DNA of 64,000 bases from positions 26,487 to 90,486 of the forward strand of contig JAJRZA010000033.1 in assembly GCA_024275485.1 (NCBI GenBank), read 5' to 3'. The stretch is from Candidatus Krumholzibacteriota bacterium. GTDB lineage: Bacteria; Krumholzibacteriota; Krumholzibacteriia; LZORAL124-64-63. Positions 1-64,000 of the stretch are shown piece by piece. Under the pieces are notes generated by a model. The model did not search any database. It saw only the letters and a program-made list of their open reading frames with translations, and was not told the origin of the DNA. Each line of letters begins with the position of its first letter. Positions within the stretch are counted from its first letter, which is position 1. The position numbers and the translations under genes were made by a program.

Positions 1-756
1 CTGGCCACCAGGGCTTCGGATCGCAAAACCGCAAAACGGGCCTGCAGAGTCTGGTCCGGGTCCAGGATAAATTTTCCGGTGATGCCATCCACAGCCACCA
101 TGCGGCCAGCCTCCAGCCCTGCCAGGCACCCCTTCAGGCCCACCACCGCCGGCACACCGATGGAACGGGCCAAGATGGCCACGTGACCGGTGTTGCCACC
201 CTCTTCCATGAGGAAACCCAACACATTGTTTCGCCCCAGAACCGCCGTGTCACTGGGAGTAAGATTGACCGCGACAATCACCGATGGTTGTTCAGGCAGA
301 TCCAGGGCGTTGTCCATTTCGCCAAGAAAAGCCCGCAGAACCCTTTGTTCCACATCCTGCAGGTCAATGACCCGCTCCCTGAAAGTCTCGTCTTCAATTT
401 CCAGAAATCGGGTAGCAATATTCCCCACCGCCCTGGAGAATGCAGCCTCGGCGTTGATGCGCTCCAGGCGGATGACGGCCAGGGTGGCGTCCCATACCAT
501 TTCGTCTTCCAGGATGAGCAACTGTGAAGAAAGAATTTCCGCTTCTTCTGGCCCCAATTCGCAGCTGAGCCTGGCCACCAGATCTTCGATCTGGGAACGG
601 GCCATTCCAACGGCATCCTTGAATCGTTTTATTTCGGCAGGAATAGCCTTGTCCGACACAGGTCTCCGTTCGGGCACAATGGATCGGCGGCGCAAGGGAT
701 GCACAGGCCCACAGGCAAATCCAGGAGAAGCTGCAATTCCGGAGAAGGTATCCATG
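1..756 (-). CDS. ptsI: Phosphoenolpyruvate-protein phosphotransferase (PTS enzyme I), N-terminal part; the gene runs off the window edge
   Basis: The reverse-strand translation starts MDTFSGIAASPGF and contains the phosphohistidine-domain motif GGNTGHVAILARSIGVPAVVG. Its ATG at 756 overlaps the HPr stop. Confidence 0.8.
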
Positions 757-757
757 C

Positions 758-1060
758 TTATGAGGTGGCTTCCGGTTTTTGGAGTTGGGTGGCTTCCGGG
801 TGGGCCAGATCGATCTCAATCAGCTGCAAGATGCCCGCCAGGGCTTCTGATTCGTCTGCGCCTTCGACTTCGACTTCCACAGTGGTTCCAAATTCCGCAG
901 CCAGGCTGGCCAGGCCCATAATACTTTTGGCATTGGCCGAACGGCCGTTGTACCGAATGGTTACATCACTGGCAAAGGTCTTGGTCAATTTCACAATACG
1001 GCCGGCTGCTCGGAGGTGGAAACCCACAGGATCCGACACTACGGCGGGTGCTGTTTTCAA
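758..1060 (-). CDS. ptsH: Phosphocarrier protein HPr with His15 and Ser46 contexts present
   Basis: A TTG start with AGGA upstream gives MKTAPAVVSDPVGFHLRAAGRIV (active His) and NAKSIMGLASLAA (regulatory Ser). The track ORF 758..1357 is longer because of an upstream in-frame alternative start. Confidence 0.75.
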   Translation of the reverse strand: MKTAPAVVSDPVGFHLRAAGRIVKLTKTFASDVTIRYNGRSANAKSIMGLASLAAEFGTTVEVEVEGADESEALAGILQLIEIDLAHPEATQLQKPEATS

Positions 1061-1107
1061 GACTTGTATTCCTTGTTGGACGGATGAATGACTAGTAGGC
1101 ACATAAT

Positions 1108-1908
1108 TTAGTGTCCAGAAGGCCAGATGGCAAAAGACAGTAATAGCGAAAGGCCCAGGGCCAGCACCATCAACCCTTCTCCAGGTAGCCTTTTGCGGAC
1201 CAAAAGGGGCAACCCCAGCCCCAGGGCGACTCCAGCCCACAAGGTGCTTTTTCCTGCTGCGAGGTGAACAGTGGAGACCCGGGCAAGGAAAAAGCCCGCT
1301 ACCAGTCCTGTCAGGAGCATGGCGAAACGCCCCATCCAAAGAATGGCCCGGTGCCAATGCGGGCTACGCAGGAGTTGCGTGATATCCAGTCCCATTTCGA
1401 ATCCCCTGCCCAATGCCCACCAACGCAGCCAAAGCTGTCCCATGGCAAAAAAGGCCACCGTAAAAAGAATGCCCAACTGCAACCCATGAAGCCCCATGAG
1501 GCAAATGACCATAATCAAGGCCGGACGCAACCCCAGCCAAAAGAGCTGATCACCAAGGGAAGCGAATGTTCGTCCCAGACTGTCCCGATAGGTGGCAATC
1601 AGCCCAGGAGGCAACTCGGTTCCCCGAGACCTCTCATATTCCAGTCGAATCAGGCCACCGATGAGAAAATTGGCAAAATAGGGATTTGTGTTGAAGAATA
1701 CATAGTAGCGTCGGCAAAACAAGCGATCCTGAGTGATATCCCTGAGTTGGGTGCGCCGAAAAGGCAACAGGGAGCTGAGCAAACCAAGGTTTTGCATGCG
1801 CTGACTGTTCCAACTGGCCTGCAGAGCCAGGGTGCGAAGAAAAACCCTCAGTCGCAACAACCAGCTCATCTTTTTCCGTGGGTCGAAACCACAGCCCTTT
1901 GGCATCAT
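1108..1908 (-). CDS. PTS mannose/fructose/sorbose family IID component
   Basis: Contains MSWLLRLRVFLRTLALQASWNSQRMQNLG, typical of IID N-termini, and multiple TM segments. Confidence 0.8.
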   Translation of the reverse strand: MMPKGCGFDPRKKMSWLLRLRVFLRTLALQASWNSQRMQNLGLLSSLLPFRRTQLRDITQDRLFCRRYYVFFNTNPYFANFLIGGLIRLEYERSRGTELPPGLIATYRDSLGRTFASLGDQLFWLGLRPALIMVICLMGLHGLQLGILFTVAFFAMGQLWLRWWALGRGFEMGLDITQLLRSPHWHRAILWMGRFAMLLTGLVAGFFLARVSTVHLAAGKSTLWAGVALGLGLPLLVRKRLPGEGLMVLALGLSLLLSFAIWPSGH

Positions 1909-2660
1909 ATGCCCATCCCCAATCGGGTGGCGGCCAAGGCCAGAAATACACCACCGAGAACCCAGGCCCAGGCCTTGCCGGTGCCATAACGATCAATGAG
2001 GGTCCCCAAACCAAGCCCGGGCAAAAGCCAGGGTAAAATGGCCAGGGTGTGATGCATCCGGCTGGGAAGTACTTCGTACAGCGGAATCCAGAATTTCAGA
2101 AGCAGGAGCAGAAACAGGGTGGTGAACAAACTACCTCGCAAAAAGGTGCCGGCCAGGCATCTGGCCTGGATTCTGGCCATCCGCCCAAGATTGCCGTCCC
2201 GCAGCGTTCGATGACCTTCGAGCATCCAGGGCACATGGGCCCGCCGCTCGGCCTGCACAATAAAATGTCCAGCGGCACTCAACAATCCGGCGGCCAGAAT
2301 CATCCAGCCGGTAAAACCAAAATCGGCGGAAGCCACTTCGGTAAGGGCCCGGGTCAAACTTTCCCCCGAAAGGACTGTAGAGCCAACAGCGGCCACCACG
2401 GCAACGGAGGGATCGCCGGTGAAACTTTGCCCCACCGGCAGGTTGACCACCAGAATAAGCTGAAGCGGCAATCCGATGGCCAGACCCGTGAGTGGATCGC
2501 CACAGAAAAAACCACTCAACAGAGCTGCGGGAAGAGGTTGGCTGAACCAGGTTTGGCCCAAGGCCACATCGTCCAATGCCAAAAGCCCTGCCAACAGGGC
2601 AAGCAGGGCCAGAGAGGTGAAGGGGTATTCCGGAACCAAGGTCAAGGCCAGCCAGGGCAT
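1905..2660 (-). CDS. PTS mannose family IIC component
   Basis: Polytopic membrane protein whose stop overlaps the IID start; its position between IIB and IID matches the usual operon order. Confidence 0.75.
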   Translation of the reverse strand: MPWLALTLVPEYPFTSLALLALLAGLLALDDVALGQTWFSQPLPAALLSGFFCGDPLTGLAIGLPLQLILVVNLPVGQSFTGDPSVAVVAAVGSTVLSGESLTRALTEVASADFGFTGWMILAAGLLSAAGHFIVQAERRAHVPWMLEGHRTLRDGNLGRMARIQARCLAGTFLRGSLFTTLFLLLLLKFWIPLYEVLPSRMHHTLAILPWLLPGLGLGTLIDRYGTGKAWAWVLGGVFLALAATRLGMGI

Positions 2661-3157
2661 CAGAATTGGACCTCCATTTCATCCAGGTCCGACAGATCAA
2701 TGTTGTGCTCAAGTCCCCCGGGAACCTGCTGGGCGGAAAGCTTGATTCCCTTTTGAAGGAGTTGTCGCAATGGGATAAAGTCCTGGTGACCGAGATAGAC
2801 GAATGGCAACATCTCCTTTTTACCAGGTCCAAAATGCAAGCCGCCCACGTTGACTTCACTCAAGGTAACTCCGATGCCGGCCAAGCCCGCCATTTCGCCG
2901 GTTGAACCGGTCAGAAGGATGGTCTTTTCCGAGCTGTTATCTGGATTCCGGAGAAATGCAGCCGCCTCGGCAAGGGACAAAATGGAAACCGCAATCACGG
3001 GCGAGACGCTGCTGGCATAGACCTGACATTGCCAATCATCGGCGGCAATTTCGTTGTTGGCCAACAAAATACGGTCTGGTTTGAGATGAGTGGCCCAACC
3101 AACGGTCACCTGACCGTGGATCAGACGATCGTCAATTCGGGCCAGAAGAAGGGGCAT
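2660..3157 (-). CDS. PTS mannose family IIB component
   Basis: The N-terminal motif ARIDDRLIHGQV carries the phospho-His of EIIB-Man. Confidence 0.85.
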   Translation of the reverse strand: MPLLLARIDDRLIHGQVTVGWATHLKPDRILLANNEIAADDWQCQVYASSVSPVIAVSILSLAEAAAFLRNPDNSSEKTILLTGSTGEMAGLAGIGVTLSEVNVGGLHFGPGKKEMLPFVYLGHQDFIPLRQLLQKGIKLSAQQVPGGLEHNIDLSDLDEMEVQF

Positions 3158-3588
3158 CAGCGAGCTCCCACCACTGTGATGGCTTCCCGACCTTTTTGAA
3201 CCACCTTGCGCACCAGTTCATCAAAGTCACTGGTGTCACGCCAAGTCACCAGGCCGAGTATCATTGCCAGATTCACACCGCTGATGACTGCGACCCTACT
3301 GCGCCCCTGGGCAGCCAGTTGGGCTGCTGTGGCACAGCTCCCTCCGTAATCATCAATCAGGATAAGGCACCGACAACCCGGTTGGGAATTCCCATCGGTT
3401 TCATCGGGGCCATCATCCAACCAGGTGGATATTTCCCTGGTGATGTCCGGTGCGGACTTTCCGCTGTTGGTCATGGCGTCAAGATTTTCGGTGGGCCCGA
3501 GAATCATCTCCACCACTTCTTTCAATTCGATCCCGATTTTCCCATGGGTGATGACCAAGGCTCGGGTAGGTGCCTCAAGGTGAATCAT
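3157..3588 (-). CDS. PTS mannose family IIA component
   Basis: The N-terminus ALVITHGKIGIELKEVVEMI matches EIIA-Man. Confidence 0.75.
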   Translation of the reverse strand: MIHLEAPTRALVITHGKIGIELKEVVEMILGPTENLDAMTNSGKSAPDITREISTWLDDGPDETDGNSQPGCRCLILIDDYGGSCATAAQLAAQGRSRVAVISGVNLAMILGLVTWRDTSDFDELVRKVVQKGREAITVVGAR

Positions 3589-3589
3589 C

Positions 3590-4558
3590 TCACTCCGGAT
3601 CCTGCTGCAAATAATTACGCAGCCGGTGACTGGTTCTCATGGTTTCAACAATGCGGTCATTCAAAACCTGGGCAGCGTCGTAACCATAAATTTTAAGCAT
3701 GAAATTCAGGGCGATAACTTCGCTGATAACGGTGATGTTCTTGCCTGGAAAAAGCGGCACGATGACCTGGGGGATTTTGACCCCCAGAATATCCTTGTAC
3801 CTGGTGTCCATGCCAACACGTTCATAGTCGAAGGAGTCATCCCACTCCTGAAGCTGGACCTCGACTTCGATTCTCTTTTGCATGCGAACGGCCCGGATAC
3901 CAAAAATTGCCTGCACATCAATAGGGCCTATGCCCCGTATTTCCAGATTGTGGCGCAGGACCTCACGGTATCGTCCAATCAAGACATCTTCCGCGGTGCA
4001 GGTAATTTCGACCATATCATCGGCCACCAGGCGATGGCCCCGCTCGATGAGATCCAGGGCACACTCGGATTTGCCAATGCCGCTGCGACCGGTAAAAAGC
4101 AATCCCACTCCATAAACATCCACCAGGGTGCCATGGGCTTCGGTAGAGGGTTGTAAGGCAATTCCCAGGAATTGGTTGAGTCCGATGATGAGATCAAATG
4201 CCGGCAGAGAAGACTTGATAACAGGGATATGGTGCTCCTGCACAAGCCGCCTGACCGAAGGTGTAAGATCCTGGTTGCAGGCCAGGAAGATCACCGGCGG
4301 CTTGAGGGCCAAAACCCGCCCCATGGCAAGCATTTGATCATCTTCACTGAGGGTCTCAAGGAAAGAGTTCTCCGATTCCCCGATAACCTGAATCCGGTTG
4401 GTCTGGAAATTTTCCACATAGCCCATCAAGGCCATGCCCGGGCGATGCACGTCCCGGGCATGGATGGGAATTTGTCTTTCAGGACAGTCGCCCAGAAATT
4501 CCAGTTCAAGGGATTTCCGCAGCTGCTGATGGAGACCATGTACGGTCACTTTGAGCAT
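3590..4558 (-). CDS. hprK: HPr kinase/phosphorylase
   Basis: Contains the P-loop GRSGIGKSE and the N-terminus MLKVTVHGL. The start is set at the internal Met matching the family N-terminus; the track ORF extends 19 codons upstream. Confidence 0.85.
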   Translation of the reverse strand: MLKVTVHGLHQQLRKSLELEFLGDCPERQIPIHARDVHRPGMALMGYVENFQTNRIQVIGESENSFLETLSEDDQMLAMGRVLALKPPVIFLACNQDLTPSVRRLVQEHHIPVIKSSLPAFDLIIGLNQFLGIALQPSTEAHGTLVDVYGVGLLFTGRSGIGKSECALDLIERGHRLVADDMVEITCTAEDVLIGRYREVLRHNLEIRGIGPIDVQAIFGIRAVRMQKRIEVEVQLQEWDDSFDYERVGMDTRYKDILGVKIPQVIVPLFPGKNITVISEVIALNFMLKIYGYDAAQVLNDRIVETMRTSHRLRNYLQQDPE

Positions 4559-4571
4559 AACAACCTCTAGC

Positions 4572-5102
4572 CTAGTCGTTGTTGCTTTCCATGTGGCCGA
4601 GACCACCATCTCCACGACGGTAGATCACACCCACGCGACTGGTATCGATATTGCGGAAAACCAGGAAAGGCAAGTCGGCCCCATTGAAAGCGTCTTTGGC
4701 TCCTGCCACATCCATATCCCGCAGGACAAAACCCTCAGGGTCAGCTTCTTCATCACCGACAAACGTTTCACCGTCGATCATGGCTTTACCCAGACCGCCA
4801 CCTTCACCCTTTTGCTTGCCGCTGATTTTGCCTTTGAATTTGGCCAGCTGCTTGCGAAGGCTTTCCACCATTTCGACGACACTGATTTCGGGTTCACGAC
4901 CTTCGCCACTGGCCCGAAATTCATTGTTTTTAAGGTATAAAACACCATCCGCGGTAAAAACCCCGGCTTCGTGATTGATGGTCAATTTCATGGATTGAAC
5001 AGGACGTGGACTGAAGCGTTCAAGCTTGTCGATGGCTTCTTCCACCATGGCTTCCTGATCTTCACCCAAATTGAAGTGACGAGTAATGATTTCCTTTTGC
5101 AT
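4572..5102 (-). CDS. hpf: Ribosome hibernation promoting factor, long form (sigma-54 modulation protein)
   Basis: The N-terminus MQKEIITRHFNLGEDQEAMVEEAIDKL and its position just downstream of rpoN identify it. Confidence 0.85.
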   Translation of the reverse strand: MQKEIITRHFNLGEDQEAMVEEAIDKLERFSPRPVQSMKLTINHEAGVFTADGVLYLKNNEFRASGEGREPEISVVEMVESLRKQLAKFKGKISGKQKGEGGGLGKAMIDGETFVGDEEADPEGFVLRDMDVAGAKDAFNGADLPFLVFRNIDTSRVGVIYRRGDGGLGHMESNND

Positions 5103-5147
5103 GGAATCCTCCTCTTTTCGGATTACTTCCGAACACGTTGGCAGGCT

Positions 5148-6554
5148 CTAGAACTGCTTGCGCATGCGCGCACTCAGGATGCCCATCTGCTCACGGTACT
5201 TGGCTACGGTTCTACGTGCAATCTTAAGATTTTTTTCCTGAAGCATATCGACGATTTTCTTGTCGCTTAGAGGTTTGCCCGGGTTTTCACTGCCGACGAT
5301 GTCCTGGATCATGACCTTGACCGCCTTGGCACTGATTTCGCCTTCGCTTCCACTGCTGTCCAAACCGGCACTGAAGAAGAACTTGAGCGAAAAAACACCC
5401 CTTGGCGTCTGCACGTATTTCTGCCGGGTTACCCGTGAGACCGTACTTTCGTGCATCCCGATAACCGAAGCAACCTGCTGCAATGTCAGCGGCCGCAGGG
5501 CAATGGCGCCCTTCTCGAAAAAATCATGTTGCTCTGCAACAATGGCCTCCATGACCTTGATCATGGTGCGCCGACGCTGCTCGATGGTTTTGATCACCCA
5601 TTCGGCATGGCTTTTTTTATCATTGATGAATTTGACGTCGTCTTCATTGGTGCCGGTCTTGCCTTCGTACGCTTTGCTGACCCGCAGGCGTGGAAGATTG
5701 GAATCGTTGAGGTGAACGGCGTATATATCCTTATTCTCATCCACCTTCACCACCTCAAGATCCGGAGTAATGGCCCGGGCCCCATCGGCGCCGGTGCTCA
5801 ATCCGGGCCGGGGATCCAATTCGCCGATGCTCTGGGCAATTTCCTGGACCTGCTTGGGAGTGATTTTCATCTCCCGGGCGATATCGCTGAACTTGCGATT
5901 TTTTAGGGACTCAAAATGATGCTTGATGATGTGGGCTTCATCGGAATCCCCAAGACCATTAGCTTCCAATTGCAACAACAAGCACTCGGGGATATCCCTG
6001 GCCCCCACTCCCGGAGGATCAAAGCCCTGAATAATTTTCAGGACACCTTCGACCACCTCGTCATCCACTTCGAAAAATGCCGCAATTTCCGGCACCGGGC
6101 AGGCAAGCATACCATCTGCCCCGAGGCAGCCGATGATGTATTCACCAATGGTCCGGTTCTTTCCCTCGGGCATGGACAATTGAAGTTGTTCGGTGAGATC
6201 CTCCTGTCCCGTCGGGATGTATTTCTGGGGACGCTCCAACTCGTCTTCTTCGTCATAGCCGCGTTCGTTGGTCATGCCCCGGAAGCCATCGTCGAAGCTG
6301 TCGCCCCAGTCACGGTCTTCGTTCTGGGGTTCAGGATCCTTTTCGCGTTCGGTATCATCGGCCTGACGCACGGCTTCATCAAGTTCGGTGGCGTCTTCAA
6401 TTTCTTCGTCCCCGTCGATTTCTTCCAACAGGGGGTTTTCCACCAGCTCCTTGCGCAGGATTTGCTCCAGTTCCAAGGTAGGCACCTGCAGCAACTTCAA
6501 CGCCTGCTGCAACCGCTGGGTCATGACGATATTCTGGGTCTGTTTCAGCCCCAT
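5148..6554 (-). CDS. rpoN: RNA polymerase sigma-54 factor
   Basis: Region I reads MGLKQTQNIVMTQRLQQALKLLQVPTLELEQ and the C-terminal part reads ARRTVAKYREQMGI, the RpoN box region. Confidence 0.9.
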   Translation of the reverse strand: MGLKQTQNIVMTQRLQQALKLLQVPTLELEQILRKELVENPLLEEIDGDEEIEDATELDEAVRQADDTEREKDPEPQNEDRDWGDSFDDGFRGMTNERGYDEEDELERPQKYIPTGQEDLTEQLQLSMPEGKNRTIGEYIIGCLGADGMLACPVPEIAAFFEVDDEVVEGVLKIIQGFDPPGVGARDIPECLLLQLEANGLGDSDEAHIIKHHFESLKNRKFSDIAREMKITPKQVQEIAQSIGELDPRPGLSTGADGARAITPDLEVVKVDENKDIYAVHLNDSNLPRLRVSKAYEGKTGTNEDDVKFINDKKSHAEWVIKTIEQRRRTMIKVMEAIVAEQHDFFEKGAIALRPLTLQQVASVIGMHESTVSRVTRQKYVQTPRGVFSLKFFFSAGLDSSGSEGEISAKAVKVMIQDIVGSENPGKPLSDKKIVDMLQEKNLKIARRTVAKYREQMGILSARMRKQF

Positions 6555-6641
6555 ATGGAGCCCGATTTTGGCCACGGTATTACCTTTCCAACAGTATGCT
6601 AAGGGCCAAGGGATTCATCCCGGACCATCATTTCCTACCCA

Positions 6642-7388
6642 CTACAAACGAAACGACTCGCCAAGATAAAGGGCTCGAGCCTTATCCGAGGCGACGATTT
6701 CTTCGGCATTGCCGGACAGCTCTATTTTTCCCTCAAAGAGGATGTAGGCCCGGTCGGTGATATTGAGGGTTTCACGCACATTGTGGTCTGTGATCAGGAT
6801 ACCGATACCCTGATCGCGCAACTGGCTGACCGCCGATTGCAAATCAGCCACGGCGATGGGATCGATGCCTGCAAAAGGTTCATCCAGAAGAATGAATTTG
6901 GGCCTGGTGACCAGCGCCCGGGCGATCTCCACCCTGCGCCTCTCACCACCGGAAAGCTGGTAGCCAAAACTTTTGCGGATGTTGGTCACGCCCATCATTT
7001 CCAGCAATTCATCCAGGCGCTCGTTCCGCTCGCTGCGTTTCATTTTCATGCTTTGTAGAATGGCCATGAGGTTTTGTTCCACCGTCAACTGGCGGAAGAT
7101 GCTGCTTTCCTGCGGTAGGTAACCAATGCCCTTGCGAGCACGTTTGTACATGGGAAGTCGGGAAATATTTTGGTCATTGAGGAACACCTGGCCCTTATCG
7201 GGAGAAATGAAGCCGACGATCATGTAGAAACTTGTGGTCTTGCCGGCACCATTGGGCCCGAGCAATCCCACCACTTCCCCCTGCTCCAGCTGCAAATCAA
7301 CACCGTCCACCACAGCCCGGCCACGATAGACTTTACGCAAACCCTCGGCTCGTAGAATATGGTTCTGAATATTCTGACTGTCTGTCAC
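6642..7388 (-). CDS. lptB: LPS export ABC transporter ATP-binding protein
   Basis: Has Walker A GPNGAGKTT, signature LSGGERRRVEIARAL and Walker B ILLDEPFAGID, and sits immediately upstream of rpoN. Confidence 0.9.
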   Translation of the reverse strand: MTDSQNIQNHILRAEGLRKVYRGRAVVDGVDLQLEQGEVVGLLGPNGAGKTTSFYMIVGFISPDKGQVFLNDQNISRLPMYKRARKGIGYLPQESSIFRQLTVEQNLMAILQSMKMKRSERNERLDELLEMMGVTNIRKSFGYQLSGGERRRVEIARALVTRPKFILLDEPFAGIDPIAVADLQSAVSQLRDQGIGILITDHNVRETLNITDRAYILFEGKIELSGNAEEIVASDKARALYLGESFRL

Positions 7389-8038
7389 CTGGCTTCACCT
7401 TCTGGGTTCTCGCAGTCGCTCTTGCTATCCACGACATCGGCTTCGACCTGTCGTTTAATCTCAATGTACTCCAGATCCGGTGTGGCCTCCAGTCCGATTC
7501 CCTCGATGACATCATCTCCCCGCGTGAATCGATCGAAGACATCGTTGTGGATGAGTTGCCTTTCGTTGTCGAAATAAAGCTCTTCGGTTTCCAGCCGGCG
7601 ACCGTCGTCGGTCACAACCACCACGTTTCCCCAGGTGAAAATGTCATGTGTCTGCAGGTTTGCCCGACCACTGTCCGAAGTGAGTGTAGAGAAGTGGTTT
7701 CCTTCCTTGAAAAAATCCAGGTGCACGGTGATTAACTCCGCGTCACGCTGTCCGGAATATTTGTTCATCAGGTCACTTTCCAGCACCCATTGGCGAACTC
7801 CGGCACTGGATTCAACCAAATGGTAATCAAAAATCTGCTGGATGGGCTTTTCGATTTTTTGCGCTTCATTTTCGGAAGTGTCCACCACCATGTCCGGGGC
7901 ACCATCAGGTTCCCCACGGCAGCCGCCAAGAGCGACAACAGAAACAAGGGCGACTATAATAACTAGGGCCACCAGGACAGCGCCTGCAAAGTTGGAGGAA
8001 TTTCTTAGGGTTGCCATGTTATACACCATGTTTCCCAT
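7385..8038 (-). CDS. lptC: LptC-family LPS export protein (N-terminal TM anchor plus beta-jellyroll)
   Basis: An N-terminal TM segment is followed by NVVVVTDDGRRLETEELYFDNERQLIHNDVFDRFTRGDDVIEGIGLEA, an LptC-like pattern. The start is set at the Met abutting the lpxL stop. No separate lptA lies between it and lptB. Confidence 0.6.
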   Translation of the reverse strand: MGNMVYNMATLRNSSNFAGAVLVALVIIVALVSVVALGGCRGEPDGAPDMVVDTSENEAQKIEKPIQQIFDYHLVESSAGVRQWVLESDLMNKYSGQRDAELITVHLDFFKEGNHFSTLTSDSGRANLQTHDIFTWGNVVVVTDDGRRLETEELYFDNERQLIHNDVFDRFTRGDDVIEGIGLEATPDLEYIEIKRQVEADVVDSKSDCENPEGEAR

Positions 8039-9126
8039 TACAAGGGAGGCGATTGATTGCGTTCGGGCCAGCGTTGATGAAACCAAACCCACTCGGCCGG
8101 GTTCCGACGAATAAATTTTTCCAGACTCCTGTTGCACCAGAGCAGCAAATCCGCCAGGGCATCTGCGTCATCACCACCGGATTCTTCCGGTAGCCAGGCA
8201 ATACCGCGCCTCACTTCGTGACCCTGGCCTTTGCGGGCCAGGACCACCGGCAGAACGGGAATTCCGTAACGCAGGACAATACGGGCAAAACCCACCGGAG
8301 TTGGCGCCTCCTGCCCAAAAAACGGGATCGGAAGGTTCTCAACCCTGGTATTCTGGTCCAACAATACCGCAGCCACACCTCCGCTTTGCAAATGTCGAAG
8401 CAAAGGCACTGCTCCGCCACTTCGCGCAAGGACTTTCATGCCCAGAGACCTGCGGCGTTCCTGAACCAATTGATCCACCGGTTCGTTATGGATACTACCG
8501 GTGACCACCGCCAGCTGCCCCAACCCTGCCCTGGAAACGGATGCAGCCAACCAGCCCCCCAACAATTCCCAACAGCCCAGATGTCCGGTTAGAATCAAGA
8601 CCCCACGGCCACCCTGGGAGAGTTTCTGAAGTTCTTGCATCAGACCAGGGCCATCGCCGTGGTCTTCTTCCTGAACCAGTTGTCCCAGCCGCAACAACGC
8701 CGGTGCGGCGAGAGTATCATGAAAATTCTCTCCCAAAGCCGGAACGGAAGCGTCAAAGATATTTTGTCTGGCCTGAGAATCCAGCTCGGGAAACGCCCTG
8801 GCCAAATTCGACAACGCCCTTTGACGATCTTCTGGCCGGAGGCGTGCACCGATGCGCGCCAGAAACCTGCCCAGCCGGCGACCATTCTCCAGCGAAATTC
8901 GCTCCGCACCCCAAAGCACGGAAACCAACAACCGGTGATAGAACCGGCGACGACCCCGGCGCCACCAGGGCAGGGAAGTGGCCAATTCAGAGCTCAATGG
9001 CCCACCTTTCGATAGCAAAAAACTGTCATCCGGATCTAGTTGGGGCCACCGGTCGGGATCCTTGTGAAGCACAAGTTGTGCCAAACGTTCAACCATTGTA
9101 ATAGCAGGGAATTGAGGGGACAACAA
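8038..9126 (-). CDS. Lipid A biosynthesis lauroyl/myristoyl acyltransferase (LpxL/HtrB family)
   Basis: The C-terminal motif PAEWVWFHQRW is typical of the family; the gene sits between kdsD and lptC. Confidence 0.75.
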   Translation of the reverse strand: MLSPQFPAITMVERLAQLVLHKDPDRWPQLDPDDSFLLSKGGPLSSELATSLPWWRRGRRRFYHRLLVSVLWGAERISLENGRRLGRFLARIGARLRPEDRQRALSNLARAFPELDSQARQNIFDASVPALGENFHDTLAAPALLRLGQLVQEEDHGDGPGLMQELQKLSQGGRGVLILTGHLGCWELLGGWLAASVSRAGLGQLAVVTGSIHNEPVDQLVQERRRSLGMKVLARSGGAVPLLRHLQSGGVAAVLLDQNTRVENLPIPFFGQEAPTPVGFARIVLRYGIPVLPVVLARKGQGHEVRRGIAWLPEESGGDDADALADLLLWCNRSLEKFIRRNPAEWVWFHQRWPERNQSPPL

Positions 9127-9184
9127 CAGATTAAAAAGATGCCTTGCATGGGCGTCTCTCCCACGATGCCGGAACTCCTATATC

Positions 9185-10204
9185 TTAAAGGACACCAGCG
9201 CGCAGTACATCGTGGATGTGCAGCAGGCCAAGCGGCCGGTTTTCATCATCTACTACCAGAAGTAGGGTAACGGGACCTTCAGGCCGTTTTTCCATAATCC
9301 GCAGGGCTGTAAAGGCCAGAGTGTCAGGGTCAATGGTGGTCGGATTGGGATTCATGGCCTGGGATATGGGTTGGTCCAGTGCATCTTCCCGTTCCAGGAG
9401 AATGCGTTTGACGTCTCCATCAACACAAAGGCCCGCCAATTTGCCATGGCCGTCAACCACACAAACCCCGCCAAGACGTTTGCCTACAATTTCGGGTAAT
9501 GTTTCCCGCAGGGTAATATTCTGAGCAACCACAGGCAATTCGTCCCCGGTGTGCATCAGGTCCGAAACCTTGATCTGAAGGCGTCGGCCCAGAACTCCGC
9601 TCGGGTGAAAGGCTGCAAAATCTTCGCTGCGAAAACCGCGAAGTTTGATCAAGGCCACCACCAGGGCATCACCCATGGCCATGGCCGCCACTGCGCTGCT
9701 GGTGGGAGTCAAGTCCAGTGGGCAGGCTTCTTTTTCCACGGGAGTATGCAGGACGATGTCACTGACGGTGGCCATCTCGGAGTGGACTCCGGCAGTGATG
9801 GCGATGGCTTTCATGCCATAGGTCCGGCAGCGGGAAATCAAGGATACGACCTCGGAATTGTTGCCGCTGCGACTGAGGGAAATAAGAATGTCATCCTGTC
9901 GAACCACACCCAGGTCGCCGTGAGCGGCCTCCACCGGATGAATAAAATGGCTGGGATTGCCGGTACTGGTCAGGGTAGCGGCCAACTTGCGGGCGACGTT
10001 GCCGGATTTTCCCAACCCGGTAGTCAGGACCCTCCCCTTGCAACCGATGATCAGGCGCACTGCGTCCACAAAGTTATCGTCCAGGCTCTGGCCAACGATC
10101 CGCAGGGTTTCCGCTTCCTGGGCAAAAGTTTCGCGTCCCATGGCAATGATCGCTTCATTGCTGGCGGTTTCTTCGGACATGGGCATACCGGACGGTTCCA
10201 TCAT
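9185..10204 (-). CDS. kdsD: Arabinose-5-phosphate isomerase (SIS domain plus tandem CBS domains)
   Basis: The SIS motif reads GCKGRVLTTGLGKSGNVARKLAATLTSTG, with CBS repeats in the C-terminal part. Confidence 0.85.
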   Translation of the reverse strand: MMEPSGMPMSEETASNEAIIAMGRETFAQEAETLRIVGQSLDDNFVDAVRLIIGCKGRVLTTGLGKSGNVARKLAATLTSTGNPSHFIHPVEAAHGDLGVVRQDDILISLSRSGNNSEVVSLISRCRTYGMKAIAITAGVHSEMATVSDIVLHTPVEKEACPLDLTPTSSAVAAMAMGDALVVALIKLRGFRSEDFAAFHPSGVLGRRLQIKVSDLMHTGDELPVVAQNITLRETLPEIVGKRLGGVCVVDGHGKLAGLCVDGDVKRILLEREDALDQPISQAMNPNPTTIDPDTLAFTALRIMEKRPEGPVTLLLVVDDENRPLGLLHIHDVLRAGVL

Positions 10205-10857
10205 TGGGCCAACTCCTCGTCGGAGGAAAATTCCTGGACGGAAGGATGCCAGGCCTTGTCCAGCAGTCGAGTCAAGGCAGTGCTATAGAGACCGGAGCTT
10301 TTGAGCACCAGATCCGTCACCTCGCGCACCGCGCCCTGACCACCAGCTACGGATGTCACATGATGGCAGAAGTCCAAGATCTCCACCGGGGCATTGGGCA
10401 CTCCCACCGCCACCAGTACCTGGTGCATGGCAGGCAGATCGATCAGGTCGTCACCCATGTAAAGGGTTTCGTCCGGACCACAGCCGGTCTCATCCAGGAT
10501 CTCCTGGAGGGCCCCCACTTTGTCGAAGCGCCCCATTTTGAGGCTGTCGAAGCGCAGTTCGGTGCAGCGGAGGAAAACGATTTCGCTGTTGCGCCCGGTC
10601 AAAACCGCCCGTTTGAGTCCGGCGATGCGTGCCATGACCAACCCGAGACCATCGTGGCTGTGGAATTCCTTCAGCGCTTCGCCGGAGGGTCCGTAAACCA
10701 GATTGCCGGGAGTGAGCACCCCGTCACAATCAAATACCAGGAGCTTGATGTTGGCAAAGCTGGCCGTCAGTTCTTCACCCAGGCATTCAACTGCCTGCCG
10801 ACGGTATTGCTCCGCAGACAAAGGTGGCCACGCAGTGGGTTTCCTGGCTGCCGTCAT
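10201..10857 (-). CDS. kdsC: KDO 8-phosphate phosphatase (HAD family), with a C-terminal extension
   Basis: Contains the HAD motif LLVFDCDGVLT, plus GDDLIDLP and AGGQGAVREV that match KdsC. Confidence 0.8.
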   Translation of the reverse strand: MTAARKPTAWPPLSAEQYRRQAVECLGEELTASFANIKLLVFDCDGVLTPGNLVYGPSGEALKEFHSHDGLGLVMARIAGLKRAVLTGRNSEIVFLRCTELRFDSLKMGRFDKVGALQEILDETGCGPDETLYMGDDLIDLPAMHQVLVAVGVPNAPVEILDFCHHVTSVAGGQGAVREVTDLVLKSSGLYSTALTRLLDKAWHPSVQEFSSDEELAQ

Positions 10858-11690
10858 TCCGCCACCTCGTTGTGCAGGGCCCGGAACCTGATCAATTGGC
10901 TGACCAGATCTTCAAAACTTTCCAGGGGCATTTGGCTACCGGCATCGGATTTCGCCCGGGACGGTTCCGGGTGAACTTCAAGGAAAACAGCGTCGGCACC
11001 GGCTGTGACTCCGCAACGTGCCAGCAGGGGAATCAGCTCGGGAGTTCCTCCGGTGGTGCTGCCGGTGCTGCCGGGCGATTGCACGGAATGGGTCGCATCA
11101 AAAACCACCGGTCGACCCAGGGCACGCATGATCTGGATGGAGCGGAAATCCACGGTCAGGTCGCGGTAACCCAGGAAGGTGCCACGCTCGGTGAACATCA
11201 CATTTCTGCCGCCCACCGCTTCGACCTTGCCGGCCCCGTGACCGATATCTTCAGCCGCAAGGAATTGCCCCTTCTTGATGTTGACAATCCGGCATGTGCG
11301 ACCCGCAGCTTCCAACAAGGAAGTTTGCCGACACAAGAAGGCGGGAATCTGCAGGATCTCTGCCACCTGCCCCACCGCATCCGCATCCTGGGAATGATGA
11401 ACATCAGTCAGCACAGGCACGCCGCAGGCATCACCAATGCGTTGGAGCAGACGCAGCCCCTCTTCGATTCCCGGCCCCCGGTAGGATTCGCTGCTGGTCC
11501 GGTTGTCCTTGGTAAAACTGCTTTTGAAGCAATACCCTACACCCAGCTTGTCGCACACACCGGTCAGGTATTCAGCCACCTGCAACATCTCGTCGGGATC
11601 TTCCAGCACACAGGGTCCGGCGATGATGTATAAAGGCTGGCCGGATCCGATTTGGTGGTCCCGCAGCTGCACTGGTGTGGCGATGTTCAT
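10854..11690 (-). CDS. kdsA: 2-dehydro-3-deoxyphosphooctonate aldolase (KDO8P synthase)
   Basis: Carries the conserved blocks LYIIAGPCVLE, NIKKGQFLA and VFDATHSVQ. Confidence 0.9.
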   Translation of the reverse strand: MNIATPVQLRDHQIGSGQPLYIIAGPCVLEDPDEMLQVAEYLTGVCDKLGVGYCFKSSFTKDNRTSSESYRGPGIEEGLRLLQRIGDACGVPVLTDVHHSQDADAVGQVAEILQIPAFLCRQTSLLEAAGRTCRIVNIKKGQFLAAEDIGHGAGKVEAVGGRNVMFTERGTFLGYRDLTVDFRSIQIMRALGRPVVFDATHSVQSPGSTGSTTGGTPELIPLLARCGVTAGADAVFLEVHPEPSRAKSDAGSQMPLESFEDLVSQLIRFRALHNEVAE

Positions 11691-13399
11691 GCTTCACTCC
11701 TGGAGATGTTGGGCGCGCCATCTTCATCATTGCGCTCGACTGCTGGTTCGGCGGCCAGTCGGGCCGCTTCTTCCCTTTGCAATTCCTGGTGATCGACTGC
11801 CGCAGCAACAAAGGACCGGAACAATGGATGAGGGCGGTGCGGACGGCTTTTCAACTCGGGGTGAAACTGAACACTAAGGAAGAACGGGTGAGTAGGCAAT
11901 TCCATGATCTCTACCAGATCACCATCGGGCGAAGTTCCGGAGAAGACCACGCCGGCTTCTTCAAATCGTGCCCGGAATTCGTTGTTCACTTCATAGCGAT
12001 GGCGATGTCGTTCGTTGATTTCAAGTTCACCGTAACTGTGGTAGGCACGGCTGCCCGGCTTGAGATGGCAGGGCCAGGACCCCAGTCGCATGGTGCCGCC
12101 CATGTTCTTGATCTTCTTCTGCTCTTCCATCAGGTGGATCACCTGGTTGGTACCGGTGGGATTGAATTCCGCACTGCAGGCTTTCTCCAGATTCACAAGA
12201 TCACGCCCAATCTCAATCATGGCGCACTGCAACCCCAGGCAAATCCCGAAGAAGGGAATTTTGTTCTGACGGGCATAACGAATGGCGCTGATTTTTCCTT
12301 CGATACCCCGATCGCCAAAACCGCCGGGAATGAGGATGCCGTGGCAGTCCTGAAAAATCTCCTTCAGCCGGCGCTCACCAATTTCACTGCTTTCGAGATC
12401 TTCCGAATCCACCCATATCTGTTCAACTTCAACGTGGTTGGGAATACCGGCATGCACGAAAGATTCGATGATGCTCTTGTAGGCATCCTTCAGTTCCACA
12501 TACTTGCCGACGATGGCGATGCGCACAGTGTCCGTCGGGTTGAGAATGACCTTGACCATTCGCTCCCAGGCCGACATGTCGGGCTCCTCGGTTTCCAAGT
12601 TGAAACGCTTGCACAACAGGCCGTCAAAATTTTGCGCGCGAAGATTCAGGGGAACCTCATAAATGCTCCTGGCATCGGTGCCGTCGAAGACGTTTTCCTT
12701 GGGAAGGTTGCAGAAGAGGGCAATTTTGCTGCGGGCTTCATCCCCGATGGGCTTTATGGTCCGGCACATCAGGAAGTCGGGTTGGATACCGATGCCGCGC
12801 AACTCGCGCACCGAGTGTTGAGTGGGTTTGGTTTTGATTTCCCCGGCGGTGGGAATGTAGGGAACCAGGGTCAGATGAACCGAGGCGGTGTCGTGCCAAG
12901 GCATTTCCAGACGGAACTGACGGATGGCTTCCAGGAAGGGCAGGCTCTCGATATCACCCACGGTGCCGCCAATTTCGGTGATCACGATATCAATATCCGG
13001 GTTTCTTTCCGCCGGCAGGGTGATGCGATGCTTGATCTCGTCGGTGACATGTGGAATGACCTGCACCGTGCGACCAAGGTATTCGCCCTTGCGTTCGTTG
13101 CTCAGAATGGTTTCGTATACCCTTCCCGAGGTCAGGTTGTTGTATTGATCCAGATTGGTATCGGTGAAACGTTCGTAGTGGCCCAGGTCGAGGTCGCATT
13201 CGGCCCCGTCATCGAGGACAAAGACTTCACCGTGCTGGAAGGGACTCATGGTGCCGGGATCGACGTTCAGGTAGGGGTCGAATTTCTGCAGCACAACATT
13301 CAGGCCGCGAGCCTTCAACAGAGTGCCCAGAGACGCTGAAGCAATGCCTTTGCCCAGGGCCGATACCACACCACCGGTCACGAACAGATATTTGGCCAT
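11687..13399 (-). CDS. pyrG: CTP synthase with a short C-terminal extension
   Basis: The synthetase N-terminus reads MAKYLFVTGGVVSALGKG and the glutaminase domain has GICLGLQ. The start is set at MAKY. Confidence 0.9.
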   Translation of the reverse strand: MAKYLFVTGGVVSALGKGIASASLGTLLKARGLNVVLQKFDPYLNVDPGTMSPFQHGEVFVLDDGAECDLDLGHYERFTDTNLDQYNNLTSGRVYETILSNERKGEYLGRTVQVIPHVTDEIKHRITLPAERNPDIDIVITEIGGTVGDIESLPFLEAIRQFRLEMPWHDTASVHLTLVPYIPTAGEIKTKPTQHSVRELRGIGIQPDFLMCRTIKPIGDEARSKIALFCNLPKENVFDGTDARSIYEVPLNLRAQNFDGLLCKRFNLETEEPDMSAWERMVKVILNPTDTVRIAIVGKYVELKDAYKSIIESFVHAGIPNHVEVEQIWVDSEDLESSEIGERRLKEIFQDCHGILIPGGFGDRGIEGKISAIRYARQNKIPFFGICLGLQCAMIEIGRDLVNLEKACSAEFNPTGTNQVIHLMEEQKKIKNMGGTMRLGSWPCHLKPGSRAYHSYGELEINERHRHRYEVNNEFRARFEEAGVVFSGTSPDGDLVEIMELPTHPFFLSVQFHPELKSRPHRPHPLFRSFVAAAVDHQELQREEAARLAAEPAVERNDEDGAPNISRSEA

Positions 13400-13476
13400 T
13401 TCTCTCTCCATTGTGCCGAACCGCATCGGCACCGGTCAGTATGAGTGGGAGCTGAAAAACCTGCAGACGACAGGTC

Positions 13477-14217
13477 CTAATCCCGCCACAATTCCCTCAC
13501 CAATTCCAGGTCCGCCGGCGTATCCACGCCAATGGGTGCCTGATCTATCTTCAGCACCTTGATGCTCATGCCGTTTTCAAGGGCGCGCAACTGCTCCAGA
13601 CCCTCCGCTTTCTCCAGCGGGGTGGATTCCAGGCTCAAAAACCTGTCCAGGGCTTCCCGGCGAAAGGCGTAAATGCCGACATGGCGCAATGCATGCTGGA
13701 AACCAGCCGTTTTTTTGCCTGTCGCCTCCGGAAAAGAACCGGGCACCATGGCCCTGGAAAAATACAATGCCTCATCGTTTTGGTCGATAAGAACCTTTAC
13801 CGTGTTGGGATCCTGCCATTGATTTTCATGGTCGAATGCATGAGCGCAGGTGGCCAGATCCACGGTGGGGTTGTCGACCATCACTTCCACCAGGGAGTCG
13901 GCAACGGCTGGATCCAGAAGGGGTTCGTCACCTTGAAGATTCAGAATGATGTCCGCATCGTGCCGGGAAGCGACCTCACCGATGCGATCAGTGCCGGTGG
14001 CATGGTCGCGGGTCATTTCGCAAGGAAAACCGTGGGCATTGACTGCGTCCAGGATGCGCTGGTCGTCGGTGGCCACGACGATGTGATCGGCCGTCTTCAT
14101 GTCCGTGGCTTTTTCAATGACCCGAACCACCAGGGGCTTGCCACCCAAATCGGCCAGGGCTTTGCCCGGGAAACGACTGGAGTCGTAGCGGGCGGGAATG
14201 ACGACCAGGACTTTCAC
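13477..14217 (-). CDS. kdsB: 3-deoxy-manno-octulosonate cytidylyltransferase (CMP-KDO synthetase)
   Basis: The N-terminus reads MKVLVVIPARYDSSRFPGKAL. Confidence 0.9.
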   Translation of the reverse strand: MKVLVVIPARYDSSRFPGKALADLGGKPLVVRVIEKATDMKTADHIVVATDDQRILDAVNAHGFPCEMTRDHATGTDRIGEVASRHDADIILNLQGDEPLLDPAVADSLVEVMVDNPTVDLATCAHAFDHENQWQDPNTVKVLIDQNDEALYFSRAMVPGSFPEATGKKTAGFQHALRHVGIYAFRREALDRFLSLESTPLEKAEGLEQLRALENGMSIKVLKIDQAPIGVDTPADLELVRELWRD

Positions 14218-14244
14218 GATGCCGATCTCCTACCTGAAGCAGCC

Positions 14245-14280
14245 GAAATTCACTAAAAAAAAGGGCCCGCCCCATTGCAA
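14245..14280 (-). terminator. Rho-independent terminator downstream of rpmA
   Basis: On the minus strand a GC stem GGCCCGCCC/GGGCGGGCC with an 8-nt loop is followed by a run of 8 T. Confidence 0.6.
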
Positions 14281-14305
14281 GGGCGGGCCGGAAACCAATC
14301 AACCT

Positions 14306-14563
14306 TTACTGGAAAGGTACAACGGCAACCCGTTTTTTATTTCCACGGAAATTCTGGAATTCCACGACACCGTCCACCAGGGAGAACAGGGTGTCATCTC
14401 CACCCTTGCCCACGTTCTTGCCGGGGTGGATTCTGGTTCCACGCTGCCGAACGATGATGGTTCCGGCCAGGACACCCTGACCACTGTACCGCTTCACGCC
14501 CAAATTCTGGGCGTTTGAATCGCGCCCGTTCCTTGTGGAACCGCCTGCTTTTTTATGAGCCAT
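14306..14563 (-). CDS. rpmA: 50S ribosomal protein L27
   Basis: The N-terminus reads [25 protein letters not shown]. Confidence 0.9.
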
Positions 14564-14610
14564 TGTTTTGCTCCTTGGTATGGACCGGCGCCCGCGCGCG
14601 CAGGTGCTGG

Positions 14611-14922
14611 TTAACCGTTGATGCCGGTAATCTTGATCTCGGTGAATTGCTGGCGATGACCGTTTTTGCGTCGGTAATTCTTGCGCCGTTTTTTCTTGAA
14701 GACGATGATTTTTCGGCTGCGGCCATGGTTCAGAACCTCGGCCGAGACGCTGGCGCCGTCAACGGTAGGACTGCCCACCTTGACATCCTCACCATCGGCA
14801 ACCATGAGAACTTCGTCGAAATTCAGGGTTTCGCCCACTTCAATGTCGAACAGGGGCACCTGAAGCCTCAGGTCGGGAGTAACCCGGAATTGCTGATTCT
14901 TGATCTTGACTACGGCGTACAT
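14611..14922 (-). CDS. rplU: 50S ribosomal protein L21
   Basis: The protein starts [14 protein letters not shown] behind a GGAGA ribosome-binding site; the track ORF starts further upstream at an alternative codon. Confidence 0.9.
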
Positions 14923-14992
14923 CTCATTTTCTCCGCATGTAATGGGCTCATGGCCCAAGAAACCCATTTGATCGCGCCTGACTCAATGCTTA

Positions 14993-15024
14993 AACAATTG
15001 CCTGAACAATTGCCTGAACAATTT
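14993..15024. repeat. Tandem direct repeat (12-nt unit AACAATTGCCTG, about 2.7 copies) in the rplU 5' leader/promoter region
   Basis: The sequence is aacaattgcctg aacaattgcctg aacaattt. Each unit contains the palindrome CAATTG. Confidence 0.5.
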
Positions 15025-15220
15025 AACGCGCACAGAAATACCCAACGGATCCACCCGCTTGCAGACAGATCTCTTTGGATTTCCTTTGAAGCAGGTATAG
15101 TTAATACCTATTTGTCCATTCGTCAAGGAAACTGGTGGGGAAATATTGGTTTGGGCTGTTCTAACACCAGTTGGTTTTTTAAACAGGTCAATCGGAACCG
15201 ATCACCCGAGATTGCCTATA

Positions 15221-15919
15221 TCAGTCGGTTTTGAGCGCATATTCAACAGCCCTGGCGGCATGAACGGCGGTTGTGTCGCAAAGCATGACTTCGGTATCGG
15301 TTTGTTTGACGAGCATGCCGATTTCCGTACAACCGAGAATGACCGCTTCAGCACCCTGCAGGGCCAGATCCTCAATGATCCGCAGGAATTCCTGGCGCGA
15401 ATGGTCCTGAAAACTGCCCAAACACAATTCCTGGAAGATCACATCATGCACCACCTTGCGGTCGGCATCGTTGGGGGCAACTACTTTTAGTCCATATTTG
15501 TCGGACAGTCGTCCTTTATAGAAATCTTTTTCCATGGTGAAGGCGGTGCCAAGCAGGCCCACCGTACCAACTCCTTCAGCCATCAGCACTTCGGCTGTGG
15601 CATCGGCAATGTGCAGGATGGGAATCTGGATCACGGCTTCAATTTCCTCCGCCACGATGTGCATGGTGTTGGTGCAAATCACCAGGAAGTCGGCTCCACC
15701 TGCCTGGATGCTCTGCGCGGAGGAAGCCAGGATGGTGGCAGCACCGGCCCAGTCCCCTTTTATCTGCAATTTATTGATGGGTTCAAAATCGACGCTGTGC
15801 ATGACGATCCGGCCGGAATGCAACCCACCGAGGGCCTTGTTGATACCTTCGTTGATTTGCCTATAATAACCTACGGTGCTTTGCCAACTCATGCCGCCCA
15901 TCAAGCCAATGGTTTTCAT
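15221..15919 (-). CDS. Aspartate/glutamate racemase family protein (Asp racemase/hydantoin racemase type)
   Basis: The start is set at MKTIGLMGGMSWQST. The conserved blocks LVICTNTMH and VILGCTEIGML are present. Confidence 0.7.
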   Translation of the reverse strand: MKTIGLMGGMSWQSTVGYYRQINEGINKALGGLHSGRIVMHSVDFEPINKLQIKGDWAGAATILASSAQSIQAGGADFLVICTNTMHIVAEEIEAVIQIPILHIADATAEVLMAEGVGTVGLLGTAFTMEKDFYKGRLSDKYGLKVVAPNDADRKVVHDVIFQELCLGSFQDHSRQEFLRIIEDLALQGAEAVILGCTEIGMLVKQTDTEVMLCDTTAVHAARAVEYALKTD

Positions 15920-16155
15920 GGTGATGCTTTCCATTCTGGTTTGGGTCGTTTGGGATTGAACCTGTTTTACACCTGAATATAAATCCCCCGGCATTCCCGG
16001 GGCCGCTTCCCCTCGCTTCGAAAAATGTTGGCAACATGATAACTCACAATCGCCAGGTTGACATTGGCCCCATTTTTCGTAAGTATTCCCTTCGATAAAC
16101 ATTGATTCGCCGGACATCATTTTCCGGTCCCCAATCCAACAGGAGCAAACCAGTC

Positions 16156-17097
16156 ATGTCCGAAAACAAAGCGCCAAAAACCATCGTCATCGGCTCGGGT
16201 CCTGCCGGCTACACGGCCGCCATTTACCTCGGCCGCGCCAATATCCCGCACATCCTGTTAGAAGGGGACCAGCCAGGCGGCCAACTGACCATTACCACTG
16301 AGGTCGAGAACTACCCCGCCTTCCCCGATGGCATCGAAGGCCCGGAACTGATGATGAAAATGAAGGCCCAGGCTGAGCGTTTCGGCACCCAGTTTTTAAG
16401 CGAGACGATCATCAGTGTTGATTTCAGCGGCGATACCCACCAGGTCAACACCAGCAAAGCCACCTACGAAGCCCCTACGGTGATCATCGCCACCGGCAGC
16501 ACCGCCCGCTGGTTGGGGTTGCCCGATGAAGACAAATTCATGGGCAAAGGCCTGAGCGCCTGTGCCACCTGTGATGGTTTCTTCTTCCGCGACCAGGAGA
16601 TTGCCGTGGTCGGCGGCGGTGATACCGCCCTCGAAGAAGCCACTTACCTGACGAATTTCGCCTCCAAGGTGACCCTGATTCACCGTCGAGACGAACTGCG
16701 CGGTTCGAAGATCATGCAGCAACGCGCCATTGATCACCCAAAAATAGAAATCGCCTGGAATAGCATCATTGATCATTATATGGCCGACGACCAGGGCAAC
16801 CTCTCGGGTCTCAAACTGAAAGACACCCAGGATGGTACCCTGCGCGACCTTGAGGTATCTGGCTGCTTTATCGCCATTGGCCACGTGCCAAATACTCAAT
16901 TTCTCGAGGGCGCCCTGAAGACCGACGAGAACGGCTATCTCATCACCCGTCCGGACGTGACCGCCGTTGATATTCCCGGTGTTTTTGCGTGTGGCGACGT
17001 TCAGGACCACGTTTACCGGCAGGCCATCACTTCGGCCGGCACCGGTTGCATGGCCGCCATGGAAGCTGAGCGTTTTATTGGTGAAAAAGGGCTCTAA
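16156..17097 (+). CDS. trxB: Thioredoxin reductase
   Basis: Has the FAD motif IVIGSGPAGYTAA, the redox-active CATC, the NADPH motif VVGGGDTALEEA and an AGGAG ribosome-binding site. Confidence 0.9.
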   Translation: MSENKAPKTIVIGSGPAGYTAAIYLGRANIPHILLEGDQPGGQLTITTEVENYPAFPDGIEGPELMMKMKAQAERFGTQFLSETIISVDFSGDTHQVNTSKATYEAPTVIIATGSTARWLGLPDEDKFMGKGLSACATCDGFFFRDQEIAVVGGGDTALEEATYLTNFASKVTLIHRRDELRGSKIMQQRAIDHPKIEIAWNSIIDHYMADDQGNLSGLKLKDTQDGTLRDLEVSGCFIAIGHVPNTQFLEGALKTDENGYLITRPDVTAVDIPGVFACGDVQDHVYRQAITSAGTGCMAAMEAERFIGEKGL

Positions 17098-17324
17098 TAA
17101 CACCTTCTTCTGCATTGATGGCCCGATTCCATTGTCATTGAATGGGGTTGGGCCCTTTCAACGGCGCACATTTGCCTTGTTGCATGTTGATTTGCCCCTT
17201 TCCATATAATACTTTGTAAATCTAGTGCGTACTGTATCTGGGCATTACAATCGGGTGGCTTTCCTTCCTGCTCTTCCGAAAACAAGGCCCGGTTTCCTTT
17301 ATCTCCACGAGAAAGGACCATTCG

Positions 17325-18191
17325 ATGCACCAAGTCCTCGAACACACCATACTCGGACCCAACGTCCACCTCTTTCGCTTCGAAGCCTACGATGTCGCCC
17401 AATACCGTCAACCCGGCCAATTCGTCATTATCAGGGTCAACGACGAAGGCGAACGTATTCCACTGACCATTGCCGACGTGAATAAAGAAGAAGGCAGCAT
17501 CACCCTCATCGTACAGTCCGTGGGCAAGACCACCCTGGAGATGGCCCAACTCGAAGTCGGCGATTCAATCCCCGACATTTGTGGTCCTCTGGGCGAACCC
17601 ACCCACATCGAAAAAGTCGGCAAAGTTTTGTGCGTCGGCGGCGGTATCGGCACTGCCCCTCTTTACCCAGTGACCAAGGCCATGAAGGAAATCGGCAACC
17701 AGGTCACCAGCATTCTCGGTGCCCGGACCAAGGATCTCCTGATCCTTGAGCAGGAGATGAAGGATGCCAGCCATGGACTTGTCATCACTACAGATGACGG
17801 CTCCTACGGCATGAAAGGCCTAGTCACCAACGCCATAGAAAAACTTGTTGATGAGGGCAACAAGTTCGACCTCTGCGTCTGCATGGGCCCCCCCATCATG
17901 ATGAAATTTGTCAGTCTTTTGACCAAGAAGCTGAACATCCCATGCCTGGTCAGCCTGAACCCCATCATGGTCGACGGCACCGGCATGTGCGGCGGTTGCA
18001 GGGTCACGGTAGATGGTGAAACAAAATTCGCCTGCGTGGACGGACCCGAATTCGACGGCCATCTGGTGGACTTCGACGAAATGATGAGCCGCCTGACCAT
18101 GTACAAATCCTTCGAAAAAGACTCGCTGGATCATTACATGGGCGAAACCGGATGCAAGCTCGAAAACGCAGTCAAAGGGGAACCAAAATGA
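17325..18191 (+). CDS. nfnA: NfnA-like small subunit (PyrK/ferredoxin-NADP reductase-like, FAD and [2Fe-2S])
   Basis: PyrK-like fold with the C-terminal Cys cluster CGGCRV...C; its stop overlaps the next gene's ATG. Confidence 0.7.
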   Translation: MHQVLEHTILGPNVHLFRFEAYDVAQYRQPGQFVIIRVNDEGERIPLTIADVNKEEGSITLIVQSVGKTTLEMAQLEVGDSIPDICGPLGEPTHIEKVGKVLCVGGGIGTAPLYPVTKAMKEIGNQVTSILGARTKDLLILEQEMKDASHGLVITTDDGSYGMKGLVTNAIEKLVDEGNKFDLCVCMGPPIMMKFVSLLTKKLNIPCLVSLNPIMVDGTGMCGGCRVTVDGETKFACVDGPEFDGHLVDFDEMMSRLTMYKSFEKDSLDHYMGETGCKLENAVKGEPK

Positions 18192-19651
18192 AGAAAAAAG
18201 AAAGGATGCAAATCGACCCTGTGGACATGCCCCAGCAGGACCCAAAACTGCGGGTGCTCAACGTCGATGAAGTCCCAACAGGCTATACCGCTGAAATGGC
18301 CATGCTCGAAGCAAAACGCTGCATCCAGTGCAAGCGCCCCTTTTGCACCGAAGGTTGCCCCGTGGGCATCGATATCCCTGCCTTCATCCAGCTCATTGAA
18401 GATGGGGATTTTGCCGGAGCCGTGGCCAAGATCAAGGAGACCAACCTCTTGCCGGCTATTTGTGGCCGGGTTTGCCCCCAGGAAGAGCAATGCCAGCTGA
18501 CCTGCACCATTGGCAAGGCCCGCAAGGATCCCACCCAGGCCGTGAACATCGGCCGACTCGAACGTTTTTTGGCAGACTGGGAGCGCGAGCATGGGGACAT
18601 TCCCCTGCCGCCCAAGCCGACACCCACAGGTAAAAAGGTGGCCGTCGTTGGTGGTGGTCCGGCGGGCTTGACCGTGGCTGGAGATTTGATCCGCCAAGGG
18701 CACGAAATCACGGTTTTCGAGGCTTTTCACAAAGCGGGCGGTGTCCTTATCTATGGGATTCCCGAGTTCCGTCTGCCCAAGGCCATCGTTCAGAAGGAGA
18801 TTGATTACCTCGAAAAGCTGGGCGTCCGGTTCAAATACAACTTTGTGGTGGGCAAAACCGCCCCCATGTCAAAAATCGTCGAAGAATACGACGCAGTTTT
18901 TGTGGGCACCGGAGCGGGTTTGCCCCGCTTCATGAAAATCCCCGGGGAAAACCTGCTGGGCGTGTATTCCGCCAACGAGTATCTCACCCGGGCCAACCTG
19001 ATGCAGGCCTACAGTTTTCCAAAAACCGACACCCCGTTGATCACCGGCAAGTCGGTGGCCACCATCGGCGGAGGCAACGTGGCCATGGATTGCGCCCGCA
19101 CCGCCTTGCGCATGGGTGCCAAACGTTCGCTGATTGTCTACCGCCGCGCCGAAGAACAGATGCCGGCCCGCATTGAAGAGATCCACCACGCCAAAGAAGA
19201 AGGGGTGGAATTCCATACTTTGCAAAACCCGCTGAAATTCCTGGGCAACGACGAAAATTGGCTCACGGGCATCGAACTGTTGAAGATGAAACTTGGCGAA
19301 CCCGATGCCTCGGGACGACGCAGTCCGGTGCCCATGCCCGGAACCGAATTCGTTGAAGACGTCGACGTGGTCATTGTGGCCATCGGCAACAGCCCGAACC
19401 CGTTGGTTCCCAGAGATTTTCCTGAACTGGAAGTCACCCGCTGGGGCGGCATCGTGATCAACGAAGCCACCAGCCAAACCAACATTCCCGGAGTTTTTGC
19501 CGGGGGAGATATCGTGTTGGGTGCGGCCACCGTCATCCTGGCCATGGGCCACGGACGGCAGGCGGCAAAGTCCATCAACATGTACCTCAGTTCGGGTCGT
19601 TGGAGCGATCTTGAGAGCACCCTTTCGACCGACAGAGCCGATGTTAGATAA
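18188..19651 (+). CDS. nfnB: NfnB-like large subunit (glutamate synthase small-subunit/GltD family, 2x[4Fe-4S], FAD, NAD(P)H)
   Basis: N-terminal Cys clusters CIQCKRPFCTEGCP and CGRVCPQEEQC are followed by VAVVGGGPAGL and VATIGGGNVAMDCA. Confidence 0.75.
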   Translation: MKKKERMQIDPVDMPQQDPKLRVLNVDEVPTGYTAEMAMLEAKRCIQCKRPFCTEGCPVGIDIPAFIQLIEDGDFAGAVAKIKETNLLPAICGRVCPQEEQCQLTCTIGKARKDPTQAVNIGRLERFLADWEREHGDIPLPPKPTPTGKKVAVVGGGPAGLTVAGDLIRQGHEITVFEAFHKAGGVLIYGIPEFRLPKAIVQKEIDYLEKLGVRFKYNFVVGKTAPMSKIVEEYDAVFVGTGAGLPRFMKIPGENLLGVYSANEYLTRANLMQAYSFPKTDTPLITGKSVATIGGGNVAMDCARTALRMGAKRSLIVYRRAEEQMPARIEEIHHAKEEGVEFHTLQNPLKFLGNDENWLTGIELLKMKLGEPDASGRRSPVPMPGTEFVEDVDVVIVAIGNSPNPLVPRDFPELEVTRWGGIVINEATSQTNIPGVFAGGDIVLGAATVILAMGHGRQAAKSINMYLSSGRWSDLESTLSTDRADVR

Positions 19652-19731
19652 CAGATTCCGTTCTTGATTTAACAGAATCTGAAACATACCGTTGCCATGA
19701 GCAATACAAGCTTCCAAAGAGGAGGAAAGCC

Positions 19732-20718
19732 TTGAAAGGTCGCGTACTTATCATCGATGACGAGGCTGAGATTCGCAGGAATCTGACCGTAGGCCTGACC
19801 CAGGAAGATTACTCTGTGGTTGCCTGCCCCGACGGGCTGAGCGCCATCCATGAATTGAATCAGGCCCAGCAAAAGGGCCTCGCCTTCGACTACATGATCA
19901 CCGACATCTTCATGCCCGATATTGATGGCCTGAAGATCCTCAAAGTGATCAAAAACCAGTACCCGGATCTGCCTGTGTTGGTGATCACCGGGTTTGGCGA
20001 TGAACGTCTCGAAGTCACTGCCCTTTCCGAACCGAACACCGGTTTTCTGGACAAACCTTTTGAGATCTCCGAGTTGGTCCAAGCCCTCGAGGAACTCTCA
20101 CCCGGACAAACCTCCACCAGCGTTCCCGCAGAAGCCGATGAAGAAGGCATGCGCGAGTCGGTCAGCGCCTACCTCACGGTTATGGTCACCGACCAGGAAA
20201 ACAGCCTTGATATTTACGATCGATTGTACCGGCTTGAAGGCATCGTCAGCTGCGATGCCGTGCGCGGCGATTTCGACATCATCCTGCTGGCCCGCGGAAA
20301 GACCATGGAGGAAGTGCAGGAGATTTTCCAGCGGGTGGCCGAATTTGATGGTCTCGAAGTGCTGTCCATGAGTCCGGTGGAACGACCCAAGCTGGACCGC
20401 GACGTGGATCAGTTCATCGAAAGTTACCAGAAAGCCGTGCGTAGCGAAGCCGGCAAGAAGGAACACACCAACCCCGGCACCATCAGCTACATCATCGTCG
20501 ATATCGACCCCGAGGCCATTCAGAAGATTTTCACCACCGTCTTCTTTGTGGACGAAGTGGTTTTCTGTGACGTGATCGACAAAGGCACCAAGCTCGTGGG
20601 CATGATAACCGGCTTTGGAGCCATGGGACGCACACCGCGGGTCATCGAGAAGCTCTCGCAGATCGACGGCGTTCTGCGTGTGAGAGAAGCCAAGGTGATC
20701 AAACTGATTGAAGACTGA
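19732..20718 (+). CDS. Response-regulator receiver domain fused to two Lrp/AsnC-type C-terminal (RAM-like) domains; no recognisable DNA-binding domain
   Basis: A TTG start lies behind GGAGG. The receiver domain reads VLIIDDE...DYMITDIFMPDIDG...LDKPF. Two segments resembling the Lrp C-terminal fold follow (VRGDFDIILLARGKTMEEV... and DEVVFCDVIDKGTKLVGMI...). Confidence 0.55.
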   Translation: MKGRVLIIDDEAEIRRNLTVGLTQEDYSVVACPDGLSAIHELNQAQQKGLAFDYMITDIFMPDIDGLKILKVIKNQYPDLPVLVITGFGDERLEVTALSEPNTGFLDKPFEISELVQALEELSPGQTSTSVPAEADEEGMRESVSAYLTVMVTDQENSLDIYDRLYRLEGIVSCDAVRGDFDIILLARGKTMEEVQEIFQRVAEFDGLEVLSMSPVERPKLDRDVDQFIESYQKAVRSEAGKKEHTNPGTISYIIVDIDPEAIQKIFTTVFFVDEVVFCDVIDKGTKLVGMITGFGAMGRTPRVIEKLSQIDGVLRVREAKVIKLIED

Positions 20719-20765
20719 CAGTCCCGCCTCCTGAAGCTGGGCAGGACAGGTCAGGTGCTCGTTAC

Positions 20766-20792
20766 GGTCGCCGACCACTGCATGGTCGGCGA
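20766..20792. promoter_or_regulatory. Perfect 10-bp inverted repeat (GTCGCCGACC-N7-GGTCGGCGAC) between the regulator gene and the nuoE-like gene
   Basis: The palindrome is seen directly and no U-tract follows it. It could be an operator or an RNA hairpin. Confidence 0.4.
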
Positions 20793-20821
20793 CTGGCAAA
20801 TGGTCCAGAAAGGAACATGGA

Positions 20822-21319
20822 ATGGTCACCCAGCAGGAGAACTTCAGCTATCGGCTTTGGCGATACGACGGTGCACCGGGAGAACTGATTCCCCTGCTGC
20901 AGTCCGCCCAGGATCACTTCGGTTACATTCCCCGTCGCGCCATCAGCTACACTTCCAGTGTCACCGGCATCCCCGAGTAGGAAATCTACGGGGTCATCAC
21001 TTTTTACAGCCAATTCCGATTGCGCCCCATGGGCAAATTCGTGATCCGCGCCTGCGCCGGCACCGCCTGCCATGTTTCCGGCGCCAAAATGATCACCGAG
21101 ACCATTGAAGACGAAATTGGCATCGGTGTGGGCGATACTTCAGAAGACGGTCTGTTCACCCTGCAGACAGTGGCCTGCATCGGGTGTTGTTCCCTGGCCC
21201 CGGTGGTCATGGTCAACGACGATACTCACGGCTCCCTGAACCCTGCATCCACGCGCAAACTGGTGCGCAAGGTGGCCAGGAAAGCCCGCAAATCCATCGA
21301 CACCAAGACCAAGAGCTAA
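20822..21319 (+). pseudogene. NuoE/HndA/HydC-like thioredoxin-fold [2Fe-2S] subunit interrupted by an in-frame TAG at 20978-20980
   Basis: Both sides of the TAG align to NuoE (...TSSVTGIPE*EIYGVITFYSQF, then CAGTACHVSG...CIGCCSLAPV with all four Cys). This could be a sequencing error, a disrupted gene or readthrough. Alternatively only the C-terminal part (about 21020..21319) is expressed. Confidence 0.5.
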
Positions 21320-21348
21320 GGGCCGGCCCCCTCATAGGAGCACCATCA

Positions 21349-23130
21349 ATGAAGAAAATAATCGTAGGCATGGGCACTTGCGGACTCTCGGCCGGAGCGC
21401 AAGCGGTGTACGACCGTTTGAGTGAGCTGGCCGACGAACATTCCGATCAATGCGAGCTGAGCATCACCGGCTGCATCGGCATGTGTTATCGCGAACCCCT
21501 GGTGGAAATCAACGACGGCAAGAGCCGAGTTATCTACGGCGGTGTCGACGCCAAAAGCGCCGAAGAAATCATCCAGCGTCATGTTTTGAATGATGAGCGC
21601 ATCGTCGACGAAAACTTTGTCTATTGCATTGAGGAAGACGCGTCCACCAATGGCGAAGAAGCCACCTACCTGGATTTGCAGGAACGAATCGTATTACGCA
21701 ATTGTGGTAATATCGATCCAGAAAGCATTAACGATTATATAGCGAGCGGTGGATATGAAGCTGCACGCAAAGTTCTTACCGAGATGACTCCTGAGGAGGT
21801 CGTTGGGGAAGTCAAAGATTCCGGACTGCGGGGCCGTGGAGGCGCGGGTTTTCCCACGGGGTTGAAATGGTCCTTCTGCGCCGGCTACAAGGGTGACAAG
21901 AAATATGTGGTCTGCAACGCCGATGAAGGCGATCCCGGAGCATTCATGGATCGCTCGGTGCTCGAAGGTGATCCCCACGCAGTGCTTGAAGGAATGATTA
22001 TCTGCGCCAAGGCCATTGGCGGCACCCATGGTTACATCTACTGCCGGGCCGAATATCCCTTGGCCATCAAGCGTCTTGAAATTGCTTTGGCCAGTGCCCG
22101 CGAGAAAGGTTTCCTGGGCAAAAACATCATGGATTCCGGTTTTGATTTCGACATGAAAATCAAGCAGGGTGCCGGCGCTTTTGTGTGCGGGGAGGAAACG
22201 GCCCTGTTCGCCTCCATTGAAGGCCAGCGCGGCATGCCCCGCATTCGCCCGCCGTTCCCCGCCGAAGCCGGCCTCTGGCAAAAGCCCACCAACAACAACA
22301 ATGTCGAGACCTTTGCCAACATTCCCTGGATCATTCGCAATGGTGCGGCCGCCTACTCGGCCTACGGCACCGAAAAAAGCAAGGGCACCAAGGTTTTCGC
22401 CCTGACCGGACGGGTGGTCAAAGGCGGCCTGGCCGAAGTACCCATGGGTACCACAATTGAAGACCTGGTATTCAAGATCGGGGGCGGAATCAAGGATGGC
22501 GGGACCTTCAAGGCGGTGCAGATGGGTGGCCCGAGCGGCGGTTGCATCCCCGCCGACCAGAAGAATATCAAGGTGGATTTTGAGACCATCCCCAAAACCG
22601 GCGCCATCATGGGATCCGGCGGCATGGTGGTCATGGATCAAACCACCTGCATGGTCGAGATCGCCAGATTCTTTCTGGATTTCACTCAGAGCGAGAGTTG
22701 CGGCAAGTGCGCCTTCTGCCGTATCGGCACCCTGCGCATGCTGGAAATCCTGGAGCGTCTGGTGCATGGTGAAGGCGTTCCCGAGGACATCGACAAGTTG
22801 AAAGAACTGTCGGTGCGCATCAAGGAAGCCAGCCTTTGCGGCCTGGGTCAGACTGCGCCCAATCCGGTGCAAACCACCTTGCGTTATTACCTGCACGAAT
22901 ACGAAGCCCACATCCGGGATCAGAAATGTCCCGCCGGCAGTTGCCAGGCCCTTGTGGATTTCATCATCGATGGGGAAAAATGCAACGGTTGCACGGTTTG
23001 CGCCAAGGCCTGCCCGGTGGATGCCATATTCGGAGTGAAAAAGGAAATCCACGTGATTGATACGGACGCGTGTGTGCAATGCGGCAAGTGCCTCACCAGT
23101 TGCAGCTTTGACGCGATTTTCACGCGGTAA
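21349..23130 (+). CDS. NuoF/HydB/HndC-like NADH-binding FMN subunit with extra N-terminal [2Fe-2S] and C-terminal 2x[4Fe-4S] ferredoxin domains
   Basis: The N-terminal Cys motif reads GTCGLSAG...GCIGMC. The NuoF core has GRGGAGFPTGLKW and CGKCAFCR. The C-terminus reads CNGCTVCAKACP...CVQCGKCLTSC. A ribosome-binding site TAGGAG is present. Confidence 0.85.
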   Translation: MKKIIVGMGTCGLSAGAQAVYDRLSELADEHSDQCELSITGCIGMCYREPLVEINDGKSRVIYGGVDAKSAEEIIQRHVLNDERIVDENFVYCIEEDASTNGEEATYLDLQERIVLRNCGNIDPESINDYIASGGYEAARKVLTEMTPEEVVGEVKDSGLRGRGGAGFPTGLKWSFCAGYKGDKKYVVCNADEGDPGAFMDRSVLEGDPHAVLEGMIICAKAIGGTHGYIYCRAEYPLAIKRLEIALASAREKGFLGKNIMDSGFDFDMKIKQGAGAFVCGEETALFASIEGQRGMPRIRPPFPAEAGLWQKPTNNNNVETFANIPWIIRNGAAAYSAYGTEKSKGTKVFALTGRVVKGGLAEVPMGTTIEDLVFKIGGGIKDGGTFKAVQMGGPSGGCIPADQKNIKVDFETIPKTGAIMGSGGMVVMDQTTCMVEIARFFLDFTQSESCGKCAFCRIGTLRMLEILERLVHGEGVPEDIDKLKELSVRIKEASLCGLGQTAPNPVQTTLRYYLHEYEAHIRDQKCPAGSCQALVDFIIDGEKCNGCTVCAKACPVDAIFGVKKEIHVIDTDACVQCGKCLTSCSFDAIFTR

Positions 23131-23166
23131 CGAGTTCCCAAACGAGCCAGTTCTTAGGAGCAGCCG

Positions 23167-26100
23167 ATGAGTACCATAAAAATGACAGTCAACGGGCGGG
23201 AAATCGAAACTTCCGGTGACAAAACCATCCTCGAAGTGGTTCATGACCAGGGTCTGGATACTATCCCGACCCTGTGCCACAGCCCGGAACTCAAACCCTA
23301 CGGATCCTGCTTCCTTTGTGTGGTCGAAGTGGAAGGGCGCCCCAATCTGGTGCCCTCCTGCGCCACCCGGGTGATGGATGGCATGAAGGTGGAAACGAAA
23401 AATCCGCGCATCAGAGCCAGCCGCAAAACCGCCCTGGAGCTGTTGCTATCCAACCACTACGCCGATTGCAGCAGCCCCTGCATGGAAGGCTGTCCCGCCC
23501 ACGTGGACGCCCAGGGCTACATCGCCCTGGCAGCCATGGGCGAAAACCTCAAGGCTGTCGAGTTGATCCGTGAAGCCAACCCCCTGCCTGCGGTTTGCGG
23601 GCGCATCTGCGTGCGCAAGTGCGAAGTGGTTTGCCGGAGGGAAGACGTCGATACCCCGGTGGCCATCAACAACATCAAACGTTATGTCACGGATATGGAA
23701 GACATCTATGACGCGGACCCGGTTTGCGATGCAGACACGGGAAAAAGCGTGGGCCTGGTCGGCTCGGGACCTGCCAGCCTCACCGCCGCCTGGTACCTGG
23801 GTCGCAAGGGCATCAAGGCCGTCATGTATGAAGCCCTCGACCTCACAGGGGGCATGCTGCGCTACGGCATCCCCGAATACCGACTGACCGATGAGGTGCT
23901 GGACAAGGAAATCGACTACATCCTGCGCACTGGTGCGGAAATCAAAACCGGAGTGCGAATTGGCACCGACATTTCTCTGGACGAATTGCGCAACAGGCAT
24001 GACGCAGTCTTTATCGGTGCCGGAGCCTGGACCGGCAAGAGCATGCGGGTCGAAGGCGAGCACACCACCGAAGGCGTGGTCACCGGTGCCGACTGGCTGC
24101 CCGAAATGGTCAACCATCCAGTACAGCTGCAAGGAAAGGTGGTGGTGGTGGTCGGTGGCGGCAACACCGCCATGGATTGCGCCCGCACCGCATGGCGCCT
24201 GGACGCGGCCAAGGTGATCGTGCTTTACCGTCGAACCAAGAACGAAATGCCCGCCGACAATATGGAGATCGAGGATTTGCTGGAAGAGGGGGTGGAGATA
24301 ATGGAGCTGATGGCCCCCATCGGCATCGTGAACGACAACGGCAAACTCCAGGCCATCCGTTGCCAGCGCATGGCCCTGGGCGAACCCGATGATTCCGGTC
24401 GCCGCCGCCCCGTGCCCCAGGAAGGCAGCGAATTCGACCTGCCCTGCGATCTTGCCCTGAGCGCCATTGGCCAGGACACCGTGCTTGACGGTCTTGTTGA
24501 AACGGAACTGGGCACCGTTGAATTAACGCGTTGGAATACTTACGCCGTCAATACCAATACCCTTGAAACCAACATCCCCGGCGTATTCGCCGGTGGTGAC
24601 GCCGTGGACGACGGCCCCACCGTGGTGATCGATGCCATCGGTGACGGCCAACGGGCAGCCAGATCCATGATCGCCTACATCACAGGCGGAGTAGTCGAGC
24701 GGGAACCCTTTGTGGTGAGGAAATCCTTCTGGGCCAAACCGGGCAAGAAGGAGCTGGGCGACATCCCCGAATCGCCCCGGCACGAATTGCACCTGTTGGA
24801 AGTCGATGACCGCCGGAGCAATTTCAGCGAAGTCGCCACCGGCTTTGAATTTGCCGACAAACAGCACGAAACCGCCCGTTGCCTGAGCTGCGGTTGCGTG
24901 CGCTTCGATGATTGCGCCCTGCGCCTCTACGGCCAGGAATACAACGTCGACATGGAGCGCTACAAGGGTTACATCCGCAAGCACAAGGTGGATGACCGCC
25001 ACCCGTATGTGAGTTACGACCCCAACAAATGCATTCTCTGTTCGCGTTGCATACGCACCTGTGAGAAGGTCCTGCCCATCAGCGCCCTCGGCCTCGTTGG
25101 CCGAGGCTTCAGAACCGAGATGCGGCCGGCCATGAACGACGCCCTGCAGGATACGAACTGCGTCAGCTGCGGCAACTGCATCGACGCCTGTCCCGTAGGT
25201 GCCCTGACCGCCCAGTATGCCTTCGATGGCCGGGCCTGCCTCGACACCCTGGATGTTAAAACCCACTGCGCGTTCTGCTCCATCGGTTGCACTTTGACCA
25301 TCCGCAAATTTGGAGAAAGCAGCTATTTTGCCACCAGCAGCGGCATTCCCGGCGACTACCTCTGCCGTTACGGACGCTTTGGTGCGGAGTTGCTCATCCA
25401 GAGCGACCGCATCGACAGCCCCATGATTCGTGAAGGCCATACCTACCGGGAAGTGGAACTGGGCGAAGCCACCGGGCGAATCGTCGATCGAATGAAAGAG
25501 GTGGCGGCCGAGCACGGTCCCGAAAGCGTGGCCGTATTTGCCAGCCCGGAACTGACCAACGAAGAACTCTACCTGGCCGGACGCCTGGCACGCGAAGGCC
25601 TGGGCACCAACAATGTGGGCTCCCTGGCCATCCTGTCCGGCGCTGGACGAAGCGGCGCCATGGACCCGGCTTTAGGCTTCACCGCCTCCACTGCTGACCG
25701 CAGCTGCCTGAAGGATGCCGACCTGATCATCTGCAACAACACAGCCATGGAATCGGATCACCTGGTTCTCAATGTGGATGTGATCGGCCCCGTGCGCGAT
25801 GGCGGCGCCAGGCTCATTGTCTCCAACAGTACACTGGATCCCGCCGATCAGCGCCTCAGCACCCTCGCGGTGGATCCCATGCGTGGCCGTGGTTCCTACT
25901 TCTGGAACGCCGTCCTGCAGGAAGTTCTCGAAAGCGACCACCTGGGCTGCGACGGCATTGCCGGTGCCGAGGAATTCCTGGACGGAAGAAACGTCTCGTT
26001 TGAACTGGCAGCAGCCAAGTCCGGTGTGGACGAAAAACATATTCATGAAGCGGCTGAACTTATACGGCAGGCCAATAACATTGTCATCGTGCATGGTATT

Positions 26101-26853
26101 GATCGTCCCCATGACGCTGCACCCGGCGACCTGGAAATCTTCACCAACCTGGCAATCCTGTTGAACCATCATGGCCGCAATGCGGAGATTCTGCTGCCTC
26201 GTCAGCTGGCCAACAGCGCCGGCCTGGAAATCATGGGAGCCGATCCCGCTTTCGACCTGGGCAAGGTTGCCGCCCCCAAGCTCCCCGGCGCCCTCAACAG
26301 TCAGCAACTCCGCTCCAACCTCGAGGGTGGTCACATCAGGGCCGCCCTGATCCTGGGCGAGAATCCCCTGGATTTCGATCGCACCGGCAGTTGGTTTCAG
26401 AACATTGAATTCTTGGCAGCCATGGATTGGACTGAAACCGAAACCACGCGTTTCGCCGATGTCACCTTGCCCGGGTCCACCTTCCTGGAGACCGCCGGCA
26501 GCCGATGCAATTTCGAAGGCCTGGTCACCGACTTCAGCGCCGCCGTTCAGCCTCCCAGTGGCCTCGGCGGAATTGAGGTTCTGGAAAAACTGACGAGCGA
26601 CTTTGGCCTGGAAGTCCCCGGGAACCTGTCCACCCATATCGACCGCCTCGTCGCCAAAAACCTCGGCGCCCTGAAACCCTTCTACTGGAATACGGGACAG
26701 GATCGCCTGCGTCCGGCCGAGGTTCAATTGATCCCGGTGGAGGTCGACGCCAAGGCCTCGTCCATGCGTCCGCCAATGACCCATAGCCAGAAATACCGCA
26801 AGGAAATCCGAGAGGTAGGCACCGAGCGGTTCCGTGTGCAGCACGGTCACTAA
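23167..26853 (+). CDS. 1228-aa fusion oxidoreductase with domain order NuoG-like [2Fe-2S], GltD-like FAD/NAD(P)H, [4Fe-4S] clusters, molybdopterin-oxidoreductase-like; SfrB+SfrA-like
   Basis: The N-terminal motif reads CHSPELKPYGSCFLC. GltD-like motifs follow (CGRICVRKCEVVC, VGLVGSGPASL, VVVVGGGNTAMDCA). Then come HxxxC/4Fe-4S motifs (CLSCGCVRFDDC, CILCSRCIRTCE, CVSCGNCIDACP), a Molybdop_Fe4S4-like CAFCSIGC...CRYGRFG and a molybdopterin-like C-terminal half. I see no [FeFe]-hydrogenase H-cluster motifs. Confidence 0.75.
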   Translation: MSTIKMTVNGREIETSGDKTILEVVHDQGLDTIPTLCHSPELKPYGSCFLCVVEVEGRPNLVPSCATRVMDGMKVETKNPRIRASRKTALELLLSNHYADCSSPCMEGCPAHVDAQGYIALAAMGENLKAVELIREANPLPAVCGRICVRKCEVVCRREDVDTPVAINNIKRYVTDMEDIYDADPVCDADTGKSVGLVGSGPASLTAAWYLGRKGIKAVMYEALDLTGGMLRYGIPEYRLTDEVLDKEIDYILRTGAEIKTGVRIGTDISLDELRNRHDAVFIGAGAWTGKSMRVEGEHTTEGVVTGADWLPEMVNHPVQLQGKVVVVVGGGNTAMDCARTAWRLDAAKVIVLYRRTKNEMPADNMEIEDLLEEGVEIMELMAPIGIVNDNGKLQAIRCQRMALGEPDDSGRRRPVPQEGSEFDLPCDLALSAIGQDTVLDGLVETELGTVELTRWNTYAVNTNTLETNIPGVFAGGDAVDDGPTVVIDAIGDGQRAARSMIAYITGGVVEREPFVVRKSFWAKPGKKELGDIPESPRHELHLLEVDDRRSNFSEVATGFEFADKQHETARCLSCGCVRFDDCALRLYGQEYNVDMERYKGYIRKHKVDDRHPYVSYDPNKCILCSRCIRTCEKVLPISALGLVGRGFRTEMRPAMNDALQDTNCVSCGNCIDACPVGALTAQYAFDGRACLDTLDVKTHCAFCSIGCTLTIRKFGESSYFATSSGIPGDYLCRYGRFGAELLIQSDRIDSPMIREGHTYREVELGEATGRIVDRMKEVAAEHGPESVAVFASPELTNEELYLAGRLAREGLGTNNVGSLAILSGAGRSGAMDPALGFTASTADRSCLKDADLIICNNTAMESDHLVLNVDVIGPVRDGGARLIVSNSTLDPADQRLSTLAVDPMRGRGSYFWNAVLQEVLESDHLGCDGIAGAEEFLDGRNVSFELAAAKSGVDEKHIHEAAELIRQANNIVIVHGIDRPHDAAPGDLEIFTNLAILLNHHGRNAEILLPRQLANSAGLEIMGADPAFDLGKVAAPKLPGALNSQQLRSNLEGGHIRAALILGENPLDFDRTGSWFQNIEFLAAMDWTETETTRFADVTLPGSTFLETAGSRCNFEGLVTDFSAAVQPPSGLGGIEVLEKLTSDFGLEVPGNLSTHIDRLVAKNLGALKPFYWNTGQDRLRPAEVQLIPVEVDAKASSMRPPMTHSQKYRKEIREVGTERFRVQHGH

Positions 26854-26928
26854 TCGCCTTGGCCGCAGCGGTTAATTCATTCCGGCTGGGACGGGGTATA
26901 CCGTCCCTTGCTGAAGGAGAATCCGTTC

Positions 26929-28917
26929 ATGATCAGTCTCGAGGTTTTGTATTCACTTATTGAGGAAAATTACGTTTTCCTGCTGGACTGCGATGCCGAT
27001 GAAAAATTGATTTACTGTAGCAAAGAGCTGAAAAAAAATCTGGGACTTCACCATCCGGCCAGCGTAGTGCCCCATCTTGAAGATGTGCTCGACCCGGCGG
27101 CAATCATCTCTTTTCGCAAAGCCATTTGCAGCGTCAACGAGGGCACCCGCGGCATCAACGCAATGCTGACTCCCAAGCGTCTGCGTTCAACCAATCTTCC
27201 CATGCATGTGCGGTACGTGGAAGAAGATGGCAATAAACACTATCTATTTTTTGGTGCCCAGATAGACACCCTCAACCAAATCAACGACTGGGAAAGGGAA
27301 GAACGAGTCAAGGAGCTGAGTTGTTTGTATGGAGTCGCCGAATGGATCGAAACTTCTCCCAACATCCATGAATTTTTTTCCAAACTGCCGAAATACCTGG
27401 CACCGGGAATGCGCTATCCTGCCGAAGCCGCCATCTATTCCATCTACAATGATGTGGAGTATGGACAGGAGCCGGTCGGCGATGACTTCATCGTTGCTTT
27501 CTTGGTGGTCAACGGCGAACTCAAGGGTGAAATTCGCATCGGCTATATTCGTGATAGCCATGAGTTGCTGCCCGAAGAGCAGAAAATGCTCAGCGAGATC
27601 GGGCGTATCCTGAATCTGGCCATGGAGCGCAAGGAATTGTCCGACGGGGTGGCCCTGAAACAGGAAGAGGAAGCGGAGTTTCGGGAGCGACTGGCACAGC
27701 TGGAAAAAAAAATCAGTGCCCGAGAAGGCGAGCTCGAAGTCCAGCAACAAAAATTGAGCACCGCCGACAGCTACCTCCAACGCATCAACAGTGGTTGGGA
27801 AAAAGCCAGTCGGCGCATGGAGACCATGTTCAAGGCCATGCCTGATCCGGTGATGCTCATTGATCCGGACCTGAACGTGGTTATGAGCAACAAAGCCGAC
27901 GTGCAAACGGGGGAAAAATGTTACCGGGCATACTTCCAGCGTGAAACTCCGTGCCCGGATTGCCGCATCAGTAAAGTTATCCGTGACAAAACACCTGTCA
28001 CCAGCAACATCCGGCAGGAGGGAAAATTTCTCCAATTGCACACCCTACCTGTATTCAACGAGAATCAGGAGGTCGACGGCATCCTGGAGTTCTTGAGGGA
28101 TATCACCCTGGAAAAAACCTACGAGCAGCAAATCCAGCAGGCTGACAAACTGGCCAGCCTCGGGCAATTGGTCAGCGGAATCGGCCATGAGATCAACAAT
28201 CCCAACCAGTTCATCCGGGGCAATGTAAAAATCGTTCGCCAGGCTCTGGAAGACATGCTGCCCATTGTCGACGCCTACTACGAAACCCACCCGGACCTGA
28301 AGATTGCCCGCCTGAAATACGCTTTTTTCAAGGATCACATCATGACACTGGTGGAGGATATGTCCCACGGCAGTGAACGCATCAAGGGTATCGTCGACGG
28401 GTTGCGCGGCTTTGCCCGCAAAGACGAAGGCCTGCTGGTCGACACGGTTGATGTAAACACCCTGCTGGGCGCCACGACCCGCCTGGTGCAAAACGAAGTC
28501 AACAAGCACGCCACCATTGAGCTGGACCTGGGCGAAGACCTTCCCTCCTTCTCCGGCAACAGCCAGAAAATCGAGCAGGTTCTGGTGAACCTGATCGTCA
28601 ACGCCGCCCAAGCCATGGCCGATGATGTGAAGGGACTGATCAGGGTCACCACCAGAAGGGAAGGCAGCCACATAGCCATCCGCATCGCCGACAATGGCCG
28701 TGGTATGGATGAAAAGACCCAGAAGCAGATATTCGACCCCTTCTTTACCACCAAACGAACCAAAGGCGGCACGGGCCTGGGCCTGGCCATCTCTTTCCGA
28801 ATCATTGAAGAACATGGCGGCACCATCACCGTTGCCAGTGAATTCCACAAGGGTACCACCTTCACCGTCCGCCTCCCGGTCGGGGACGACGACACCAAAA
28901 TGGCGGAGAAATCATGA
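26929..28917 (+). CDS. PAS-domain sensor histidine kinase
   Basis: The ATG follows AAGGAG. An H-box GHEINNP and HATPase_c blocks (NLIVNA, DNGRGMD, GGTGLGL) are present; the N-terminal half is PAS-like with a coiled coil. Confidence 0.8.
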   Translation: MISLEVLYSLIEENYVFLLDCDADEKLIYCSKELKKNLGLHHPASVVPHLEDVLDPAAIISFRKAICSVNEGTRGINAMLTPKRLRSTNLPMHVRYVEEDGNKHYLFFGAQIDTLNQINDWEREERVKELSCLYGVAEWIETSPNIHEFFSKLPKYLAPGMRYPAEAAIYSIYNDVEYGQEPVGDDFIVAFLVVNGELKGEIRIGYIRDSHELLPEEQKMLSEIGRILNLAMERKELSDGVALKQEEEAEFRERLAQLEKKISAREGELEVQQQKLSTADSYLQRINSGWEKASRRMETMFKAMPDPVMLIDPDLNVVMSNKADVQTGEKCYRAYFQRETPCPDCRISKVIRDKTPVTSNIRQEGKFLQLHTLPVFNENQEVDGILEFLRDITLEKTYEQQIQQADKLASLGQLVSGIGHEINNPNQFIRGNVKIVRQALEDMLPIVDAYYETHPDLKIARLKYAFFKDHIMTLVEDMSHGSERIKGIVDGLRGFARKDEGLLVDTVDVNTLLGATTRLVQNEVNKHATIELDLGEDLPSFSGNSQKIEQVLVNLIVNAAQAMADDVKGLIRVTTRREGSHIAIRIADNGRGMDEKTQKQIFDPFFTTKRTKGGTGLGLAISFRIIEEHGGTITVASEFHKGTTFTVRLPVGDDDTKMAEKS

Positions 28918-30290
28918 GTGAAAACAGCAATGGAAACATGAGAAAAGTGCTCATCGTTGACGATGATGTGGCCGTGACCAACTACTTCATGGTTTTCCTG
29001 ATGCAGACGGAAATTTTTGAACCCGAAGTGGAAAATGACTCCCGGAAAGTTGCCGGCCTGCTCAAGGACAACACCTACGATGTGATCATGCTCGATCTGG
29101 ATATGCCCAATGTCACGGGCATGGAAATCCTGCGCCAGATGCGGGCCGAAGGCCACGTAACCCCCGTGATCATCCTCACCGGAGTCAGTGACGTGGACCT
29201 GGCCGTAAAATCCATGAAGTATGGTGCCTTCGACTACTTGACCAAACCCGTTGACGACGAACACCTGCTGGAAGTGCTCAGCAGTGCCGTTGAGAAAGGA
29301 AGTCTCCAACAGTCCATGGAAGAATTGCCGGCCGAATCCACCGCCGACGATCTGGAGTTTCAATCGGCATTTGAACACCTGCCCACCCAAGACCCGGCCA
29401 TGTTGAACCTATTCCATCAGGCAGAGACTTTGGCCGAAAGCAACTTGAATATATTCATCTCCGGCGAACGGGGCTCTGGGAAAAAGTCCCTGGCCAGAGC
29501 CGTTCACAAAGCCAGCGGACGCCAGGAGGGCCCGTGCAAGGCCCTGGATTGCACAACACACACGCCGGATGAATTTTCCGGTGTCCTCTTCGGCCGGGCC
29601 AAGGACTGGAGCGGCATCAGCGAGGAGATCCCCGGCGCCCTGAGCGATTCCTCCGGCGGCACCCTCTTCATCAACAACATCGAACACATGAGCCCGGCGG
29701 TGCAACTGCGCTTGAATCATGTGCTACATACTGGTGAATACTACCGGGACAACAGTACCGAAATCCTGCAGGCCGATGTGCGTTTTATCGTTTCCTCAAC
29801 CCACGACCTGACAGGCAGTCAGTTTCGGGAAAGTTTCTCCAGGGATCTGCTCTACCATGTGATGGTCAACAGTCTGCAGATCCCTCCACTGCGGGATCGT
29901 CCCACTGATATTCCTATTCTGGCCAATTTCTTTTTGGCTGAGGAGAATCGGTGCAACAATAAAAAAATCAAAGGTATCACCGATGAGTTGATGGCACTTC
30001 TCACTCAATATTTCTTTCCTGGCAACATGCAGGAACTGCGAAAACTGATTCTCTCGGCCATTGCCGCCACCACTGATGATATGCTCGGCGCCGAAGATCT
30101 TTCCACCTATTCCCGGGAGCGCATCACCCTGGGTACCTGTCGGGGGCCCTTCCGGCCCAGGAAGCTGCAGAATATCATCAGGGAGCAAGTTGCAGATACC
30201 ATCAAATATTGCAAGGGCAACCCAGAAGAGGCCGCCCGTCTGCTGGATATTTCACTGGAGGAAATGAACAGTTACCTGCCTCAGGACTAG
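28914..30290 (+). CDS. NtrC-family response regulator (receiver, AAA+, Fis-type HTH) with a degenerate sigma-54 interaction module
   Basis: The receiver reads VLIVDDD...DLDMP...TKP. The AAA+ region reads GERGSGKK in place of GESGTGKE. GAFTGA is replaced by KDWSGI, Walker B reads NNIE instead of DEIG, and FPGNMQELR replaces WPGNVRELE. The C-terminal HTH is intact. Confidence 0.7.
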   Translation: MSENSNGNMRKVLIVDDDVAVTNYFMVFLMQTEIFEPEVENDSRKVAGLLKDNTYDVIMLDLDMPNVTGMEILRQMRAEGHVTPVIILTGVSDVDLAVKSMKYGAFDYLTKPVDDEHLLEVLSSAVEKGSLQQSMEELPAESTADDLEFQSAFEHLPTQDPAMLNLFHQAETLAESNLNIFISGERGSGKKSLARAVHKASGRQEGPCKALDCTTHTPDEFSGVLFGRAKDWSGISEEIPGALSDSSGGTLFINNIEHMSPAVQLRLNHVLHTGEYYRDNSTEILQADVRFIVSSTHDLTGSQFRESFSRDLLYHVMVNSLQIPPLRDRPTDIPILANFFLAEENRCNNKKIKGITDELMALLTQYFFPGNMQELRKLILSAIAATTDDMLGAEDLSTYSRERITLGTCRGPFRPRKLQNIIREQVADTIKYCKGNPEEAARLLDISLEEMNSYLPQD

Positions 30291-30306
30291 AGTCCCCGCA
30301 GAAGGA

Positions 30307-30861
30307 TCACGACCAGGGTTTTTCCCGAATCAGGGTCAGGAATTCGGCCCGGGTCTTGGGATCATTCTTGAAACAACCCAGCATTTCGCTGGTGACGGCA
30401 TTACTGTTCTGCTTCTGAACCCCTCGCATCATCATGCACAAGTGCTGGGCGTGCAAGGTGACAGCCACTCCAAGGGGTTGCAGGTTTTCCATGAGGCAGG
30501 TGGCAATCTGGGCGGTCATACGCTCCTGGACCTGCAGCCTGCGGGAATACACCTCTACCACCCGGGCAATTTTGGACAACCCGACAATTTTATCGTTCGG
30601 AATATAGGCCACATGGGCTCTGCCGAAAAACGGCAGCATATGATGCTCGCAAACACTGTAGAAATCGATATCGTTGACAATGACCATTTCCTGGCCTTCG
30701 GCTTCAAAAAGAGCCCCCCGCACCATTTCACCAGGATTTTTTTCGCCTCCGCCGATTATCTCCTGCCAAGCACGAGCCACCCGTTCGGGTGTTTTGACAA
30801 GACCTTCACGCTCGGGATCCTCACCCAGTTTGACCAGCATTTCACGAATGAGTTTTTCCAT
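30307..30861 (-). CDS. folE: GTP cyclohydrolase I
   Basis: The start [29 protein letters not shown] and the block CEHHMLPF match the family. The start is set at the conserved Met; the track ORF extends 59 codons upstream. Confidence 0.85.
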
Positions 30862-31083
30862 GGTCCAGAACTCCAGTTTGTTGCATTGAGCACGATGACT
30901 AGGCACCAGCGGCTGATTTTGTCTTCCGAGGCAAAAAGAACCAGGCCCCGGATCGTCCAATAGGTCAAGATTATAGCAGATTGCCCCAACGTCAAGAAAC
31001 CTGACCCGCTGAACCGCAAATCTTTCAAATTCGGGCACGTCTCATGCTTTACAAGGGTTGATTGTGAAAATATCGTGCAATTT

Positions 31084-31186
31084 GATTCTGAATTGCACCT
31101 TGGAAAAAAGGGCCCTCGCAGTGACCCGTTGTCTGGTGGCTTGTTCCCCCCGATCCACCGGGCCGGCAGCGAATGGCCCTTTTTTT
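31084..31186 (+). ncRNA. Candidate small RNA in the purN-folE spacer
   Basis: A sigma-70-like -35 TTTACA (31048-31053), a 17-nt spacer and -10 TATCGT (31071-31076) precede it. The putative transcript begins with a perfect hairpin GCAATT-N8-AATTGC and ends with GGGCC-N10-GGCCC plus 7 T (31160-31186). No plus-strand CDS lies upstream. Confidence 0.25.
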
Positions 31187-31784
31187 ATTCCTGACGAATC
31201 TCTGCCGCCAGATTGGCAAGTACCCTTGGATACAACTCACACTCTGCAGCGAAGACCCTGGATGCCAGGCTATCAACGTCGTCATCCGGAAAAACGGGCA
31301 CTATTTGTTGTCCCAGGATGCGGCCCGTATCGTATTGATCATCCACCAAATGCACGGTGCACCCACTCTGCACATCTCCTGCATCAATCACCGCCTCGTG
31401 AACCTTGTCTCCATAATACCCCTGGCCTCCATATTTGGGCAACAGGGCCGGATGGATGTTCACCACCGGGCCGGTGAATCCTTCAGGCTGCATATAGAAA
31501 CAGAGGTACCCCGCCAAAACGATCAGCTCCGGACAAAACCGGGCCAACCAATTGTTGATGGCCTCATTGTGAGATTTGATGCTTTCGTATCGGCGAGGAG
31601 GAAAAACCCCTACCGGAATGTTCGCACTTCGGGCGATCTCAACCCCTCGCACATCCCTGCGACTCGAGACAACCGCCACTATTTCCAGGGCCAACTCCCC
31701 CGCGTCGATTCTACCCAGAAAATTGGTCAGGGTTCGGCCGCTACCGCTCAACAAGACGACGCATTGAACGGGGTTCATGCTCAC
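31185..31784 (-). CDS. purN: Phosphoribosylglycinamide formyltransferase
   Basis: Contains VLLSGSGRTLTNF and LIVLAGY, followed by IHPALLPKYGG. Confidence 0.85.
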   Translation of the reverse strand: MSMNPVQCVVLLSGSGRTLTNFLGRIDAGELALEIVAVVSSRRDVRGVEIARSANIPVGVFPPRRYESIKSHNEAINNWLARFCPELIVLAGYLCFYMQPEGFTGPVVNIHPALLPKYGGQGYYGDKVHEAVIDAGDVQSGCTVHLVDDQYDTGRILGQQIVPVFPDDDVDSLASRVFAAECELYPRVLANLAAEIRQE

Positions 31785-33466
31785 GCCACCTCACTCTTCA
31801 TGAAGTCCAGGGTTTTGCGATGGCTGGCCAGGGACACCAACAACCAGAGCATCAGAAAGCAGAACAACGGCCAGGCTCCCCAGCGCACATAGGCGGTGCG
31901 ACCACTGCCGGGCATTATTTCAGCTTGAACCAGGCCCCGCCTACCTAACCCCAGTTCATCCAGGACACGACCCTGATCATCGCAGATCAGGCTGATTCCG
32001 TTGTTGGCGCAGCGAATAAGAGGCACCGAGCACTCGGCGGCCCGCAACAAGGCCATCTTGGTGTGTTGGCGTGGGCCTGCTGTCTCGCCAAACCAACCGT
32101 CGTTGGTCAGGACAATCAGACACCGACTTCCACGCCGCACCGAATTGCGCGCCTGGTGGGCCAGGATCGACTCAAAACAAATCAGGCCGGAAAAGGGCAA
32201 ATACCCTTTCTCGGTGGGCAGCATCATGGGATGGGGAGGCAGGCCTGGAGTCCATTCCGCTTGTCCCACATCGATTTTGGCCAGGGCTGGAATCAGGGAA
32301 GTGAAGGGCATCGCTTCGCCAATTGGCAAAAGATGATACTTGGCGTAACGGTCCAGGAGCGTCCCACTGGGTGAAAACAGACCCGAAGAATTGTATTTAT
32401 TGAGTGTCTCGTCGGGCATGCGCTCAGCATCAGGAAAACCGGTGTACAGGGCAACTCCCGCCTCCCTGATGACTGCCCGCAGCCAATTCAAATGGCGGGT
32501 ATCAAAGCGGGGATAAGCTGGAATGGCAGTCTCGGCCCAAACCACAAACTCGGCACCGGCTGCGGCCGCCTCCAGGGTCAGATTTTTGTATGGGATGCGG
32601 GTTGAATCGATTTTGCTGCTCTGCCATTTGTCACTGAGGGATACATCGGCCTGGATGGCTGCCACATTCAACGGCCCGCTCAGCATTTGCGCAGCTTCGT
32701 CCTGGGCCTGGGGCTTCACCCTGGCCAGTTGTGGCACCAGGCGGGATCCTCCCACAAGGCCCAAACCCAGCACAATGGTTCCAGCAACGGCGATCAATGC
32801 AGGACGATGAAACACGTTTCCCTCGCGCCACCGAAGCCATAGTAGGGCCAGGGCAAGCCCCACAAAAACAATCAGGGCGCTGGCCCCTATTTCCCCACTG
32901 GCCGGCAGCAGTCCCATCAGGGGACCATCCACCACGGAACTGCCGGTCAGGCACCAGGGGAAAGCCATCTCGCCCTTGGCGCGCAGGGCTTCCATGCCGG
33001 TCCAAAACACCGGCATCAGCAGGATGGCGCAAGAGAAGCCAAGCCGTCGGCGCACCAAACCAAACAGCCACCCCAGCAGAAAATAGAAACCAGTGACATA
33101 AAGAATGGCCAGAGAGGCTTGAACGGGTACCAGGGCCCGGGTGGGGATGGATTTGGCCGGAATCAAAAGGAACAACCAATGCAGCAGACTGGTTTGATGG
33201 ACCAAGGCAAATATCCACATCAGCCGGCCCGGTTTTTCCGCGTTGCGCAGGGCCACAAAGAGAATGGCCAGTCCAACCGGGACCAGCATCCCCGTCCCCA
33301 CCAGGGGAGGCAAGCCCAAAGTGACCATCAAACCAGCCAAAATGGTCAGATTGAAAGTTTTTGGCGGCACCCACCATGGCGTATTCATGGTGCCCGTTTG
33401 TATTGGTAGATTCATGAAAGGCAAAATACCTGACCACCGGGTGAGTGTAAAGCGCGGGTTACTCAA
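31781..33466 (-). CDS. lnt: Apolipoprotein N-acyltransferase
   Basis: A polytopic N-terminal half is followed by a CN-hydrolase domain (VVWAETAIP, ICFESIL); the exact start is uncertain. Confidence 0.8.
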   Translation of the reverse strand: MSNPRFTLTRWSGILPFMNLPIQTGTMNTPWWVPPKTFNLTILAGLMVTLGLPPLVGTGMLVPVGLAILFVALRNAEKPGRLMWIFALVHQTSLLHWLFLLIPAKSIPTRALVPVQASLAILYVTGFYFLLGWLFGLVRRRLGFSCAILLMPVFWTGMEALRAKGEMAFPWCLTGSSVVDGPLMGLLPASGEIGASALIVFVGLALALLWLRWREGNVFHRPALIAVAGTIVLGLGLVGGSRLVPQLARVKPQAQDEAAQMLSGPLNVAAIQADVSLSDKWQSSKIDSTRIPYKNLTLEAAAAGAEFVVWAETAIPAYPRFDTRHLNWLRAVIREAGVALYTGFPDAERMPDETLNKYNSSGLFSPSGTLLDRYAKYHLLPIGEAMPFTSLIPALAKIDVGQAEWTPGLPPHPMMLPTEKGYLPFSGLICFESILAHQARNSVRRGSRCLIVLTNDGWFGETAGPRQHTKMALLRAAECSVPLIRCANNGISLICDDQGRVLDELGLGRRGLVQAEIMPGSGRTAYVRWGAWPLFCFLMLWLLVSLASHRKTLDFMKSEVA

Positions 33467-33480
33467 CCCTAGATTTCGAT

Positions 33481-35013
33481 CTACCGAACCTCCCGGCTTT
33501 CAATGAGGTCATGCATCCCATACCGGGCAATTTTCTTATACAAACCCTGCCGGGAAAGTCCCAATTGCCGGGCCGCGGGAGCTTTCCGGCCTTCGGCTGC
33601 CGCGATGGCTTTGCGGATGAGGAACTGCTCCAGGATCTGGTTGGCTTGATCCAACTTGCGCAAGGTGCCCAAATCCGATGGGTGGGCCAAACCATCGTCC
33701 CCGGTCTGCACATCCATGGAGAGATGGTTGGGTTTGATGCGATTCACCTTGGGATATAGAGCCAAAAACCTCATGACCTCGTTTTCCAGTTCCCGTACAT
33801 TGCCCGGCCAGCGCCAGGATTGCAAGAGTTGCAGGGCCTCTTCGGAAATGGTGACCTTTTCAGCAGCCCTACCACCCTTTTGCAGGAAGTAGGAGAAAAG
33901 CGGCAGAATGTCTTCCGGCCGATGCCGCAGCGGTGGAATCACCATATTGACAACCTTCAAGCGATAATAAAGATCCAGCCGGAACCGGCCGGTTTCAATT
34001 TCCAGTTGAAGATCCTTGTGGGTGGCCGCCACGAAGCGCAAATCCACGGCCACTCCTTTCAGGTCTCCAATACGACGGACGGTTCTTTCCTGCATCACAC
34101 GTAGGAGTTTGATTTGCAGGGCCAAAGGCATGTCCCCAATTTCATCCAGAAAAAATGTGCCACCGCTTGCTGATGCCAGCAACCCCTTTTTATCGCCCTG
34201 GGCACCTGTGAACGAGCCCGCCTTGTGTCCGAAGAGTTCGCTTTCAAAAAGGGATTCCGGCAGGGCTGCACAGTTCTGCCCCACAAACGGTCCCCCCTTC
34301 CTCGGACTGCAAATATGCAAAGCCTGGGCAACAATCTCCTTGCCCGTCCCACTCTCCCCATTCAAAAGGACATTCACCCCGCTGGCGGCAATGCTCTCCA
34401 ATCGCTCCCCCAGATGTTTCATCTCCTGACTCACTCCAACACAGCCGGGAATACCGGGAATTGTCAGAGGCCGTGGCATGGGAATGGCCCTAGTGCGGTC
34501 CGTGAGTTGAATTCTCTGCGGCTTGTGTTTGGCTGAAGAACCGACTTTCAGGTCAAATTCAGACAAGGGAAACAATGTGGGTTGCCAGGGAAAACCTCCA
34601 CCTGGTGCCATGGCGGGCACGGCACCCAATTGATCCAGCACCGGGGTCAAACGGGCGGCCAGGCGCTGGGACCAAAGGAACACCGCCTCCCGCCAAGGTC
34701 CATCCGACTGAAACCACACGCCAATGCATCCGTGCACCAAGGACCCACTCATGAGAGGCTCAACCCACAGGGCCTTATCCCTTTCCCAATGAGCCAACTC
34801 CTCCTTTCGTCGAGCCATGGCCTGCAAAAAACTGCTGAGAGGCGGACGGGCAGCCAGGCCATCGAGTCGGGCTTGACCGGTGGCCCAGGCGTAGAGAATT
34901 TTCAATGGCGAAGTGGGATCGCGACCTTCTCGGCGGACAACCCACAGAGCCACACCGTCGGCGCCGTGGGGAAAATTGCGCATTTCTTCATACCAAAAAC
35001 TCAAAGTATCCAT
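33481..35013 (-). CDS. Sigma-54-dependent transcriptional activator with an uncharacterised Trp-rich N-terminal sensory domain
   Basis: Has GESGTGKE, ESELFGHKAGSFTGA, GGTFFLDEIGDMP and WPGNVRELEN, plus a C-terminal Fis-type HTH. A GAGGGGG ribosome-binding site is present. Confidence 0.85.
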   Translation of the reverse strand: MDTLSFWYEEMRNFPHGADGVALWVVRREGRDPTSPLKILYAWATGQARLDGLAARPPLSSFLQAMARRKEELAHWERDKALWVEPLMSGSLVHGCIGVWFQSDGPWREAVFLWSQRLAARLTPVLDQLGAVPAMAPGGGFPWQPTLFPLSEFDLKVGSSAKHKPQRIQLTDRTRAIPMPRPLTIPGIPGCVGVSQEMKHLGERLESIAASGVNVLLNGESGTGKEIVAQALHICSPRKGGPFVGQNCAALPESLFESELFGHKAGSFTGAQGDKKGLLASASGGTFFLDEIGDMPLALQIKLLRVMQERTVRRIGDLKGVAVDLRFVAATHKDLQLEIETGRFRLDLYYRLKVVNMVIPPLRHRPEDILPLFSYFLQKGGRAAEKVTISEEALQLLQSWRWPGNVRELENEVMRFLALYPKVNRIKPNHLSMDVQTGDDGLAHPSDLGTLRKLDQANQILEQFLIRKAIAAAEGRKAPAARQLGLSRQGLYKKIARYGMHDLIESREVR

Positions 35014-35467
35014 GGAGCCCCCTCATTTGAAGATTAAATTTTGCGAACCTGTGATAATTTCATCAGGAGGGTTCCAGCCCTGCTGGCACTTTCGCTGGCA
35101 GGCGGAACAGGGGGCAGTTTGCAGAAGATATGCCGTGCAATTGGATGGGACCATGATTTGCATGCTGGGGATGCAAGACTAGAGAGGGAAAGGCTTTATT
35201 GGAGTGTGTTTGGATTAGGGAAATGGGAAGCAAAAATTGGTTTGTTTTTTTTGCATATCAGTGTTACGTGGTTGTTGCAGCTGAAGACTTCCGACCGACC
35301 ACAGAGCCCATCGGCAACGTCAATTCATTGTTGCACTTGACGTTACACCAGGGTGATAATTTGAGAATAGAAAACTGGACCTTTTCCACTGGGGTATTCT
35401 AATTCATTGGCATCAAAGCCGGAAGATCCTCGCAACCTGCTGGCCGACCCTTGTTATTCTATGATGA

Positions 35468-35563
35468 TTATGATCCCAACAAAGCCGGTACGGCAATTAC
35501 AAGAACCACCACCGCACAAACCAAAGCGATGACCAAACCACCCATTTCCTTGACCATACTCAT
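35468..35563 (-). CDS. Candidate 31-aa hydrophobic small membrane peptide (MSMVKEMGGLVIALVCAVVVLVIAVPALLGS)
   Basis: A strong ribosome-binding site AGGAGG sits 8 nt upstream of the ATG and the peptide forms a single predicted TM helix. It lies in an AT-richer 850-bp non-coding island between purM and the sigma-54 activator. Confidence 0.35.
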   Translation of the reverse strand: MSMVKEMGGLVIALVCAVVVLVIAVPALLGS

Positions 35564-35609
35564 TTTCCATTCCTCCTGTTAACCGTACCACCCAGCGAAA
35601 ATTCTGACC

Positions 35610-35627
35610 TTACAATTTGGCTCCCAA
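35610..35627 (-). promoter_or_regulatory. Weak sigma-54-type -24/-12 promoter candidate upstream of the small peptide ORF
   Basis: On the minus strand the sequence TGGGAG-ccaaa-TTGTA has the GG and TTG- elements at the correct spacing. The C of the GC dinucleotide is replaced by T, so the match is imperfect. Confidence 0.2.
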
Positions 35628-35869
35628 ATACCGGATTGCTCACAATACCTATATCGTTCAAAAGACATACCCATTGATCTTTTTGTTGATCCCCCCAAAT
35701 GGACAACCAAAAACCCACTCCCTCGCTTGAACTCCTGAGAATATCGCTAGGCTAAAATCAACCCAATATTTTGATATGATTATTTGTTTTCAGGCCTGTT
35801 TGTTTGGATTTCAGGTTGATTTTGGCTTTTGGGAAACCAGCGACATTCTCTTGGGCACAACTTTTGAAA

Positions 35870-36883
35870 TCAAAAAAGAAGTTGTACAGGCATGTCACCT
35901 GCCGCCACATCCCCCAACAAAACCGCCCCAACACCCTCAACCTGAGACAAGTCCAGGCTCTCATCAGCAATGACGACCATACCGATGCCCATGTTGAACA
36001 CACGATGCATTTCCACATCCGAGACATCACCCTTGGCCTGGATCAATTGGAAAATATCCAGGGCCTGAAAGGAATTCGTGTCCACATTCACGCAAAGGCC
36101 ATCAGGAACGACCCGTGGAATGTTGTCATAAAAGCCGCCGCCGGTGATATGGACCAGGCCATGAATGGCTTCACGGCCAAACTTCTGCCACAGGTTGCGC
36201 ACATCACCGAGGTAGCTCTTGTGCACCTTCAGCAGGGCGTCGCCCACCGAAACGCCATTCAATTCCGCGGGAGTGTCGCTGACGGAGTAGCCCACTTTAT
36301 CGAACAACACCGCCCGGGCCAAACTGAAACCATTGGTGTGCAAACCGGTGCTGGGCAACCCCCATACTTTGTCGCCTGCTGCAATGCCGCTGCCGTCGAT
36401 GACGTTTTCCGGCAATACCCGCCCCACAATAGTACCGGCCAGATCAAACTCCCCCGGTCCGTAAACACCGGGCATTTCGGCGGTCTCGCCGCCGAGCAGG
36501 GCACAGCCATTCTCACGACAGGCCGTGGAAAACCCATCGATGATTTCCGGCAGCATCTCTTCTTCCAGCTTGCTGGTCGCAAAATAGTCCAAGAAGAAAA
36601 GGGGTTCCGCCCCCTGCACAAGAATGTCGTCCACACAGTGGTTGACCAGGTCCTGCCCCACTGTGTTGTAGCGGGCGGCCATGCGGGCGATCATCACCTT
36701 GGTACCCACTCCGTCCACGCTGGCAACCATGAGAGGTTCGCCCTCGGCAGCCTGGAAGAGTCCACCAAAGGCTCCCATCTCATTTTTGACACGATGGTCC
36801 CAGGTCGAACGCACAGCTTTCTTGCTGCGGGCCAGGGCGCGGGTGGCTGCGTCGATGTTCACACCGCTGTCGGCATACTTCAT
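35870..36883 (-). CDS. purM: Phosphoribosylformylglycinamidine cyclo-ligase (AIR synthetase)
   Basis: Has the PurM-family N-terminus MKYADSGVNIDA and the blocks GGLF and VDGVGTKV. Confidence 0.9.
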   Translation of the reverse strand: MKYADSGVNIDAATRALARSKKAVRSTWDHRVKNEMGAFGGLFQAAEGEPLMVASVDGVGTKVMIARMAARYNTVGQDLVNHCVDDILVQGAEPLFFLDYFATSKLEEEMLPEIIDGFSTACRENGCALLGGETAEMPGVYGPGEFDLAGTIVGRVLPENVIDGSGIAAGDKVWGLPSTGLHTNGFSLARAVLFDKVGYSVSDTPAELNGVSVGDALLKVHKSYLGDVRNLWQKFGREAIHGLVHITGGGFYDNIPRVVPDGLCVNVDTNSFQALDIFQLIQAKGDVSDVEMHRVFNMGIGMVVIADESLDLSQVEGVGAVLLGDVAAGDMPVQLLF

Positions 36884-36996
36884 GGATTCCTCCAGATGAG
36901 CTGATGGTTGGTAATGATCCTGGGCAGATGATAAGAGCAGCAGCCGGATGGTTCAAGGGCGCGCGAGAAATTTAACGGAATTATTTGAAGAAAAAA

Positions 36997-38052
36997 TCAG
37001 CCTTCGCCCTGGGCACTCTTGAGGGAATACAAGGACAGGCGGCGGTTCAATGCATCCATTACGGCAAAGACAACAGCCTGCTGCTCGTTGTGGAGATTAC
37101 TACAGGAACCAAAAAGTGTCTCACTTTTACGACCTTCAACAAGATCCACGGCGCAAAGAACCACCGACTCTTTGCCCAGATGGTCGATGCGCACTTCGTT
37201 CAGGTGCAAAAGAATAGGGTCCTCTACCAGTTGCATCAATGCATCAAGAGTTGCCCGAGCCACCAGATGGATGGCACTACCGGCGTGGTTGGCCCCTTCC
37301 TGGTTGCCCCGCACTTCCATATCACCGGTGCTGAGCTGTACCTCGGCTCGCACAAGCATATCCGAAGCCATTACACCTACCCCACTGCAAATGACCCTCC
37401 GGGACCCTTCCTCCGTAAGCAGAACGGCAGGAATGGGAGCAGGTTGGTCCAGGGTGGCCGCTGGATCTATTGCTGGATCTATTGCTGGATCAGTTGCCGG
37501 ATCAGTTGCCGGATCAATCAGCGGGGCCGGGGGTATGGCTGCTTCTTCGTCCGAAGTTTCTTTTAGGGGCTCGGCCAAATGGGAATTTTCCAAAAGAGCG
37601 TCGTCCGAAAGTGAATCATCGAGATGGGGGGTATCGTCCATGGGATGGAAAGTCACCGCTGAACCGGTGGATGTTGCCGCGGAAGCTCCGGAGTCTGAAG
37701 CATTCAGATGACTGGGCGCAGAAATCCCATCGTCCGAAATATCCGGCTTATGGTGGTCAGACTTGGCTGCGGTGGAAGCATTGTGTCCAGCTTCGGGTGA
37801 ATCATTGTCCAGCACCTGCACCACACCGATTTTTTTGTAGAAAACGTCAATTTCCAGGCGGGCTTTGAGCAGGCTTTCCACATCGCGCACAATATGACGG
37901 GGCTCACGGTCCATGCCTGCTACGACATGCACTCCCGAGATCTCCCCCTCGGAGTCCAAATCTATTTTGCACTGCAAAACGCCTTTGATGGAACTTATCC
38001 ACCTTTGGGCATCAGATACCCATGCGTCCCGCTCGTTGGGATCCCACTCCAA
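36997..38052 (-). CDS. Hypothetical protein: conserved-looking N-terminal domain (about 85 aa), acidic Ser/Asp/Pro-rich linker with DPAT/DPAI tandem repeats, C-terminal domain (about 150 aa) of unknown function
   Basis: A long ORF with codon usage like its neighbours. I recognise no family motif. Confidence 0.5.
   Translation of the reverse strand: MEWDPNERDAWVSDAQRWISSIKGVLQCKIDLDSEGEISGVHVVAGMDREPRHIVRDVESLLKARLEIDVFYKKIGVVQVLDNDSPEAGHNASTAAKSDHHKPDISDDGISAPSHLNASDSGASAATSTGSAVTFHPMDDTPHLDDSLSDDALLENSHLAEPLKETSDEEAAIPPAPLIDPATDPATDPAIDPAIDPAATLDQPAPIPAVLLTEEGSRRVICSGVGVMASDMLVRAEVQLSTGDMEVRGNQEGANHAGSAIHLVARATLDALMQLVEDPILLHLNEVRIDHLGKESVVLCAVDLVEGRKSETLFGSCSNLHNEQQAVVFAVMDALNRRLSLYSLKSAQGEG
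37460..37519. repeat. Tandem repeat of five 12-nt units (GCTGGATCTATT-like) inside the hypothetical CDS
   Basis: The units are gctggatctatt, gctggatctatt, gctggatcagtt, gccggatcagtt and gccggatcaatc. On the coding strand they encode (D-P-A-T/I)n. Confidence 0.7.
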
Positions 38053-38308
38053 AACGTGCTCCTTAATTGTATTACCATATCATACCCGGAATATCCGGAA
38101 AGGATCCGGAGAATTAGTTGGCGATTCCAAGGCTATTACTGAATGATCCAGAATCTGAAGGTACAATTCAGTCAAAGGATGTTATCACAGACCAATAAAC
38201 CGCACAACCTGTTCTTTGTAAATGCCTTCTTTTCCACTGTTTTCCTAACAAGAATCCCGCTCCGGCAGGAACCGGACCCAAATATCAAATAAGAAGGAAT
38301 CAGTCGGA

Positions 38309-39217
38309 TTAAGGTACCATCATGCCCTTGAGGGTGGCCATGCGGCCAGCATAGGTGTTGTCGTCAATTTTCAACAATCCCTCCATGCTGAACCCTTCGG
38401 GGCAGAAACTGGCTGTTACTGTGCCGTCGAGCATGGCCTGTCGGAAAATTCTGTCGTTGGAATCGCGGGTGGCCTCCGATTCCGCTAGGGAACGCATAAA
38501 CCCTCCGGCAAAGCAGTCGCCGGCACCAGTCGGATCGACCACGTCATCCAAAATAATGGCCGGCACCGAAAGCACACTTTCACGACCAAAGAACAAGGCT
38601 CCGTGCTCACCCTTTTTAATGATGACCAGTTGTGGTCCCATGGCCTGAATATCTTTAGCGGCATGGGCGAGGCTGCGTTTGCCGGTGAGCTGGCGAGCTT
38701 CACTGTCGTTGACCAACAATACGTCGACCTTGGCCAACACAGCCGCGAGATCTTCCGCAGTGGTTTCGATCCAGAGGTTCATGGTGTCAAGGGCGATCAG
38801 TCTGGGCGATTTCATGGTCTCAAGCACGTGCAGCTGCAGGGCCGGGTGAATGTTGGCCAAAAACAGGTACTCCGAATTTTTCCACTCTTCGGGGATCACA
38901 GGCTGAAAATCAGCAAAAACGCCCAATTCCGTGGCCAGGGTATCGCGCTCGATCATGTCGGCATGATAACGACCCGACCAGTGAAAGCTCTTGCCGGACA
39001 CTTGCTGGATGCCATTGACATCGGCCCCGTGCTCGGCCAACAGATCGAGATCAGACTGGAGAAAGTCTTCTCCCACCACTCCCACCAGGCGCACTCCACC
39101 ACGACCAAGGGTAGCGATGGAAAAGAAGCTGGCGCTGCCGCCGAGTTGGCGGTCACGTTTTTCACGGTCAGTTTCTACTGTATCGTAGGCAACCGATCCA
39201 ACCACTAGAATAGACAT
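38309..39217 (-). CDS. PfkB-family carbohydrate kinase (ribokinase superfamily)
   Basis: The C-terminal motif reads DPTGAGDCFAGGF and the N-terminus reads ILVVGSVAYD. Confidence 0.8.
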   Translation of the reverse strand: MSILVVGSVAYDTVETDREKRDRQLGGSASFFSIATLGRGGVRLVGVVGEDFLQSDLDLLAEHGADVNGIQQVSGKSFHWSGRYHADMIERDTLATELGVFADFQPVIPEEWKNSEYLFLANIHPALQLHVLETMKSPRLIALDTMNLWIETTAEDLAAVLAKVDVLLVNDSEARQLTGKRSLAHAAKDIQAMGPQLVIIKKGEHGALFFGRESVLSVPAIILDDVVDPTGAGDCFAGGFMRSLAESEATRDSNDRIFRQAMLDGTVTASFCPEGFSMEGLLKIDDNTYAGRMATLKGMMVP

Positions 39218-39222
39218 AAGTG

Positions 39223-40971
39223 TTAAACCTTCTCTTCCATGACATCAGGAGCGTCGACTCCCAGGAGTTTCAGAACAACCCGCAGAACATGGCGCGTCAC
39301 CAAGCTCAACTGGAGTCGACTTTGGGCCATTTCCGGCTGGTCATCCATGATTTTCAGAACTTTGCACTGGTGGTAGAACTTATGGTAAAGCTCCGACACC
39401 TCGTAAGCATACCCAGTCAGACGGTGCGGTTCACGCGAACGCGCCGCCGAGATGATGACATGGGGCAGGCGGATCAGTTCACCCACCAAATTCCATTCGG
39501 CCGCTTCAGTAAGTTGATTCAGGCATTTGGCCGAGGGTTCCCCGGTTTTCATGCCTGCTTCTTCGGCCTTGGCCATGAGGGAACAGATGCGGGCATGGGC
39601 ATACTTCACGTAAAACACCGGGTTCTCTGACGATTGCTCCTTGACCAGATCCAAATCAAAATCCAGATGGCTGTTGGGTTTGCGGGTCAGGAAGATGTAC
39701 TTGGCAACATCCGCACCCACGTCTTCCATCAGCGTATCCATGGTCACGAACCGTCCCTTGCGCTTGGACATGTTGATGGGCTTGCCATCTTCCAGGAAGG
39801 TGACCTGCTGGAGAATTTGCACCTCTAGCCAGTCGCCGCTGATATCCAGGGCCTCCATGGCCCCTTTCATGCGTGCAATGTAACCGTGATGGTCGGGACC
39901 CCAAAAGTCGATGGCCCGCTCAAAACCACGCTGAAATTTGTGGTAATGGTAAGCAATGTCCGCCAGAAAATAAGTGGGCATGCCGTCGGCACGAACTACC
40001 ACCCTGTCCTTCTCGTCGCCAAAATCCGTGGAACGAAACCACACGGCGCCATCTTCTTCAAAAATGGAACCAAACTTTTTCAGCCGATCAAGAGCCCTGC
40101 CCAGCCGTTTGGTTTCGTGCAGTTCGCTCTCGAAATACCAGGTATCAAAGCGCAGACCAAAGCGTCGGCAGGTTTCCCGTTGCCAACTGAGGATTTTCAT
40201 CAAGGCGTACTTGCTGAAGCAACCCACCGATTCTTCCTCGTCCAGCTTGCGCCAATCTTCGGCGTTGCCTTTTGGAGGCGCTACCCGCTGAAAACTCTCG
40301 TCATCAAAAGCCTTGGCGGCTTTTTGGATGGTCGTGGTGTCCTGTTCCATGAGCTCGGCAGCCATTATTTCCAGATAACGCCCCTGGTAACCACCTTCGG
40401 GAAACTCGCAATCCTGGCCCATCAGCTGCAGGTAATGGGAGCGCAGGCTGCGACCGAGCAATTTCACTTGGCGGCCTGCATCGTTCACGTAATACTCGGC
40501 ATGTGAGTCGTAACCAACTGCTTCCAAAAGCCTTACAAGGCACATACCAAAAGCCCCGGCCCTGGCAGAAACCACGTTCAAAGGCCCGGTGGGATTGGCG
40601 CTGATGAACTCCACATTGATGCGTTTGTCAGCACCGGTTTTGATTTGTTCCAAGGCGCCATCGGGATTCCACACATCCAGCAACAACTCGATTCGATGTT
40701 CCTGGGCGATGCGAAAGTTGATAAACCCGGGCCCGGCAATTTCCACGGAATCGATAACATCCTTGGGCAAAACAATATCAGCGGCGATATCGCCTGCCAA
40801 CTCCCGGGGATTTTTTTCCAGACGTCCACCGAGCATGAGGGCCAGATTGGTGCTCAAATCGCCATGGCTGCGATCTCGGGGTTTTTCCAGCTCCACAGTG
40901 ATGTCTTCTTCAAAGACGCCGTATTTCTCCACCGTGGCCAAAAGGGCCGATTTCAGGAGATCCTCAAGCAT
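39223..40971 (-). CDS. argS: Arginine--tRNA ligase
   Basis: The N-terminal Arg_tRNA_synt_N-like region and ISANPTGPL are present, with DxDALMED-like C-terminal blocks. At the HIGH position the sequence reads N-V-V-S. Confidence 0.85.
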   Translation of the reverse strand: MLEDLLKSALLATVEKYGVFEEDITVELEKPRDRSHGDLSTNLALMLGGRLEKNPRELAGDIAADIVLPKDVIDSVEIAGPGFINFRIAQEHRIELLLDVWNPDGALEQIKTGADKRINVEFISANPTGPLNVVSARAGAFGMCLVRLLEAVGYDSHAEYYVNDAGRQVKLLGRSLRSHYLQLMGQDCEFPEGGYQGRYLEIMAAELMEQDTTTIQKAAKAFDDESFQRVAPPKGNAEDWRKLDEEESVGCFSKYALMKILSWQRETCRRFGLRFDTWYFESELHETKRLGRALDRLKKFGSIFEEDGAVWFRSTDFGDEKDRVVVRADGMPTYFLADIAYHYHKFQRGFERAIDFWGPDHHGYIARMKGAMEALDISGDWLEVQILQQVTFLEDGKPINMSKRKGRFVTMDTLMEDVGADVAKYIFLTRKPNSHLDFDLDLVKEQSSENPVFYVKYAHARICSLMAKAEEAGMKTGEPSAKCLNQLTEAAEWNLVGELIRLPHVIISAARSREPHRLTGYAYEVSELYHKFYHQCKVLKIMDDQPEMAQSRLQLSLVTRHVLRVVLKLLGVDAPDVMEEKV

Positions 40972-40988
40972 GATACAGATCCATTTCT

Positions 40989-41477
40989 TCAGTCGCCTCC
41001 GCCCAGGCCGGCCGCAGTTGTGAAGTTCACATCGGGGTGACGGGCCTGCACTGCTTGGTCATTATACCACTCGGGGGTAATGTCGAGGCGCATGCCATCA
41101 GCCCATAGCCTTTCCAGCTGAAAATAATCACGGGCCTCCTCCACGAAGACATGCACCACCACATCGAAGTAGTCCAGCAACGACCAGCGCCCCTGATCCT
41201 GGCCTTCGATGCCTTTGGGTTTTTGCCCGATGGCGGCCAATTGGGTGTTCACATGGCGGGCAATGGCCTGCACCTGAATGGTGGTTTTGCCCGAGGCCAC
41301 CACAAAAAAGTCGCACACATCACTGCGGCCACGCAGGTCCAGGACCAAAATGTCCTCCCCTTTTTTTTCCATGATATGCCAGCACACCCGCTCGGCCAGT
41401 TTCCAGGCCGCGGTCTCATCCGGAATGGAAAATTGAATAGCGTTTTCCTGAGTTTCCCCAGTGGTCTTTTCGCTCAT
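40989..41477 (-). CDS. rsfS: Ribosome silencing factor (Iojap family) with a C-terminal extension
   Basis: The core ILVLDLRGRSDVCDFFVVASGKTTIQVQAIA matches the family. Confidence 0.75.
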   Translation of the reverse strand: MSEKTTGETQENAIQFSIPDETAAWKLAERVCWHIMEKKGEDILVLDLRGRSDVCDFFVVASGKTTIQVQAIARHVNTQLAAIGQKPKGIEGQDQGRWSLLDYFDVVVHVFVEEARDYFQLERLWADGMRLDITPEWYNDQAVQARHPDVNFTTAAGLGGGD

Positions 41478-41488
41478 GATTCCTCGAT

Positions 41489-42502
41489 CTAGTTCAAGCG
41501 GTTGATAACATATTCCACGGCCACGGCGAGCAGGTCTTTCTGGGCTCCACTGGCCACAGGCCCGAGGGCAGTTTTGGCATCTTCACCAAACTCGCGCGCT
41601 TTGGCAAAAGAATAGTCCACTCCGCCAAATTCGGTAACGAAGGTTTTGACCTCGGCCCATGATTCGGCGCGCAGCCTGGTGTCTTTTTCGGCAGCCAACT
41701 CATCGATACGCTTGCGGGCGGCTTCATTTGCATTGCGCCAGGCGGCGATCAACGGCAGAGTGATGCGTCCCTCTTCCCAGTCCTGGCCCGTGGGCTTGCC
41801 CAGGCGGCGCTCGTCACCAAGATAATCGAAAATATCGTCGGTGATCTGAAAGACCATGCCTGTTTTGGCGCCAAATTCCCCAAAGACCTCTTCCACCGGT
41901 GCCAGTTCCTTGTTCAAACTGGCCCCAATGCGGCAACTGTTCTCGATGAGCGAAGCCGTCTTTTGGTAGATGATCTGCAAGTAACGCTCTTCGCTGATAC
42001 CCATATCGAAACGATGTTCCAACTGCAGCATCTCCGCCTCGCTCATCAGCACCGTGGTGCGGGCCAAAAGTTCCACCGCATGATGCTGACCGGCGGCGCA
42101 AAGAGTGTGCAGAGCCTTGCTGTAGAGGAAATCTCCCATGATCAGCGCCGCGCTGGACCCGAATTTGACATTCACCGAAGGCAAACCCCGGCGGATCAGG
42201 GCTTCATCAATGAAATCGTCGTGCACCAGGGTTGCGGTGTGAACCAGTTCTACGCAGGCGGCCGCCCCAATGGCTTCGTCAACGATGCCACTCTTGTTCT
42301 GGGCCGACAGCAGCAGCAACGTGGGTCTGAATTTCTTGCTCTTACCCTGCAGGATATGCTCACAGATAGCCCGGGTCATGGGGCTATCGCCATGGGTGAT
42401 ACGACGGAACTCGGTGTCCACTTTTCTCAGGGCTGGACCGATTTTGCGCTGCAGGGTGATCAGCTTGATGCGTTCGCGATCCATCAGGGACATGAATACC
42501 AT
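41489..42502 (-). CDS. Polyprenyl diphosphate synthase (IspB/octaprenyl-type trans-prenyltransferase)
   Basis: Two DDxxD motifs (LVHDDFID and ITDDIFD) and GKRFRP-like KKFRPTLLLL are present. Confidence 0.8.
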   Translation of the reverse strand: MVFMSLMDRERIKLITLQRKIGPALRKVDTEFRRITHGDSPMTRAICEHILQGKSKKFRPTLLLLSAQNKSGIVDEAIGAAACVELVHTATLVHDDFIDEALIRRGLPSVNVKFGSSAALIMGDFLYSKALHTLCAAGQHHAVELLARTTVLMSEAEMLQLEHRFDMGISEERYLQIIYQKTASLIENSCRIGASLNKELAPVEEVFGEFGAKTGMVFQITDDIFDYLGDERRLGKPTGQDWEEGRITLPLIAAWRNANEAARKRIDELAAEKDTRLRAESWAEVKTFVTEFGGVDYSFAKAREFGEDAKTALGPVASGAQKDLLAVAVEYVINRLN

Positions 42503-42601
42503 CTCTCGGATAAAGTCAATTCAGACGGCATGGCCTCCCAAGAGAATGCCAAGCCGGGAAAACCGTCTCAAGGCACAAATATTCGCTATTTGCGGGCTAT
42601 G

Positions 42602-43468
42602 TCAATCCTCTTTCCGCCGTTTTCTGGTCACGATCCAGGCCACCAGCACCGAAGACCAGTAAAGTACCAGCACCGGGCCGGCCATCATGACCTGACTGAC
42701 CACGTCCGGAGGGGTCAGAAATGCAGACAGGACGAAAATGGACAAAATGGCATAGCGCCAGGTGTGCATGAGTGTTTTGGGCTCCACGACCCCGATCACG
42801 CTGAGGAAAAGCACCAGCAGAGGTAGCTGGAAAACCAGTCCAAAAGCCAGGCACAGCCTGGTGACAAAAGCAAAATAAGCCCCCACCCCAATCAGGGGGG
42901 AAAGATAAGCCGTGCCAAAGCTCATCAGAAAAATCATCACCTGCGGCACAACAATCAGGAATCCAAAGCTCACCCCGAGGTAAAAGAGCAGCGATGTGGT
43001 GATCAACAGCGGGGTGACAACCTTTTTCTCCTTCTTGTACAGCCCCGGCATGATAAACATATAGATGCGGAAGAAGATAAACGGAGCCACCACAAACAGG
43101 CCCATGGCGGCCGCCAGCTTAAGCCGGACCAGGAAAGCCTCGTTGGGAGCAGTGAAGTACACCCCCTGATCCTTGATGGGACGCACCAGGAGATCCAGCA
43201 GATCCGAAGAGATAAACCAGCAAATGATCGTGGCCAGCAGCCCCGCAATCGTGGATTGAATCAGTGTGCGGCGCAGGTCTTCCAGATGATCCAGGAATGA
43301 CAAACTATCATCCCCGGAGTCTTCCACAGCATCATCCACTTCCTCTGTCTTGGCCATGGGATGATCAGGATCAGGTTCAAGCACATCAAATCCATACTGA
43401 TCCCTCGGCCCGGTTTGATCCTGAGGGGTTTCATCTGCGTTGGGATGCTCGTCGCGAGGCTCGGTCAC
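42602..43468 (-). CDS. tatC: Sec-independent protein translocase TatC with an acidic N-terminal extension; the start may be the internal MAKTEE
   Basis: SFLDHLEDLRRTLI and six TM segments match TatC. Confidence 0.8.
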   Translation of the reverse strand: MTEPRDEHPNADETPQDQTGPRDQYGFDVLEPDPDHPMAKTEEVDDAVEDSGDDSLSFLDHLEDLRRTLIQSTIAGLLATIICWFISSDLLDLLVRPIKDQGVYFTAPNEAFLVRLKLAAAMGLFVVAPFIFFRIYMFIMPGLYKKEKKVVTPLLITTSLLFYLGVSFGFLIVVPQVMIFLMSFGTAYLSPLIGVGAYFAFVTRLCLAFGLVFQLPLLVLFLSVIGVVEPKTLMHTWRYAILSIFVLSAFLTPPDVVSQVMMAGPVLVLYWSSVLVAWIVTRKRRKED

Positions 43469-43932
43469 GAAGTTTCATCTTTCTGGCCCTGCAAATCCTT
43501 CAACAGGACAAAAAACTCATCCACACTCTGAAAAAGCCGGTAAACCGAGGCAAAACGCACATAGGCTACATCGTCTACTTCCTTCAACTCATCCAGAACA
43601 TAGTGACCGATGGTCTCGCTGGGCACCTCTCGACGACCGGAGGAGGCCAAACGCTGTTCCACATGGTCGACGAGAATTTCTATCTCCTCCAAAGATACCG
43701 GCCGTTTCTCGCAGGCTTTGGTCACCCCGATGATGACTTTATTCCGGTGGTAGGAAACCCTTCCACCACTGCGCTTGATCACGATCACTGGGCGCATCTC
43801 CACACCTTCGTAGGTAGTGAATCGCTCACCGCAACTGAGGCACTCCCTACGACGCCTGACCGCTCGTCCATCCCGGACGGCACGCGAATCGATAACTTTG
43901 TCATCGTCCTTGCTGCAGCTAGGGCACTTCAA
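43465..43932 (-). CDS. nrdR: Transcriptional repressor NrdR
   Basis: A zinc ribbon MKCPSCS...CLSCGERFTT is followed by an ATP-cone domain. Confidence 0.85.
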   Translation of the reverse strand: MKCPSCSKDDDKVIDSRAVRDGRAVRRRRECLSCGERFTTYEGVEMRPVIVIKRSGGRVSYHRNKVIIGVTKACEKRPVSLEEIEILVDHVEQRLASSGRREVPSETIGHYVLDELKEVDDVAYVRFASVYRLFQSVDEFFVLLKDLQGQKDETS

Positions 43933-43955
43933 ATCATAAGCCTCCAGTAGGGTAA

Positions 43956-45203
43956 TTACTTCAAGTCAGGGTACAGCGGGAAAGCCTTGCATAGATCTTC
44001 CGCTTCAGCCCTCAGGCCAGCCAGGTTCTCCTGATTTTCCTGATTCTGGACAGCCCCATCAATTATTCCTGCAATGCGGTTCATCTCTTCGGTTCCCATG
44101 CCACGGGTTGTCAGGGCGGGAGTTCCAAGACGCACGCCGCTGGTCACAAAAGGACTCTCCTGGTCAAAGGGCACCGTGTTCTTATTGCAGGTGATGCCCA
44201 CATGCTCAAGCAACTCTTCCATTGCTTTGCCGGTCAGACCCTTGTTGGAGACATTGACCAACAGCAAATGGTTGTCCGTGCCGCCACTGACAAGATGAAA
44301 CCCACGCTCCATCAGGGCATCGCCAAGAGTTTTGGCATTGGACACCATGGCCTTCGCGTATTGCTTGAAGTCTTCCTGCATACACTCCTGAAAACAAACA
44401 GCCTTGGCCGCAACCATATGCATCAGTGGCCCACCCTGAATACCAGGAAAGTTCATCTTGTTGATGGCCTTGAATTTGTCCTTCTTGCTCAGGATCAAAC
44501 CACCCCTCGGACCACGAAGGGTTTTGTGGGTGGTGCTGGTGACCACGTCGCACAAAGGCACCGGACTCGGATGCACACCTCCGGCCACCAGGCCCGCGAT
44601 GTGAGCCATGTCGAACAGTAGAATGGCATCGACCTCATCGGCGATGCTGCGCAGCTTCTCAAAGTCCCAGAAACGTGGGTAGGCGCTGGCTCCGCCGATG
44701 AGCATTTTGGGACGCTCGGTCAGGGCCTGATGGCGCAACTTGTCGTAGTCTATGGTTTCGGTTTCGGGGCTCACTTCGTAATGAATGGCATCAAAGAGCA
44801 ATCCGCTGAAGTTCACCGGGTGCCCGTGAGTCAGGTGACCACCATGGCTCAGACTCAGGCCCAGGATCTTATCGCCGGGTTTGAGAAAGGCCAGATAGGC
44901 CGTCATGTTGGCAGTGGACCCGCTGTGTGGCTGCACGTTGGCCCTTTCGGCCCCAAACAGGGCCATGGCCCGCTTCTTGGCCAGGGTTTCGGCCTGGTCC
45001 ACATGGATGCAGCCACCGTAATACCGCTTTTTGGGATAACCCTCGGCATACTTGTTGGTCAAGGTCGAACCCATGGTTTCCATGACCGCCGGACTGGTGA
45101 AGTTTTCGCTGGCAATCATTTCCAGCTGATTGCGCTGGCGCCCGAGCTCGGCCTCGAGGATTTCAGCAATTTCGGGATCGCTTTGGCGAACTTGATCGTA
45201 CAT
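43956..45203 (-). CDS. glyA: Serine hydroxymethyltransferase
   Basis: The PLP region [10 protein letters not shown] and the block [18 protein letters not shown] are present. Confidence 0.9.
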
Positions 45204-45206
45204 GGG

Positions 45207-45668
45207 CTACTCCTGTTTCTGGTGGTCGGTTTCCCAGGCGATGATTTTATCAACTCGGCGAGCGTGCCGCCCACCCTCAAATTCGCTATTCAGCCAGACT
45301 TCCGTCAGTTGGATGGCGGTGTCGGGATCGACACCATCTGCACTGAGGCACAGAACATTGCTGTCGTTGTGCTGCCGGGTGCCCCTAGCCTGATCCTCAG
45401 TAAAGCACAGGCTGGCCCGTACCCCCATAACCTTATTGGCGGCGATGCTCATGCCTATGCCGGAACCGCAAATCAAGATGCCACCCATGGCCAGACCTTC
45501 GGCCACCATTTTGGCCGCGGGCAAGGCGGAATCGGGATAGTCGGCCCTGTCAGTGCCGTGGCAACCAAAGTCCTTCACGGCATATCCCTGTTGAGTCAGG
45601 TACTCGGCAATCAGGGCTTTGTGTGCCACCCCACGATGATCCGAGCCCATCGAAATAGTTTTTTTCAT
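45207..45668 (-). CDS. rpiB: Ribose-5-phosphate isomerase B
   Basis: Contains MGSDHRG, ILICGSGIGMSIAANK and the family blocks. Confidence 0.8.
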   Translation of the reverse strand: MKKTISMGSDHRGVAHKALIAEYLTQQGYAVKDFGCHGTDRADYPDSALPAAKMVAEGLAMGGILICGSGIGMSIAANKVMGVRASLCFTEDQARGTRQHNDSNVLCLSADGVDPDTAIQLTEVWLNSEFEGGRHARRVDKIIAWETDHQKQE

Positions 45669-45691
45669 CTCAGCCATGGCTGGTCATCCCT

Positions 45692-46171
45692 TCAGGATCG
45701 GAGCACGGAAAAAATCGGACCCCATTGCTGAACCAATCGCCGGATCTGCATGCCCGCAGCGTCATATGTTACTTCGTTGCCCTCGTAAGGGTCGTCAACT
45801 TCTTCACAAATCGGCGAGGTTTTCAAGGCGACCAGATCGACTCCGGGCGCTCCGAGAACCCCCACTTTTCCGCCATACCAACCTTTGAAGAGGCTGCGGA
45901 AGATGGCCGCATGGGATCGGGTCATGCCAATGACCCAGACGGTATCCCTCAACAAATCCGCGGTAATGGGTTTACTGCGGTGGGGTCCAAGGTCAAGACC
46001 CTGCTTGGCAGCCACCTGCAAAGAGCCATCAGCAGCAGGATGTCGCCCGTTGACCTGAAGACCGGCCGATTCAAACACCAGTTCCGGGCCTGAGTGAAAC
46101 TCTGCGGCGAACACCTCCGCCAAAGGGCTGCGGCAAGTATTACCCGTGCACAAAAAAAGGACCCGCAGCAT
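45692..46171 (-). CDS. Low-molecular-weight protein tyrosine (or arsenate-reductase-like) phosphatase
   Basis: The CX5R P-loop LFLCTGNTCRSP is present; the start is set at MLRVLFL. Confidence 0.7.
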   Translation of the reverse strand: MLRVLFLCTGNTCRSPLAEVFAAEFHSGPELVFESAGLQVNGRHPAADGSLQVAAKQGLDLGPHRSKPITADLLRDTVWVIGMTRSHAAIFRSLFKGWYGGKVGVLGAPGVDLVALKTSPICEEVDDPYEGNEVTYDAAGMQIRRLVQQWGPIFSVLRS

Positions 46172-46324
46172 AGGAACATTCTCCCGATAAACCATGCCAT
46201 GCCGATGCAGCAAAATTAGGTGAAACAGGGATTTGGGTCAAGGTTGGGGTGGGCTGATCGACGGTTGATAATAGCGGCCCATGCCGCCACCTCGTACGGA
46301 CGTCAGAAGACTTCGGACAGCCTT

Positions 46325-46939
46325 CTAGGCCTCCCCAACCCCCGGAAAAGCCAATGGCCCTTCCCGTAAGATTTGCGGTCGATCACCGCACAGATCCACC
46401 AGGGCGCTTGCCTGAACCCTTAAATTGAGGCGACCTTGCCAGCTCGGCGGCTGCCAGGCACCGTCAACCAATACACCAAAATCCCGCCAGGCCTCGTCCA
46501 TGACCAAAAGCGGGCTATCGCCTTGCCTGTTTACGCTGGTGGACACCAAAGGAACCCCCACATCCAAAATCAAACGGCACAAATCCTTGTTGTCCGGTAC
46601 TCGAATGGCTACGGTCCCGGTTCCAGCAGCAACCCGATCAGCCAACTTTGGTGCAGCCGGCAGGATCAAGGAAAAAGGCCCTGGCCAGCAACCTTCACAA
46701 ATTTCCTTCTGCCAGGGATTCCAGATTCCACCAATGGATTGAGCCTGCATCAAGGAACCAGCCAGCACCAGCAGAGGCCTGCCAGGATCCCGGCCTTTGA
46801 TTCCTATCACGCGGTCGACGGCCTCCTTGTCGTCGGCCCGGCAGTGAAACCCAGGCAAGGTGTCGGTGCCCAATAGCAAAACACCGCCCCGACTCAAAGC
46901 CGCAACGGTGTCTTTTGTTTCCAAAAAAGAAACACCCAA
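46325..46939 (-). CDS. L-threonylcarbamoyladenylate synthase (TsaC/YrdC/Sua5 family)
   Basis: The YrdC-type core reads LLLGTDTLPGFHCRADDKEAVDRVIGIKGRDPGRPLLVL. Confidence 0.7.
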   Translation of the reverse strand: MGVSFLETKDTVAALSRGGVLLLGTDTLPGFHCRADDKEAVDRVIGIKGRDPGRPLLVLAGSLMQAQSIGGIWNPWQKEICEGCWPGPFSLILPAAPKLADRVAAGTGTVAIRVPDNKDLCRLILDVGVPLVSTSVNRQGDSPLLVMDEAWRDFGVLVDGAWQPPSWQGRLNLRVQASALVDLCGDRPQILREGPLAFPGVGEA

Positions 46940-46941
46940 AA

Positions 46942-47487
46942 CTATCGCCCGCCCCTCGCAAGTTCCTTGCGGTAATCCTCAACGGCAGTGGCAACCTTGG
47001 CATCCTTCAGGGCCAATATGCGTGCTGCCAGGCAGGCCGCGTTGCGAGCACCCGCACTGCCCACCGCAACAGTGGCCACCGGAACTCCCGGTGGCATTTG
47101 CACGATGGACAACAAGGCATCCACACCCATCATGGGCCCCGACGCCACCGGCACCCCGATTACTGGTTTTCCGGTCATCGCTGCGATCACTCCCGGCAAG
47201 TGGGCAGCCATCCCGGCAGCGGCCACAAATATTTCAGTGCCACCTTTTTCGCTGGCAGTGATGATGCGTTTGAGCTTTTGGGGCTGACGGTGGGCAGAAG
47301 CAACCTCGACCCCATAACTCAGGCCAAAGCGATCCAGCAGGGAGTACATTCCTTCGATCACCGGCAGGTCGCTTTTGCTGCCCAGCACGATCACTACCCG
47401 GGGTGTCTTTTTGCTGGGTTTGCCAGAAGACTTGCGGGAAGACTTGCGGGAGGATTCAGCCATTTTACATCCCTCCGCTTTCGCCAA
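46942..47487 (-). CDS. purE: N5-carboxyaminoimidazole ribonucleotide mutase with a Lys/Ser-rich N-terminal extension
   Basis: Contains VVIVLGSKSDLP, AGMAAHLPGV and VIGVPV. Confidence 0.85.
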   Translation of the reverse strand: MAKAEGCKMAESSRKSSRKSSGKPSKKTPRVVIVLGSKSDLPVIEGMYSLLDRFGLSYGVEVASAHRQPQKLKRIITASEKGGTEIFVAAAGMAAHLPGVIAAMTGKPVIGVPVASGPMMGVDALLSIVQMPPGVPVATVAVGSAGARNAACLAARILALKDAKVATAVEDYRKELARGGR

Positions 47488-48790
47488 TGTCCCGACGATA
47501 AATCAAGCCTTCAAAATGAGTCTTTTCCAACAGGTTGTAAGCCACGTCCTTGGCCAATTCCAGTGTCATGCCGGTACCCACGGCACCTAACACCCGGCCA
47601 CCATTGGTCACTACCGCCCCATCTTCGGATACCGCCGTCCCGGCATGGATGACCCAACGATCATCACCCAGTTCCTTGGGCAAATCAATGGGCCGACCCT
47701 TGATGTACTGGCCGGGATAACCATCGGAAGCTCCCACAACCACCACCGCCTGGCGCATCCAGCTGGAAGCACCGGCACCGGGCCAATCCAAAGGAACCAC
47801 ATCTTCCACTTCGTGAATTCCCTGCAAAAAATCTCCCAGTTTCCCGATGGCCGTCTGATAACACATTTCCAGAAAGTCCGTACGCAATAATGGCAGAACA
47901 ACCTGGGTCTCAGGATCACCGAACCGGCAATTGAACTCCAGAACCTGGGGGCCTGATTCGGTCAACATCAGACCAACATACAAAACACCGCGGTACGGAA
48001 TATCGCGACGACGCAGCTCAGCCAGCACAGGCAGAACAATACGGGAATCGATTTCTGTGTACATGGATGGCGCGAGTTTGACCGGCGCAAAAGCCCCCAT
48101 CCCCCCAGTGTTGGGTCCGGTGTTACCCTCACCTATGCGCTTGTGGTCACGACTTGGCACCAGCAGGCAATAATCCTGGCCATCGGTGACAATCAAGATC
48201 GACAGTTCCGGTCCAAAAAGGCATTCCTCCATAAGAATGCGCAACCCAGCCACACCAAACTGCTGATCATCCAAACAGGCCCGGATGAACTCCTCGGCTT
48301 CGTTGCGGTTGCTGCAAACAGCCACACCTTTGCCCTGGGCTGCCCCACAGGCTTTGATCACCACAGGCAGGCTCACCGTATCAAGGTGCTTCAGGGCCGC
48401 ATGACTGCTGCTGAAGGCCTGATACCTGGCCGTGGGAACACCGGCGGAAGCCAGAACCTCTTTGCTGAATTCCTTATCACCCTCCAGCCTGGCCCCCATG
48501 GCACCAGGGCCAAAGACATTGAAATCGGCTTTGTGAAGGCGATCGGCCAGGCCTGCAATCAAGGGGTCTTCGGGGCCGATAATAACAAGGTCGATCTGAT
48601 TGGTTTTGCAAAATTCCACTACGGCTTCGGAGGCCATGATGTCCAGGTCCACGTTGGTAGCCAATTTGGAAGTTCCGGGATTGCCGGGTGCACAAAAGAT
48701 GCTGGGTTCCTGCTCGGAAAGGGCCAATTGCCGGACGATGGCATGCTCCCTTCCGCCGGATCCGATCACGAGAACTTTCCTGGACATGAG
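47465..48790 (-). CDS. purD: Phosphoribosylamine--glycine ligase
   Basis: The protein starts MSRKVLVIGSGGREHAI behind AGGAGG; ATP-grasp blocks are present. Confidence 0.9.
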   Translation of the reverse strand, partial: LMSRKVLVIGSGGREHAIVRQLALSEQEPSIFCAPGNPGTSKLATNVDLDIMASEAVVEFCKTNQIDLVIIGPEDPLIAGLADRLHKADFNVFGPGAMGARLEGDKEFSKEVLASAGVPTARYQAFSSSHAALKHLDTVSLPVVIKACGAAQGKGVAVCSNRNEAEEFIRACLDDQQFGVAGLRILMEECLFGPELSILIVTDGQDYCLLVPSRDHKRIGEGNTGPNTGGMGAFAPVKLAPSMYTEIDSRIVLPVLAELRRRDIPYRGVLYVGLMLTESGPQVLEFNCRFGDPETQVVLPLLRTDFLEMCYQTAIGKLGDFLQGIHEVEDVVPLDWPGAGASSWMRQAVVVVGASDGYPGQYIKGRPIDLPKELGDDRWVIHAGTAVSEDGAVVTNGGRVLGAVGTGMTLELAKDVAYNLLEKTHFEGLIYRRDIGESGGM

Positions 48791-48924
48791 GTTCCTCCTG
48801 AAAATCAGATTCAATCCTGAAAAATGGGGACAGACCATCCACCCCAGGTAAAGTAAATTTAAATCATTATGGGTATGGGGACAAGGTTTTCGCCCCGAAG
48901 TTTCGTCCAGAAAAAAAGTTTCAC

Positions 48925-49890
48925 TCAGAATTCGGACTTCACGATGCGTGTGCCGCCCTTGCCTTCCACCGAATTGAGGAATTCCTCCGGCGAGGTGATG
49001 ATCACTTCACGACCGCCACCGGCCAAAAAGGAAACCGCCGATTCGATTTTGGGTCCCATGCTGCCGGCGGGAAATTCTCCATCATCCAGCATTTGCAGGG
49101 CGCGATTCGCAGTCAGGATATCGAGAGCTTCCTGATCAGGCTGACCGAATCGGGCATACACCTGGTCAACCTGGGTGATGATCACCAGGGTATCGGCACC
49201 AATCAGGCGGCCCAAAAGGTCGCTGGCCCGGTCCTTGTCGATGACGGCATCCACACCTTCGAGTTCACCAGCATCGTTGAGGACGACCGGCACGCCCCCA
49301 CCACCAACGGCAATCACCAGCACGCCGGCATTGGCCAGAGCTTTGATGGCTTCGTACTCCACCACCTCAATGGGATGCGGACTGGGCACCACTCGACGCC
49401 ATCCCCGGCCGGCATCCCGGACCACTGTCCAACCTGTTTCGGCACTCACCTCACGGGCCTGATGTTCATCATAAAATGGGCCGATGGGTTTGGTTGGATG
49501 GCCAAAGGCCGGATCTGCAGGATCCACCCTGACCTGGGTAACCACGGAAACTACCGGATGTTCCAAGTCCGCTGCCTTGAGGGAGTTTTGTAGTGCCTGC
49601 TGCAGCATGAAGCCCAGCCCCCCCTGGCTGTCGGCTCCGCAAACAAACATTGGCATGGCTGGAATTCCATGCAGGGCCTGTCCCGCATCACCGCGCAGAA
49701 CGATGTTCCCCACCACGGGACCGTTGCCATGGGTCATGACAATCTCGTGTCCCTGGCCAGCCAGTATGGTCACCGTATCCATGGTTTTGCGGGTTATCGC
49801 CACCTGCTGTTCAAAGGTTCCTTCCAAACCCGCAGGCAGGATTGCGTTTCCACCCAGCGCAATAACGAAACGTCGTTTTTCCAAACTCAT
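48925..49890 (-). CDS. arcC: Carbamate kinase
   Basis: The N-terminus reads FVIALGGNA and the carbamate-kinase blocks VVTHGNGPQVG-like and VIAVGGGGVPV are present. Confidence 0.85.
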   Translation of the reverse strand: MSLEKRRFVIALGGNAILPAGLEGTFEQQVAITRKTMDTVTILAGQGHEIVMTHGNGPVVGNIVLRGDAGQALHGIPAMPMFVCGADSQGGLGFMLQQALQNSLKAADLEHPVVSVVTQVRVDPADPAFGHPTKPIGPFYDEHQAREVSAETGWTVVRDAGRGWRRVVPSPHPIEVVEYEAIKALANAGVLVIAVGGGGVPVVLNDAGELEGVDAVIDKDRASDLLGRLIGADTLVIITQVDQVYARFGQPDQEALDILTANRALQMLDDGEFPAGSMGPKIESAVSFLAGGGREVIITSPEEFLNSVEGKGGTRIVKSEF

Positions 49891-50155
49891 TCTTCGCAGA
49901 GCCTTTCTTGCTTCAACAACAAATCACCCAGATAGCCATCGCCGGCGGCAACTCCTTCGCCCAAGGGGGAAACGTAGACTGTCAAAAGGGTCAAGTCAAC
50001 CGCACCTGGGTGGTTGCTGGATAGTTCTTTCTATATAATTGATACCGGGTTTGGATTCTCCCAGCCGAATTAATCTTGACGCCAATCCCATATGTTAGAT
50101 ATTCCTGTCAATGTCAAGCCCTTCTATTTAAAACAAGGATGCAGGAAACCGGGCA

Positions 50156-51844
50156 ATGCTCAGTCATAAATTGAAACAGCTCGTCATACCTCAGTTGACC
50201 TGGGACATTGCTGCCGCATACCAAATTATTTTGTTGCCCTTGATAATTTTTCTCCGCCACAATGACTACCCCCTGCGATACACCGAATCCTTGATATGCA
50301 TTTTCCTGGTTTTTCTTGTTGGCATCTTCTGGGGAATGCTCATGTATTTGGGAGGCCAGTGGGGCCGGGTCCTGGTAACCACCTTTTTATTGGTTCTCCT
50401 GGTTGATATTCAAACAGGGTGGATCACCACGGTTGGTCTTCGCTTATTGATCAATGTAGTTGTTTTCGGAACCCTTTCCTGGCTGCTTAGAAAACGTTTA
50501 TCTCAGGTGCTGTCCCTTGTCTTTGCGGCAATGATCCTGGGAACCCTCATCCAACCTACGGGTCGCATGTTTCAAAAACAGGGAGATTTCCCCGGGCAAA
50601 GTGTCAGCACTGAACCTTTTTTATTACACGTGATTTTGGACGAATATTCCGCACCCGAGGCCTTGGATTTCCGATTTGATCTCGGTGGACAAGTTTCACA
50701 GGAGATTAAGTCTCTTTTCCTCGATCATGGTTTTACACTCTACAGCCGAGCCTACAGCAGGTTTTGCATTTCAAGAAATTCAATCCCGAATACGTTGAAC
50801 AGGGGCTTGCAAAAAGAACCCGCGGTTTATTGGAAGAATGGATTCCATGAAGGGTCTTTGCTGGAAAAAAATGAATGGTTTGATCACCTCATTGATCTTG
50901 GATATGACCTTCATGTCATCCAGTCAGACTATATCAAATTCGCTGGCCCGGAAGATAAGATCACAAGCACAATTTCATACAATCTTAATACCATCCACAG
51001 TTTGATCGGGCTCAACTTGGCCCCTGGGGAAAAGGTGCAGTTTATTTTTGGAACCTTTGCCCAATTATCCTGGTTTTTGGACCTGTTTCACCATGGGTAT
51101 TCCAACGTCAGTAGCGGGCCGATAGGTTCAATGTTACGATTTCCGGTTTTGGATGAATTGGGAAGTAATTTCAGCCCAATCTCCACCCTGCGAGCAATGG
51201 ATGAATTGGAAGTAATGGTGAAACAAGCTAAGCAGGGGCAGGCCATTTTCGCTCATTTGCTCATGCCACATTTTCCTTATGCATTTGAAAATGACTGCAC
51301 TGTGAAATCCCGACGTAGCAAGTGGTTAAACATTTCCAGCCCCCAAATGGCTCCGGACCGCAATGATTCCACCTCCCGAGCAATTCGCTATCCTAGCTAC
51401 CTGAGGCAAATCCAGTGCACCAACAAACGCCTGGAATTTTTATTCGAGGCCTTGGAAACGGCCGGAATATGGGATAATGCCCTTATTGTTATCCACGGCG
51501 ACCACGGTTCCCGTCTGACCCTTTCTCAACCTGACTACCCTAACGTCAATGAAATGAGTGAGACTGATTTTGCCGATGCATTCGGAACCCTTCTGGCCAT
51601 CAAATTCCCCCACGGAGTGGGGCATCTTGACCGTCGGTTTATACCTTTGACCGATGTCTTTGAAAATTTGTTTTTAAAGAAAGAACAAACCTGGCCTCCA
51701 GCCGAGTATATCCCGACCCCAAATATTCTAGAATCTCCCTGGGTTTTTCTCCGTGATGGAGAACAAATATTGAGACACACCCCCATGCCGCCTTTTGCCG
51801 GTGGCGCAGCGGAAAATGAGCTGCTTTCCGGAGAATCCCCTTGA
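50156..51844 (+). CDS. Membrane-anchored alkaline-phosphatase/sulfatase-superfamily protein (phosphoglycerol or phosphoethanolamine transferase-like); AT-richer than its surroundings
   Basis: Four N-terminal TM helices are followed by HVILDEYS and a C-terminal HGDHGS, the metal-binding signature of the sulfatase superfamily. Confidence 0.55.
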   Translation: MLSHKLKQLVIPQLTWDIAAAYQIILLPLIIFLRHNDYPLRYTESLICIFLVFLVGIFWGMLMYLGGQWGRVLVTTFLLVLLVDIQTGWITTVGLRLLINVVVFGTLSWLLRKRLSQVLSLVFAAMILGTLIQPTGRMFQKQGDFPGQSVSTEPFLLHVILDEYSAPEALDFRFDLGGQVSQEIKSLFLDHGFTLYSRAYSRFCISRNSIPNTLNRGLQKEPAVYWKNGFHEGSLLEKNEWFDHLIDLGYDLHVIQSDYIKFAGPEDKITSTISYNLNTIHSLIGLNLAPGEKVQFIFGTFAQLSWFLDLFHHGYSNVSSGPIGSMLRFPVLDELGSNFSPISTLRAMDELEVMVKQAKQGQAIFAHLLMPHFPYAFENDCTVKSRRSKWLNISSPQMAPDRNDSTSRAIRYPSYLRQIQCTNKRLEFLFEALETAGIWDNALIVIHGDHGSRLTLSQPDYPNVNEMSETDFADAFGTLLAIKFPHGVGHLDRRFIPLTDVFENLFLKKEQTWPPAEYIPTPNILESPWVFLRDGEQILRHTPMPPFAGGAAENELLSGESP

Positions 51845-52989
51845 TTTACCTGGACAACGCAGCCACATCCTTCCCCAAGCCCCTTTCAGTGGCTGAAGCC
51901 ATGGGAGACTTCCTGGCCAATGAAGCTGTCAATCCGGGCCGTTCAGGTTTCGATCTCAGTCTGAAGGCAGGCGCTCGCATTGATACCCTGCGCCACCGAT
52001 TGGCCCAATACTTCAACCACCCAACTCACGACCCCAACCGAGTGATATTCACAAACAACGCTACAGAAGCACTGAACATTGCCATCCAAGGTGTATGCAA
52101 CCCGGGTGACCACATTGTATCCTCCGTTCTGGAACACAACTCGGTGCTACGCCCTCTTTTTGAATTGCAAAAAGCAGGTATCAGCCATGACCTGGCTCCA
52201 TGTGATGAGCGTGGATTCGTTGACCCCGAATCCATTGAATCACTGTTAAAGCCCGAAACCAGGCTGGTAGTGATGACCCACGCCAGCAATGTCCTTGGTA
52301 CTGTTCAACAAGTTGGAAAGATTGGAGCCCTGTGCCAGTCCAAAGGAATTCTGTTTCTGTTGGATTCAGCCCAAACTGCCGGCGTAATTCCCGTCGACAT
52401 GGCTGCCATGGGAGCTGACATGTTGGTTTTCACCGGTCACAAAGGCCTTATGGGGCCCACGGGAACCGGAGGTCTGCTGGTAGCAGACAATATTGATATC
52501 AAGCCGACCAGATGGGGTGGCACTGGCGTGCGCTCGGTTGTGCGTGGTCATTTGGAAGAATATCCCTATCGTCTTGAAGCAGGGACCCTCAACACCGTGG
52601 GATTGGCGGGATTGGATGCCGGCCTTGATTGGCTTTTGACAAGTGAGGCGGGCGAAATCGAGACTGAACTCAGTGCTCATTTGTTGAAAGGCCTGGCGGA
52701 AATTCCTTCAATTCAGGTGGTGGGCCTGGAAAAAGGGGAAACGGATCTCGTCTCCGCCCACCGAACAACCGTTTTGTCCATCCTAATTGAAGGCACGAAC
52801 CCGGCCAAGGTGGGCATGTTCCTGGATGTGGAATGGGATATCGCCGTGCGCACAGGGCTGCAATGCGCCCCCTTGGTTCATGAAGCCATGGGCACTGCTG
52901 ATGGCGGAACCATTCGCATCAGCCCCGGCCCTTTCAACACCCTTCGGGAAATCGATACTCTCCTTGAAGCTCTGGTTTCTTTCAAATAA
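51841..52989 (+). CDS. Class V aminotransferase/cysteine desulfurase-family PLP enzyme
   Basis: A TTG start overlaps the upstream stop. Contains IYLDNAATS, FTGHKGLMGPTGTGGL (the PLP Lys region) and a C-terminal domain. Confidence 0.75.
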   Translation: MIYLDNAATSFPKPLSVAEAMGDFLANEAVNPGRSGFDLSLKAGARIDTLRHRLAQYFNHPTHDPNRVIFTNNATEALNIAIQGVCNPGDHIVSSVLEHNSVLRPLFELQKAGISHDLAPCDERGFVDPESIESLLKPETRLVVMTHASNVLGTVQQVGKIGALCQSKGILFLLDSAQTAGVIPVDMAAMGADMLVFTGHKGLMGPTGTGGLLVADNIDIKPTRWGGTGVRSVVRGHLEEYPYRLEAGTLNTVGLAGLDAGLDWLLTSEAGEIETELSAHLLKGLAEIPSIQVVGLEKGETDLVSAHRTTVLSILIEGTNPAKVGMFLDVEWDIAVRTGLQCAPLVHEAMGTADGGTIRISPGPFNTLREIDTLLEALVSFK

Positions 52990-53052
52990 TTCCTGAAGCG
53001 TGCCTTACCCAGCCCTGCGGTATTGCAAAGCGTTACAAACCTCGGACCTTGC

Positions 53053-53088
53053 AAAAAAAACCGAGCTGTTCCCATAGGATCAGCTCGG
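53053..53088 (-). terminator. Rho-independent terminator downstream of the OmpA-like gene; its hairpin also lies just downstream of the plus-strand aminotransferase gene
   Basis: On the minus strand the stem CCGAGCTG-N12-CAGCTCGG is followed by TTTTTTTT. Confidence 0.55.
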
Positions 53089-53119
53089 GGAAAATTCCCA
53101 ACAAAAAACCCAGCCTCGG

Positions 53120-53740
53120 CTACTCGGCCTTGTAAAGAACAAAGCGTACCCGACGGTTCTCTCTTCGTCCTTCGTCAGTATCGTTGTATGCGATGGCTCT
53201 GAAAGGACCAAAACTGACGGCAGCAAAGCGTTCGGGGTCCAGGCCCATCTGCCCGGTCATGTAACGCACCACGGCAGCGGCCCGAAAAGCTCCCAACTCC
53301 CAGTTCGAAGGCCAGTACTCCTGGTACTCTTCCTTGATCTTGCGGTTGTCGGTGTAACCTTCCACATACACATCCCAGGTGGGGTGGTTGCGGATGGTGC
53401 TGGCAATCCCCTCCAGCGCAGGCACCATGGTATCAAGGACGATGATACCGCTGCTGACAAAGCTCAGCTGATCCGACACGGTAATCATGACCACTTCTTC
53501 ATTCTCTTCGATCAGGACGGCATTGTCGGCTTTGCAGTCTTCCAGGTTACCGGTCAATTCTTCTACGATCTGGTTGCGTTCGGCGATCACAGCTTCGTCA
53601 TTGGCGATTTCCTTTTGCAACTCTTCGATCTGGGCATCCAGCTGCATAATTTGCTCTTCGTATTCCTTGCAGGAACAACCAGCCACGACTACCAGAGCCA
53701 CCAGCATTCCCAACATGGCCATTTTGCGGAAGTTTAACAT
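53120..53740 (-). CDS. OmpA/MotB-domain lipoprotein with a coiled-coil segment
   Basis: The lipoprotein signal MLNFRKMAMLGMLVALVVVAGC is present and the C-terminal OmpA-like fold contains NRRVRFVL. Confidence 0.75.
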   Translation of the reverse strand: MLNFRKMAMLGMLVALVVVAGCSCKEYEEQIMQLDAQIEELQKEIANDEAVIAERNQIVEELTGNLEDCKADNAVLIEENEEVVMITVSDQLSFVSSGIIVLDTMVPALEGIASTIRNHPTWDVYVEGYTDNRKIKEEYQEYWPSNWELGAFRAAAVVRYMTGQMGLDPERFAAVSFGPFRAIAYNDTDEGRRENRRVRFVLYKAE

Positions 53741-53918
53741 TTTTCCACTCCTTTGATGGGCTTGCGCCCGGTTGACCTCGCTCCAGGTTAGTCCCGGATG
53801 ATGGACGCACCTGATGGGTGAATCATGGAGCATCCTTGATCCAGACCAAACTTAATTCACGTCAGAGTAGCCACAGGGGACTCCACTTCTCAAGTTATTT
53901 CTACAATAAAATACCACC

Positions 53919-54590
53919 CTATTCAAATTTGTTCAGGTCCTGGTCCCTCCCGATGACCTCCATTTTATCCCCAGACTGAAAAACCAGCTCCCCATCGGGC
54001 AAGGGAAGCTTGATTTCAAGCGGCTTTTCCCCCTGTTCGGCTTCGCCAAGACGTATCACCTGAATGATATTCAGATGATGCTCGTTCAGGACATTCAACT
54101 GACCCACGCTTTGCCCGACCCAATCATCAAGAACCTTGATCGTGCGCAGGCTGAAACCTACCGGCAGTTCCACAAAATCAACCACCGATTCGTGGATCAG
54201 GTGCCGGGCCAGATGCACACCTACGTCCTCTTCGGGCTTGATCACCCGATCCGCTCCCACCATGCGCAGCACATCGGCCTGGTCTTCGTTCAGAGCTTTG
54301 GCGCACACCAGGGGAACTCCCAGCTCGTGACAATGCATGGTCACCAGAACACTGGCCTCAAAATTACTGCCGATGGCCACCACCACCGCGTCCATTTTCC
54401 CAATGCTGCGGCTTTCCAGCAAATTGGCATTGGTGGCGTCGAAACTTTCGGCTTCGTCAACATCCTGAACTATTTCATTGACCTTGTTCAGGATGCGGTC
54501 GACAGCCAGAACTTCGGCTCCCTGACGGTTCAACTCCCTGGCCACGGCCTGGCCAAAACGGCCCAGTCCCAAAACAGCGACTTTCAACAT
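53919..54590 (-). CDS. trkA: Trk/Ktr potassium uptake NAD-binding subunit
   Basis: The Rossmann motif VAVLGLGRFGQAVA is followed by a TrkA_C domain. Confidence 0.85.
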   Translation of the reverse strand: MLKVAVLGLGRFGQAVARELNRQGAEVLAVDRILNKVNEIVQDVDEAESFDATNANLLESRSIGKMDAVVVAIGSNFEASVLVTMHCHELGVPLVCAKALNEDQADVLRMVGADRVIKPEEDVGVHLARHLIHESVVDFVELPVGFSLRTIKVLDDWVGQSVGQLNVLNEHHLNIIQVIRLGEAEQGEKPLEIKLPLPDGELVFQSGDKMEVIGRDQDLNKFE

Positions 54591-54614
54591 CTTACATCAC
54601 ACCTTTCAACACTC

Positions 54615-56378
54615 TCAACCTATGAGGATCCGGCCTTTGGCGAAGCGGATCCGGGGTTCGGCCAAACGGCCTACCAGACTGGCCGCCAGAGTCAGGGGAC
54701 CCAGTCGTCCCACGAACATCAAAACGATGACCAGCAGTTTGCCCACTGGAGAAAGCAGGCCGGTCATGCCCAGGGAGAGCCCAACGGTTCCCAGGGCGGA
54801 AAAGACTTCGAATACGGTGGTCAAAAGTTCCTGTCCTTCAGTGATCAGAAGAATAAAAATGGCCACCGCTGCAATCACCAATCCGGACGATAGCACCAAC
54901 ATGCTGCGCTGCACCTGGACCTGTTCAATTTCCCAGCGGCCCAAACGCACCTTCGTCAGTCCGGAACCAACCGACCGGATGTTGGCCCAGACAATGGCCA
55001 GAGCGGTAACCTTCACTCCGCCGGCGGTGCTGCCGGGAGCTCCACCGATGAACATCAGGATGATCATCAGGAAAAGGGACGCCGGGGTCAGGAGATTCAA
55101 ATCCATGCTGTTGAATCCAGCAGTGCGACAGGTGGCCGATTGGAAGAATGCCTGACTCAGCTTCATGGCCACCGATTGACCGGCCAGGCTGTGGTTCCAT
55201 TCCAGCATGGTGATCAGTGTTGCACCGCCAAACAACAGGGCTGCCGAAACACCCAGTACTACCCGAGAGTGCAGGTCCAGACGAAGTCGTTTGTTGCGAC
55301 GATCCATAAGACGACCGCGCATCCAGCCCAACAACTGAAGAATCACTCCAAAGCCAAGCCCACCTAAAACCAGCAAGCCGGTGATTGATCCCACCACAAG
55401 GGGTTGTTCTGCCAAATCCATCAGAGACCGGGAGTAGAGGCTGAAACCCGAATTGCAGAAAGCGCTGATGGAGTGGAACAAGGCCTGAAAGGCCCGGGGT
55501 GTATGCGCAAGATGGGCCCCTTCCAAGCCACGATATAAAATGACCGCCCCAAGCAGTTCAATGCTCACGGTCATCAGAATAATGAAGCGCACCATGCGCC
55601 CCACTTCGGCCATCATGGGCACCTGGAACACCTCTCGCAACAAACTGCTCTCCCGTACACCGATTCCCCTGCCCAACAAGAGGCTCAATGCCGCGGTCAG
55701 TGACATGATCCCCAAACCACCCAGTTGGATGAGCACCAGAATGACCGTTTGTCCGAAGGTGGAAAACCCCGTGCCTGTATCCCTGACAACCAGACCGGTA
55801 ACACAAACAGCGCTGGAAGACGTGAACAGGGCATCCAGGAAATGGATGGGTTGCTCGGCCGGTGTGGCCCTCGGCAGCATCAACAGACCGGTGCCGAAGA
55901 AGATCAGCACCACGAAGACCAGAACAAAAGCCACCGCCGGACGAACCCGCCAGCGTGCAAAACGTTGCTGCATGTGGGGTAGTTGCACGGCAAACACCGA
56001 TGCAATATACACTTGGATGACCAAGAGGTAGGCATTGGTCAGATCGCTGGCGTGGACTTTGTTCATAACCGTTGCCAACCAAGTGGATTCACGCCCCAGC
56101 ATAACTCCAATTATTTCCAAAACCAGCAACACGGACAGTGAAAAGGTTGGCCAGCGCTCGTTCAGATAAATCCTGAACTGCCCCAGATGACGCCAGGAAA
56201 GGACCTGTTCCACCAAAAAAAGAACCACTGCACAAAAACTAAAGAAACGGGCCACCAGAAGCCCGGTGTCACCCGGGTAGGTGCCGTGTTCCAAGAGGAT
56301 GCCGGTCAAACCGCACAAGCCAGCTACGGCCAGGACTCCCCTTCGCCTTCGGTGGTACTCAAGTTTGGGCTGGTTCAC
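54615..56378 (-). CDS. trkH: Trk-type potassium uptake membrane subunit (TrkH/KtrB) with an N-terminal extension
   Basis: A polytopic protein with repeated GLG/GFG selectivity-filter-like motifs, adjacent to trkA. Confidence 0.8.
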   Translation of the reverse strand: MNQPKLEYHRRRRGVLAVAGLCGLTGILLEHGTYPGDTGLLVARFFSFCAVVLFLVEQVLSWRHLGQFRIYLNERWPTFSLSVLLVLEIIGVMLGRESTWLATVMNKVHASDLTNAYLLVIQVYIASVFAVQLPHMQQRFARWRVRPAVAFVLVFVVLIFFGTGLLMLPRATPAEQPIHFLDALFTSSSAVCVTGLVVRDTGTGFSTFGQTVILVLIQLGGLGIMSLTAALSLLLGRGIGVRESSLLREVFQVPMMAEVGRMVRFIILMTVSIELLGAVILYRGLEGAHLAHTPRAFQALFHSISAFCNSGFSLYSRSLMDLAEQPLVVGSITGLLVLGGLGFGVILQLLGWMRGRLMDRRNKRLRLDLHSRVVLGVSAALLFGGATLITMLEWNHSLAGQSVAMKLSQAFFQSATCRTAGFNSMDLNLLTPASLFLMIILMFIGGAPGSTAGGVKVTALAIVWANIRSVGSGLTKVRLGRWEIEQVQVQRSMLVLSSGLVIAAVAIFILLITEGQELLTTVFEVFSALGTVGLSLGMTGLLSPVGKLLVIVLMFVGRLGPLTLAASLVGRLAEPRIRFAKGRILIG

Positions 56379-56497
56379 AAAAACTCAGGTCCCTTGAAAA
56401 AACAGTAAACTCCGGGCTAAAAAAGTACGATAACCCAGAATGAAGATGAGTGTTCGTGGGAATCATCCACCCAACAGCCGAAAGATTCAACACAGGA

Positions 56498-58621
56498 ATG
56501 TCTGGAACCGCCCAAAAGCCTGTAAAACCACAATGGATTCCAGGAATCCTGTTGGCCATTCTGTGCCTGAGTCTGCCAGGAGCCATCTGGGCGTCCACCG
56601 GGCCAAATCCGGCACCTTTGGACACTTTGCAGATCGATCCGGTGAAGGAGGAGGTCGACCCTCGATACAAGGGATCGAACATCGAAATCAGTCGCAAGAG
56701 ATTGCCCGATGTTCAGGCCACAGTGGTGCCACGGGCCAAACCTCCCCGGAAGCCACCTCGTCTGACCCATCCACTCAGTGGAGATTGGTATTTTCAGGAA
56801 GCCCGGGCGGCAGCCGTCCGCAAGGACCGGCCCGCTGTGCGGGAAAATTTGAAACAGGCCCTGGGTGTGGATCCGGACAACACTCTTTTCCTGTGGTGGC
56901 AGGCAGGACAATCCCTGCGGGTTTTCGATACACCCACGGTAGTCAATTCCCTTCCTAAAATTGTGGCCGGGCTCGTGGAGTCACCGGTGGCCAGAGGCCG
57001 GTTGGTGGTGCGCCTGCACCAAACCGCAGTATTGCTGACAGCCTGGTTCTGGACCATGCTGGTGGCCGCGACCTTTCTGAGCCTGTGGCCAAATCTTGCT
57101 CATGATCTTGGCGCCTTGGTTTTCAAGGACCGGAGTCATCCTCTGCGACTGTGGCTGCCTTTGCTCATCCCAATTGTCTTCATTGCCCTGCGGCCAGGTT
57201 GGCTTGGATTCCTGGCCCTGATGAGTGTGGCATTGTTGATCCAGACCCGGGGGAAATTGCGTTTCCTTTTGACAGCCACCTGGGTATCGGCCATTATTCT
57301 GGCCTTCCCTGCCTGGCCTCTGCTGCATCTTGCGCCGCCAACCATTGATCCCAACAGCGAAGTGATTCTCCTGACCAACGCCTGCCGATTGGAGCCTTCG
57401 GGGCCAATGTCAGACCGATTGCGGAGGAACCTGAACAACTCCACCAACCCGGACCGCCAGGCGCGGCTGAGAATCGCCCTGGCCATTCAAGAAGCCCGTC
57501 GAGGGCGTTTTAAAACCAGCGACCAGCTTTTCCAGAAAGTGCTTCAATACGACCCTGATAATTTTTCAGCCCTGATAGGTCTGGCCAACAACACCTATTA
57601 TCGAGGCAACCTTGACCAGGCCCTCGCCCGTTACCAACAGGCCAGAACCGTGAATCCAGATCGTGGCGAAGTAGGCTACAACATGGCCCAGGTCTATTTC
57701 AAAAAACTTTTCATTCCCGAGGCCACCACGGCCCTGGAGCAATCCAGGGAATTGGGTTTTTGGGCGCCTACCCACATGGACAAGAGCGCACGCAACCAGA
57801 GCTATTCTCCCGTTGTTTATCCAGGGTTGTCCTCCGAGGATTTGTTGAAGGCCTGTGCTTTTGAAGCGGGGAACTACCCGCCTCTGGTTACCATTTCTTC
57901 CTGGCAACCCCTCTTGGGAAGCCCTCCTTTGCCTTTGTTCCTGGTTCTCATTGTACCTTTGCTGCTGGCAGCAATTTTGATCCAGTGGTGGAGCCACCAG
58001 AACGATCCACGGGAATGTGAAAACTGTGGTCGCGCCCTCTGTCGGGATTGTTGCCGGGTGAGAGATTCTGCCTGGTTGTGCCCTAATTGTGGGGAGACCG
58101 CCAGCCGCAGCCGTAGCGATGTTGTTTTGGCAACCCTGCTCAAGAATCGTTCCAGGGGCGAGGGCATGAAAAACACCCAACGCATCGTCAATCTGGGTTG
58201 CAGCCTTCCAGGTGCCGGGCATTTGACCAGCGGACGATTTGCCGCCGCCTGGCTGAGATTATCGCTGTTGGCCTGGGGGTGTTTTTTAATCAGTGCGGGT
58301 TGGATTTTCGACAGTGGCGCCCCCTGGAAAAGCCCCGGCATTATCCTTCCCTTTGAAACCATCGATCCGCTTTGGATGCCCCTGCCCAAGGAGATGTGGG
58401 ACGGATGGCTGTCCCTGCCGGTAATCTTCGGCGGCGGTCTGTTGGCCCTGGCCTGGCTGATCGCCCTGCTGGATGTTTCAAACCTGCGTCAGGGAATGCC
58501 CGAACGTTTTTCCTGGGCACCAAATTCCAATCGGAGCCCGGGAAGCGGAAACGCAGAGAAAAGTTTAGCCGATGAAACTCATCCAGGTGTGGCCGTTGGG
58601 CCGGGGCTGGGGAGTTCCTAA
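56498..58621 (+). CDS. Membrane protein with TPR repeats and an internal Cys4 zinc ribbon (CENCGRALCRDCC...CPNCGE)
   Basis: Begins with a signal peptide (ATG start; an alternative GTG start at 56450 is possible). Multiple TM segments and TPR-like helices are present. Confidence 0.5.
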   Translation: MSGTAQKPVKPQWIPGILLAILCLSLPGAIWASTGPNPAPLDTLQIDPVKEEVDPRYKGSNIEISRKRLPDVQATVVPRAKPPRKPPRLTHPLSGDWYFQEARAAAVRKDRPAVRENLKQALGVDPDNTLFLWWQAGQSLRVFDTPTVVNSLPKIVAGLVESPVARGRLVVRLHQTAVLLTAWFWTMLVAATFLSLWPNLAHDLGALVFKDRSHPLRLWLPLLIPIVFIALRPGWLGFLALMSVALLIQTRGKLRFLLTATWVSAIILAFPAWPLLHLAPPTIDPNSEVILLTNACRLEPSGPMSDRLRRNLNNSTNPDRQARLRIALAIQEARRGRFKTSDQLFQKVLQYDPDNFSALIGLANNTYYRGNLDQALARYQQARTVNPDRGEVGYNMAQVYFKKLFIPEATTALEQSRELGFWAPTHMDKSARNQSYSPVVYPGLSSEDLLKACAFEAGNYPPLVTISSWQPLLGSPPLPLFLVLIVPLLLAAILIQWWSHQNDPRECENCGRALCRDCCRVRDSAWLCPNCGETASRSRSDVVLATLLKNRSRGEGMKNTQRIVNLGCSLPGAGHLTSGRFAAAWLRLSLLAWGCFLISAGWIFDSGAPWKSPGIILPFETIDPLWMPLPKEMWDGWLSLPVIFGGGLLALAWLIALLDVSNLRQGMPERFSWAPNSNRSPGSGNAEKSLADETHPGVAVGPGLGSS

Positions 58622-58632
58622 GGAGGTGTGGC

Positions 58633-59709
58633 ATGGCCCTGGAAGGAAAACTGAGTGATTTCAATTTGGCTGAAATCCTCCAACTGATATCCAATCAGCA
58701 AAAGTCCGGTTATCTGAAATTGGTTGCCGCACGGAATATGGTTTTCATCTTCGACAAGGGTAAACTTGTCGGCACTCGCGACCGTCGCAACGATGCCCGG
58801 GATCCCCTGGAAAGTTTTTTGAAAGCCTACGGATTTTTTAATATTGAGCAGTGGAAACATGTGGAATTCGTCTCCCGAAACAGCACCTTGGATCTGACGG
58901 AAATTTTGGTTTCGGAAAACCTTCTCACCGAAGAAAAGCTGTCCAGCGTATTGCAAAGTCTGGCCCAGGAAATGACTACCAGTGGTATGAAGCTGCGTAA
59001 AGGCAGCTATCACTTCAAGGCCACAAAAGGAAGCCCTCCAGGAGTACGCCGCCTTTTCAGCATTGATATTCAGGGATTGTTGATGGAGGCCGCTCGACGC
59101 CTGGATGAGGAAAAGCTGCTCATAGAGGCCCTTCCCAGCCCGAGTATCTGTTTCATCCAGGGCGACAAAGTCATCCCTCAGGAAGCTCTCAGTCAAACGG
59201 GCCAATTCATTATGTCATTGGCTCTAGCTGGATTGCCCCTCGGGCGCATCATCAGGCAGGGACGAGCTGAGAGCTTTGTGGTGCGGAATTTATTGAAGAC
59301 GTGGTGTCATGAGGGTTTTCTACAGGTTGATGATTCCGCAGAAACATCTGTTGACCGGTCGGCAGAAGATACCCGCAAGATAAAAATCCAACTGGGTTTG
59401 GGCTTGCGACGGGCGCCATTGGTTTTTTTGGCCGTGCTGCTTTTGCTGGGGTTTGGCTGGTTGAGATGGACGACACCTCCCATTGCCGACATGACGGTGG
59501 CCGACTCCGTGAGAGCCAACCAACTGCGCAGTGAAGTGCGGAAAGCAGCTACTTTGTTTCGGTATCGGCAGGGACAATGGCCTGAAAGTTTAGAGGTATT
59601 GGTGAACAACGGAACATTATCTTTGAGTACAATGAAGACCCTTGACCAATTGGATTGGCACTATAATCTGGATCAGGCAAAAGACAGGTTTGTTTTGCAA
59701 CAAAGTTAA
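58633..59709 (+). CDS. DUF4388 (PATAN-like) domain protein with a C-terminal TM segment
   Basis: An AGGAGG ribosome-binding site precedes it. The N-terminus LEGKLSDFNLAEILQLI matches DUF4388 as I recall it. Confidence 0.55.
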   Translation: MALEGKLSDFNLAEILQLISNQQKSGYLKLVAARNMVFIFDKGKLVGTRDRRNDARDPLESFLKAYGFFNIEQWKHVEFVSRNSTLDLTEILVSENLLTEEKLSSVLQSLAQEMTTSGMKLRKGSYHFKATKGSPPGVRRLFSIDIQGLLMEAARRLDEEKLLIEALPSPSICFIQGDKVIPQEALSQTGQFIMSLALAGLPLGRIIRQGRAESFVVRNLLKTWCHEGFLQVDDSAETSVDRSAEDTRKIKIQLGLGLRRAPLVFLAVLLLLGFGWLRWTTPPIADMTVADSVRANQLRSEVRKAATLFRYRQGQWPESLEVLVNNGTLSLSTMKTLDQLDWHYNLDQAKDRFVLQQS

Positions 59710-61025
59710 TTTCGGTAAATATTATTGTTTGCACCTTCGGGTCCATGCGTAGCGACCAACATACTATCCGGTTCAAAATAAGCCTTGGCACAACGAGCCA
59801 AATCCTCAACCGTCACCGAATCCACCAAGTCGACCAACTCCACCACCGGTACAAAGCGTCCGTAGTATATTTCGTTGCGGGCAGCCCGGAACATCTGGTT
59901 GACCACACCCTCCAGACTAAAAATAAGCTGGCTCTTGATCTGTGCCCGATTGCTTTCAACTTCCGCATCGCGGACACCCTCGGCAATAAGCCGATCATAT
60001 TCCACGCTGATCACCTCGATCAGGCGCCCAAGTTTTTCAGGAGAACAACTGCCGGCGCAGCTGACCAGACCGGTGTCGCGCCCCATGTCCGAATAGTTGT
60101 AAATAGTATAGGCCAGGCCTTCCCGTTCACGAACGGCCTGAAAAATCCGACTGCTCATGCCACCACCCAAAATATTTGTCAGTAGAAACACAGGCAGGCG
60201 ATCCGGATGACTCAAGGCCACCCCCAGGTTTCCAACCTCGAAATAGGTCTGAATAATGGGGCTGGTCAGTTCGAGACTAAACGGGTCCAATTCTTCCAGG
60301 GCCAGATCAATTATGGCGGCGTTTGCTGGTTTGGCCGGCTTGTTGAACCTGGTCTTCTGCACCCCAGGACGAGCCGGAGCATCCAAACAATCCGCAACGA
60401 TATCACGGAATCGGTCCTGAAGGTTGCCAGCCATGGAGATGACCATGTTGTCGCCGCAAAAAAGCCGTGAGTGGTTTGCACGCAGCAAACCGGGACTGAA
60501 GGAGCGGACGGCTCCTGGAGTTCCCAGGATGGGGCGGCCACGACGATGCTTGCCGTAAAGGCGTGCGGCGTAGGCGTCGTGAAGACGGTCGTCGGGAGTA
60601 TCCAGGGCTTCCTGAATCTCCTCGATGACCACACTCTGCTCCAGGGTCACGAGTTTGGGTTCGAAAGCCGGTTTCAACAGCATCTCAGCCAGCAGCTTCA
60701 CAGCCGACTCGAAGTACTCAGGCAAAACCTTGATGGTGAAAGCCACGGCGTCCTTGGTGGTGAAAGCATCCACAGCTGCGCCCATACTGTCGAAACATTG
60801 GGCGATTTCAAAGGCGGAGTGGTTTTCCGATCCCTTGAACACCATGTGCTCAAGGAAGTGGGAAATCCCGCCAAGACCATCGGGTTCGTCCTGACTGCCG
60901 ATTCGCAACCACACACCCAAAGTTACGGCATGGGCCGTATTCATGGGAGTGGTCAGCAAAACAGCCCCGCCGGGAAGAACCTCCCGGCGGGGTGCATTTT
61001 CGTTCCTGTAGGGATCGAAATTCAT
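59706..61025 (-). CDS. M16-family zinc peptidase (insulinase/PqqL-like)
   Basis: The inverted zinc motif [10 protein letters not shown] is present. Confidence 0.8.
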
Positions 61026-61037
61026 GCAGACTTCCGC

Positions 61038-63257
61038 TTACCGGCGGCCGCCACGGCCACCACGGCCGCCGCCACCACGATTACCGCCACGGTCGCCACC
61101 ACGGTCGCCACTGCGGGGACGTTCGTCGCGTTGCATGTTCTCCATGCCCTCGGGCACGGGCAACAGGGCTTTGCGACTCAGGCGAACCTTGCCGCTGCGG
61201 CTGTCCACTTCGACCAGCTTGACTTCGATCTCGTCACCAAGCTGCAGAACGTCTTCCACGTTGCCAACCCGGAAGTGCTCCAGCTCGGAAATGTGCAACA
61301 GGCCGTCCTTGCCGGGCAGATATTCCACGAAAGCGCCAAAGTCCACGATGGTCTTGACGATTCCCTTGTACACCTTGCCCACTTCGGGCTCGGCCATCAG
61401 GCCCTCGACGAACTTCATGGCAGCAGCGCCGCCAGCCTGGTCCGTGGAGCTGATGAAGACCATTCCTTCGTCATCCACCTCGATGGTGGCGCCGGTGTCT
61501 TCCTGAATCTTCTTGATGACCTTGCCGCCAGGGCCGATCAACTGTCCGATTTTCTTCACGGGTATCTGGATGGTCTCGATCTTGGGAGCGTATATGCTCA
61601 TCTCGGTGCGGGACTCGGGCATGGCCTCTTCCATCACGTCCAGGATGTGATTTCTGGCGTTCTTGGCGTCGGTCAGGGCCTCGGTCATGATCTCACGGGT
61701 GATGCCGGTGATCTTGGTATCCATCTGGAAGGCGGTGATTCCAGTGCGGGTACCGGTGACCTTGAAGTCCATGTCGCCGAGGTGATCTTCAACGCCCAGG
61801 ATATCGGTCAGCACCGCAATTCGCTCGTCTTCCTTGATCAGGCCCATGGCCACACCTGCAACCGGAGCCTTGATGGGAGCACCGGCATCCATCATCGCCA
61901 GGCAGCAGGAGCAAACCGTGGCCATGGAGCTGGAACCGTTGCTCTCAAGAATATCCGACACCAAGCGCATGGTGTAGGGAAAATCCTCAAGATCAGGCAG
62001 GATGGGGCGGATGGCGCGCTCGGCAAGCTTGCCATGGCCAATTTCACGACGACCGGTGCCACTGTAACGTCCAACTTCACCCACACTGAAGGGAGGAAAG
62101 TTGTAATGCAGGTAGTATTTCGACCAGTACTGCTCGCCGTTCAGGGGCTCGACGCGTTGCTCGGCCTGCTTGCTGCCCAAAGTGACAGTGCCCAGGCTCT
62201 GGGTCTCGCCACGGGTGAACAGGCAACTACCATGGGCACGGGGCAGTACGCCACACTCAACGGTGATGGGACGCACGGTTTTGAGATCGCGACCGTCGGT
62301 GCGCGTGCCCTCGCTGAGGATCATCTCGCGCATGACTTTTTTCTCGACCTTGGCCAAAGCGGTCATCGCGTCGCCGTCATTTTCGCCATCCTCGTTGGTG
62401 AACTCGGCAGCCACCTTCTCTTTGACATCGGACAAGGCGTTGGAGCGCTCAAACTTGCCCTTGACCACGATGGCCTTGCGCAGATCCTCAAAGATAAAGG
62501 ACTCGACCTTGTCGGCCATCTCGGTATTCTCGTCTACAATGGCCATCTCCCACTTGGGTTTGTGGCCAGCCTTCTCCAGCAATTCTTTTTGCAGTCCATT
62601 GAGTTTGCGAATCCACCCGTGGGCAAACTCGACCGCATCCAGCAGACGCTCTTCACTGATTTCCAGGCATTCGCCTTCGATCATGCAGACGATATCGTCG
62701 GTACCAGCGACCACCAGGTCCATACTGGAATCTTCGAGCTGATCAAAGGTCGGATTGGGAATGAACTCGCCGTCGACTTCAGCCACCCGCACAGAACTAA
62801 CCAGCGTAGTAAACGGAACGTCAGAAAGATTCAAGGCCATGCTTGCTGCGGTGATGCTCAGGGTATCGGCATGGAAATCGGTGTCCGCGCTGATGATGAA
62901 TGCTACAACCTGGGTCTCATGGCGGTACCCCTTGGGAAACATGGGGCGCAAAGGACGATCGATCAGCCGGCAAGTGAGGACCTCGCGCTCACTGGGGCGA
63001 GCCTCACGCTTGAAAAATCCACCGGGAATTTTTCCGGAGGCGTAAGTCTTGTTGCGGTACTCCACAAACAGGGGCAGGAAGTCCCTGTCGCTGACACGCT
63101 TGTCCGCGGTGACGGTCAAGAGGCTCATGGTATCGCCCATGCGAACGACCACCGAACCGTTGGCCTGCTTGGCCATGCGACCGGTCTCCATGGAGAACGT
63201 CGTGCCATTCATTTCCATACTCACTGTATGGATGTTCATTTCAACCTGCTTATTCAT
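61038..63257 (-). CDS. pnp: Polyribonucleotide nucleotidyltransferase (PNPase) with a Gly/Arg-rich C-terminal tail
   Basis: RNase PH domains, KH and S1 domains are present, with the characteristic N-terminus; the tail reads [21 protein letters not shown]. Confidence 0.95.
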
Positions 63258-63413
63258 TGTTCTGTTTTCCTTCCATCAACATCTGCCCGGACCTTCCGGG
63301 ACTTTATGGCAGATGGTGGCTCATTCCACCGAATGCCCCTCGTGGACACCCCTATGGCGCCCCAATTTAACCCACCAAACCCCAAGAAAAGGGGATTGAT
63401 GGAACATTACAAT

Positions 63414-63439
63414 GGCCGCGGATGCAAAACACCGCGGCC
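63414..63439 (-). terminator. rpsO terminator/pnp leader hairpin
   Basis: The stem GGCCGCGG-N10-CCGCGGCC lies between rpsO and pnp, where RNase III and terminator hairpins occur; the U-tract is weak. Confidence 0.4.
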
Positions 63440-63470
63440 ATCGATTCTATGAACATTCAACCTGGCTGGA

Positions 63471-63740
63471 TCAACCGCGAATGCCGAGTTCCTTGATCAG
63501 GTTGCGATAGCTTTCCAGATCCTTCTTTTTCAAATAGGAAAGCAGGCGTTTGCGCTGTCCAACCATCTTCAAAAGACCACGGCGGCTGTGATGATCGCGG
63601 CCATGCATTTTGAAGTGGCCGCCCAGGGTGTTCAAACGTTCGGTCAGCAGGGCAATTTGAACCTCTGGACTACCAGAGTCGCCGTCATGCTTCTTGAACT
63701 TGTCGATTACGTTTTGTTTTTGTTCCTTAGTCAATGCCAT
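63471..63740 (-). CDS. rpsO: 30S ribosomal protein S15
   Basis: The protein starts [15 protein letters not shown] and contains HSRRGLL. Confidence 0.9.
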
Positions 63741-64000
63741 CGTCAAGAACCTCCAAATAACCGTCACGCAATAGCGTCACGATGGCCGCAGGCCAGCAAC
63801 TTTTTCATGTCTGATCCTAAGGTTCACCATGAATAAAGCGTAGGAATGCCCCATTGGCTGGAGCCGACCCGCACGATAAATTGCAGACAAACAGCCGGAA
63901 CCGGGATTACCCCCTTCCGGATGTGTCGGCGCGAATATAGAGAATACTGGACATTTCCGCAAGGTATTTCGGTCAATGACAGCCGAATTGGACAGTTATT

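Follow-up and report, generated by a model that had tools for sequence, protein, structure and literature searches.

A probable Type 1 Nfn-Bfu transhydrogenase operon of the Stn/NfnABC family, interrupted by an amber codon in nfnC, in an uncultured Krumholzibacteriia bacterium

A 64,000-nucleotide stretch of DNA (the window) from an uncultured Krumholzibacteriia bacterium carries, in a row on the + strand, genes for a NuoE-like subunit, a NuoF-like subunit and one very large polypeptide, with gaps of 29 and 36 nt between them, and the question raised by this locus is whether the three genes specify an undescribed enzyme, as an initial annotation had proposed, or a known one. The tight spacing and the domain orders given in that annotation were borne out, the latter by a Pfam domain scan, and its functional guess of a HydABC/Stn-type NADH/NADPH/ferredoxin oxidoreductase without a hydrogenase domain was right. 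The top solved-structure matches of all three proteins, near full-length in each case, are the three characterised Nfn-Bfu enzymes (those of S. ovata, C. saccharolyticus and T. sibiricus); the gene order nfnC-nfnB-nfnA is that of stnABC, and the operon is kept in 68 of 68 related loci. Judged by its sequence, nfnCBA is an ordinary member of the Stn/NfnABC family, which has already been purified and structurally solved, and not an undescribed variant. That it encodes a Type 1 Nfn-Bfu (Stn/NfnABC) bifurcating transhydrogenase is given a probability of roughly 85%.

Three observations were weighed against this assignment: the TAG that breaks nfnC, a Cys144 in NfnA that is peculiar to the clade, and the classical NfnSL pair encoded next to the operon. 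The nfnC gene (stnA, BfuC; 20822..21319, +) encodes a NuoE-like [2Fe-2S] subunit, as first annotated, and this part of the annotation stands, but its stop-free reading does not, since it passed over an in-frame amber at codon 53 ('...GIPE*EIYGV...'; 20978..20980, +) that breaks a frame of 165 sense codons. The Pfam 2Fe-2S_thioredx match (E 6.8e-48) extends over both sides of the stop, Cys78, Cys83, Cys119 and Cys123 are present, and the best PDB matches are T. sibiricus NfnC (9n5u_C, 2.6e-49, about 51% identity), C. saccharolyticus (Csac) NfnC (9bov_C) and StnA (8oh5_A). Codon 53 is a sense codon in 73 relatives (Ser in 67, Ala in 4, Val in 2), being TCG in 26 of them and in the two closest genomes, and TAG is an ordinary stop here, terminating 13 of the 56 long ORFs of the window. 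The premature codon is either a nonsense mutation of recent date, in which case the complex would lack activity in this strain, or a base that sequencing or assembly got wrong.

The explanation that competes most strongly with a working Nfn-Bfu enzyme, and which is given somewhat less than even odds, is that the locus has recently decayed into an inactive pseudogene cluster, in which the amber is real and truncates NfnC within the N-terminal domain that anchors it, assembly of the bifurcating core fails, and NfnSL takes the transhydrogenase role. This explanation draws on the sense codon of the relatives and the normal use of TAG as a stop, on the presence of a second, intact transhydrogenase (NfnSL) 1 kb upstream, and on the structural role of the affected subunit, as the N-terminal domain of Csac NfnC anchors that subunit and the [2Fe-2S] cluster of NfnC belongs to the bifurcation site. 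Against it, one base has changed (TCG to TAG), both nfnB and nfnA remain undamaged and keep their invariant ligands, and the codon differences 3' of the stop are overwhelmingly synonymous; because there are 29 synonymous and 6 non-synonymous differences from the related L085 sequence, no decay is seen in that part of nfnC. The TAG is explained equally well by an error of sequencing or of the consensus, or by a minority allele captured in a metagenome-assembled genome.

The second gene, nfnB (stnB, BfuB; 21349..23130, +), encodes a protein of 593 aa in which the Pfam scan finds, in order, a weak N-terminal thioredoxin-like 2Fe-2S domain, Complex1_51K, SLBB, NADH_4Fe-4S and two C-terminal Fer4 domains. 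The protein has an FMN/NADH site, a B1 [4Fe-4S] cluster, the N-terminal thioredoxin-like domain (B5), the Cys/His B2 and a C-terminal 2x[4Fe-4S] domain (B3 and B4); the NADH loop GLRGRGGAGFP is conserved at residue 159, and the motifs CGKCAFC...LCG, KCPAGSC, CNGCTVCAKAC and CVQCGKCLTSC are all found. It matches StnB (8oh5_B) with an E of 3.6e-250 over residues 3-590, at about 62% identity, and 9bov_B at 1.6e-243. The same BfuBC core occurs in the HydABC electron-bifurcating [FeFe]-hydrogenase, whose HydB and HydC are strong PDB matches; the A subunit of that enzyme, however, has an H-cluster domain where NfnA has GltD and Fdh-like modules, and the Pfam scan finds no [FeFe]-hydrogenase H-cluster domain in the large ORF, in agreement with the initial annotation.

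The large ORF is nfnA (stnC, BfuA of the Type 1 Nfn-Bfu enzymes; 23167..26853, +), of 1228 aa, with Pfam matches to Fer2_4 (3-79), Fer4_20 (101-178), Pyr_redox_2 (196-494), Fer4_Nqo3 (613-681) and Molybdopterin (748-1130). Its residues 3-1150 align to residues 3-1107 of the 1178-aa Csac NfnA (9bov_A, E 2.7e-233), with about 50% identity over residues 3-500, and further PDB matches are the 1172-aa StnC (8oh5_C, 2.8e-211) and 9n5u_A. It was rightly taken to be a single gene: more than 120 homologues (1204-1246 aa, 61-89% identity) and the purified enzymes are of like length, and a frameshift fusion is rejected. Among 120 full-length homologues all cluster Cys, His97 and Lys171 are invariant. The N-terminal [2Fe-2S] domain (aa 1-101; 23167..23469, +; Fer2_4) has four invariant ligands, Cys37, Cys48, Cys51 and Cys65, and is followed by an NfnL/GltD-like FAD/NADPH module with two [4Fe-4S] sites (aa 102-565; 23470..24861, +; Fer4_20, Pyr_redox_2, and alignment to Csac NfnA and StnC). 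This module contains H97-x3-C-x3-C-x3-CP (HxxxCxxxCxxxCP), C144/148/152/156, K171, R239, G330-G-G-N-T-A (GxGxxA) and Y354-R-R (YRR). The ligands of cluster A7, Cys109, Cys148, Cys152 and Lys171, are equivalent to Csac Cys108, Cys147, Cys151 and Lys170 and are invariant in the 120 homologues; K171 is the diagnostic lysine, and K171 and R239 are K170 and R239 of StnC. An extra Cys144 is invariant in the clade, at a position that is Ile or Leu in the three solved enzymes (Ile in Csac NfnA), and Ala115 takes the place of a Cys in Csac NfnA and of C114 in StnC. Because Cys144 is specific to the clade, the ligation and potential of A7 could differ.

It is improbable that the operon encodes an NADPH:ferredoxin or Fe(III) oxidoreductase that is SfrAB-like, fused and non-bifurcating, or some undescribed variant that uses a third substrate other than NADP(H). 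The clade-specific Cys144 and the co-occurrence with NfnSL could be read in this way, and the GltD-like SfrB and Fdh/NuoG-like SfrA of Geobacter sulfurreducens (39.9% and 27.8% identity to StnC) each correspond to one half of NfnA and are distantly homologous to it. SfrAB, however, consists of two separate polypeptides without a NuoE/NuoF bifurcating core, whereas NuoE and NuoF partners of the bifurcation type, with the extra B-subunit clusters, are co-encoded with NfnA in 68 of 68 loci, and the architecture and NADP(H) motifs are identical to those of characterised Stn/NfnABC.

Beyond the NfnL/GltD-like module, NfnA contains a CxxCxCx5C cluster (aa 572-583; motif named in PMC7483475) and a 2x[4Fe-4S] ferredoxin-like domain (aa 613-681; Fer4_Nqo3), which together span 24880..25209 (+) and whose Cys are all invariant, and then an Fdh/NuoG-like C-terminal domain (aa 697-1228; 25255..26850, +; Pfam Molybdopterin) that keeps one [4Fe-4S] cluster (Cys701, 704, 708, 733). 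The annotation had held that this molybdopterin-like half is not clearly a formate dehydrogenase, and the alignment goes further: no Mo/W ligand is found, Cys386-His387 of FDH falling on Ser824-Gly825, at a position that varies in the family (G/S/A/T), and Molydop_binding (pterin domain IV) is not found in NfnA by the Pfam scan. An NAD+/ferredoxin-dependent formate dehydrogenase (Fdh-Bfu) with this half catalytic is scarcely credible and already refuted by the missing Mo ligands, since the Pfam Molybdopterin match, a partial TIGR01591 Fdh-alpha match and the label 'formate dehydrogenase major subunit' given to homologues by several databases, including JGI, stand against a TIGR01591 score of 162.5 (cut-off 666) and against literature in which S. 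ovata Stn lacks formate activity and Csac NfnA lacks pterin density.

The order 2Fe2S-GltD-4Fe4S-MoPt with NuoEF partners, on which the claim of an undescribed variant was based, is exactly that of S. ovata StnC and Csac NfnA. StnC comprises a [2Fe-2S] domain (residues 1-101), GltD (102-565) and an inactive FdhF-like region (683-1172; PMC10482914), the last of which has no place in the initial description of Stn as 'NuoEF plus GltD', and Csac NfnA comprises an N-terminal, an NfnL-like and an Fdh/NuoG-like domain (PMC11829005). The fused architecture, whose earlier characterisation had been named beforehand as decisive against novelty, is that of Stn/NfnABC. Csac NfnABC (PDB 9BP5/9BOV; PMC11829005) has the same three subunits and domain order, and shares the A7 ligands (3 Cys and Lys), every other cluster and an Fdh-like domain free of pterin; its host is one of the Firmicutes, whereas the present operon comes from a member of the FCB-group candidate phylum Krumholzibacteriota and, unlike that of Csac, is flanked by dedicated regulator genes. 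S. ovata StnABC (PDB 8OH5/8OH9; PMC7483475, PMC10482914), in the order stnA(NuoE)-stnB(NuoF)-stnC, has the GxGxxA, HxxxCxxxCxxxCP and CxxCxC motifs in common with NfnA, but stn adjoins Wood-Ljungdahl pathway genes and S. ovata lacks NfnAB, whereas a genuine NfnSL pair and trxB adjoin here. The NfnA and NfnB of T. sibiricus Nfn-Bfu (PDB 9N5U/9N5V; PMC12018979) and T. litoralis Nso are also homologous to the present proteins; archaeal NfnA has a length of just 963 aa and is reported without cluster A4, whereas the present NfnA is the long bacterial form.

Family membership, every cofactor ligand, the lack of a hydrogenase or FDH site and the conservation of the operon are read directly from the sequences, and the substrates, direction and oligomeric state are predicted from homologues. 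If the enzyme works as its solved counterparts from S. ovata, C. saccharolyticus and T. sibiricus do, NADPH would reduce the FAD of the NfnL/GltD-like module, which is the non-bifurcating flavin, and single electrons would pass from it through the Lys/Cys-ligated [4Fe-4S] cluster A7 and further 4Fe-4S clusters to the N-terminal [2Fe-2S] and on to the core formed by NfnB and NfnC. In this core they would be divided by the B1 cluster, FMN and the [2Fe-2S] of NfnC, one branch leading to NAD+ at FMN and the other to ferredoxin by way of the 2x[4Fe-4S] domain at the C-terminus of NfnB. The reaction would be reversible, and in vivo it probably proceeds from NADH and reduced ferredoxin to NADPH. The Fdh-like C-terminal half of NfnA would be a pterin-free structural remnant, which in the known enzymes mediates tetramer formation.

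What is new at this locus is the amber codon in nfnC, the conserved regulator neighbours, and a genuine NfnSL pair and trxB directly upstream; the initial annotation had correctly identified these flanking genes. The gene trxB (16102..17097, +) encodes a thioredoxin-disulfide reductase (NCBIfam TIGR01292, 385.8 bits against a cut-off of 343.45). The following nfnS (17325-18191) and nfnL (18188-19651; together 17325..19651, +), which share an ATGA overlap placed by the start codon, are by their sequences a classical NfnSL/NfnAB transhydrogenase, with PDB matches to 5jca_S (9.7e-103) and 4ylf_A for NfnS and to 4ylf_B (1.3e-163) and 5jca_L for NfnL. Next, at 19732..20718 (+), is a gene found upstream of nfnCBA in 68 of 68 loci, for a receiver protein with two RAM (AsnC-ligand-binding-like) domains and without a DNA-binding domain (Pfam Response_reg, AsnC_trans_reg), whose best 120 homologues have 327-330 aa and 73-100% identity, and for which AF2 predicts, at low confidence, a receiver and then two beta-alpha-beta-beta-alpha-beta domains. 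On the 3' side there usually follow a soluble Cys-PAS histidine kinase (26908..28917, +), found in 47 of 54 loci and immediately adjoining in 32, whose invariant C338-x10-C349-x2-C352 motif is conserved in 54 orthologues, and an NtrC-like response regulator (28914..30290, +) whose AAA+ domain is degenerate, lacking GAFTGA and having NN for the Walker B DE (R/KDWSGx and LNNI/DNI in orthologues); both were assigned from Pfam and sequence.

The guess that nfnCBA is a second, Nfn-like transhydrogenase beside nfnAB was also right, and the classical NfnSL encoded immediately upstream is one of the points that count against the Nfn-Bfu assignment. The two types are reported to be almost mutually exclusive in acetogens and Thermococcaceae. 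Since NfnSL stands beside nfnCBA despite this near-exclusivity, there is room for a divergent physiological role within a family that keeps NADH, NADPH and ferredoxin balanced in anaerobes.

The genes nfnC (20822-21319, plus strand), nfnB (21349-23130, plus strand) and nfnA (23167-26853, plus strand) encode a NuoE-like subunit, a NuoF-like subunit of 593 aa and a large protein of 1228 aa, and are separated by gaps of 29 nt (nfnC/nfnB) and 36 nt (nfnB/nfnA). On the evidence of homology, nfnCBA belongs to the Stn/NfnABC (Type 1 Nfn-Bfu) family of NADH/NADPH/ferredoxin transhydrogenases, a well-characterised group to which it adds a new member from uncultured bacteria of the FCB group. When the query proteins were compared with all PDB sequences, NfnA matched the solved NfnA of Caldicellulosiruptor saccharolyticus (Csac; 9bov_A, 1178 aa) with an E-value of 2.7e-233 over residues 3-1150, the StnC subunit of S. 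ovata (8oh5_C, 1172 aa) with 2.8e-211 and the NfnA of T. sibiricus (9n5u_A) with 6.3e-168. The top matches of NfnB were StnB (3.6e-250), Csac NfnB (1.6e-243) and T. sibiricus NfnB, and these Nfn-Bfu B subunits outranked the B subunits of bifurcating hydrogenases and far outranked respiratory NuoF; NfnC matched T. sibiricus NfnC, Csac NfnC and StnA. Identities over the printed alignments were about 50% for NfnA residues 3-500 against Csac, 62% for NfnB against StnB and 51% for NfnC against T. sibiricus.

The domain orders that the initial annotation had assigned to these three genes were recovered by Pfam, with the genes at the positions claimed. The nfnC frame carries a 2Fe-2S_thioredx match, and NfnB contains, in order, a weak N-terminal thioredoxin-like 2Fe-2S match, Complex1_51K (E 6.7e-47), SLBB, NADH_4Fe-4S (E 2.6e-31) and two Fer4 domains. 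In NfnA the order is Fer2_4 (3-79), Fer4_20 (101-178), Pyr_redox_2 (196-494), Fer4_Nqo3 (613-681) and Molybdopterin (748-1130), and by NCBIfam residues 1-635 correspond to PRK12814 and residues 583-1131 to NuoG. The A subunit (BfuA) of Type 1 Nfn-Bfu, the class within the Bfu family to which Schut et al. (2022) assign such enzymes (PMC9304861), has the same order: after the N-terminal [2Fe-2S] domain comes an inserted FAD/NADP(H) module of the NfnL/GltD type, then 4Fe-4S clusters and finally a domain resembling Fdh/NuoG. Csac NfnA is likewise described as an N-terminal, an NfnL-like and an Fdh/NuoG-like domain, the last lacking part of its pterin site and showing no density for a pterin (PMC11829005). 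Because the published Csac and S. ovata architectures match it, the arrangement 2Fe2S-GltD-4Fe4S-MoPt with NuoEF partners is a known one, so that the proposal of an undescribed fused variant, which drew on an incomplete picture of Stn, falls by the criterion that the initial annotation itself had set, while the accompanying guess at an Stn-type NADH/NADPH/ferredoxin oxidoreductase proved right by the PDB matches.

The residues that bind the cofactors point the same way (A1-A7, B1-B5 and C1 denote the Fe-S cluster sites of the three subunits). In an alignment of the window NfnA with 119 homologues, the invariant residues are Cys37/48/51/65 of the [2Fe-2S] cluster, His97, Cys101/105/109, Cys148/152/156, Cys572/575/577/583, the eight cysteines of the ferredoxin-like domain and Cys701/704/708/733. 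Lys171, also invariant among all 120, aligns with Lys170 of StnC and of Csac NfnA, which, unusually, serves as fourth ligand to the first cluster past the FAD (A7, or C7, with three Cys and one Lys); the complete A7 set, Cys109/148/152 and Lys171, aligns with Csac Cys108/147/151 and Lys170. The hallmark Stn motifs HxxxCxxxCxxxCP and CxxCxC...C, the GxGxxA motif for NADP(H) and Arg239 are all found in NfnA. GxGxxA, the second dinucleotide motif and of the NADP(H) type, reads G330-G-G-N-T-A here and, like L353-Y-R-R-T, is identical in Csac and S. ovata. NfnB has the FMN/NADH loop GLRGRGGAGFP at residue 159 and the B1 ligands C451/454/457 and C497. It also has the sites that are reported to be absent from non-bifurcating NuoF homologues, namely the thioredoxin-like domain with B5, the Cys/His site B2 and the C-terminal 2x[4Fe-4S] pair B3 and B4 (PMC9304861): B5 lies in the weak 2Fe-2S_thioredx match at residues 8-76 (Cys11/42/46), B2 is KCPAGSC at residue 526, and B3/B4 are CxxCxxCxxxC at 545-555 and 575-585. 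B1, B2, B5, the NADH loop and both C-terminal motifs align with StnB and Csac NfnB. NfnC retains homology to the thioredoxin-like C1 [2Fe-2S] domain and all four cysteines, in a reading frame broken by a TAG at codon 53.

The molybdopterin-like half of NfnA raises the possibility of a Mo/W-bisPGD formate dehydrogenase, which was rejected. The Mo-ligand pair of formate dehydrogenase, Cys386-His387 ('ARVCHSP' in 9wxb_B), aligns with Ser824-Gly825 of NfnA ('AILSGAG'), so that the Cys/Sec-His pair is missing, and both positions vary within the family (G/S/A/T and G/T/A/S). The alignment to YjgC ends about 200 residues short of the YjgC C-terminus, and the pterin-binding domain IV is therefore missing from NfnA; the Fdh-alpha model TIGR01591 reaches 162.5 bits where its cut-off is 666. 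Judged from these alignments, the Fdh-like domain is catalytically dead, without pterin or Mo ligands. SfrAB was rejected as well: it consists of separate SfrB and SfrA polypeptides without a NuoEF-type core, whereas NfnA is a single chain of 1228 aa with NuoE and NuoF partners in 68 of 68 loci. An [FeFe]-hydrogenase HydA was rejected since Pfam gave no Fe_hyd_lg_C match; the Pfam scan of the nfnA product contained neither Molydop_binding nor an H-cluster domain, and the model NF040763 covers residues 4-105 only, with 183 bits (cut-off 765). By the domain scan and Ser824-Gly825, neither an H-cluster nor a formate dehydrogenase site is present. The idea that nfnA is two genes fused by a frameshift fails because homologues, more than 120 of them, are equally long, as are the enzymes that have been purified.

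By analogy with the solved enzymes, the FAD of the NfnL-like module would take electrons from NADPH, and these would travel in NfnA through A7, A6, A3, A2 and A1 to the NfnBC core, with the Fdh-like branch presumably a dead end that serves tetramer formation. The nfnCBA product is predicted to couple the reduction of NAD+ and ferredoxin in the bifurcating manner of the Bfu type. The direction in vivo would most likely be toward NADPH, which fits the trxB gene and the genes for NfnSL, the classical transhydrogenase, that lie directly upstream.

The initial annotation, otherwise essentially right in what it observed, overlooked the in-frame TAG in nfnC (20978-20980; '...SVTGIPE*EIYGVITFY...'). 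The Pfam match extends across this codon on both sides, and the position is a sense codon in all 73 relatives that cover it (Ser in 67, Ala in 4, Val in 2; TCG in 26). The two closest retrievable genomes have TCG there and an intact NfnC of 165 aa, so that one C-to-A substitution separates the window from them. A reading of TAG as recoded (pyrrolysine or reassignment) was rejected, since TAG is an ordinary stop here, terminating 13 of the 56 long ORFs in the window, among them that of a regulator of the nfn cluster, since relatives have Ser, and since a search of the window found no tRNA or known RNA family. Downstream of the TAG, nfnC differs from its nearest relative at 29 synonymous and 6 non-synonymous codons, and nfnB and nfnA are intact; because the rest of nfnC and the operon are without decay, the change must be very recent if it did not arise as an error of assembly or sequencing. 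A real stop would truncate NfnC within the N-terminal domain by which it is anchored to NfnA and NfnB, and would probably disable the bifurcating core.

More than 120 full-length homologues of 1204-1246 aa, at 61-89% identity and with the Pfam domains of NfnA, are found among public proteins, and a survey of GTDB with one genome for each species found 80 nfnA loci. The closest of these (92%) is in a Candidatus Krumholzibacteriia MAG, which places the window in an uncultured bacterium of the Krumholzibacteriia, and others occur in Fermentibacteria, Aegiribacteria, Sabulitectum, Eisenbacteria, Planctomycetota, Spirochaetales, Acidobacteriota, Elusimicrobia, Verrucomicrobiota and further groups. 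Among the GTDB loci with enough flank, nfnA is preceded by nfnB, nfnC and a gene for a receiver-RAM protein in 68 of 68, and followed by a histidine kinase in 47 of 54 (directly adjacent in 32) and an NtrC-like regulator in 42 of 54. NfnS/NfnL genes lie directly upstream in 26 of 59, mainly in Krumholzibacteriia and Fermentibacteria. In the window, trxB and nfnS/nfnL occupy 16102-19651 on the same strand as nfnCBA (nfnL starts at 18188, with an ATGA overlap). TrxB passes the TIGR01292 cut-off, NfnL has counterparts in T. maritima NfnB (1.3e-163) and P. furiosus NfnI-L, and NfnS matches NfnI-S (9.7e-103), well ahead of Xfn; on these matches the pair is of the genuine classical bifurcating NfnSL type. 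The adjacency of two bifurcating transhydrogenase types is a mild curiosity, given that the Stn and Nfn types have been reported to be almost mutually exclusive in acetogens and Thermococcaceae.

Together with trxB and the NfnS/NfnL pair, the proposed response regulator, histidine kinase and NtrC-like regulator were all confirmed by Pfam or TIGR01292. The first regulator, directly upstream of nfnC (19732-20718; also L001 4527-5513), is a 328-aa receiver-2xRAM protein in which Pfam finds a receiver and an AsnC/RAM-type ligand-binding domain but no DNA-binding domain. Its homologues measure 327-330 aa, with 73-100% identity among 120 matches, and it is better conserved across phyla than NfnA. 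An AlphaFold2 model tentatively shows the receiver followed by two beta-alpha-beta-beta-alpha-beta domains; secondary structure alone was used, because the pLDDT of 61.5 is too low to justify a fold search. Downstream of nfnA, a soluble histidine kinase (26908-28917; Pfam) has a PAS domain in which the motif C-x10-PC-x2-CR (residues 338-352) is invariant in 54 orthologues and may form a metal or redox-sensing site. The NtrC-like response regulator that follows (28914-30290; Pfam and sequence) lacks the GAFTGA sigma-54 contact loop, with KDWSGI in its place (R/KDWSGx in orthologues), and its Walker B 'DE' has become NN (NN or DN in orthologues), a degeneracy common to 46 orthologues. The window also contains rpoN (5148-6575) and a second, canonical activator (33481-35013), both on the minus strand. 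The sigma-54 promoter TGGCAC-N5-TTGCW with at most two mismatches gave 45 matches against 44 expected, with none in the relevant intergenic regions, and no such promoter stands out. Elsewhere in the window, two sizeable ORFs, 60471-63452 (993 aa) and 35804-36904 (366 aa), draw no match from Pfam at E <= 1e-5.

One further residue sets the clade apart from the solved enzymes. Cys144 of NfnA ('PAVCGRIC'; 23596-23598) is invariant in 120 clade members, whereas Ile or Leu stands at this position in the three Nfn-Bfu enzymes of solved structure; T. maritima NfnB has Cys, as the clade does. A fourth cysteine is thus possibly available to A7 besides Lys171, and Cys144 may be an alternative fourth ligand of that cluster. 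An all-Cys A7 could have energetics unlike those of the Lys-ligated cluster in the solved enzymes. The receiver-2xRAM protein, the Cys-PAS kinase and the GAFTGA-less regulator could, for their part, form a dedicated circuit sensing redox state or amino acids, which could switch NADPH supply between NfnSL and NfnABC, or the receiver-RAM protein could act on the enzyme directly. Read jointly, these features would set the FCB/PVC Nfn-Bfu clade (Krumholzibacteriota, Fermentibacteria, Eisenbacteria, Planctomycetota, Spirochaetales, Acidobacteriota, Elusimicrobia and others) apart as a variant with its own regulation and a tuned mechanism, a reading that we consider quite improbable.

The gain for enzymology is small, since the family was purified in 2020 and cryo-EM structures exist from three organisms. 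The use for annotation is modest: the labels 'FAD-dependent oxidoreductase', 'formate dehydrogenase major subunit' and 'molybdopterin oxidoreductase' should read NfnA/StnC. The premature stop in nfnC warns against assuming that the pathway is active in this genome. For the family, Stn-type transhydrogenases are widespread among uncultured FCB/PVC phyla, where their genes belong to a conserved six-gene unit with unusual regulators, and in Krumholzibacteriia and Fermentibacteria they adjoin NfnSL and trxB in what amounts to an 'NADPH supply' locus.

Follow-up and report, generated by a model that had tools for sequence, protein, structure and literature searches.

An in-frame amber codon at an invariant serine of an nfnC-like gene: most probably a recent nonsense mutation or an incorrect base rather than recoding

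A stop codon lying within an otherwise conserved reading frame can be read through, can divide the gene into two working parts, can inactivate it or can be an incorrect base in the deposited sequence. This question is raised by a NuoE-like gene in the 64-kb stretch of DNA analyzed here (the window). For this gene, an initial annotation described an in-frame TAG with conserved sequence on both sides and offered four explanations: sequencing error, recent nonsense mutation, readthrough or suppression of the stop, and expression of only a C-terminal 2Fe-2S fragment. We conclude that the TAG most probably reflects an ordinary nonsense mutation of recent date or an incorrect base, and we see no evidence of recoding. 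The features of the interrupted gene are as follows.

20822..20977, plus strand: codons 1-52 of the nfnC/nuoE-like gene, first part of the N-terminal helical anchor domain
20978..20980, plus strand: in-frame TAG in place of the invariant Ser53 codon
20981..21319, plus strand: codons 54-165 and TAA of the nfnC/nuoE-like gene, covering what remains of the N-terminal domain, followed by the thioredoxin-like [2Fe-2S] domain, which bears Cys78, Cys83, Cys119 and Cys123
21029..21319, plus strand: 96-aa C-terminal fragment (P0144) from the ATG chosen by the public gene caller, without a Shine-Dalgarno sequence upstream

From ATG 20822, the frame (MVTQQENFSY...SSVTGIPE) runs for 52 codons up to the TAG at 20978-20980, and the window gene is thus not an uninterrupted frame for a single polypeptide. 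Beyond the TAG, the same frame continues as EIYGVITFYSQF...CAGTACHVSG...CIGCCSLAPV up to the TAA at 21317-21319; this part of the nfnC frame was also rendered as EIYGVITFYSQFRLRPMGKF...CAGTACHVSG...CIGCCSLAPV.... When the product was searched as a 165-aa sequence with X placed at the TAG, it matched PF01257 (2Fe-2S_thioredx) with 162.6 bits (cut-off 24.8; E 6.8e-48) over profile positions 7-144 of 145, and the NCBIfam NuoE model NF005722 with 146.9 bits against a cut-off of 141. Its closest full-length homologue, P0156, is also 165 aa long and is 95.7% identical over 164 residues. These profile matches and this identity show that the sequences flanking the TAG on either side are homologous far beyond chance, and the description of a TAG within a NuoE-like gene with conserved flanks is therefore borne out. 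C78, C83, C119 and C123, the [2Fe-2S] ligands, are invariant in a 25-sequence alignment and are all kept in the window gene. In the public protein collection, the gene is represented by two separate products of 52 aa and 96 aa (the latter from ATG 21029), each known from just one NCBI contig, which is 151,652 bp long. A search of that collection with nfnC returned 7975 significant relatives, the best of which are single polypeptides of 161-196 aa; cluster representatives among the relatives reach up to 92% identity. No second nuoE paralogue was found by tblastn in the 64-kb window.

The NuoE/HndA label proved correct at the family level, and the closest solved relatives are the NfnC/StnC subunits of Bfu-type transhydrogenases. 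The best solved match of the NfnC product is 9n5u_C, the archaeal NfnC of an Nfn-Bfu transhydrogenase (E 2.6e-49), followed by 9bov_C of Caldicellulosiruptor saccharolyticus NfnABC and by 8oh5_A, the E values of these matches lying between 2.6e-49 and 4e-46. We take the 8oh5 complex to be of the Stn type; its gamma subunit is deposited as 'NAD-dependent formate dehydrogenase gamma subunit'. The genes surrounding nfnC are as follows.

17325..19651, plus strand: NfnSL-type (NfnAB) transhydrogenase gene pair, a possible functional back-up (matches to 5jca_S, 4ylf_B and 5jca_L)
19732..20718, plus strand: response regulator with REC and AsnC-type ligand-binding domains (Pfam), between the enzyme clusters
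21349..23130, plus strand: nfnB/nuoF-like flavoprotein subunit, intact, 593 aa (matches to 8oh5_B, 9bov_B and 9n5u_B)
23167..26853, plus strand: nfnA-like large subunit, intact, 1228 aa (matches to 9bov_A, 8oh5_C and 9n5u_A, which is NfnA)

The nfnB product aligns end to end with 8oh5_B (E 3.6e-250), 9bov_B (E 1.6e-243) and the NfnB chain 9n5u_B (E 7e-236), and Pfam reports PF01512, PF10589 and two Fer4 motifs in it. The nfnA-like product aligns with 9bov_A over residues 3-1150 (E 2.7e-233) and combines a 2Fe-2S domain, a GltD/NfnL-like FAD domain, 4Fe-4S clusters and an Fdh-like molybdopterin-fold domain. In the Bfu family, BfuB has been described as containing Nuo51 FMN-binding, 51-kDa Fe-S, SLBB and C-terminal 2x[4Fe-4S] ferredoxin domains (Schut et al. 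2022, PMC9304861; PMC11829005). BfuA has at least 2Fe-2S and 4Fe-4S ferredoxin-type domains, to which the Nfn type adds fused GltD/NfnL-like FAD and Fdh-like domains, and BfuC (IPR002023) is encoded adjacent to BfuB (PMC9304861; PMC11829005). The Pfam domains of the nfnA-like product (Fer2_4, Fer4_20, Pyr_redox_2, Fer4_Nqo3 and Molybdopterin) are those of a BfuA of the Nfn type, and nfnC at 20822-21319, although interrupted here, lies directly upstream of nfnB at 21349. Judged by sequence, the gene is best described as the nfnC/bfuC gene of a putative NfnABC/Stn-type (Bfu) electron-bifurcating NADPH:NAD/ferredoxin oxidoreductase. Enzymes of this type carry out the NADPH-dependent reduction of NAD and ferredoxin through electron bifurcation (PMC9304861; PMC11829005). 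In the C. saccharolyticus NfnABC structure, the N-terminal domain of NfnC sits as a wedge between NfnA and NfnB, anchoring the subunit (PMC11829005), while the mobile C-terminal domain bears cluster C1 of the [B1-FMN-C1] bifurcation site (PMC11829005; PMC9304861).

Upstream of this gene set, the frame at 17325-18191 matches 5jca_S (E 1e-102), and that at 18152-19651 matches 4ylf_B (E 1.3e-163) as well as 5jca_L. The longest NfnL-like ORF, from ATG 18152, overlaps nfnS by 40 nt (18152-18191), and its exact 499-aa product is absent from the public collection, implying that a different start was taken by the gene caller. Within 17325-26853, the NfnSL-type pair and the NfnABC/Stn-type trio, unrelated enzymes predicted to catalyze the same NADPH/NAD/ferredoxin transhydrogenase reaction, are encoded next to each other. 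The arrangement of NfnSL, regulator and NfnABC is common to the relatives L004, L005, L015 and L020, as judged by blastn, and NfnSL and NfnABC are described as catalyzing the same reaction (PMC12018979). On the 3' side of the nfnA-like gene lie a PAS histidine kinase (26908-28917) and, overlapping it by 4 nt, a sigma-54-dependent response regulator (28914-30290); rpoN is also located within the window (5148-6575, minus strand), and sigma-54 control of the redox operon is possible. Elsewhere in the window, the largest stretch lacking a Pfam-supported gene (35013-35804, approximately 790 nt) contains only a 99-aa ORF at 35041-35340 and has no Rfam match. A 993-aa plus-strand ORF at 60471-63452 is the shadow of a minus-strand M16 peptidase gene (59706-61025) and PNPase gene (61038-63257); long antisense ORFs are common in this sequence of 55% GC.

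What codon did the TAG replace? The TAG column is occupied by Ser in all 142 full-length homologues compared, and in the 25-sequence alignment Ser is present throughout within the motif IPE-S-EIYGVITFY. P0156 is encoded by five independent metagenome contigs (L084-L088), every one of which has TCG at the aligned codon, and the more distant relatives L001 and L002 have TCC. Given TCG in the nearest relative, TCG is inferred to be the ancestral codon, from which a single C-to-A transversion at 20979 suffices to give the TAG of the window. The comparison of orthologues called for in the initial annotation thus agrees with its statement that homologues have a sense codon at this site, and TCG, one of the codons it suggested for the site, is the one present in the closest relative.

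The age of the change was assessed from the constraint on the gene, using Nei-Gojobori estimates of dN/dS between the window and L084, which belongs to a sister species. The ratio is 0.018 for codons 1-52 (13 synonymous and 1 non-synonymous difference) and 0.045 for codons 54-165 (31 and 6 differences, respectively); on both sides of the TAG it is as low as in the intact neighbours, namely nfnB (0.034) and the upstream regulator (0.082). When the seven amino-acid differences from the sister were polarized by parsimony with eleven outgroups, three were assigned to the window lineage and three to that of the sister, with one left ambiguous, all at variable positions; no excess of amino-acid change on the window lineage was found in this comparison. 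The dN/dS values and the lineage counts reveal no relaxed constraint and indicate that the stop, if real at all, is extremely young. A long-standing pseudogene is ruled out by the same dN/dS values and lineage-specific counts. The 38 nt immediately after the TAG (20981-21018) are identical to L084, while synonymous divergence elsewhere is approximately 0.5; this identity involves only about 10 synonymous sites and, being compatible with chance, was rejected as a signal. Two of the explanations first offered, sequencing error and recent nonsense mutation, therefore stand, the codon being one base from TCG, with equal constraint on both sides and no excess on the lineage.

Between these two, we consider the TAG to be, on balance, probably a genuine and evolutionarily very recent nonsense allele, fixed or segregating in the sampled population, and favour this reading over a consensus error. 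That the base is real we infer from the quality of the surrounding sequence. Pfam scans of essentially all window genes gave a full-length domain match for every other gene (approximately 57), and no second gene broken by a frameshift or stop was detected among them in the 64 kb, which argues against both an error-ridden assembly and a decaying genome. A 151-kb short-read contig without frameshifts implies good coverage, under which a substitution error in the majority base is unlikely. With approximately 57 accurate genes on a long contig, such coverage may be assumed here, and the real allele is favoured. The local context, moreover, has no homopolymer or repeat that would predispose to error.

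A consensus, base-call or assembly error, in which the organism carries TCG (Ser) and an intact gene while the TAG is confined to the deposited contig, is a possible but less probable explanation. The TAG differs by a single base from the codon of the nearest relative, constraint is relaxed neither on either side of it nor on the window lineage, and the fully intact downstream nfnB and nfnA genes together with the lack of gene decay are precisely the picture expected of an artefact. Oxidative damage to libraries, too, typically leaves C-to-A changes. In addition, a single contig is the only source of the sequence: neither two exact-DNA scans of metagenome contigs nor a scan of genome contigs nor the cluster mates of the neighbouring genes yielded a further sequence from this species. 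The metagenome collection scanned evidently does not include the samples of the JGI contigs L084, L086 and L088, in which the second of the two DNA patterns is present. The closest relatives found have 87.5% nucleotide identity and 93-96% amino-acid identity, the genome contig scan reached at best 90% amino-acid identity (L003), and cluster mates of the neighbouring genes are at most 93.8% identical. The contig carrying a relative's nfnB (L083) begins 116 nt past the TAG site, so that the codon falls outside it. As regards the distribution of nfnC, the nearest species-representative genome is 'bacterium DOLZORAL124_64_63' (L003, PDQT01000167.1; 90% amino-acid identity), and the next genomes carrying the gene are Aegiribacteria, Fermentibacteria, Krumholzibacteriota and Eisenbacteria MAGs (loci L004-L082); the nearest metagenome contigs, L084-L088, represent the sister species at 87.5% nucleotide identity. 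These relatives put the window within an uncultured FCB-related lineage.

That the TAG is decoded, whether through an amber suppressor tRNA (e.g., a tRNA-Ser whose anticodon is CUA), through insertion of pyrrolysine or through efficient programmed readthrough, such that full-length NfnC is made, is very unlikely. The otherwise perfect conservation of the gene and the intact partner genes count in favour of such decoding, and a suppressor tRNA or pyl genes could sit elsewhere in the genome, of which 64 kb were inspected. However, TAG is a frequent stop in the window: in a greedy set of 58 ORFs, the terminators are 28 TGA, 17 TAA and 13 TAG (approximately 22% TAG). Approximately 12 of the TAG-ended genes, which include those for RpoN, HPF, LptB, KdsB, RpiB, PurE, an OmpA-like protein and sigma-54 activators, are Pfam-supported with profiles that finish at the ORF end, i.e., at natural C-termini. 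An in-frame TAG inside a gene occurs only once in the window, in nfnC, and in none of the approximately 57 other genes. All 142 homologues, with the sister species among them, use serine here, which shows that the TAG has no evolutionary conservation, and the 120 nt following it fold no better than shuffled sequences (z +1.2), giving no stable RNA structure 3' of the codon. The initial annotation had proposed a check for pylTSBCD or an amber suppressor tRNA; within the 64-kb window neither is present, as ARAGORN detected no tRNA and Pfam scans no pyl genes or methylamine methyltransferase, and no Rfam element was found in the window. A full-text search likewise gave no link between pyrrolysine and these lineages in titles or abstracts, the word occurring once in body text. 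Global reassignment of TAG was rejected on the 13 of 58 ORFs that it ends and on the single in-frame case, and pyrrolysine recoding on the unconserved TAG position and the lack of pyl genes or tRNA in the 64 kb. The narrower proposal that a serine-inserting amber suppressor tRNA or condition-dependent readthrough yields full-length NfnC from this broken-looking gene is fainter still; if true, such UAG decoding would represent rare, natural and tolerated amber suppression in an uncultured FCB-related lineage. Readthrough or suppression, the third explanation first offered, is thus argued against by TAG being a normal stop, the window lacking tRNA and pyl genes, and the invariance of Ser.

Least credible of all is a functional split, in which the 52-aa peptide reassembles with a fragment re-initiated at TTG 21020 or ATG 21029, the next in-frame starts after the TAG, or in which the 2Fe-2S fragment functions by itself. 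ATG 21029, the start taken by the public gene caller, does give a 96-aa fragment that retains all four cluster cysteines, and a stand-alone thioredoxin-like 2Fe-2S domain of 85 aa has been solved (2auv_A). However, no Shine-Dalgarno sequence precedes either start: when the upstream 20 nt were paired with a generic anti-Shine-Dalgarno sequence, the duplex energies were +1.0 kcal/mol for TTG 21020 and +0.3 kcal/mol for ATG 21029, compared with -5.3 to -12 at the real starts of the neighbours. The restart would lie 49 nt past the stop, and a fragment beginning at Met70 would be deprived of residues 54-69, to which the invariant GVITFY helix belongs. It is the N-terminal domain that anchors NfnC in the complex (PMC11829005). 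No split or downstream-starting homologue was seen among the best 120 of the 7975 relatives or the cluster members examined, so that orthologues do not uniformly begin at the downstream start, and expression of the C-terminal fragment alone is argued against by these observations.

If the TAG is indeed a genuine allele, the following consequences are predicted. The C-to-A change at 20979 would convert the invariant Ser53 codon TCG to TAG in an otherwise intact nfnC/bfuC gene, and the TAG would be read as a normal stop, so that translation would end with residue 52, still within the N-terminal anchor domain. Apart from trace near-cognate readthrough, no subunit carrying the cluster would be made. 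With the stop at codon 53, both the cluster domain and part of the anchor would be missing, and the NfnABC complex from this allele should be non-functional or nearly so. The NfnSL-type enzyme encoded just upstream could cover the same reaction and might compensate for the loss of NfnC; such tolerance would make a real nonsense allele plausible. The earlier statement that the operon depends on this subunit agrees with the structural literature (PMC11829005), but an enzyme of the NfnSL type with that reaction is encoded just upstream.

The case is an ordinary one, of little consequence. If the allele is real, the population or part of it has just lost Bfu-type NfnABC and kept the adjacent NfnSL-type enzyme, which would be a small natural hint at redundancy between NfnABC and NfnSL. 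If the TAG is an error, only a caution about annotation follows, in that public collections would list a wrongly divided gene as two 'proteins' of 52 aa and 96 aa. In neither case does a new question arise, and wider interest would arise only under the unlikely decoding of the TAG.

Among known systems, the NfnABC/Stn enzymes (9n5u, 9bov and 8oh5) provide the best solved matches for all three window subunits, and share with them the C-B-A gene order, the GltD/NfnL and Fdh-like domains of the NfnA-like subunit and the four Cys ligands of C1. Unlike in those systems, the window nfnC has a premature TAG at codon 53; of the domains described for BfuB, SLBB was not reported by Pfam at E <= 0.001 in the nfnB product. 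NuoE/Nqo2/NDUFV2 of complex I and HoxE, HndA and HydC of NAD-linked hydrogenases belong to the same fold family (PF01257), the NuoE model NF005722 is passed, and the window NfnC product also matches 2fug_2, 7p61_E and HydC chains; in contrast to complex I and the hydrogenases, no membrane-arm nuo gene or hydrogenase catalytic gene adjoins nfnC, whose partners are NfnB- and NfnA-like. The pyrrolysine (UAG) codons of methylamine methyltransferase genes resemble the present case in being in-frame UAGs inside a conserved gene. The window nfnC, however, belongs to another gene family, its TAG site is not conserved in homologues, the window has no pyl genes or tRNA, and TAG is not depleted as a stop. 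Compared with an ordinary bacterial pseudogene or nonsense allele, the window nfnC lacks further decay, so that the event is very young or not real; the likeness to such alleles lies in a one-step nonsense change at a conserved sense codon and in a gene called as two fragments.

Follow-up and report, generated by a model that had tools for sequence, protein, structure and literature searches.

The segment extending from 35,014 to 35,869 of the window (the whole stretch of DNA analysed here, 64 kb in length) is an 856-bp gap that separates a purM-like gene from the gene of a sigma-54 activator, or enhancer-binding protein (EBP). The features located in and around this gap, together with the homologues of the peptide that it encodes, are collected in Table 1. 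As the first-pass annotation had stated, the gap is AT-richer than its surroundings, with a GC content of 0.447 versus 0.549 across the window, and about six stretches of the 64 kb, this one included, are AT-rich to a comparable degree. Orthologous loci were fetched via full-length homologues of the EBP, which are numerous (50–88% identity) and whose named sources are Krumholzibacteriota/Krumholzibacteriia or unclassified bacteria; an exact sequence look-up of the window EBP returned no record. Loci L001–L080, which were collected by a contig scan with the full-length EBP alignment and share generic AAA+ motifs, correspond to unrelated sigma-54 activators and were left out. In all relatives, the genes follow the same order, i.e., argS-pfkB-hypothetical-purM-gap-EBP-lnt-(optional NUDIX)-purN-folE. 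The length of the gap itself varies, being 308 bp in L081, 411 bp in L085 and 600 bp in L082, while the slot is filled in L090–L092 by a gene for an 821-residue FlgD_ig/LVIVD protein; several metagenome contigs stop within it.

It had been suggested that the island could also encode small RNAs, and none was found there with Rfam. Searches of the whole window at the gathering score gave no match, and those of the island at E ≤ 10 gave best E-values of 1.4–8.7, obtained with eukaryotic miRNA/snoRNA models and unrelated leaders. No known RNA family thus maps to the island in place of the proposed peptide gene, and ARAGORN detected no tRNA or tmRNA. A repeat or mobile-element origin of the island was rejected, since no further copy is present in the 64-kb window and the repeats within the island are only short chance ones. 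The island is best explained as an ordinary yet variable intergenic slot that holds two functional minus-strand units.

Table 1. Features of the purM–EBP region and homologues of the 31-residue peptide. Positions are those of the window unless a related locus is named.
Feature	Position	Strand	Basis or sequence
Sigma-54 EBP, 510 residues	33481–35013	minus	Sigma54_activat + AAA_lid_14 + HTH_8
AT-richer intergenic island	35014–35869	.	GC, Rfam negative, no second copy in the window
EBP mRNA leader, about 97 nt	35014–35110	minus	Alignments and folds
Sigma-54-type promoter cGGCATatcttCTGCA	35120–35135	minus	GG at 35133–35134, GC at 35121–35122
Block AACACTGATATGC followed by an A-run, candidate activator or architectural-protein site	35253–35265	minus	Fixed distance
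Perfect 8-bp hairpin AACGTCAA-N13-TTGACGTT	35315–35344	minus	z = -1.3 for the surrounding 81 nt
31-residue single-transmembrane peptide gene, MSMVKEMGGLVIALVCAVVVLVIAVPALLGS	35468–35563, stop included	minus	Conservation, dN/dS
Shine-Dalgarno sequence AGGAGG	35572–35577	minus	8 nt ahead of the peptide ATG, direct sequence reading
Short blocks GATCAA ... CGATA, candidate promoter region	35652–35679	minus	Invariant columns
purM-like gene (AIR synthase family), upstream boundary of the island	35870–36883	minus	Pfam AIRS + AIRS_C
Peptide homologue, L097	641–736		MSMVKEMGGLVVALVCAVVLLVLALPALLGS
Peptide homologue, L093 (identical in L094)	4226–4321		MSIVREMGGLFVALVCAVVVLVVAIPALLGS
Peptide homologue, L084	cut by contig end		...VVVLVVAVPALLGA
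Peptide homologue, L082	5568–5657		MTMIKEMGGLIVALACALLMLVVVVPALL

Coding evidence for the peptide gene

The 31-codon ORF with a strong ribosome-binding site, described by the first-pass annotation, is present as stated, with an ATG at 35563, a stop at 35468–35470 and an AGGAGG Shine-Dalgarno (SD) sequence exactly 8 nt upstream of the start. Both the ORF and its ribosome-binding site prove to be conserved. Indeed, tblastn recovers homologues of the peptide in orthologous loci with E-values of 1e-14 to 9e-11, at five related loci and in the purM–EBP slot only; they occur in four other Krumholzibacteriota-like assemblies. The resulting sample comprises five homologues, four of them full length and all from one lineage. 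The ATG, the SD and the stop are kept in the relatives, the SD equivalents being CAGGAGG (L097), GGGAGG (L093) and AAGGAG (L082), located 6–8 nt upstream.

The dN/dS ratio of the ORF is 0.04–0.15 by the Nei-Gojobori method, with pS values of 0.60–0.84 that are near saturation. When the window is compared to L082, 13 of 29 codons differ synonymously only, and S/T or V/I/L/M/A exchanges make up all 10 replacements; in the comparison with the L084 fragment, synonymous changes account for 10 of the 12 sense codons that differ. Nucleotide identity reaches 0.66–0.77 within the ORF versus 0.51–0.68 in the 100-nt flanks, the latter range being about the level of unrelated sequence under the same alignment. 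These comparisons indicate that 35468–35563 is a genuine protein-coding gene maintained by selection, and we infer its transcription and translation from this conservation.

The gene has already been called automatically, but without a family or a name. A phmmer search against 1.84 billion representative proteins returned one 31-aa homologue, P0121; an NCBI assembly and a Logan assembly both have it in the purM–EBP slot, called as a 31-residue gene without a name. Each of the four full-length peptides also occurs as an unnamed singleton in a large protein collection. Among family models, the peptide has no credible match in Pfam, NCBIfam or PADLOC; at E ≤ 10, NCBIfam and Pfam give spurious PsbZ, Syndecan and MotA fragments that lie far below the cut-offs. 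When metagenome contigs were searched with a two-peptide alignment as the query, 382 pattern matches were obtained and none was confirmed, while the EBP N-terminal domain as the query yielded 8 loci and one new peptide homologue.

The earlier statement that the island contains no convincing long ORF also holds. The longest one, a plus-strand ORF of 99 codons with a TTG start, has a single weak match, in one related locus, on the opposite strand and over DNA that is conserved there anyway, and for this reason it is not read as a gene. The remaining ORFs of the island were rejected as genes: their weak matches are found only where they overlap the peptide ORF or the conserved promoter and leader of the EBP gene, and such matches are expected wherever the DNA itself is conserved. 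One of the ORFs, antisense to the peptide gene (35451–35582, plus strand), is open in all four loci and has tblastn matches. This frame and that of the peptide share their third codon positions, so that wobble variation alone cannot separate the two. However, the start, ribosome-binding site and stop of the antisense ORF are all non-conserved, and each pairwise comparison gives it the lower amino-acid identity (52–74% versus 66–87% for the peptide frame). The antisense ORF is accordingly best read as a probable shadow of the peptide ORF.

The activator and its control region

The gene downstream had been described as encoding a sigma-54 enhancer-binding protein with an unusual, Trp-rich N-terminal domain. 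The first part of this description is borne out by Pfam, which identifies Sigma54_activat (E = 7e-65), AAA_lid_14 and HTH_8, a Fis-type HTH. The N-terminal domain (residues 1–128) is Trp-rich as stated, but it is not unusual in kind, as it models as a GAF-like fold of the sort present in NifA and Nlh1/2; no Pfam GAF model matches it at the sequence level. On the basis of this structural model, the EBP would be a GAF-type activator equipped with its own sensor domain.

A GG-N10-GC element, with TGCA at -12, is found 109–155 nt upstream of the EBP ATG in 14 of 15 distinct orthologous loci, a count over all distinct loci with sufficient sequence upstream, peptide carriers and peptide-less loci alike. 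These elements match 8–10 of 11 consensus positions, and GG and TGC form invariant columns in the 14-sequence alignment, in which the surroundings are divergent. The window element has three mismatches to the consensus and is convincing solely through this conservation. The presence of a conserved sigma-54 promoter implies that the EBP gene is itself very probably transcribed by the sigma-54 holoenzyme, which in turn implies control by an enhancer-binding protein. The simplest option would be that the EBP product activates its own gene, i.e., positive autoregulation.

An activator-binding site common to all loci was not found, the candidates being lineage-specific only. In the window, the block AACACTGATATGC is located 131 nt upstream of the sigma-54 promoter, and its distance from the EBP ATG is fixed (-250 to -255) in the window, L084, L093, L095 and L097. 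Peptide-less loci carry instead (A/G)TGGGACA repeats at about -145 from the sigma-54 promoter, which are candidate activator sites.

The leader that separates this promoter from the EBP start contains a potential GTTC(C)...(G)GAAC hairpin (35071–35108), a CCCTCC motif (35066–35071) and a G-rich SD, GAGGGGG (35018–35024). The arms of the hairpin are conserved with almost no covariation. Pairing of CCCUCC with the EBP SD (77.5% of cells pair) is no better than in shuffled or slid controls and shows no covariation. Structure-based regulation in the EBP leader is a conjecture.

Transcription, distribution and role of the peptide

A -24/-12-like element had been noticed upstream of the peptide gene. 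The string in question, TGGGAG-N5-TTGTA, is indeed present at 35611–35626 (minus strand), 47 nt upstream of the peptide ATG, but it does not stand as a promoter element. It carries three mismatches to TGGCAC-N5-TTGCA, one of which affects the C at -12 (GT, not GC), a position that is near-invariant in sigma-54 promoters. Matches with two mismatches already occur at chance level in the window (26 observed versus 30 expected), so that a three-mismatch string is not above chance, and GG-N10-GC is absent from the aligned position in L097 and L082. A sigma-54 promoter at this position was rejected on these grounds. The regulatory map is thereby corrected, in that the sigma-54 promoter of the island is that of the activator gene and not that of the peptide gene.

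A scan for sigma-70-type promoters gave matches at chance level. In four-way alignments, the only invariant columns upstream of the SD are the blocks GATCAA ... CGATA, which may mark the promoter region of the peptide gene. In L093, L097 and L082, they lie between the ATG and a terminator-like hairpin that follows purM, with a 12–14-bp stem located 100–140 nt before the peptide ATG. An intrinsic terminator at this place implies that the peptide gene has its own promoter in these three loci. No terminator was detected after purM in the window itself, which makes the transcription unit less clear there than in the relatives. The stretch leading from the peptide gene to the EBP gene showed no terminator-like site in the window, L093, L097 or L082, so read-through from the peptide promoter could reach the EBP gene and, in peptide-carrying genomes, might provide its basal transcription. 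The perfect 8-bp hairpin of the window (Table 1) has no aligned counterpart in the relatives.

The peptide had been described as a hydrophobic single-helix peptide, and its composition agrees well with this description. Its GRAVY is about 2.1, and residues 10–29 form a run of 20 residues that are all apolar, within which Cys16 and Pro26 are conserved; the best 19-residue Kyte-Doolittle mean is 3.1–3.25 in all four homologues. The N-terminus reads M-S/T-M/I-V/I-K/R-E-M-G-G, and the tail consists of two residues or none, the C-termini being PALLGS, PALLGA or PALL. The peptide is predicted to be one transmembrane helix with almost no soluble part, and its composition suggests that it inserts in the cytoplasmic membrane.

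The distribution of the gene was mapped on a tree built by neighbour joining from the first 125 residues of the EBP. Peptide carriers form one clade (window, L084, L097 and L093), and outside it the more distant L082 is a carrier too. The clade also takes in L083 and L095, which are counted neither as carriers nor as peptide-less; the L095 contig starts too close to the EBP to show whether the peptide is present. Peptide-less lineages (L085, L086, L088, L081 and L090) branch between the carrier clade and L082. The simplest reading of this tree is that the gene would be old, lost more than once, and useful but dispensable, the last point following from the existence of several related lineages that do without it.

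Altogether, it is likely that the island as a whole is explained by a gene for a lineage-restricted small membrane protein and by the sigma-54 control region of the EBP gene. By analogy with other single-helix proteins of 25–50 residues, the peptide may assist or modulate some membrane protein as a small subunit of it. We consider it unlikely to be a toxin, or to be tied to the adjacent EBP as an obligatory partner.

The peptide could be tied to the GAF-type EBP next to it, either as a membrane-anchored modulator or signal input, or through basal read-through into the sigma-54 promoter region of the EBP gene. In all five carrier loci, the peptide gene directly precedes the EBP gene and has the same orientation; the lack of a detectable terminator between both genes points in the same direction, as does the distinct block that the window clade, including four close carriers, shares at a fixed distance from the sigma-54 promoter. 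However, the whole neighbourhood is syntenic, so that adjacency carries little information, and the shared block may merely reflect close relatedness. Many peptide-less genomes conserve the EBP together with its promoter and leader, and the EBP has, according to its structural model, a GAF-like sensor domain of its own. Moreover, in L093 and L094, an element that codes for a large serine recombinase breaks into the EBP gene after about 277 codons, while the peptide gene is intact, which argues weakly against strict dependence on the EBP. A tie of this kind consequently appears unlikely. It is likewise unlikely that the two form a functional pair, in which read-through would prime a positive autoregulatory loop or the peptide would modulate the activator. 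If true, such a pair would mean that a small membrane protein provides input to an enhancer-binding protein by a route other than PspA/B/C.

It had also been proposed that the peptide resembles type I toxins, in which case it would depolarise the membrane and its mRNA would be held in check by an antisense small RNA from the island. Type I toxins are shorter than 70 aa and have a transmembrane region (PMC2887945); with 31 aa, one transmembrane stretch, a very hydrophobic composition and a strong SD, the peptide agrees with this part of the proposal. Its gene occupies a long AT-rich gap, with 454 nt between it and the downstream gene, and is found only patchily among relatives, and the purifying selection and fixed position that it displays are also seen in chromosomal type I toxins (PMC2887945). 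Other points speak against the resemblance. Described type I toxins have a polar, charged or aromatic C-terminal cluster (PMC2887945), whereas the peptide ends in PALLGS or PALL. The island, like the 64-kb window as a whole, contains it only once, with no tandem repeat, tandem or multiple copies being frequent but not obligatory in type I toxins. It is 306 nt from the upstream gene, as compared to the intergenic distance of 400 nt or more used in the search for type I toxins (PMC2887945). As for an antisense antitoxin, as far as sequence alone can tell, the opposite strand shows neither a promoter-like nor a terminator-like site, Rfam yields no antitoxin family, and the flanks of the peptide gene are non-conserved, so that no adjacent conserved sRNA is apparent. 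A toxin function is, on balance, improbable.

Finally, that the ORF would be untranslated, what is conserved being either a non-coding element (RNA or DNA) or a real gene in the antisense frame, is very improbable despite the open antisense frame, its tblastn matches and the third codon positions common to both frames, given that the antisense frame lacks conserved signals and is the less conserved in every pair, that the peptide frame keeps its ATG, SD spacing and stop with conservative hydrophobic exchanges only, that a structural RNA would not focus changes at every third base, and that Rfam gives no match.

The preferred reading, a small membrane protein gene beside the control region of an activator gene, has annotation value and offers a starting point for functional work, while nothing in current understanding is overturned. 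Small membrane proteins are systematically under-annotated, above all in uncultured phyla; the peptide, from a Krumholzibacteriota-like lineage, is a clean case validated by comparison, and a family model could be built from it. The position of the EBP gene in a conserved housekeeping cluster (purM ... lnt-purN) raises the question of its regulatory targets.

Comparison with known systems

By fold and Pfam content, the EBP has the same GAF-AAA+-HTH plan as NifA, FhlA, NorR and the Aquifex Nlh1/Nlh2 proteins, and the conserved GG-N10-GC that precedes its gene recalls the sigma-54-dependent promoters of these systems. It differs from them in that its GAF-like domain has no Pfam GAF match and is unusually Trp-rich, and in that its gene sits in a housekeeping cluster.

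KdpF is a 29-residue subunit of the Kdp K+-ATPase, encoded by the first gene of kdpFABC. The peptide is of similar size and likewise consists of a single hydrophobic helix, and the first-pass annotation had found it reminiscent of KdpF-like regulatory peptides. However, its neighbours are purM and a sigma-54 activator gene, and no kdp genes are present in its neighbourhood within the window or at any orthologous locus. No KdpF family match was obtained for the peptide among the NCBIfam models, a library expected to include KdpF, or in Pfam. Membership of the KdpF family was rejected on both context and sequence.

Type I toxins such as Ibs, Ldr/Fst, TisB and ZorO share with the peptide a length below 70 aa, a transmembrane segment, a long intergenic region and a chromosomal, vertically inherited location (PMC2887945). 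The peptide differs from them in lacking a polar or charged tail and a tandem duplication, and neither an antisense RNA gene nor a known antitoxin RNA family was detected for it.

Bacterial inner membranes contain small single-helix proteins such as AcrZ, MgtS and CydX. The 27-aa YohP of E. coli is a further small single-helix inner-membrane protein (PMC7549839). The peptide has much in common with these four: a length of 25–50 residues, of which one transmembrane helix makes up nearly the whole; a gene that stands alone in an intergenic gap, behind a strong ribosome-binding site; and a lineage-restricted occurrence that leaves it easily missed or unnamed in annotation. It differs from them in that it has no sequence similarity to any of them and is confined to a Krumholzibacteriota-like uncultured lineage. 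The closest kind is that of the stand-alone single-helix small membrane proteins, of which YohP is an example, and to these the peptide is an unrelated, lineage-restricted addition.

Variable content of the purM-EBP gap

The interval between the purM-like gene and the gene for the sigma-54 enhancer-binding protein (EBP) holds the peptide gene in the window, and in another relative (loci L090, L091 and L092) a gene for a FlgD_ig/LVIVD-repeat protein lies in its place. Because this gap can house an 821-residue gene instead of the peptide, it behaves as a variable insertion slot. Six metagenome contigs (L083, L084, L087, L095, L096 and the contig with P0005) break off within it, 93-560 nt 5′ of the EBP start, which seems to exceed the expectation for contigs of 6-20 kb; a likely reason is strain-level heterogeneity disrupting assembly. 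On the far side of purM, a hypothetical protein of 303-361 aa is found in every orthologous locus reaching that far; searches of Pfam and NCBIfam with the window copy returned no match.

Coordinates of features in the window and in related loci
Feature	Locus	Position	Strand	Context
Conserved hypothetical protein, 351 residues	window	36997-38052	-	between pfkB and purM
FlgD_ig/LVIVD-repeat protein gene, 821 residues	L090; likewise L091, L092	3183-5648 (L090)		purM-EBP gap
Antisense shadow ORF, 43 codons	window	35451-35582	+	overlaps peptide gene
Region of the interrupted activator gene and inserted element	L093	4713-7020		activator gene
Region of the interrupted activator gene and inserted element	L094	6488-8795		activator gene

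Sequence motifs and an antisense frame

In the peptide-less loci L085, L088, L098 and L100, the motif (A/G)TGGGACA occurs, singly or paired, ~145 nt 5′ of the EBP sigma-54 promoter and at a similar distance in each. The motif may be an enhancer (activator-binding) site. In the clade that includes the window it is replaced by ACACTGATATGC, at -131 from the same promoter.

The frame of the antisense ORF is open in all four homologous loci, among which neither its start nor its stop is conserved. Its wobble positions coincide with those of the peptide gene, a lesson that variation at such positions cannot by itself assign the coding strand.

An element inserted in the activator gene

In one related genome (L093, L094), the orthologous activator gene is interrupted after ~277 codons, and the peptide gene 5′ of it is still intact. 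The inserted element opens with a gene for a large serine recombinase (497 aa), after which come HTH_3, Phage_phiTE_072 and DUF5131 genes. Its appearance is that of a prophage that has integrated here, and it could be an excisable 'regulatory switch'.
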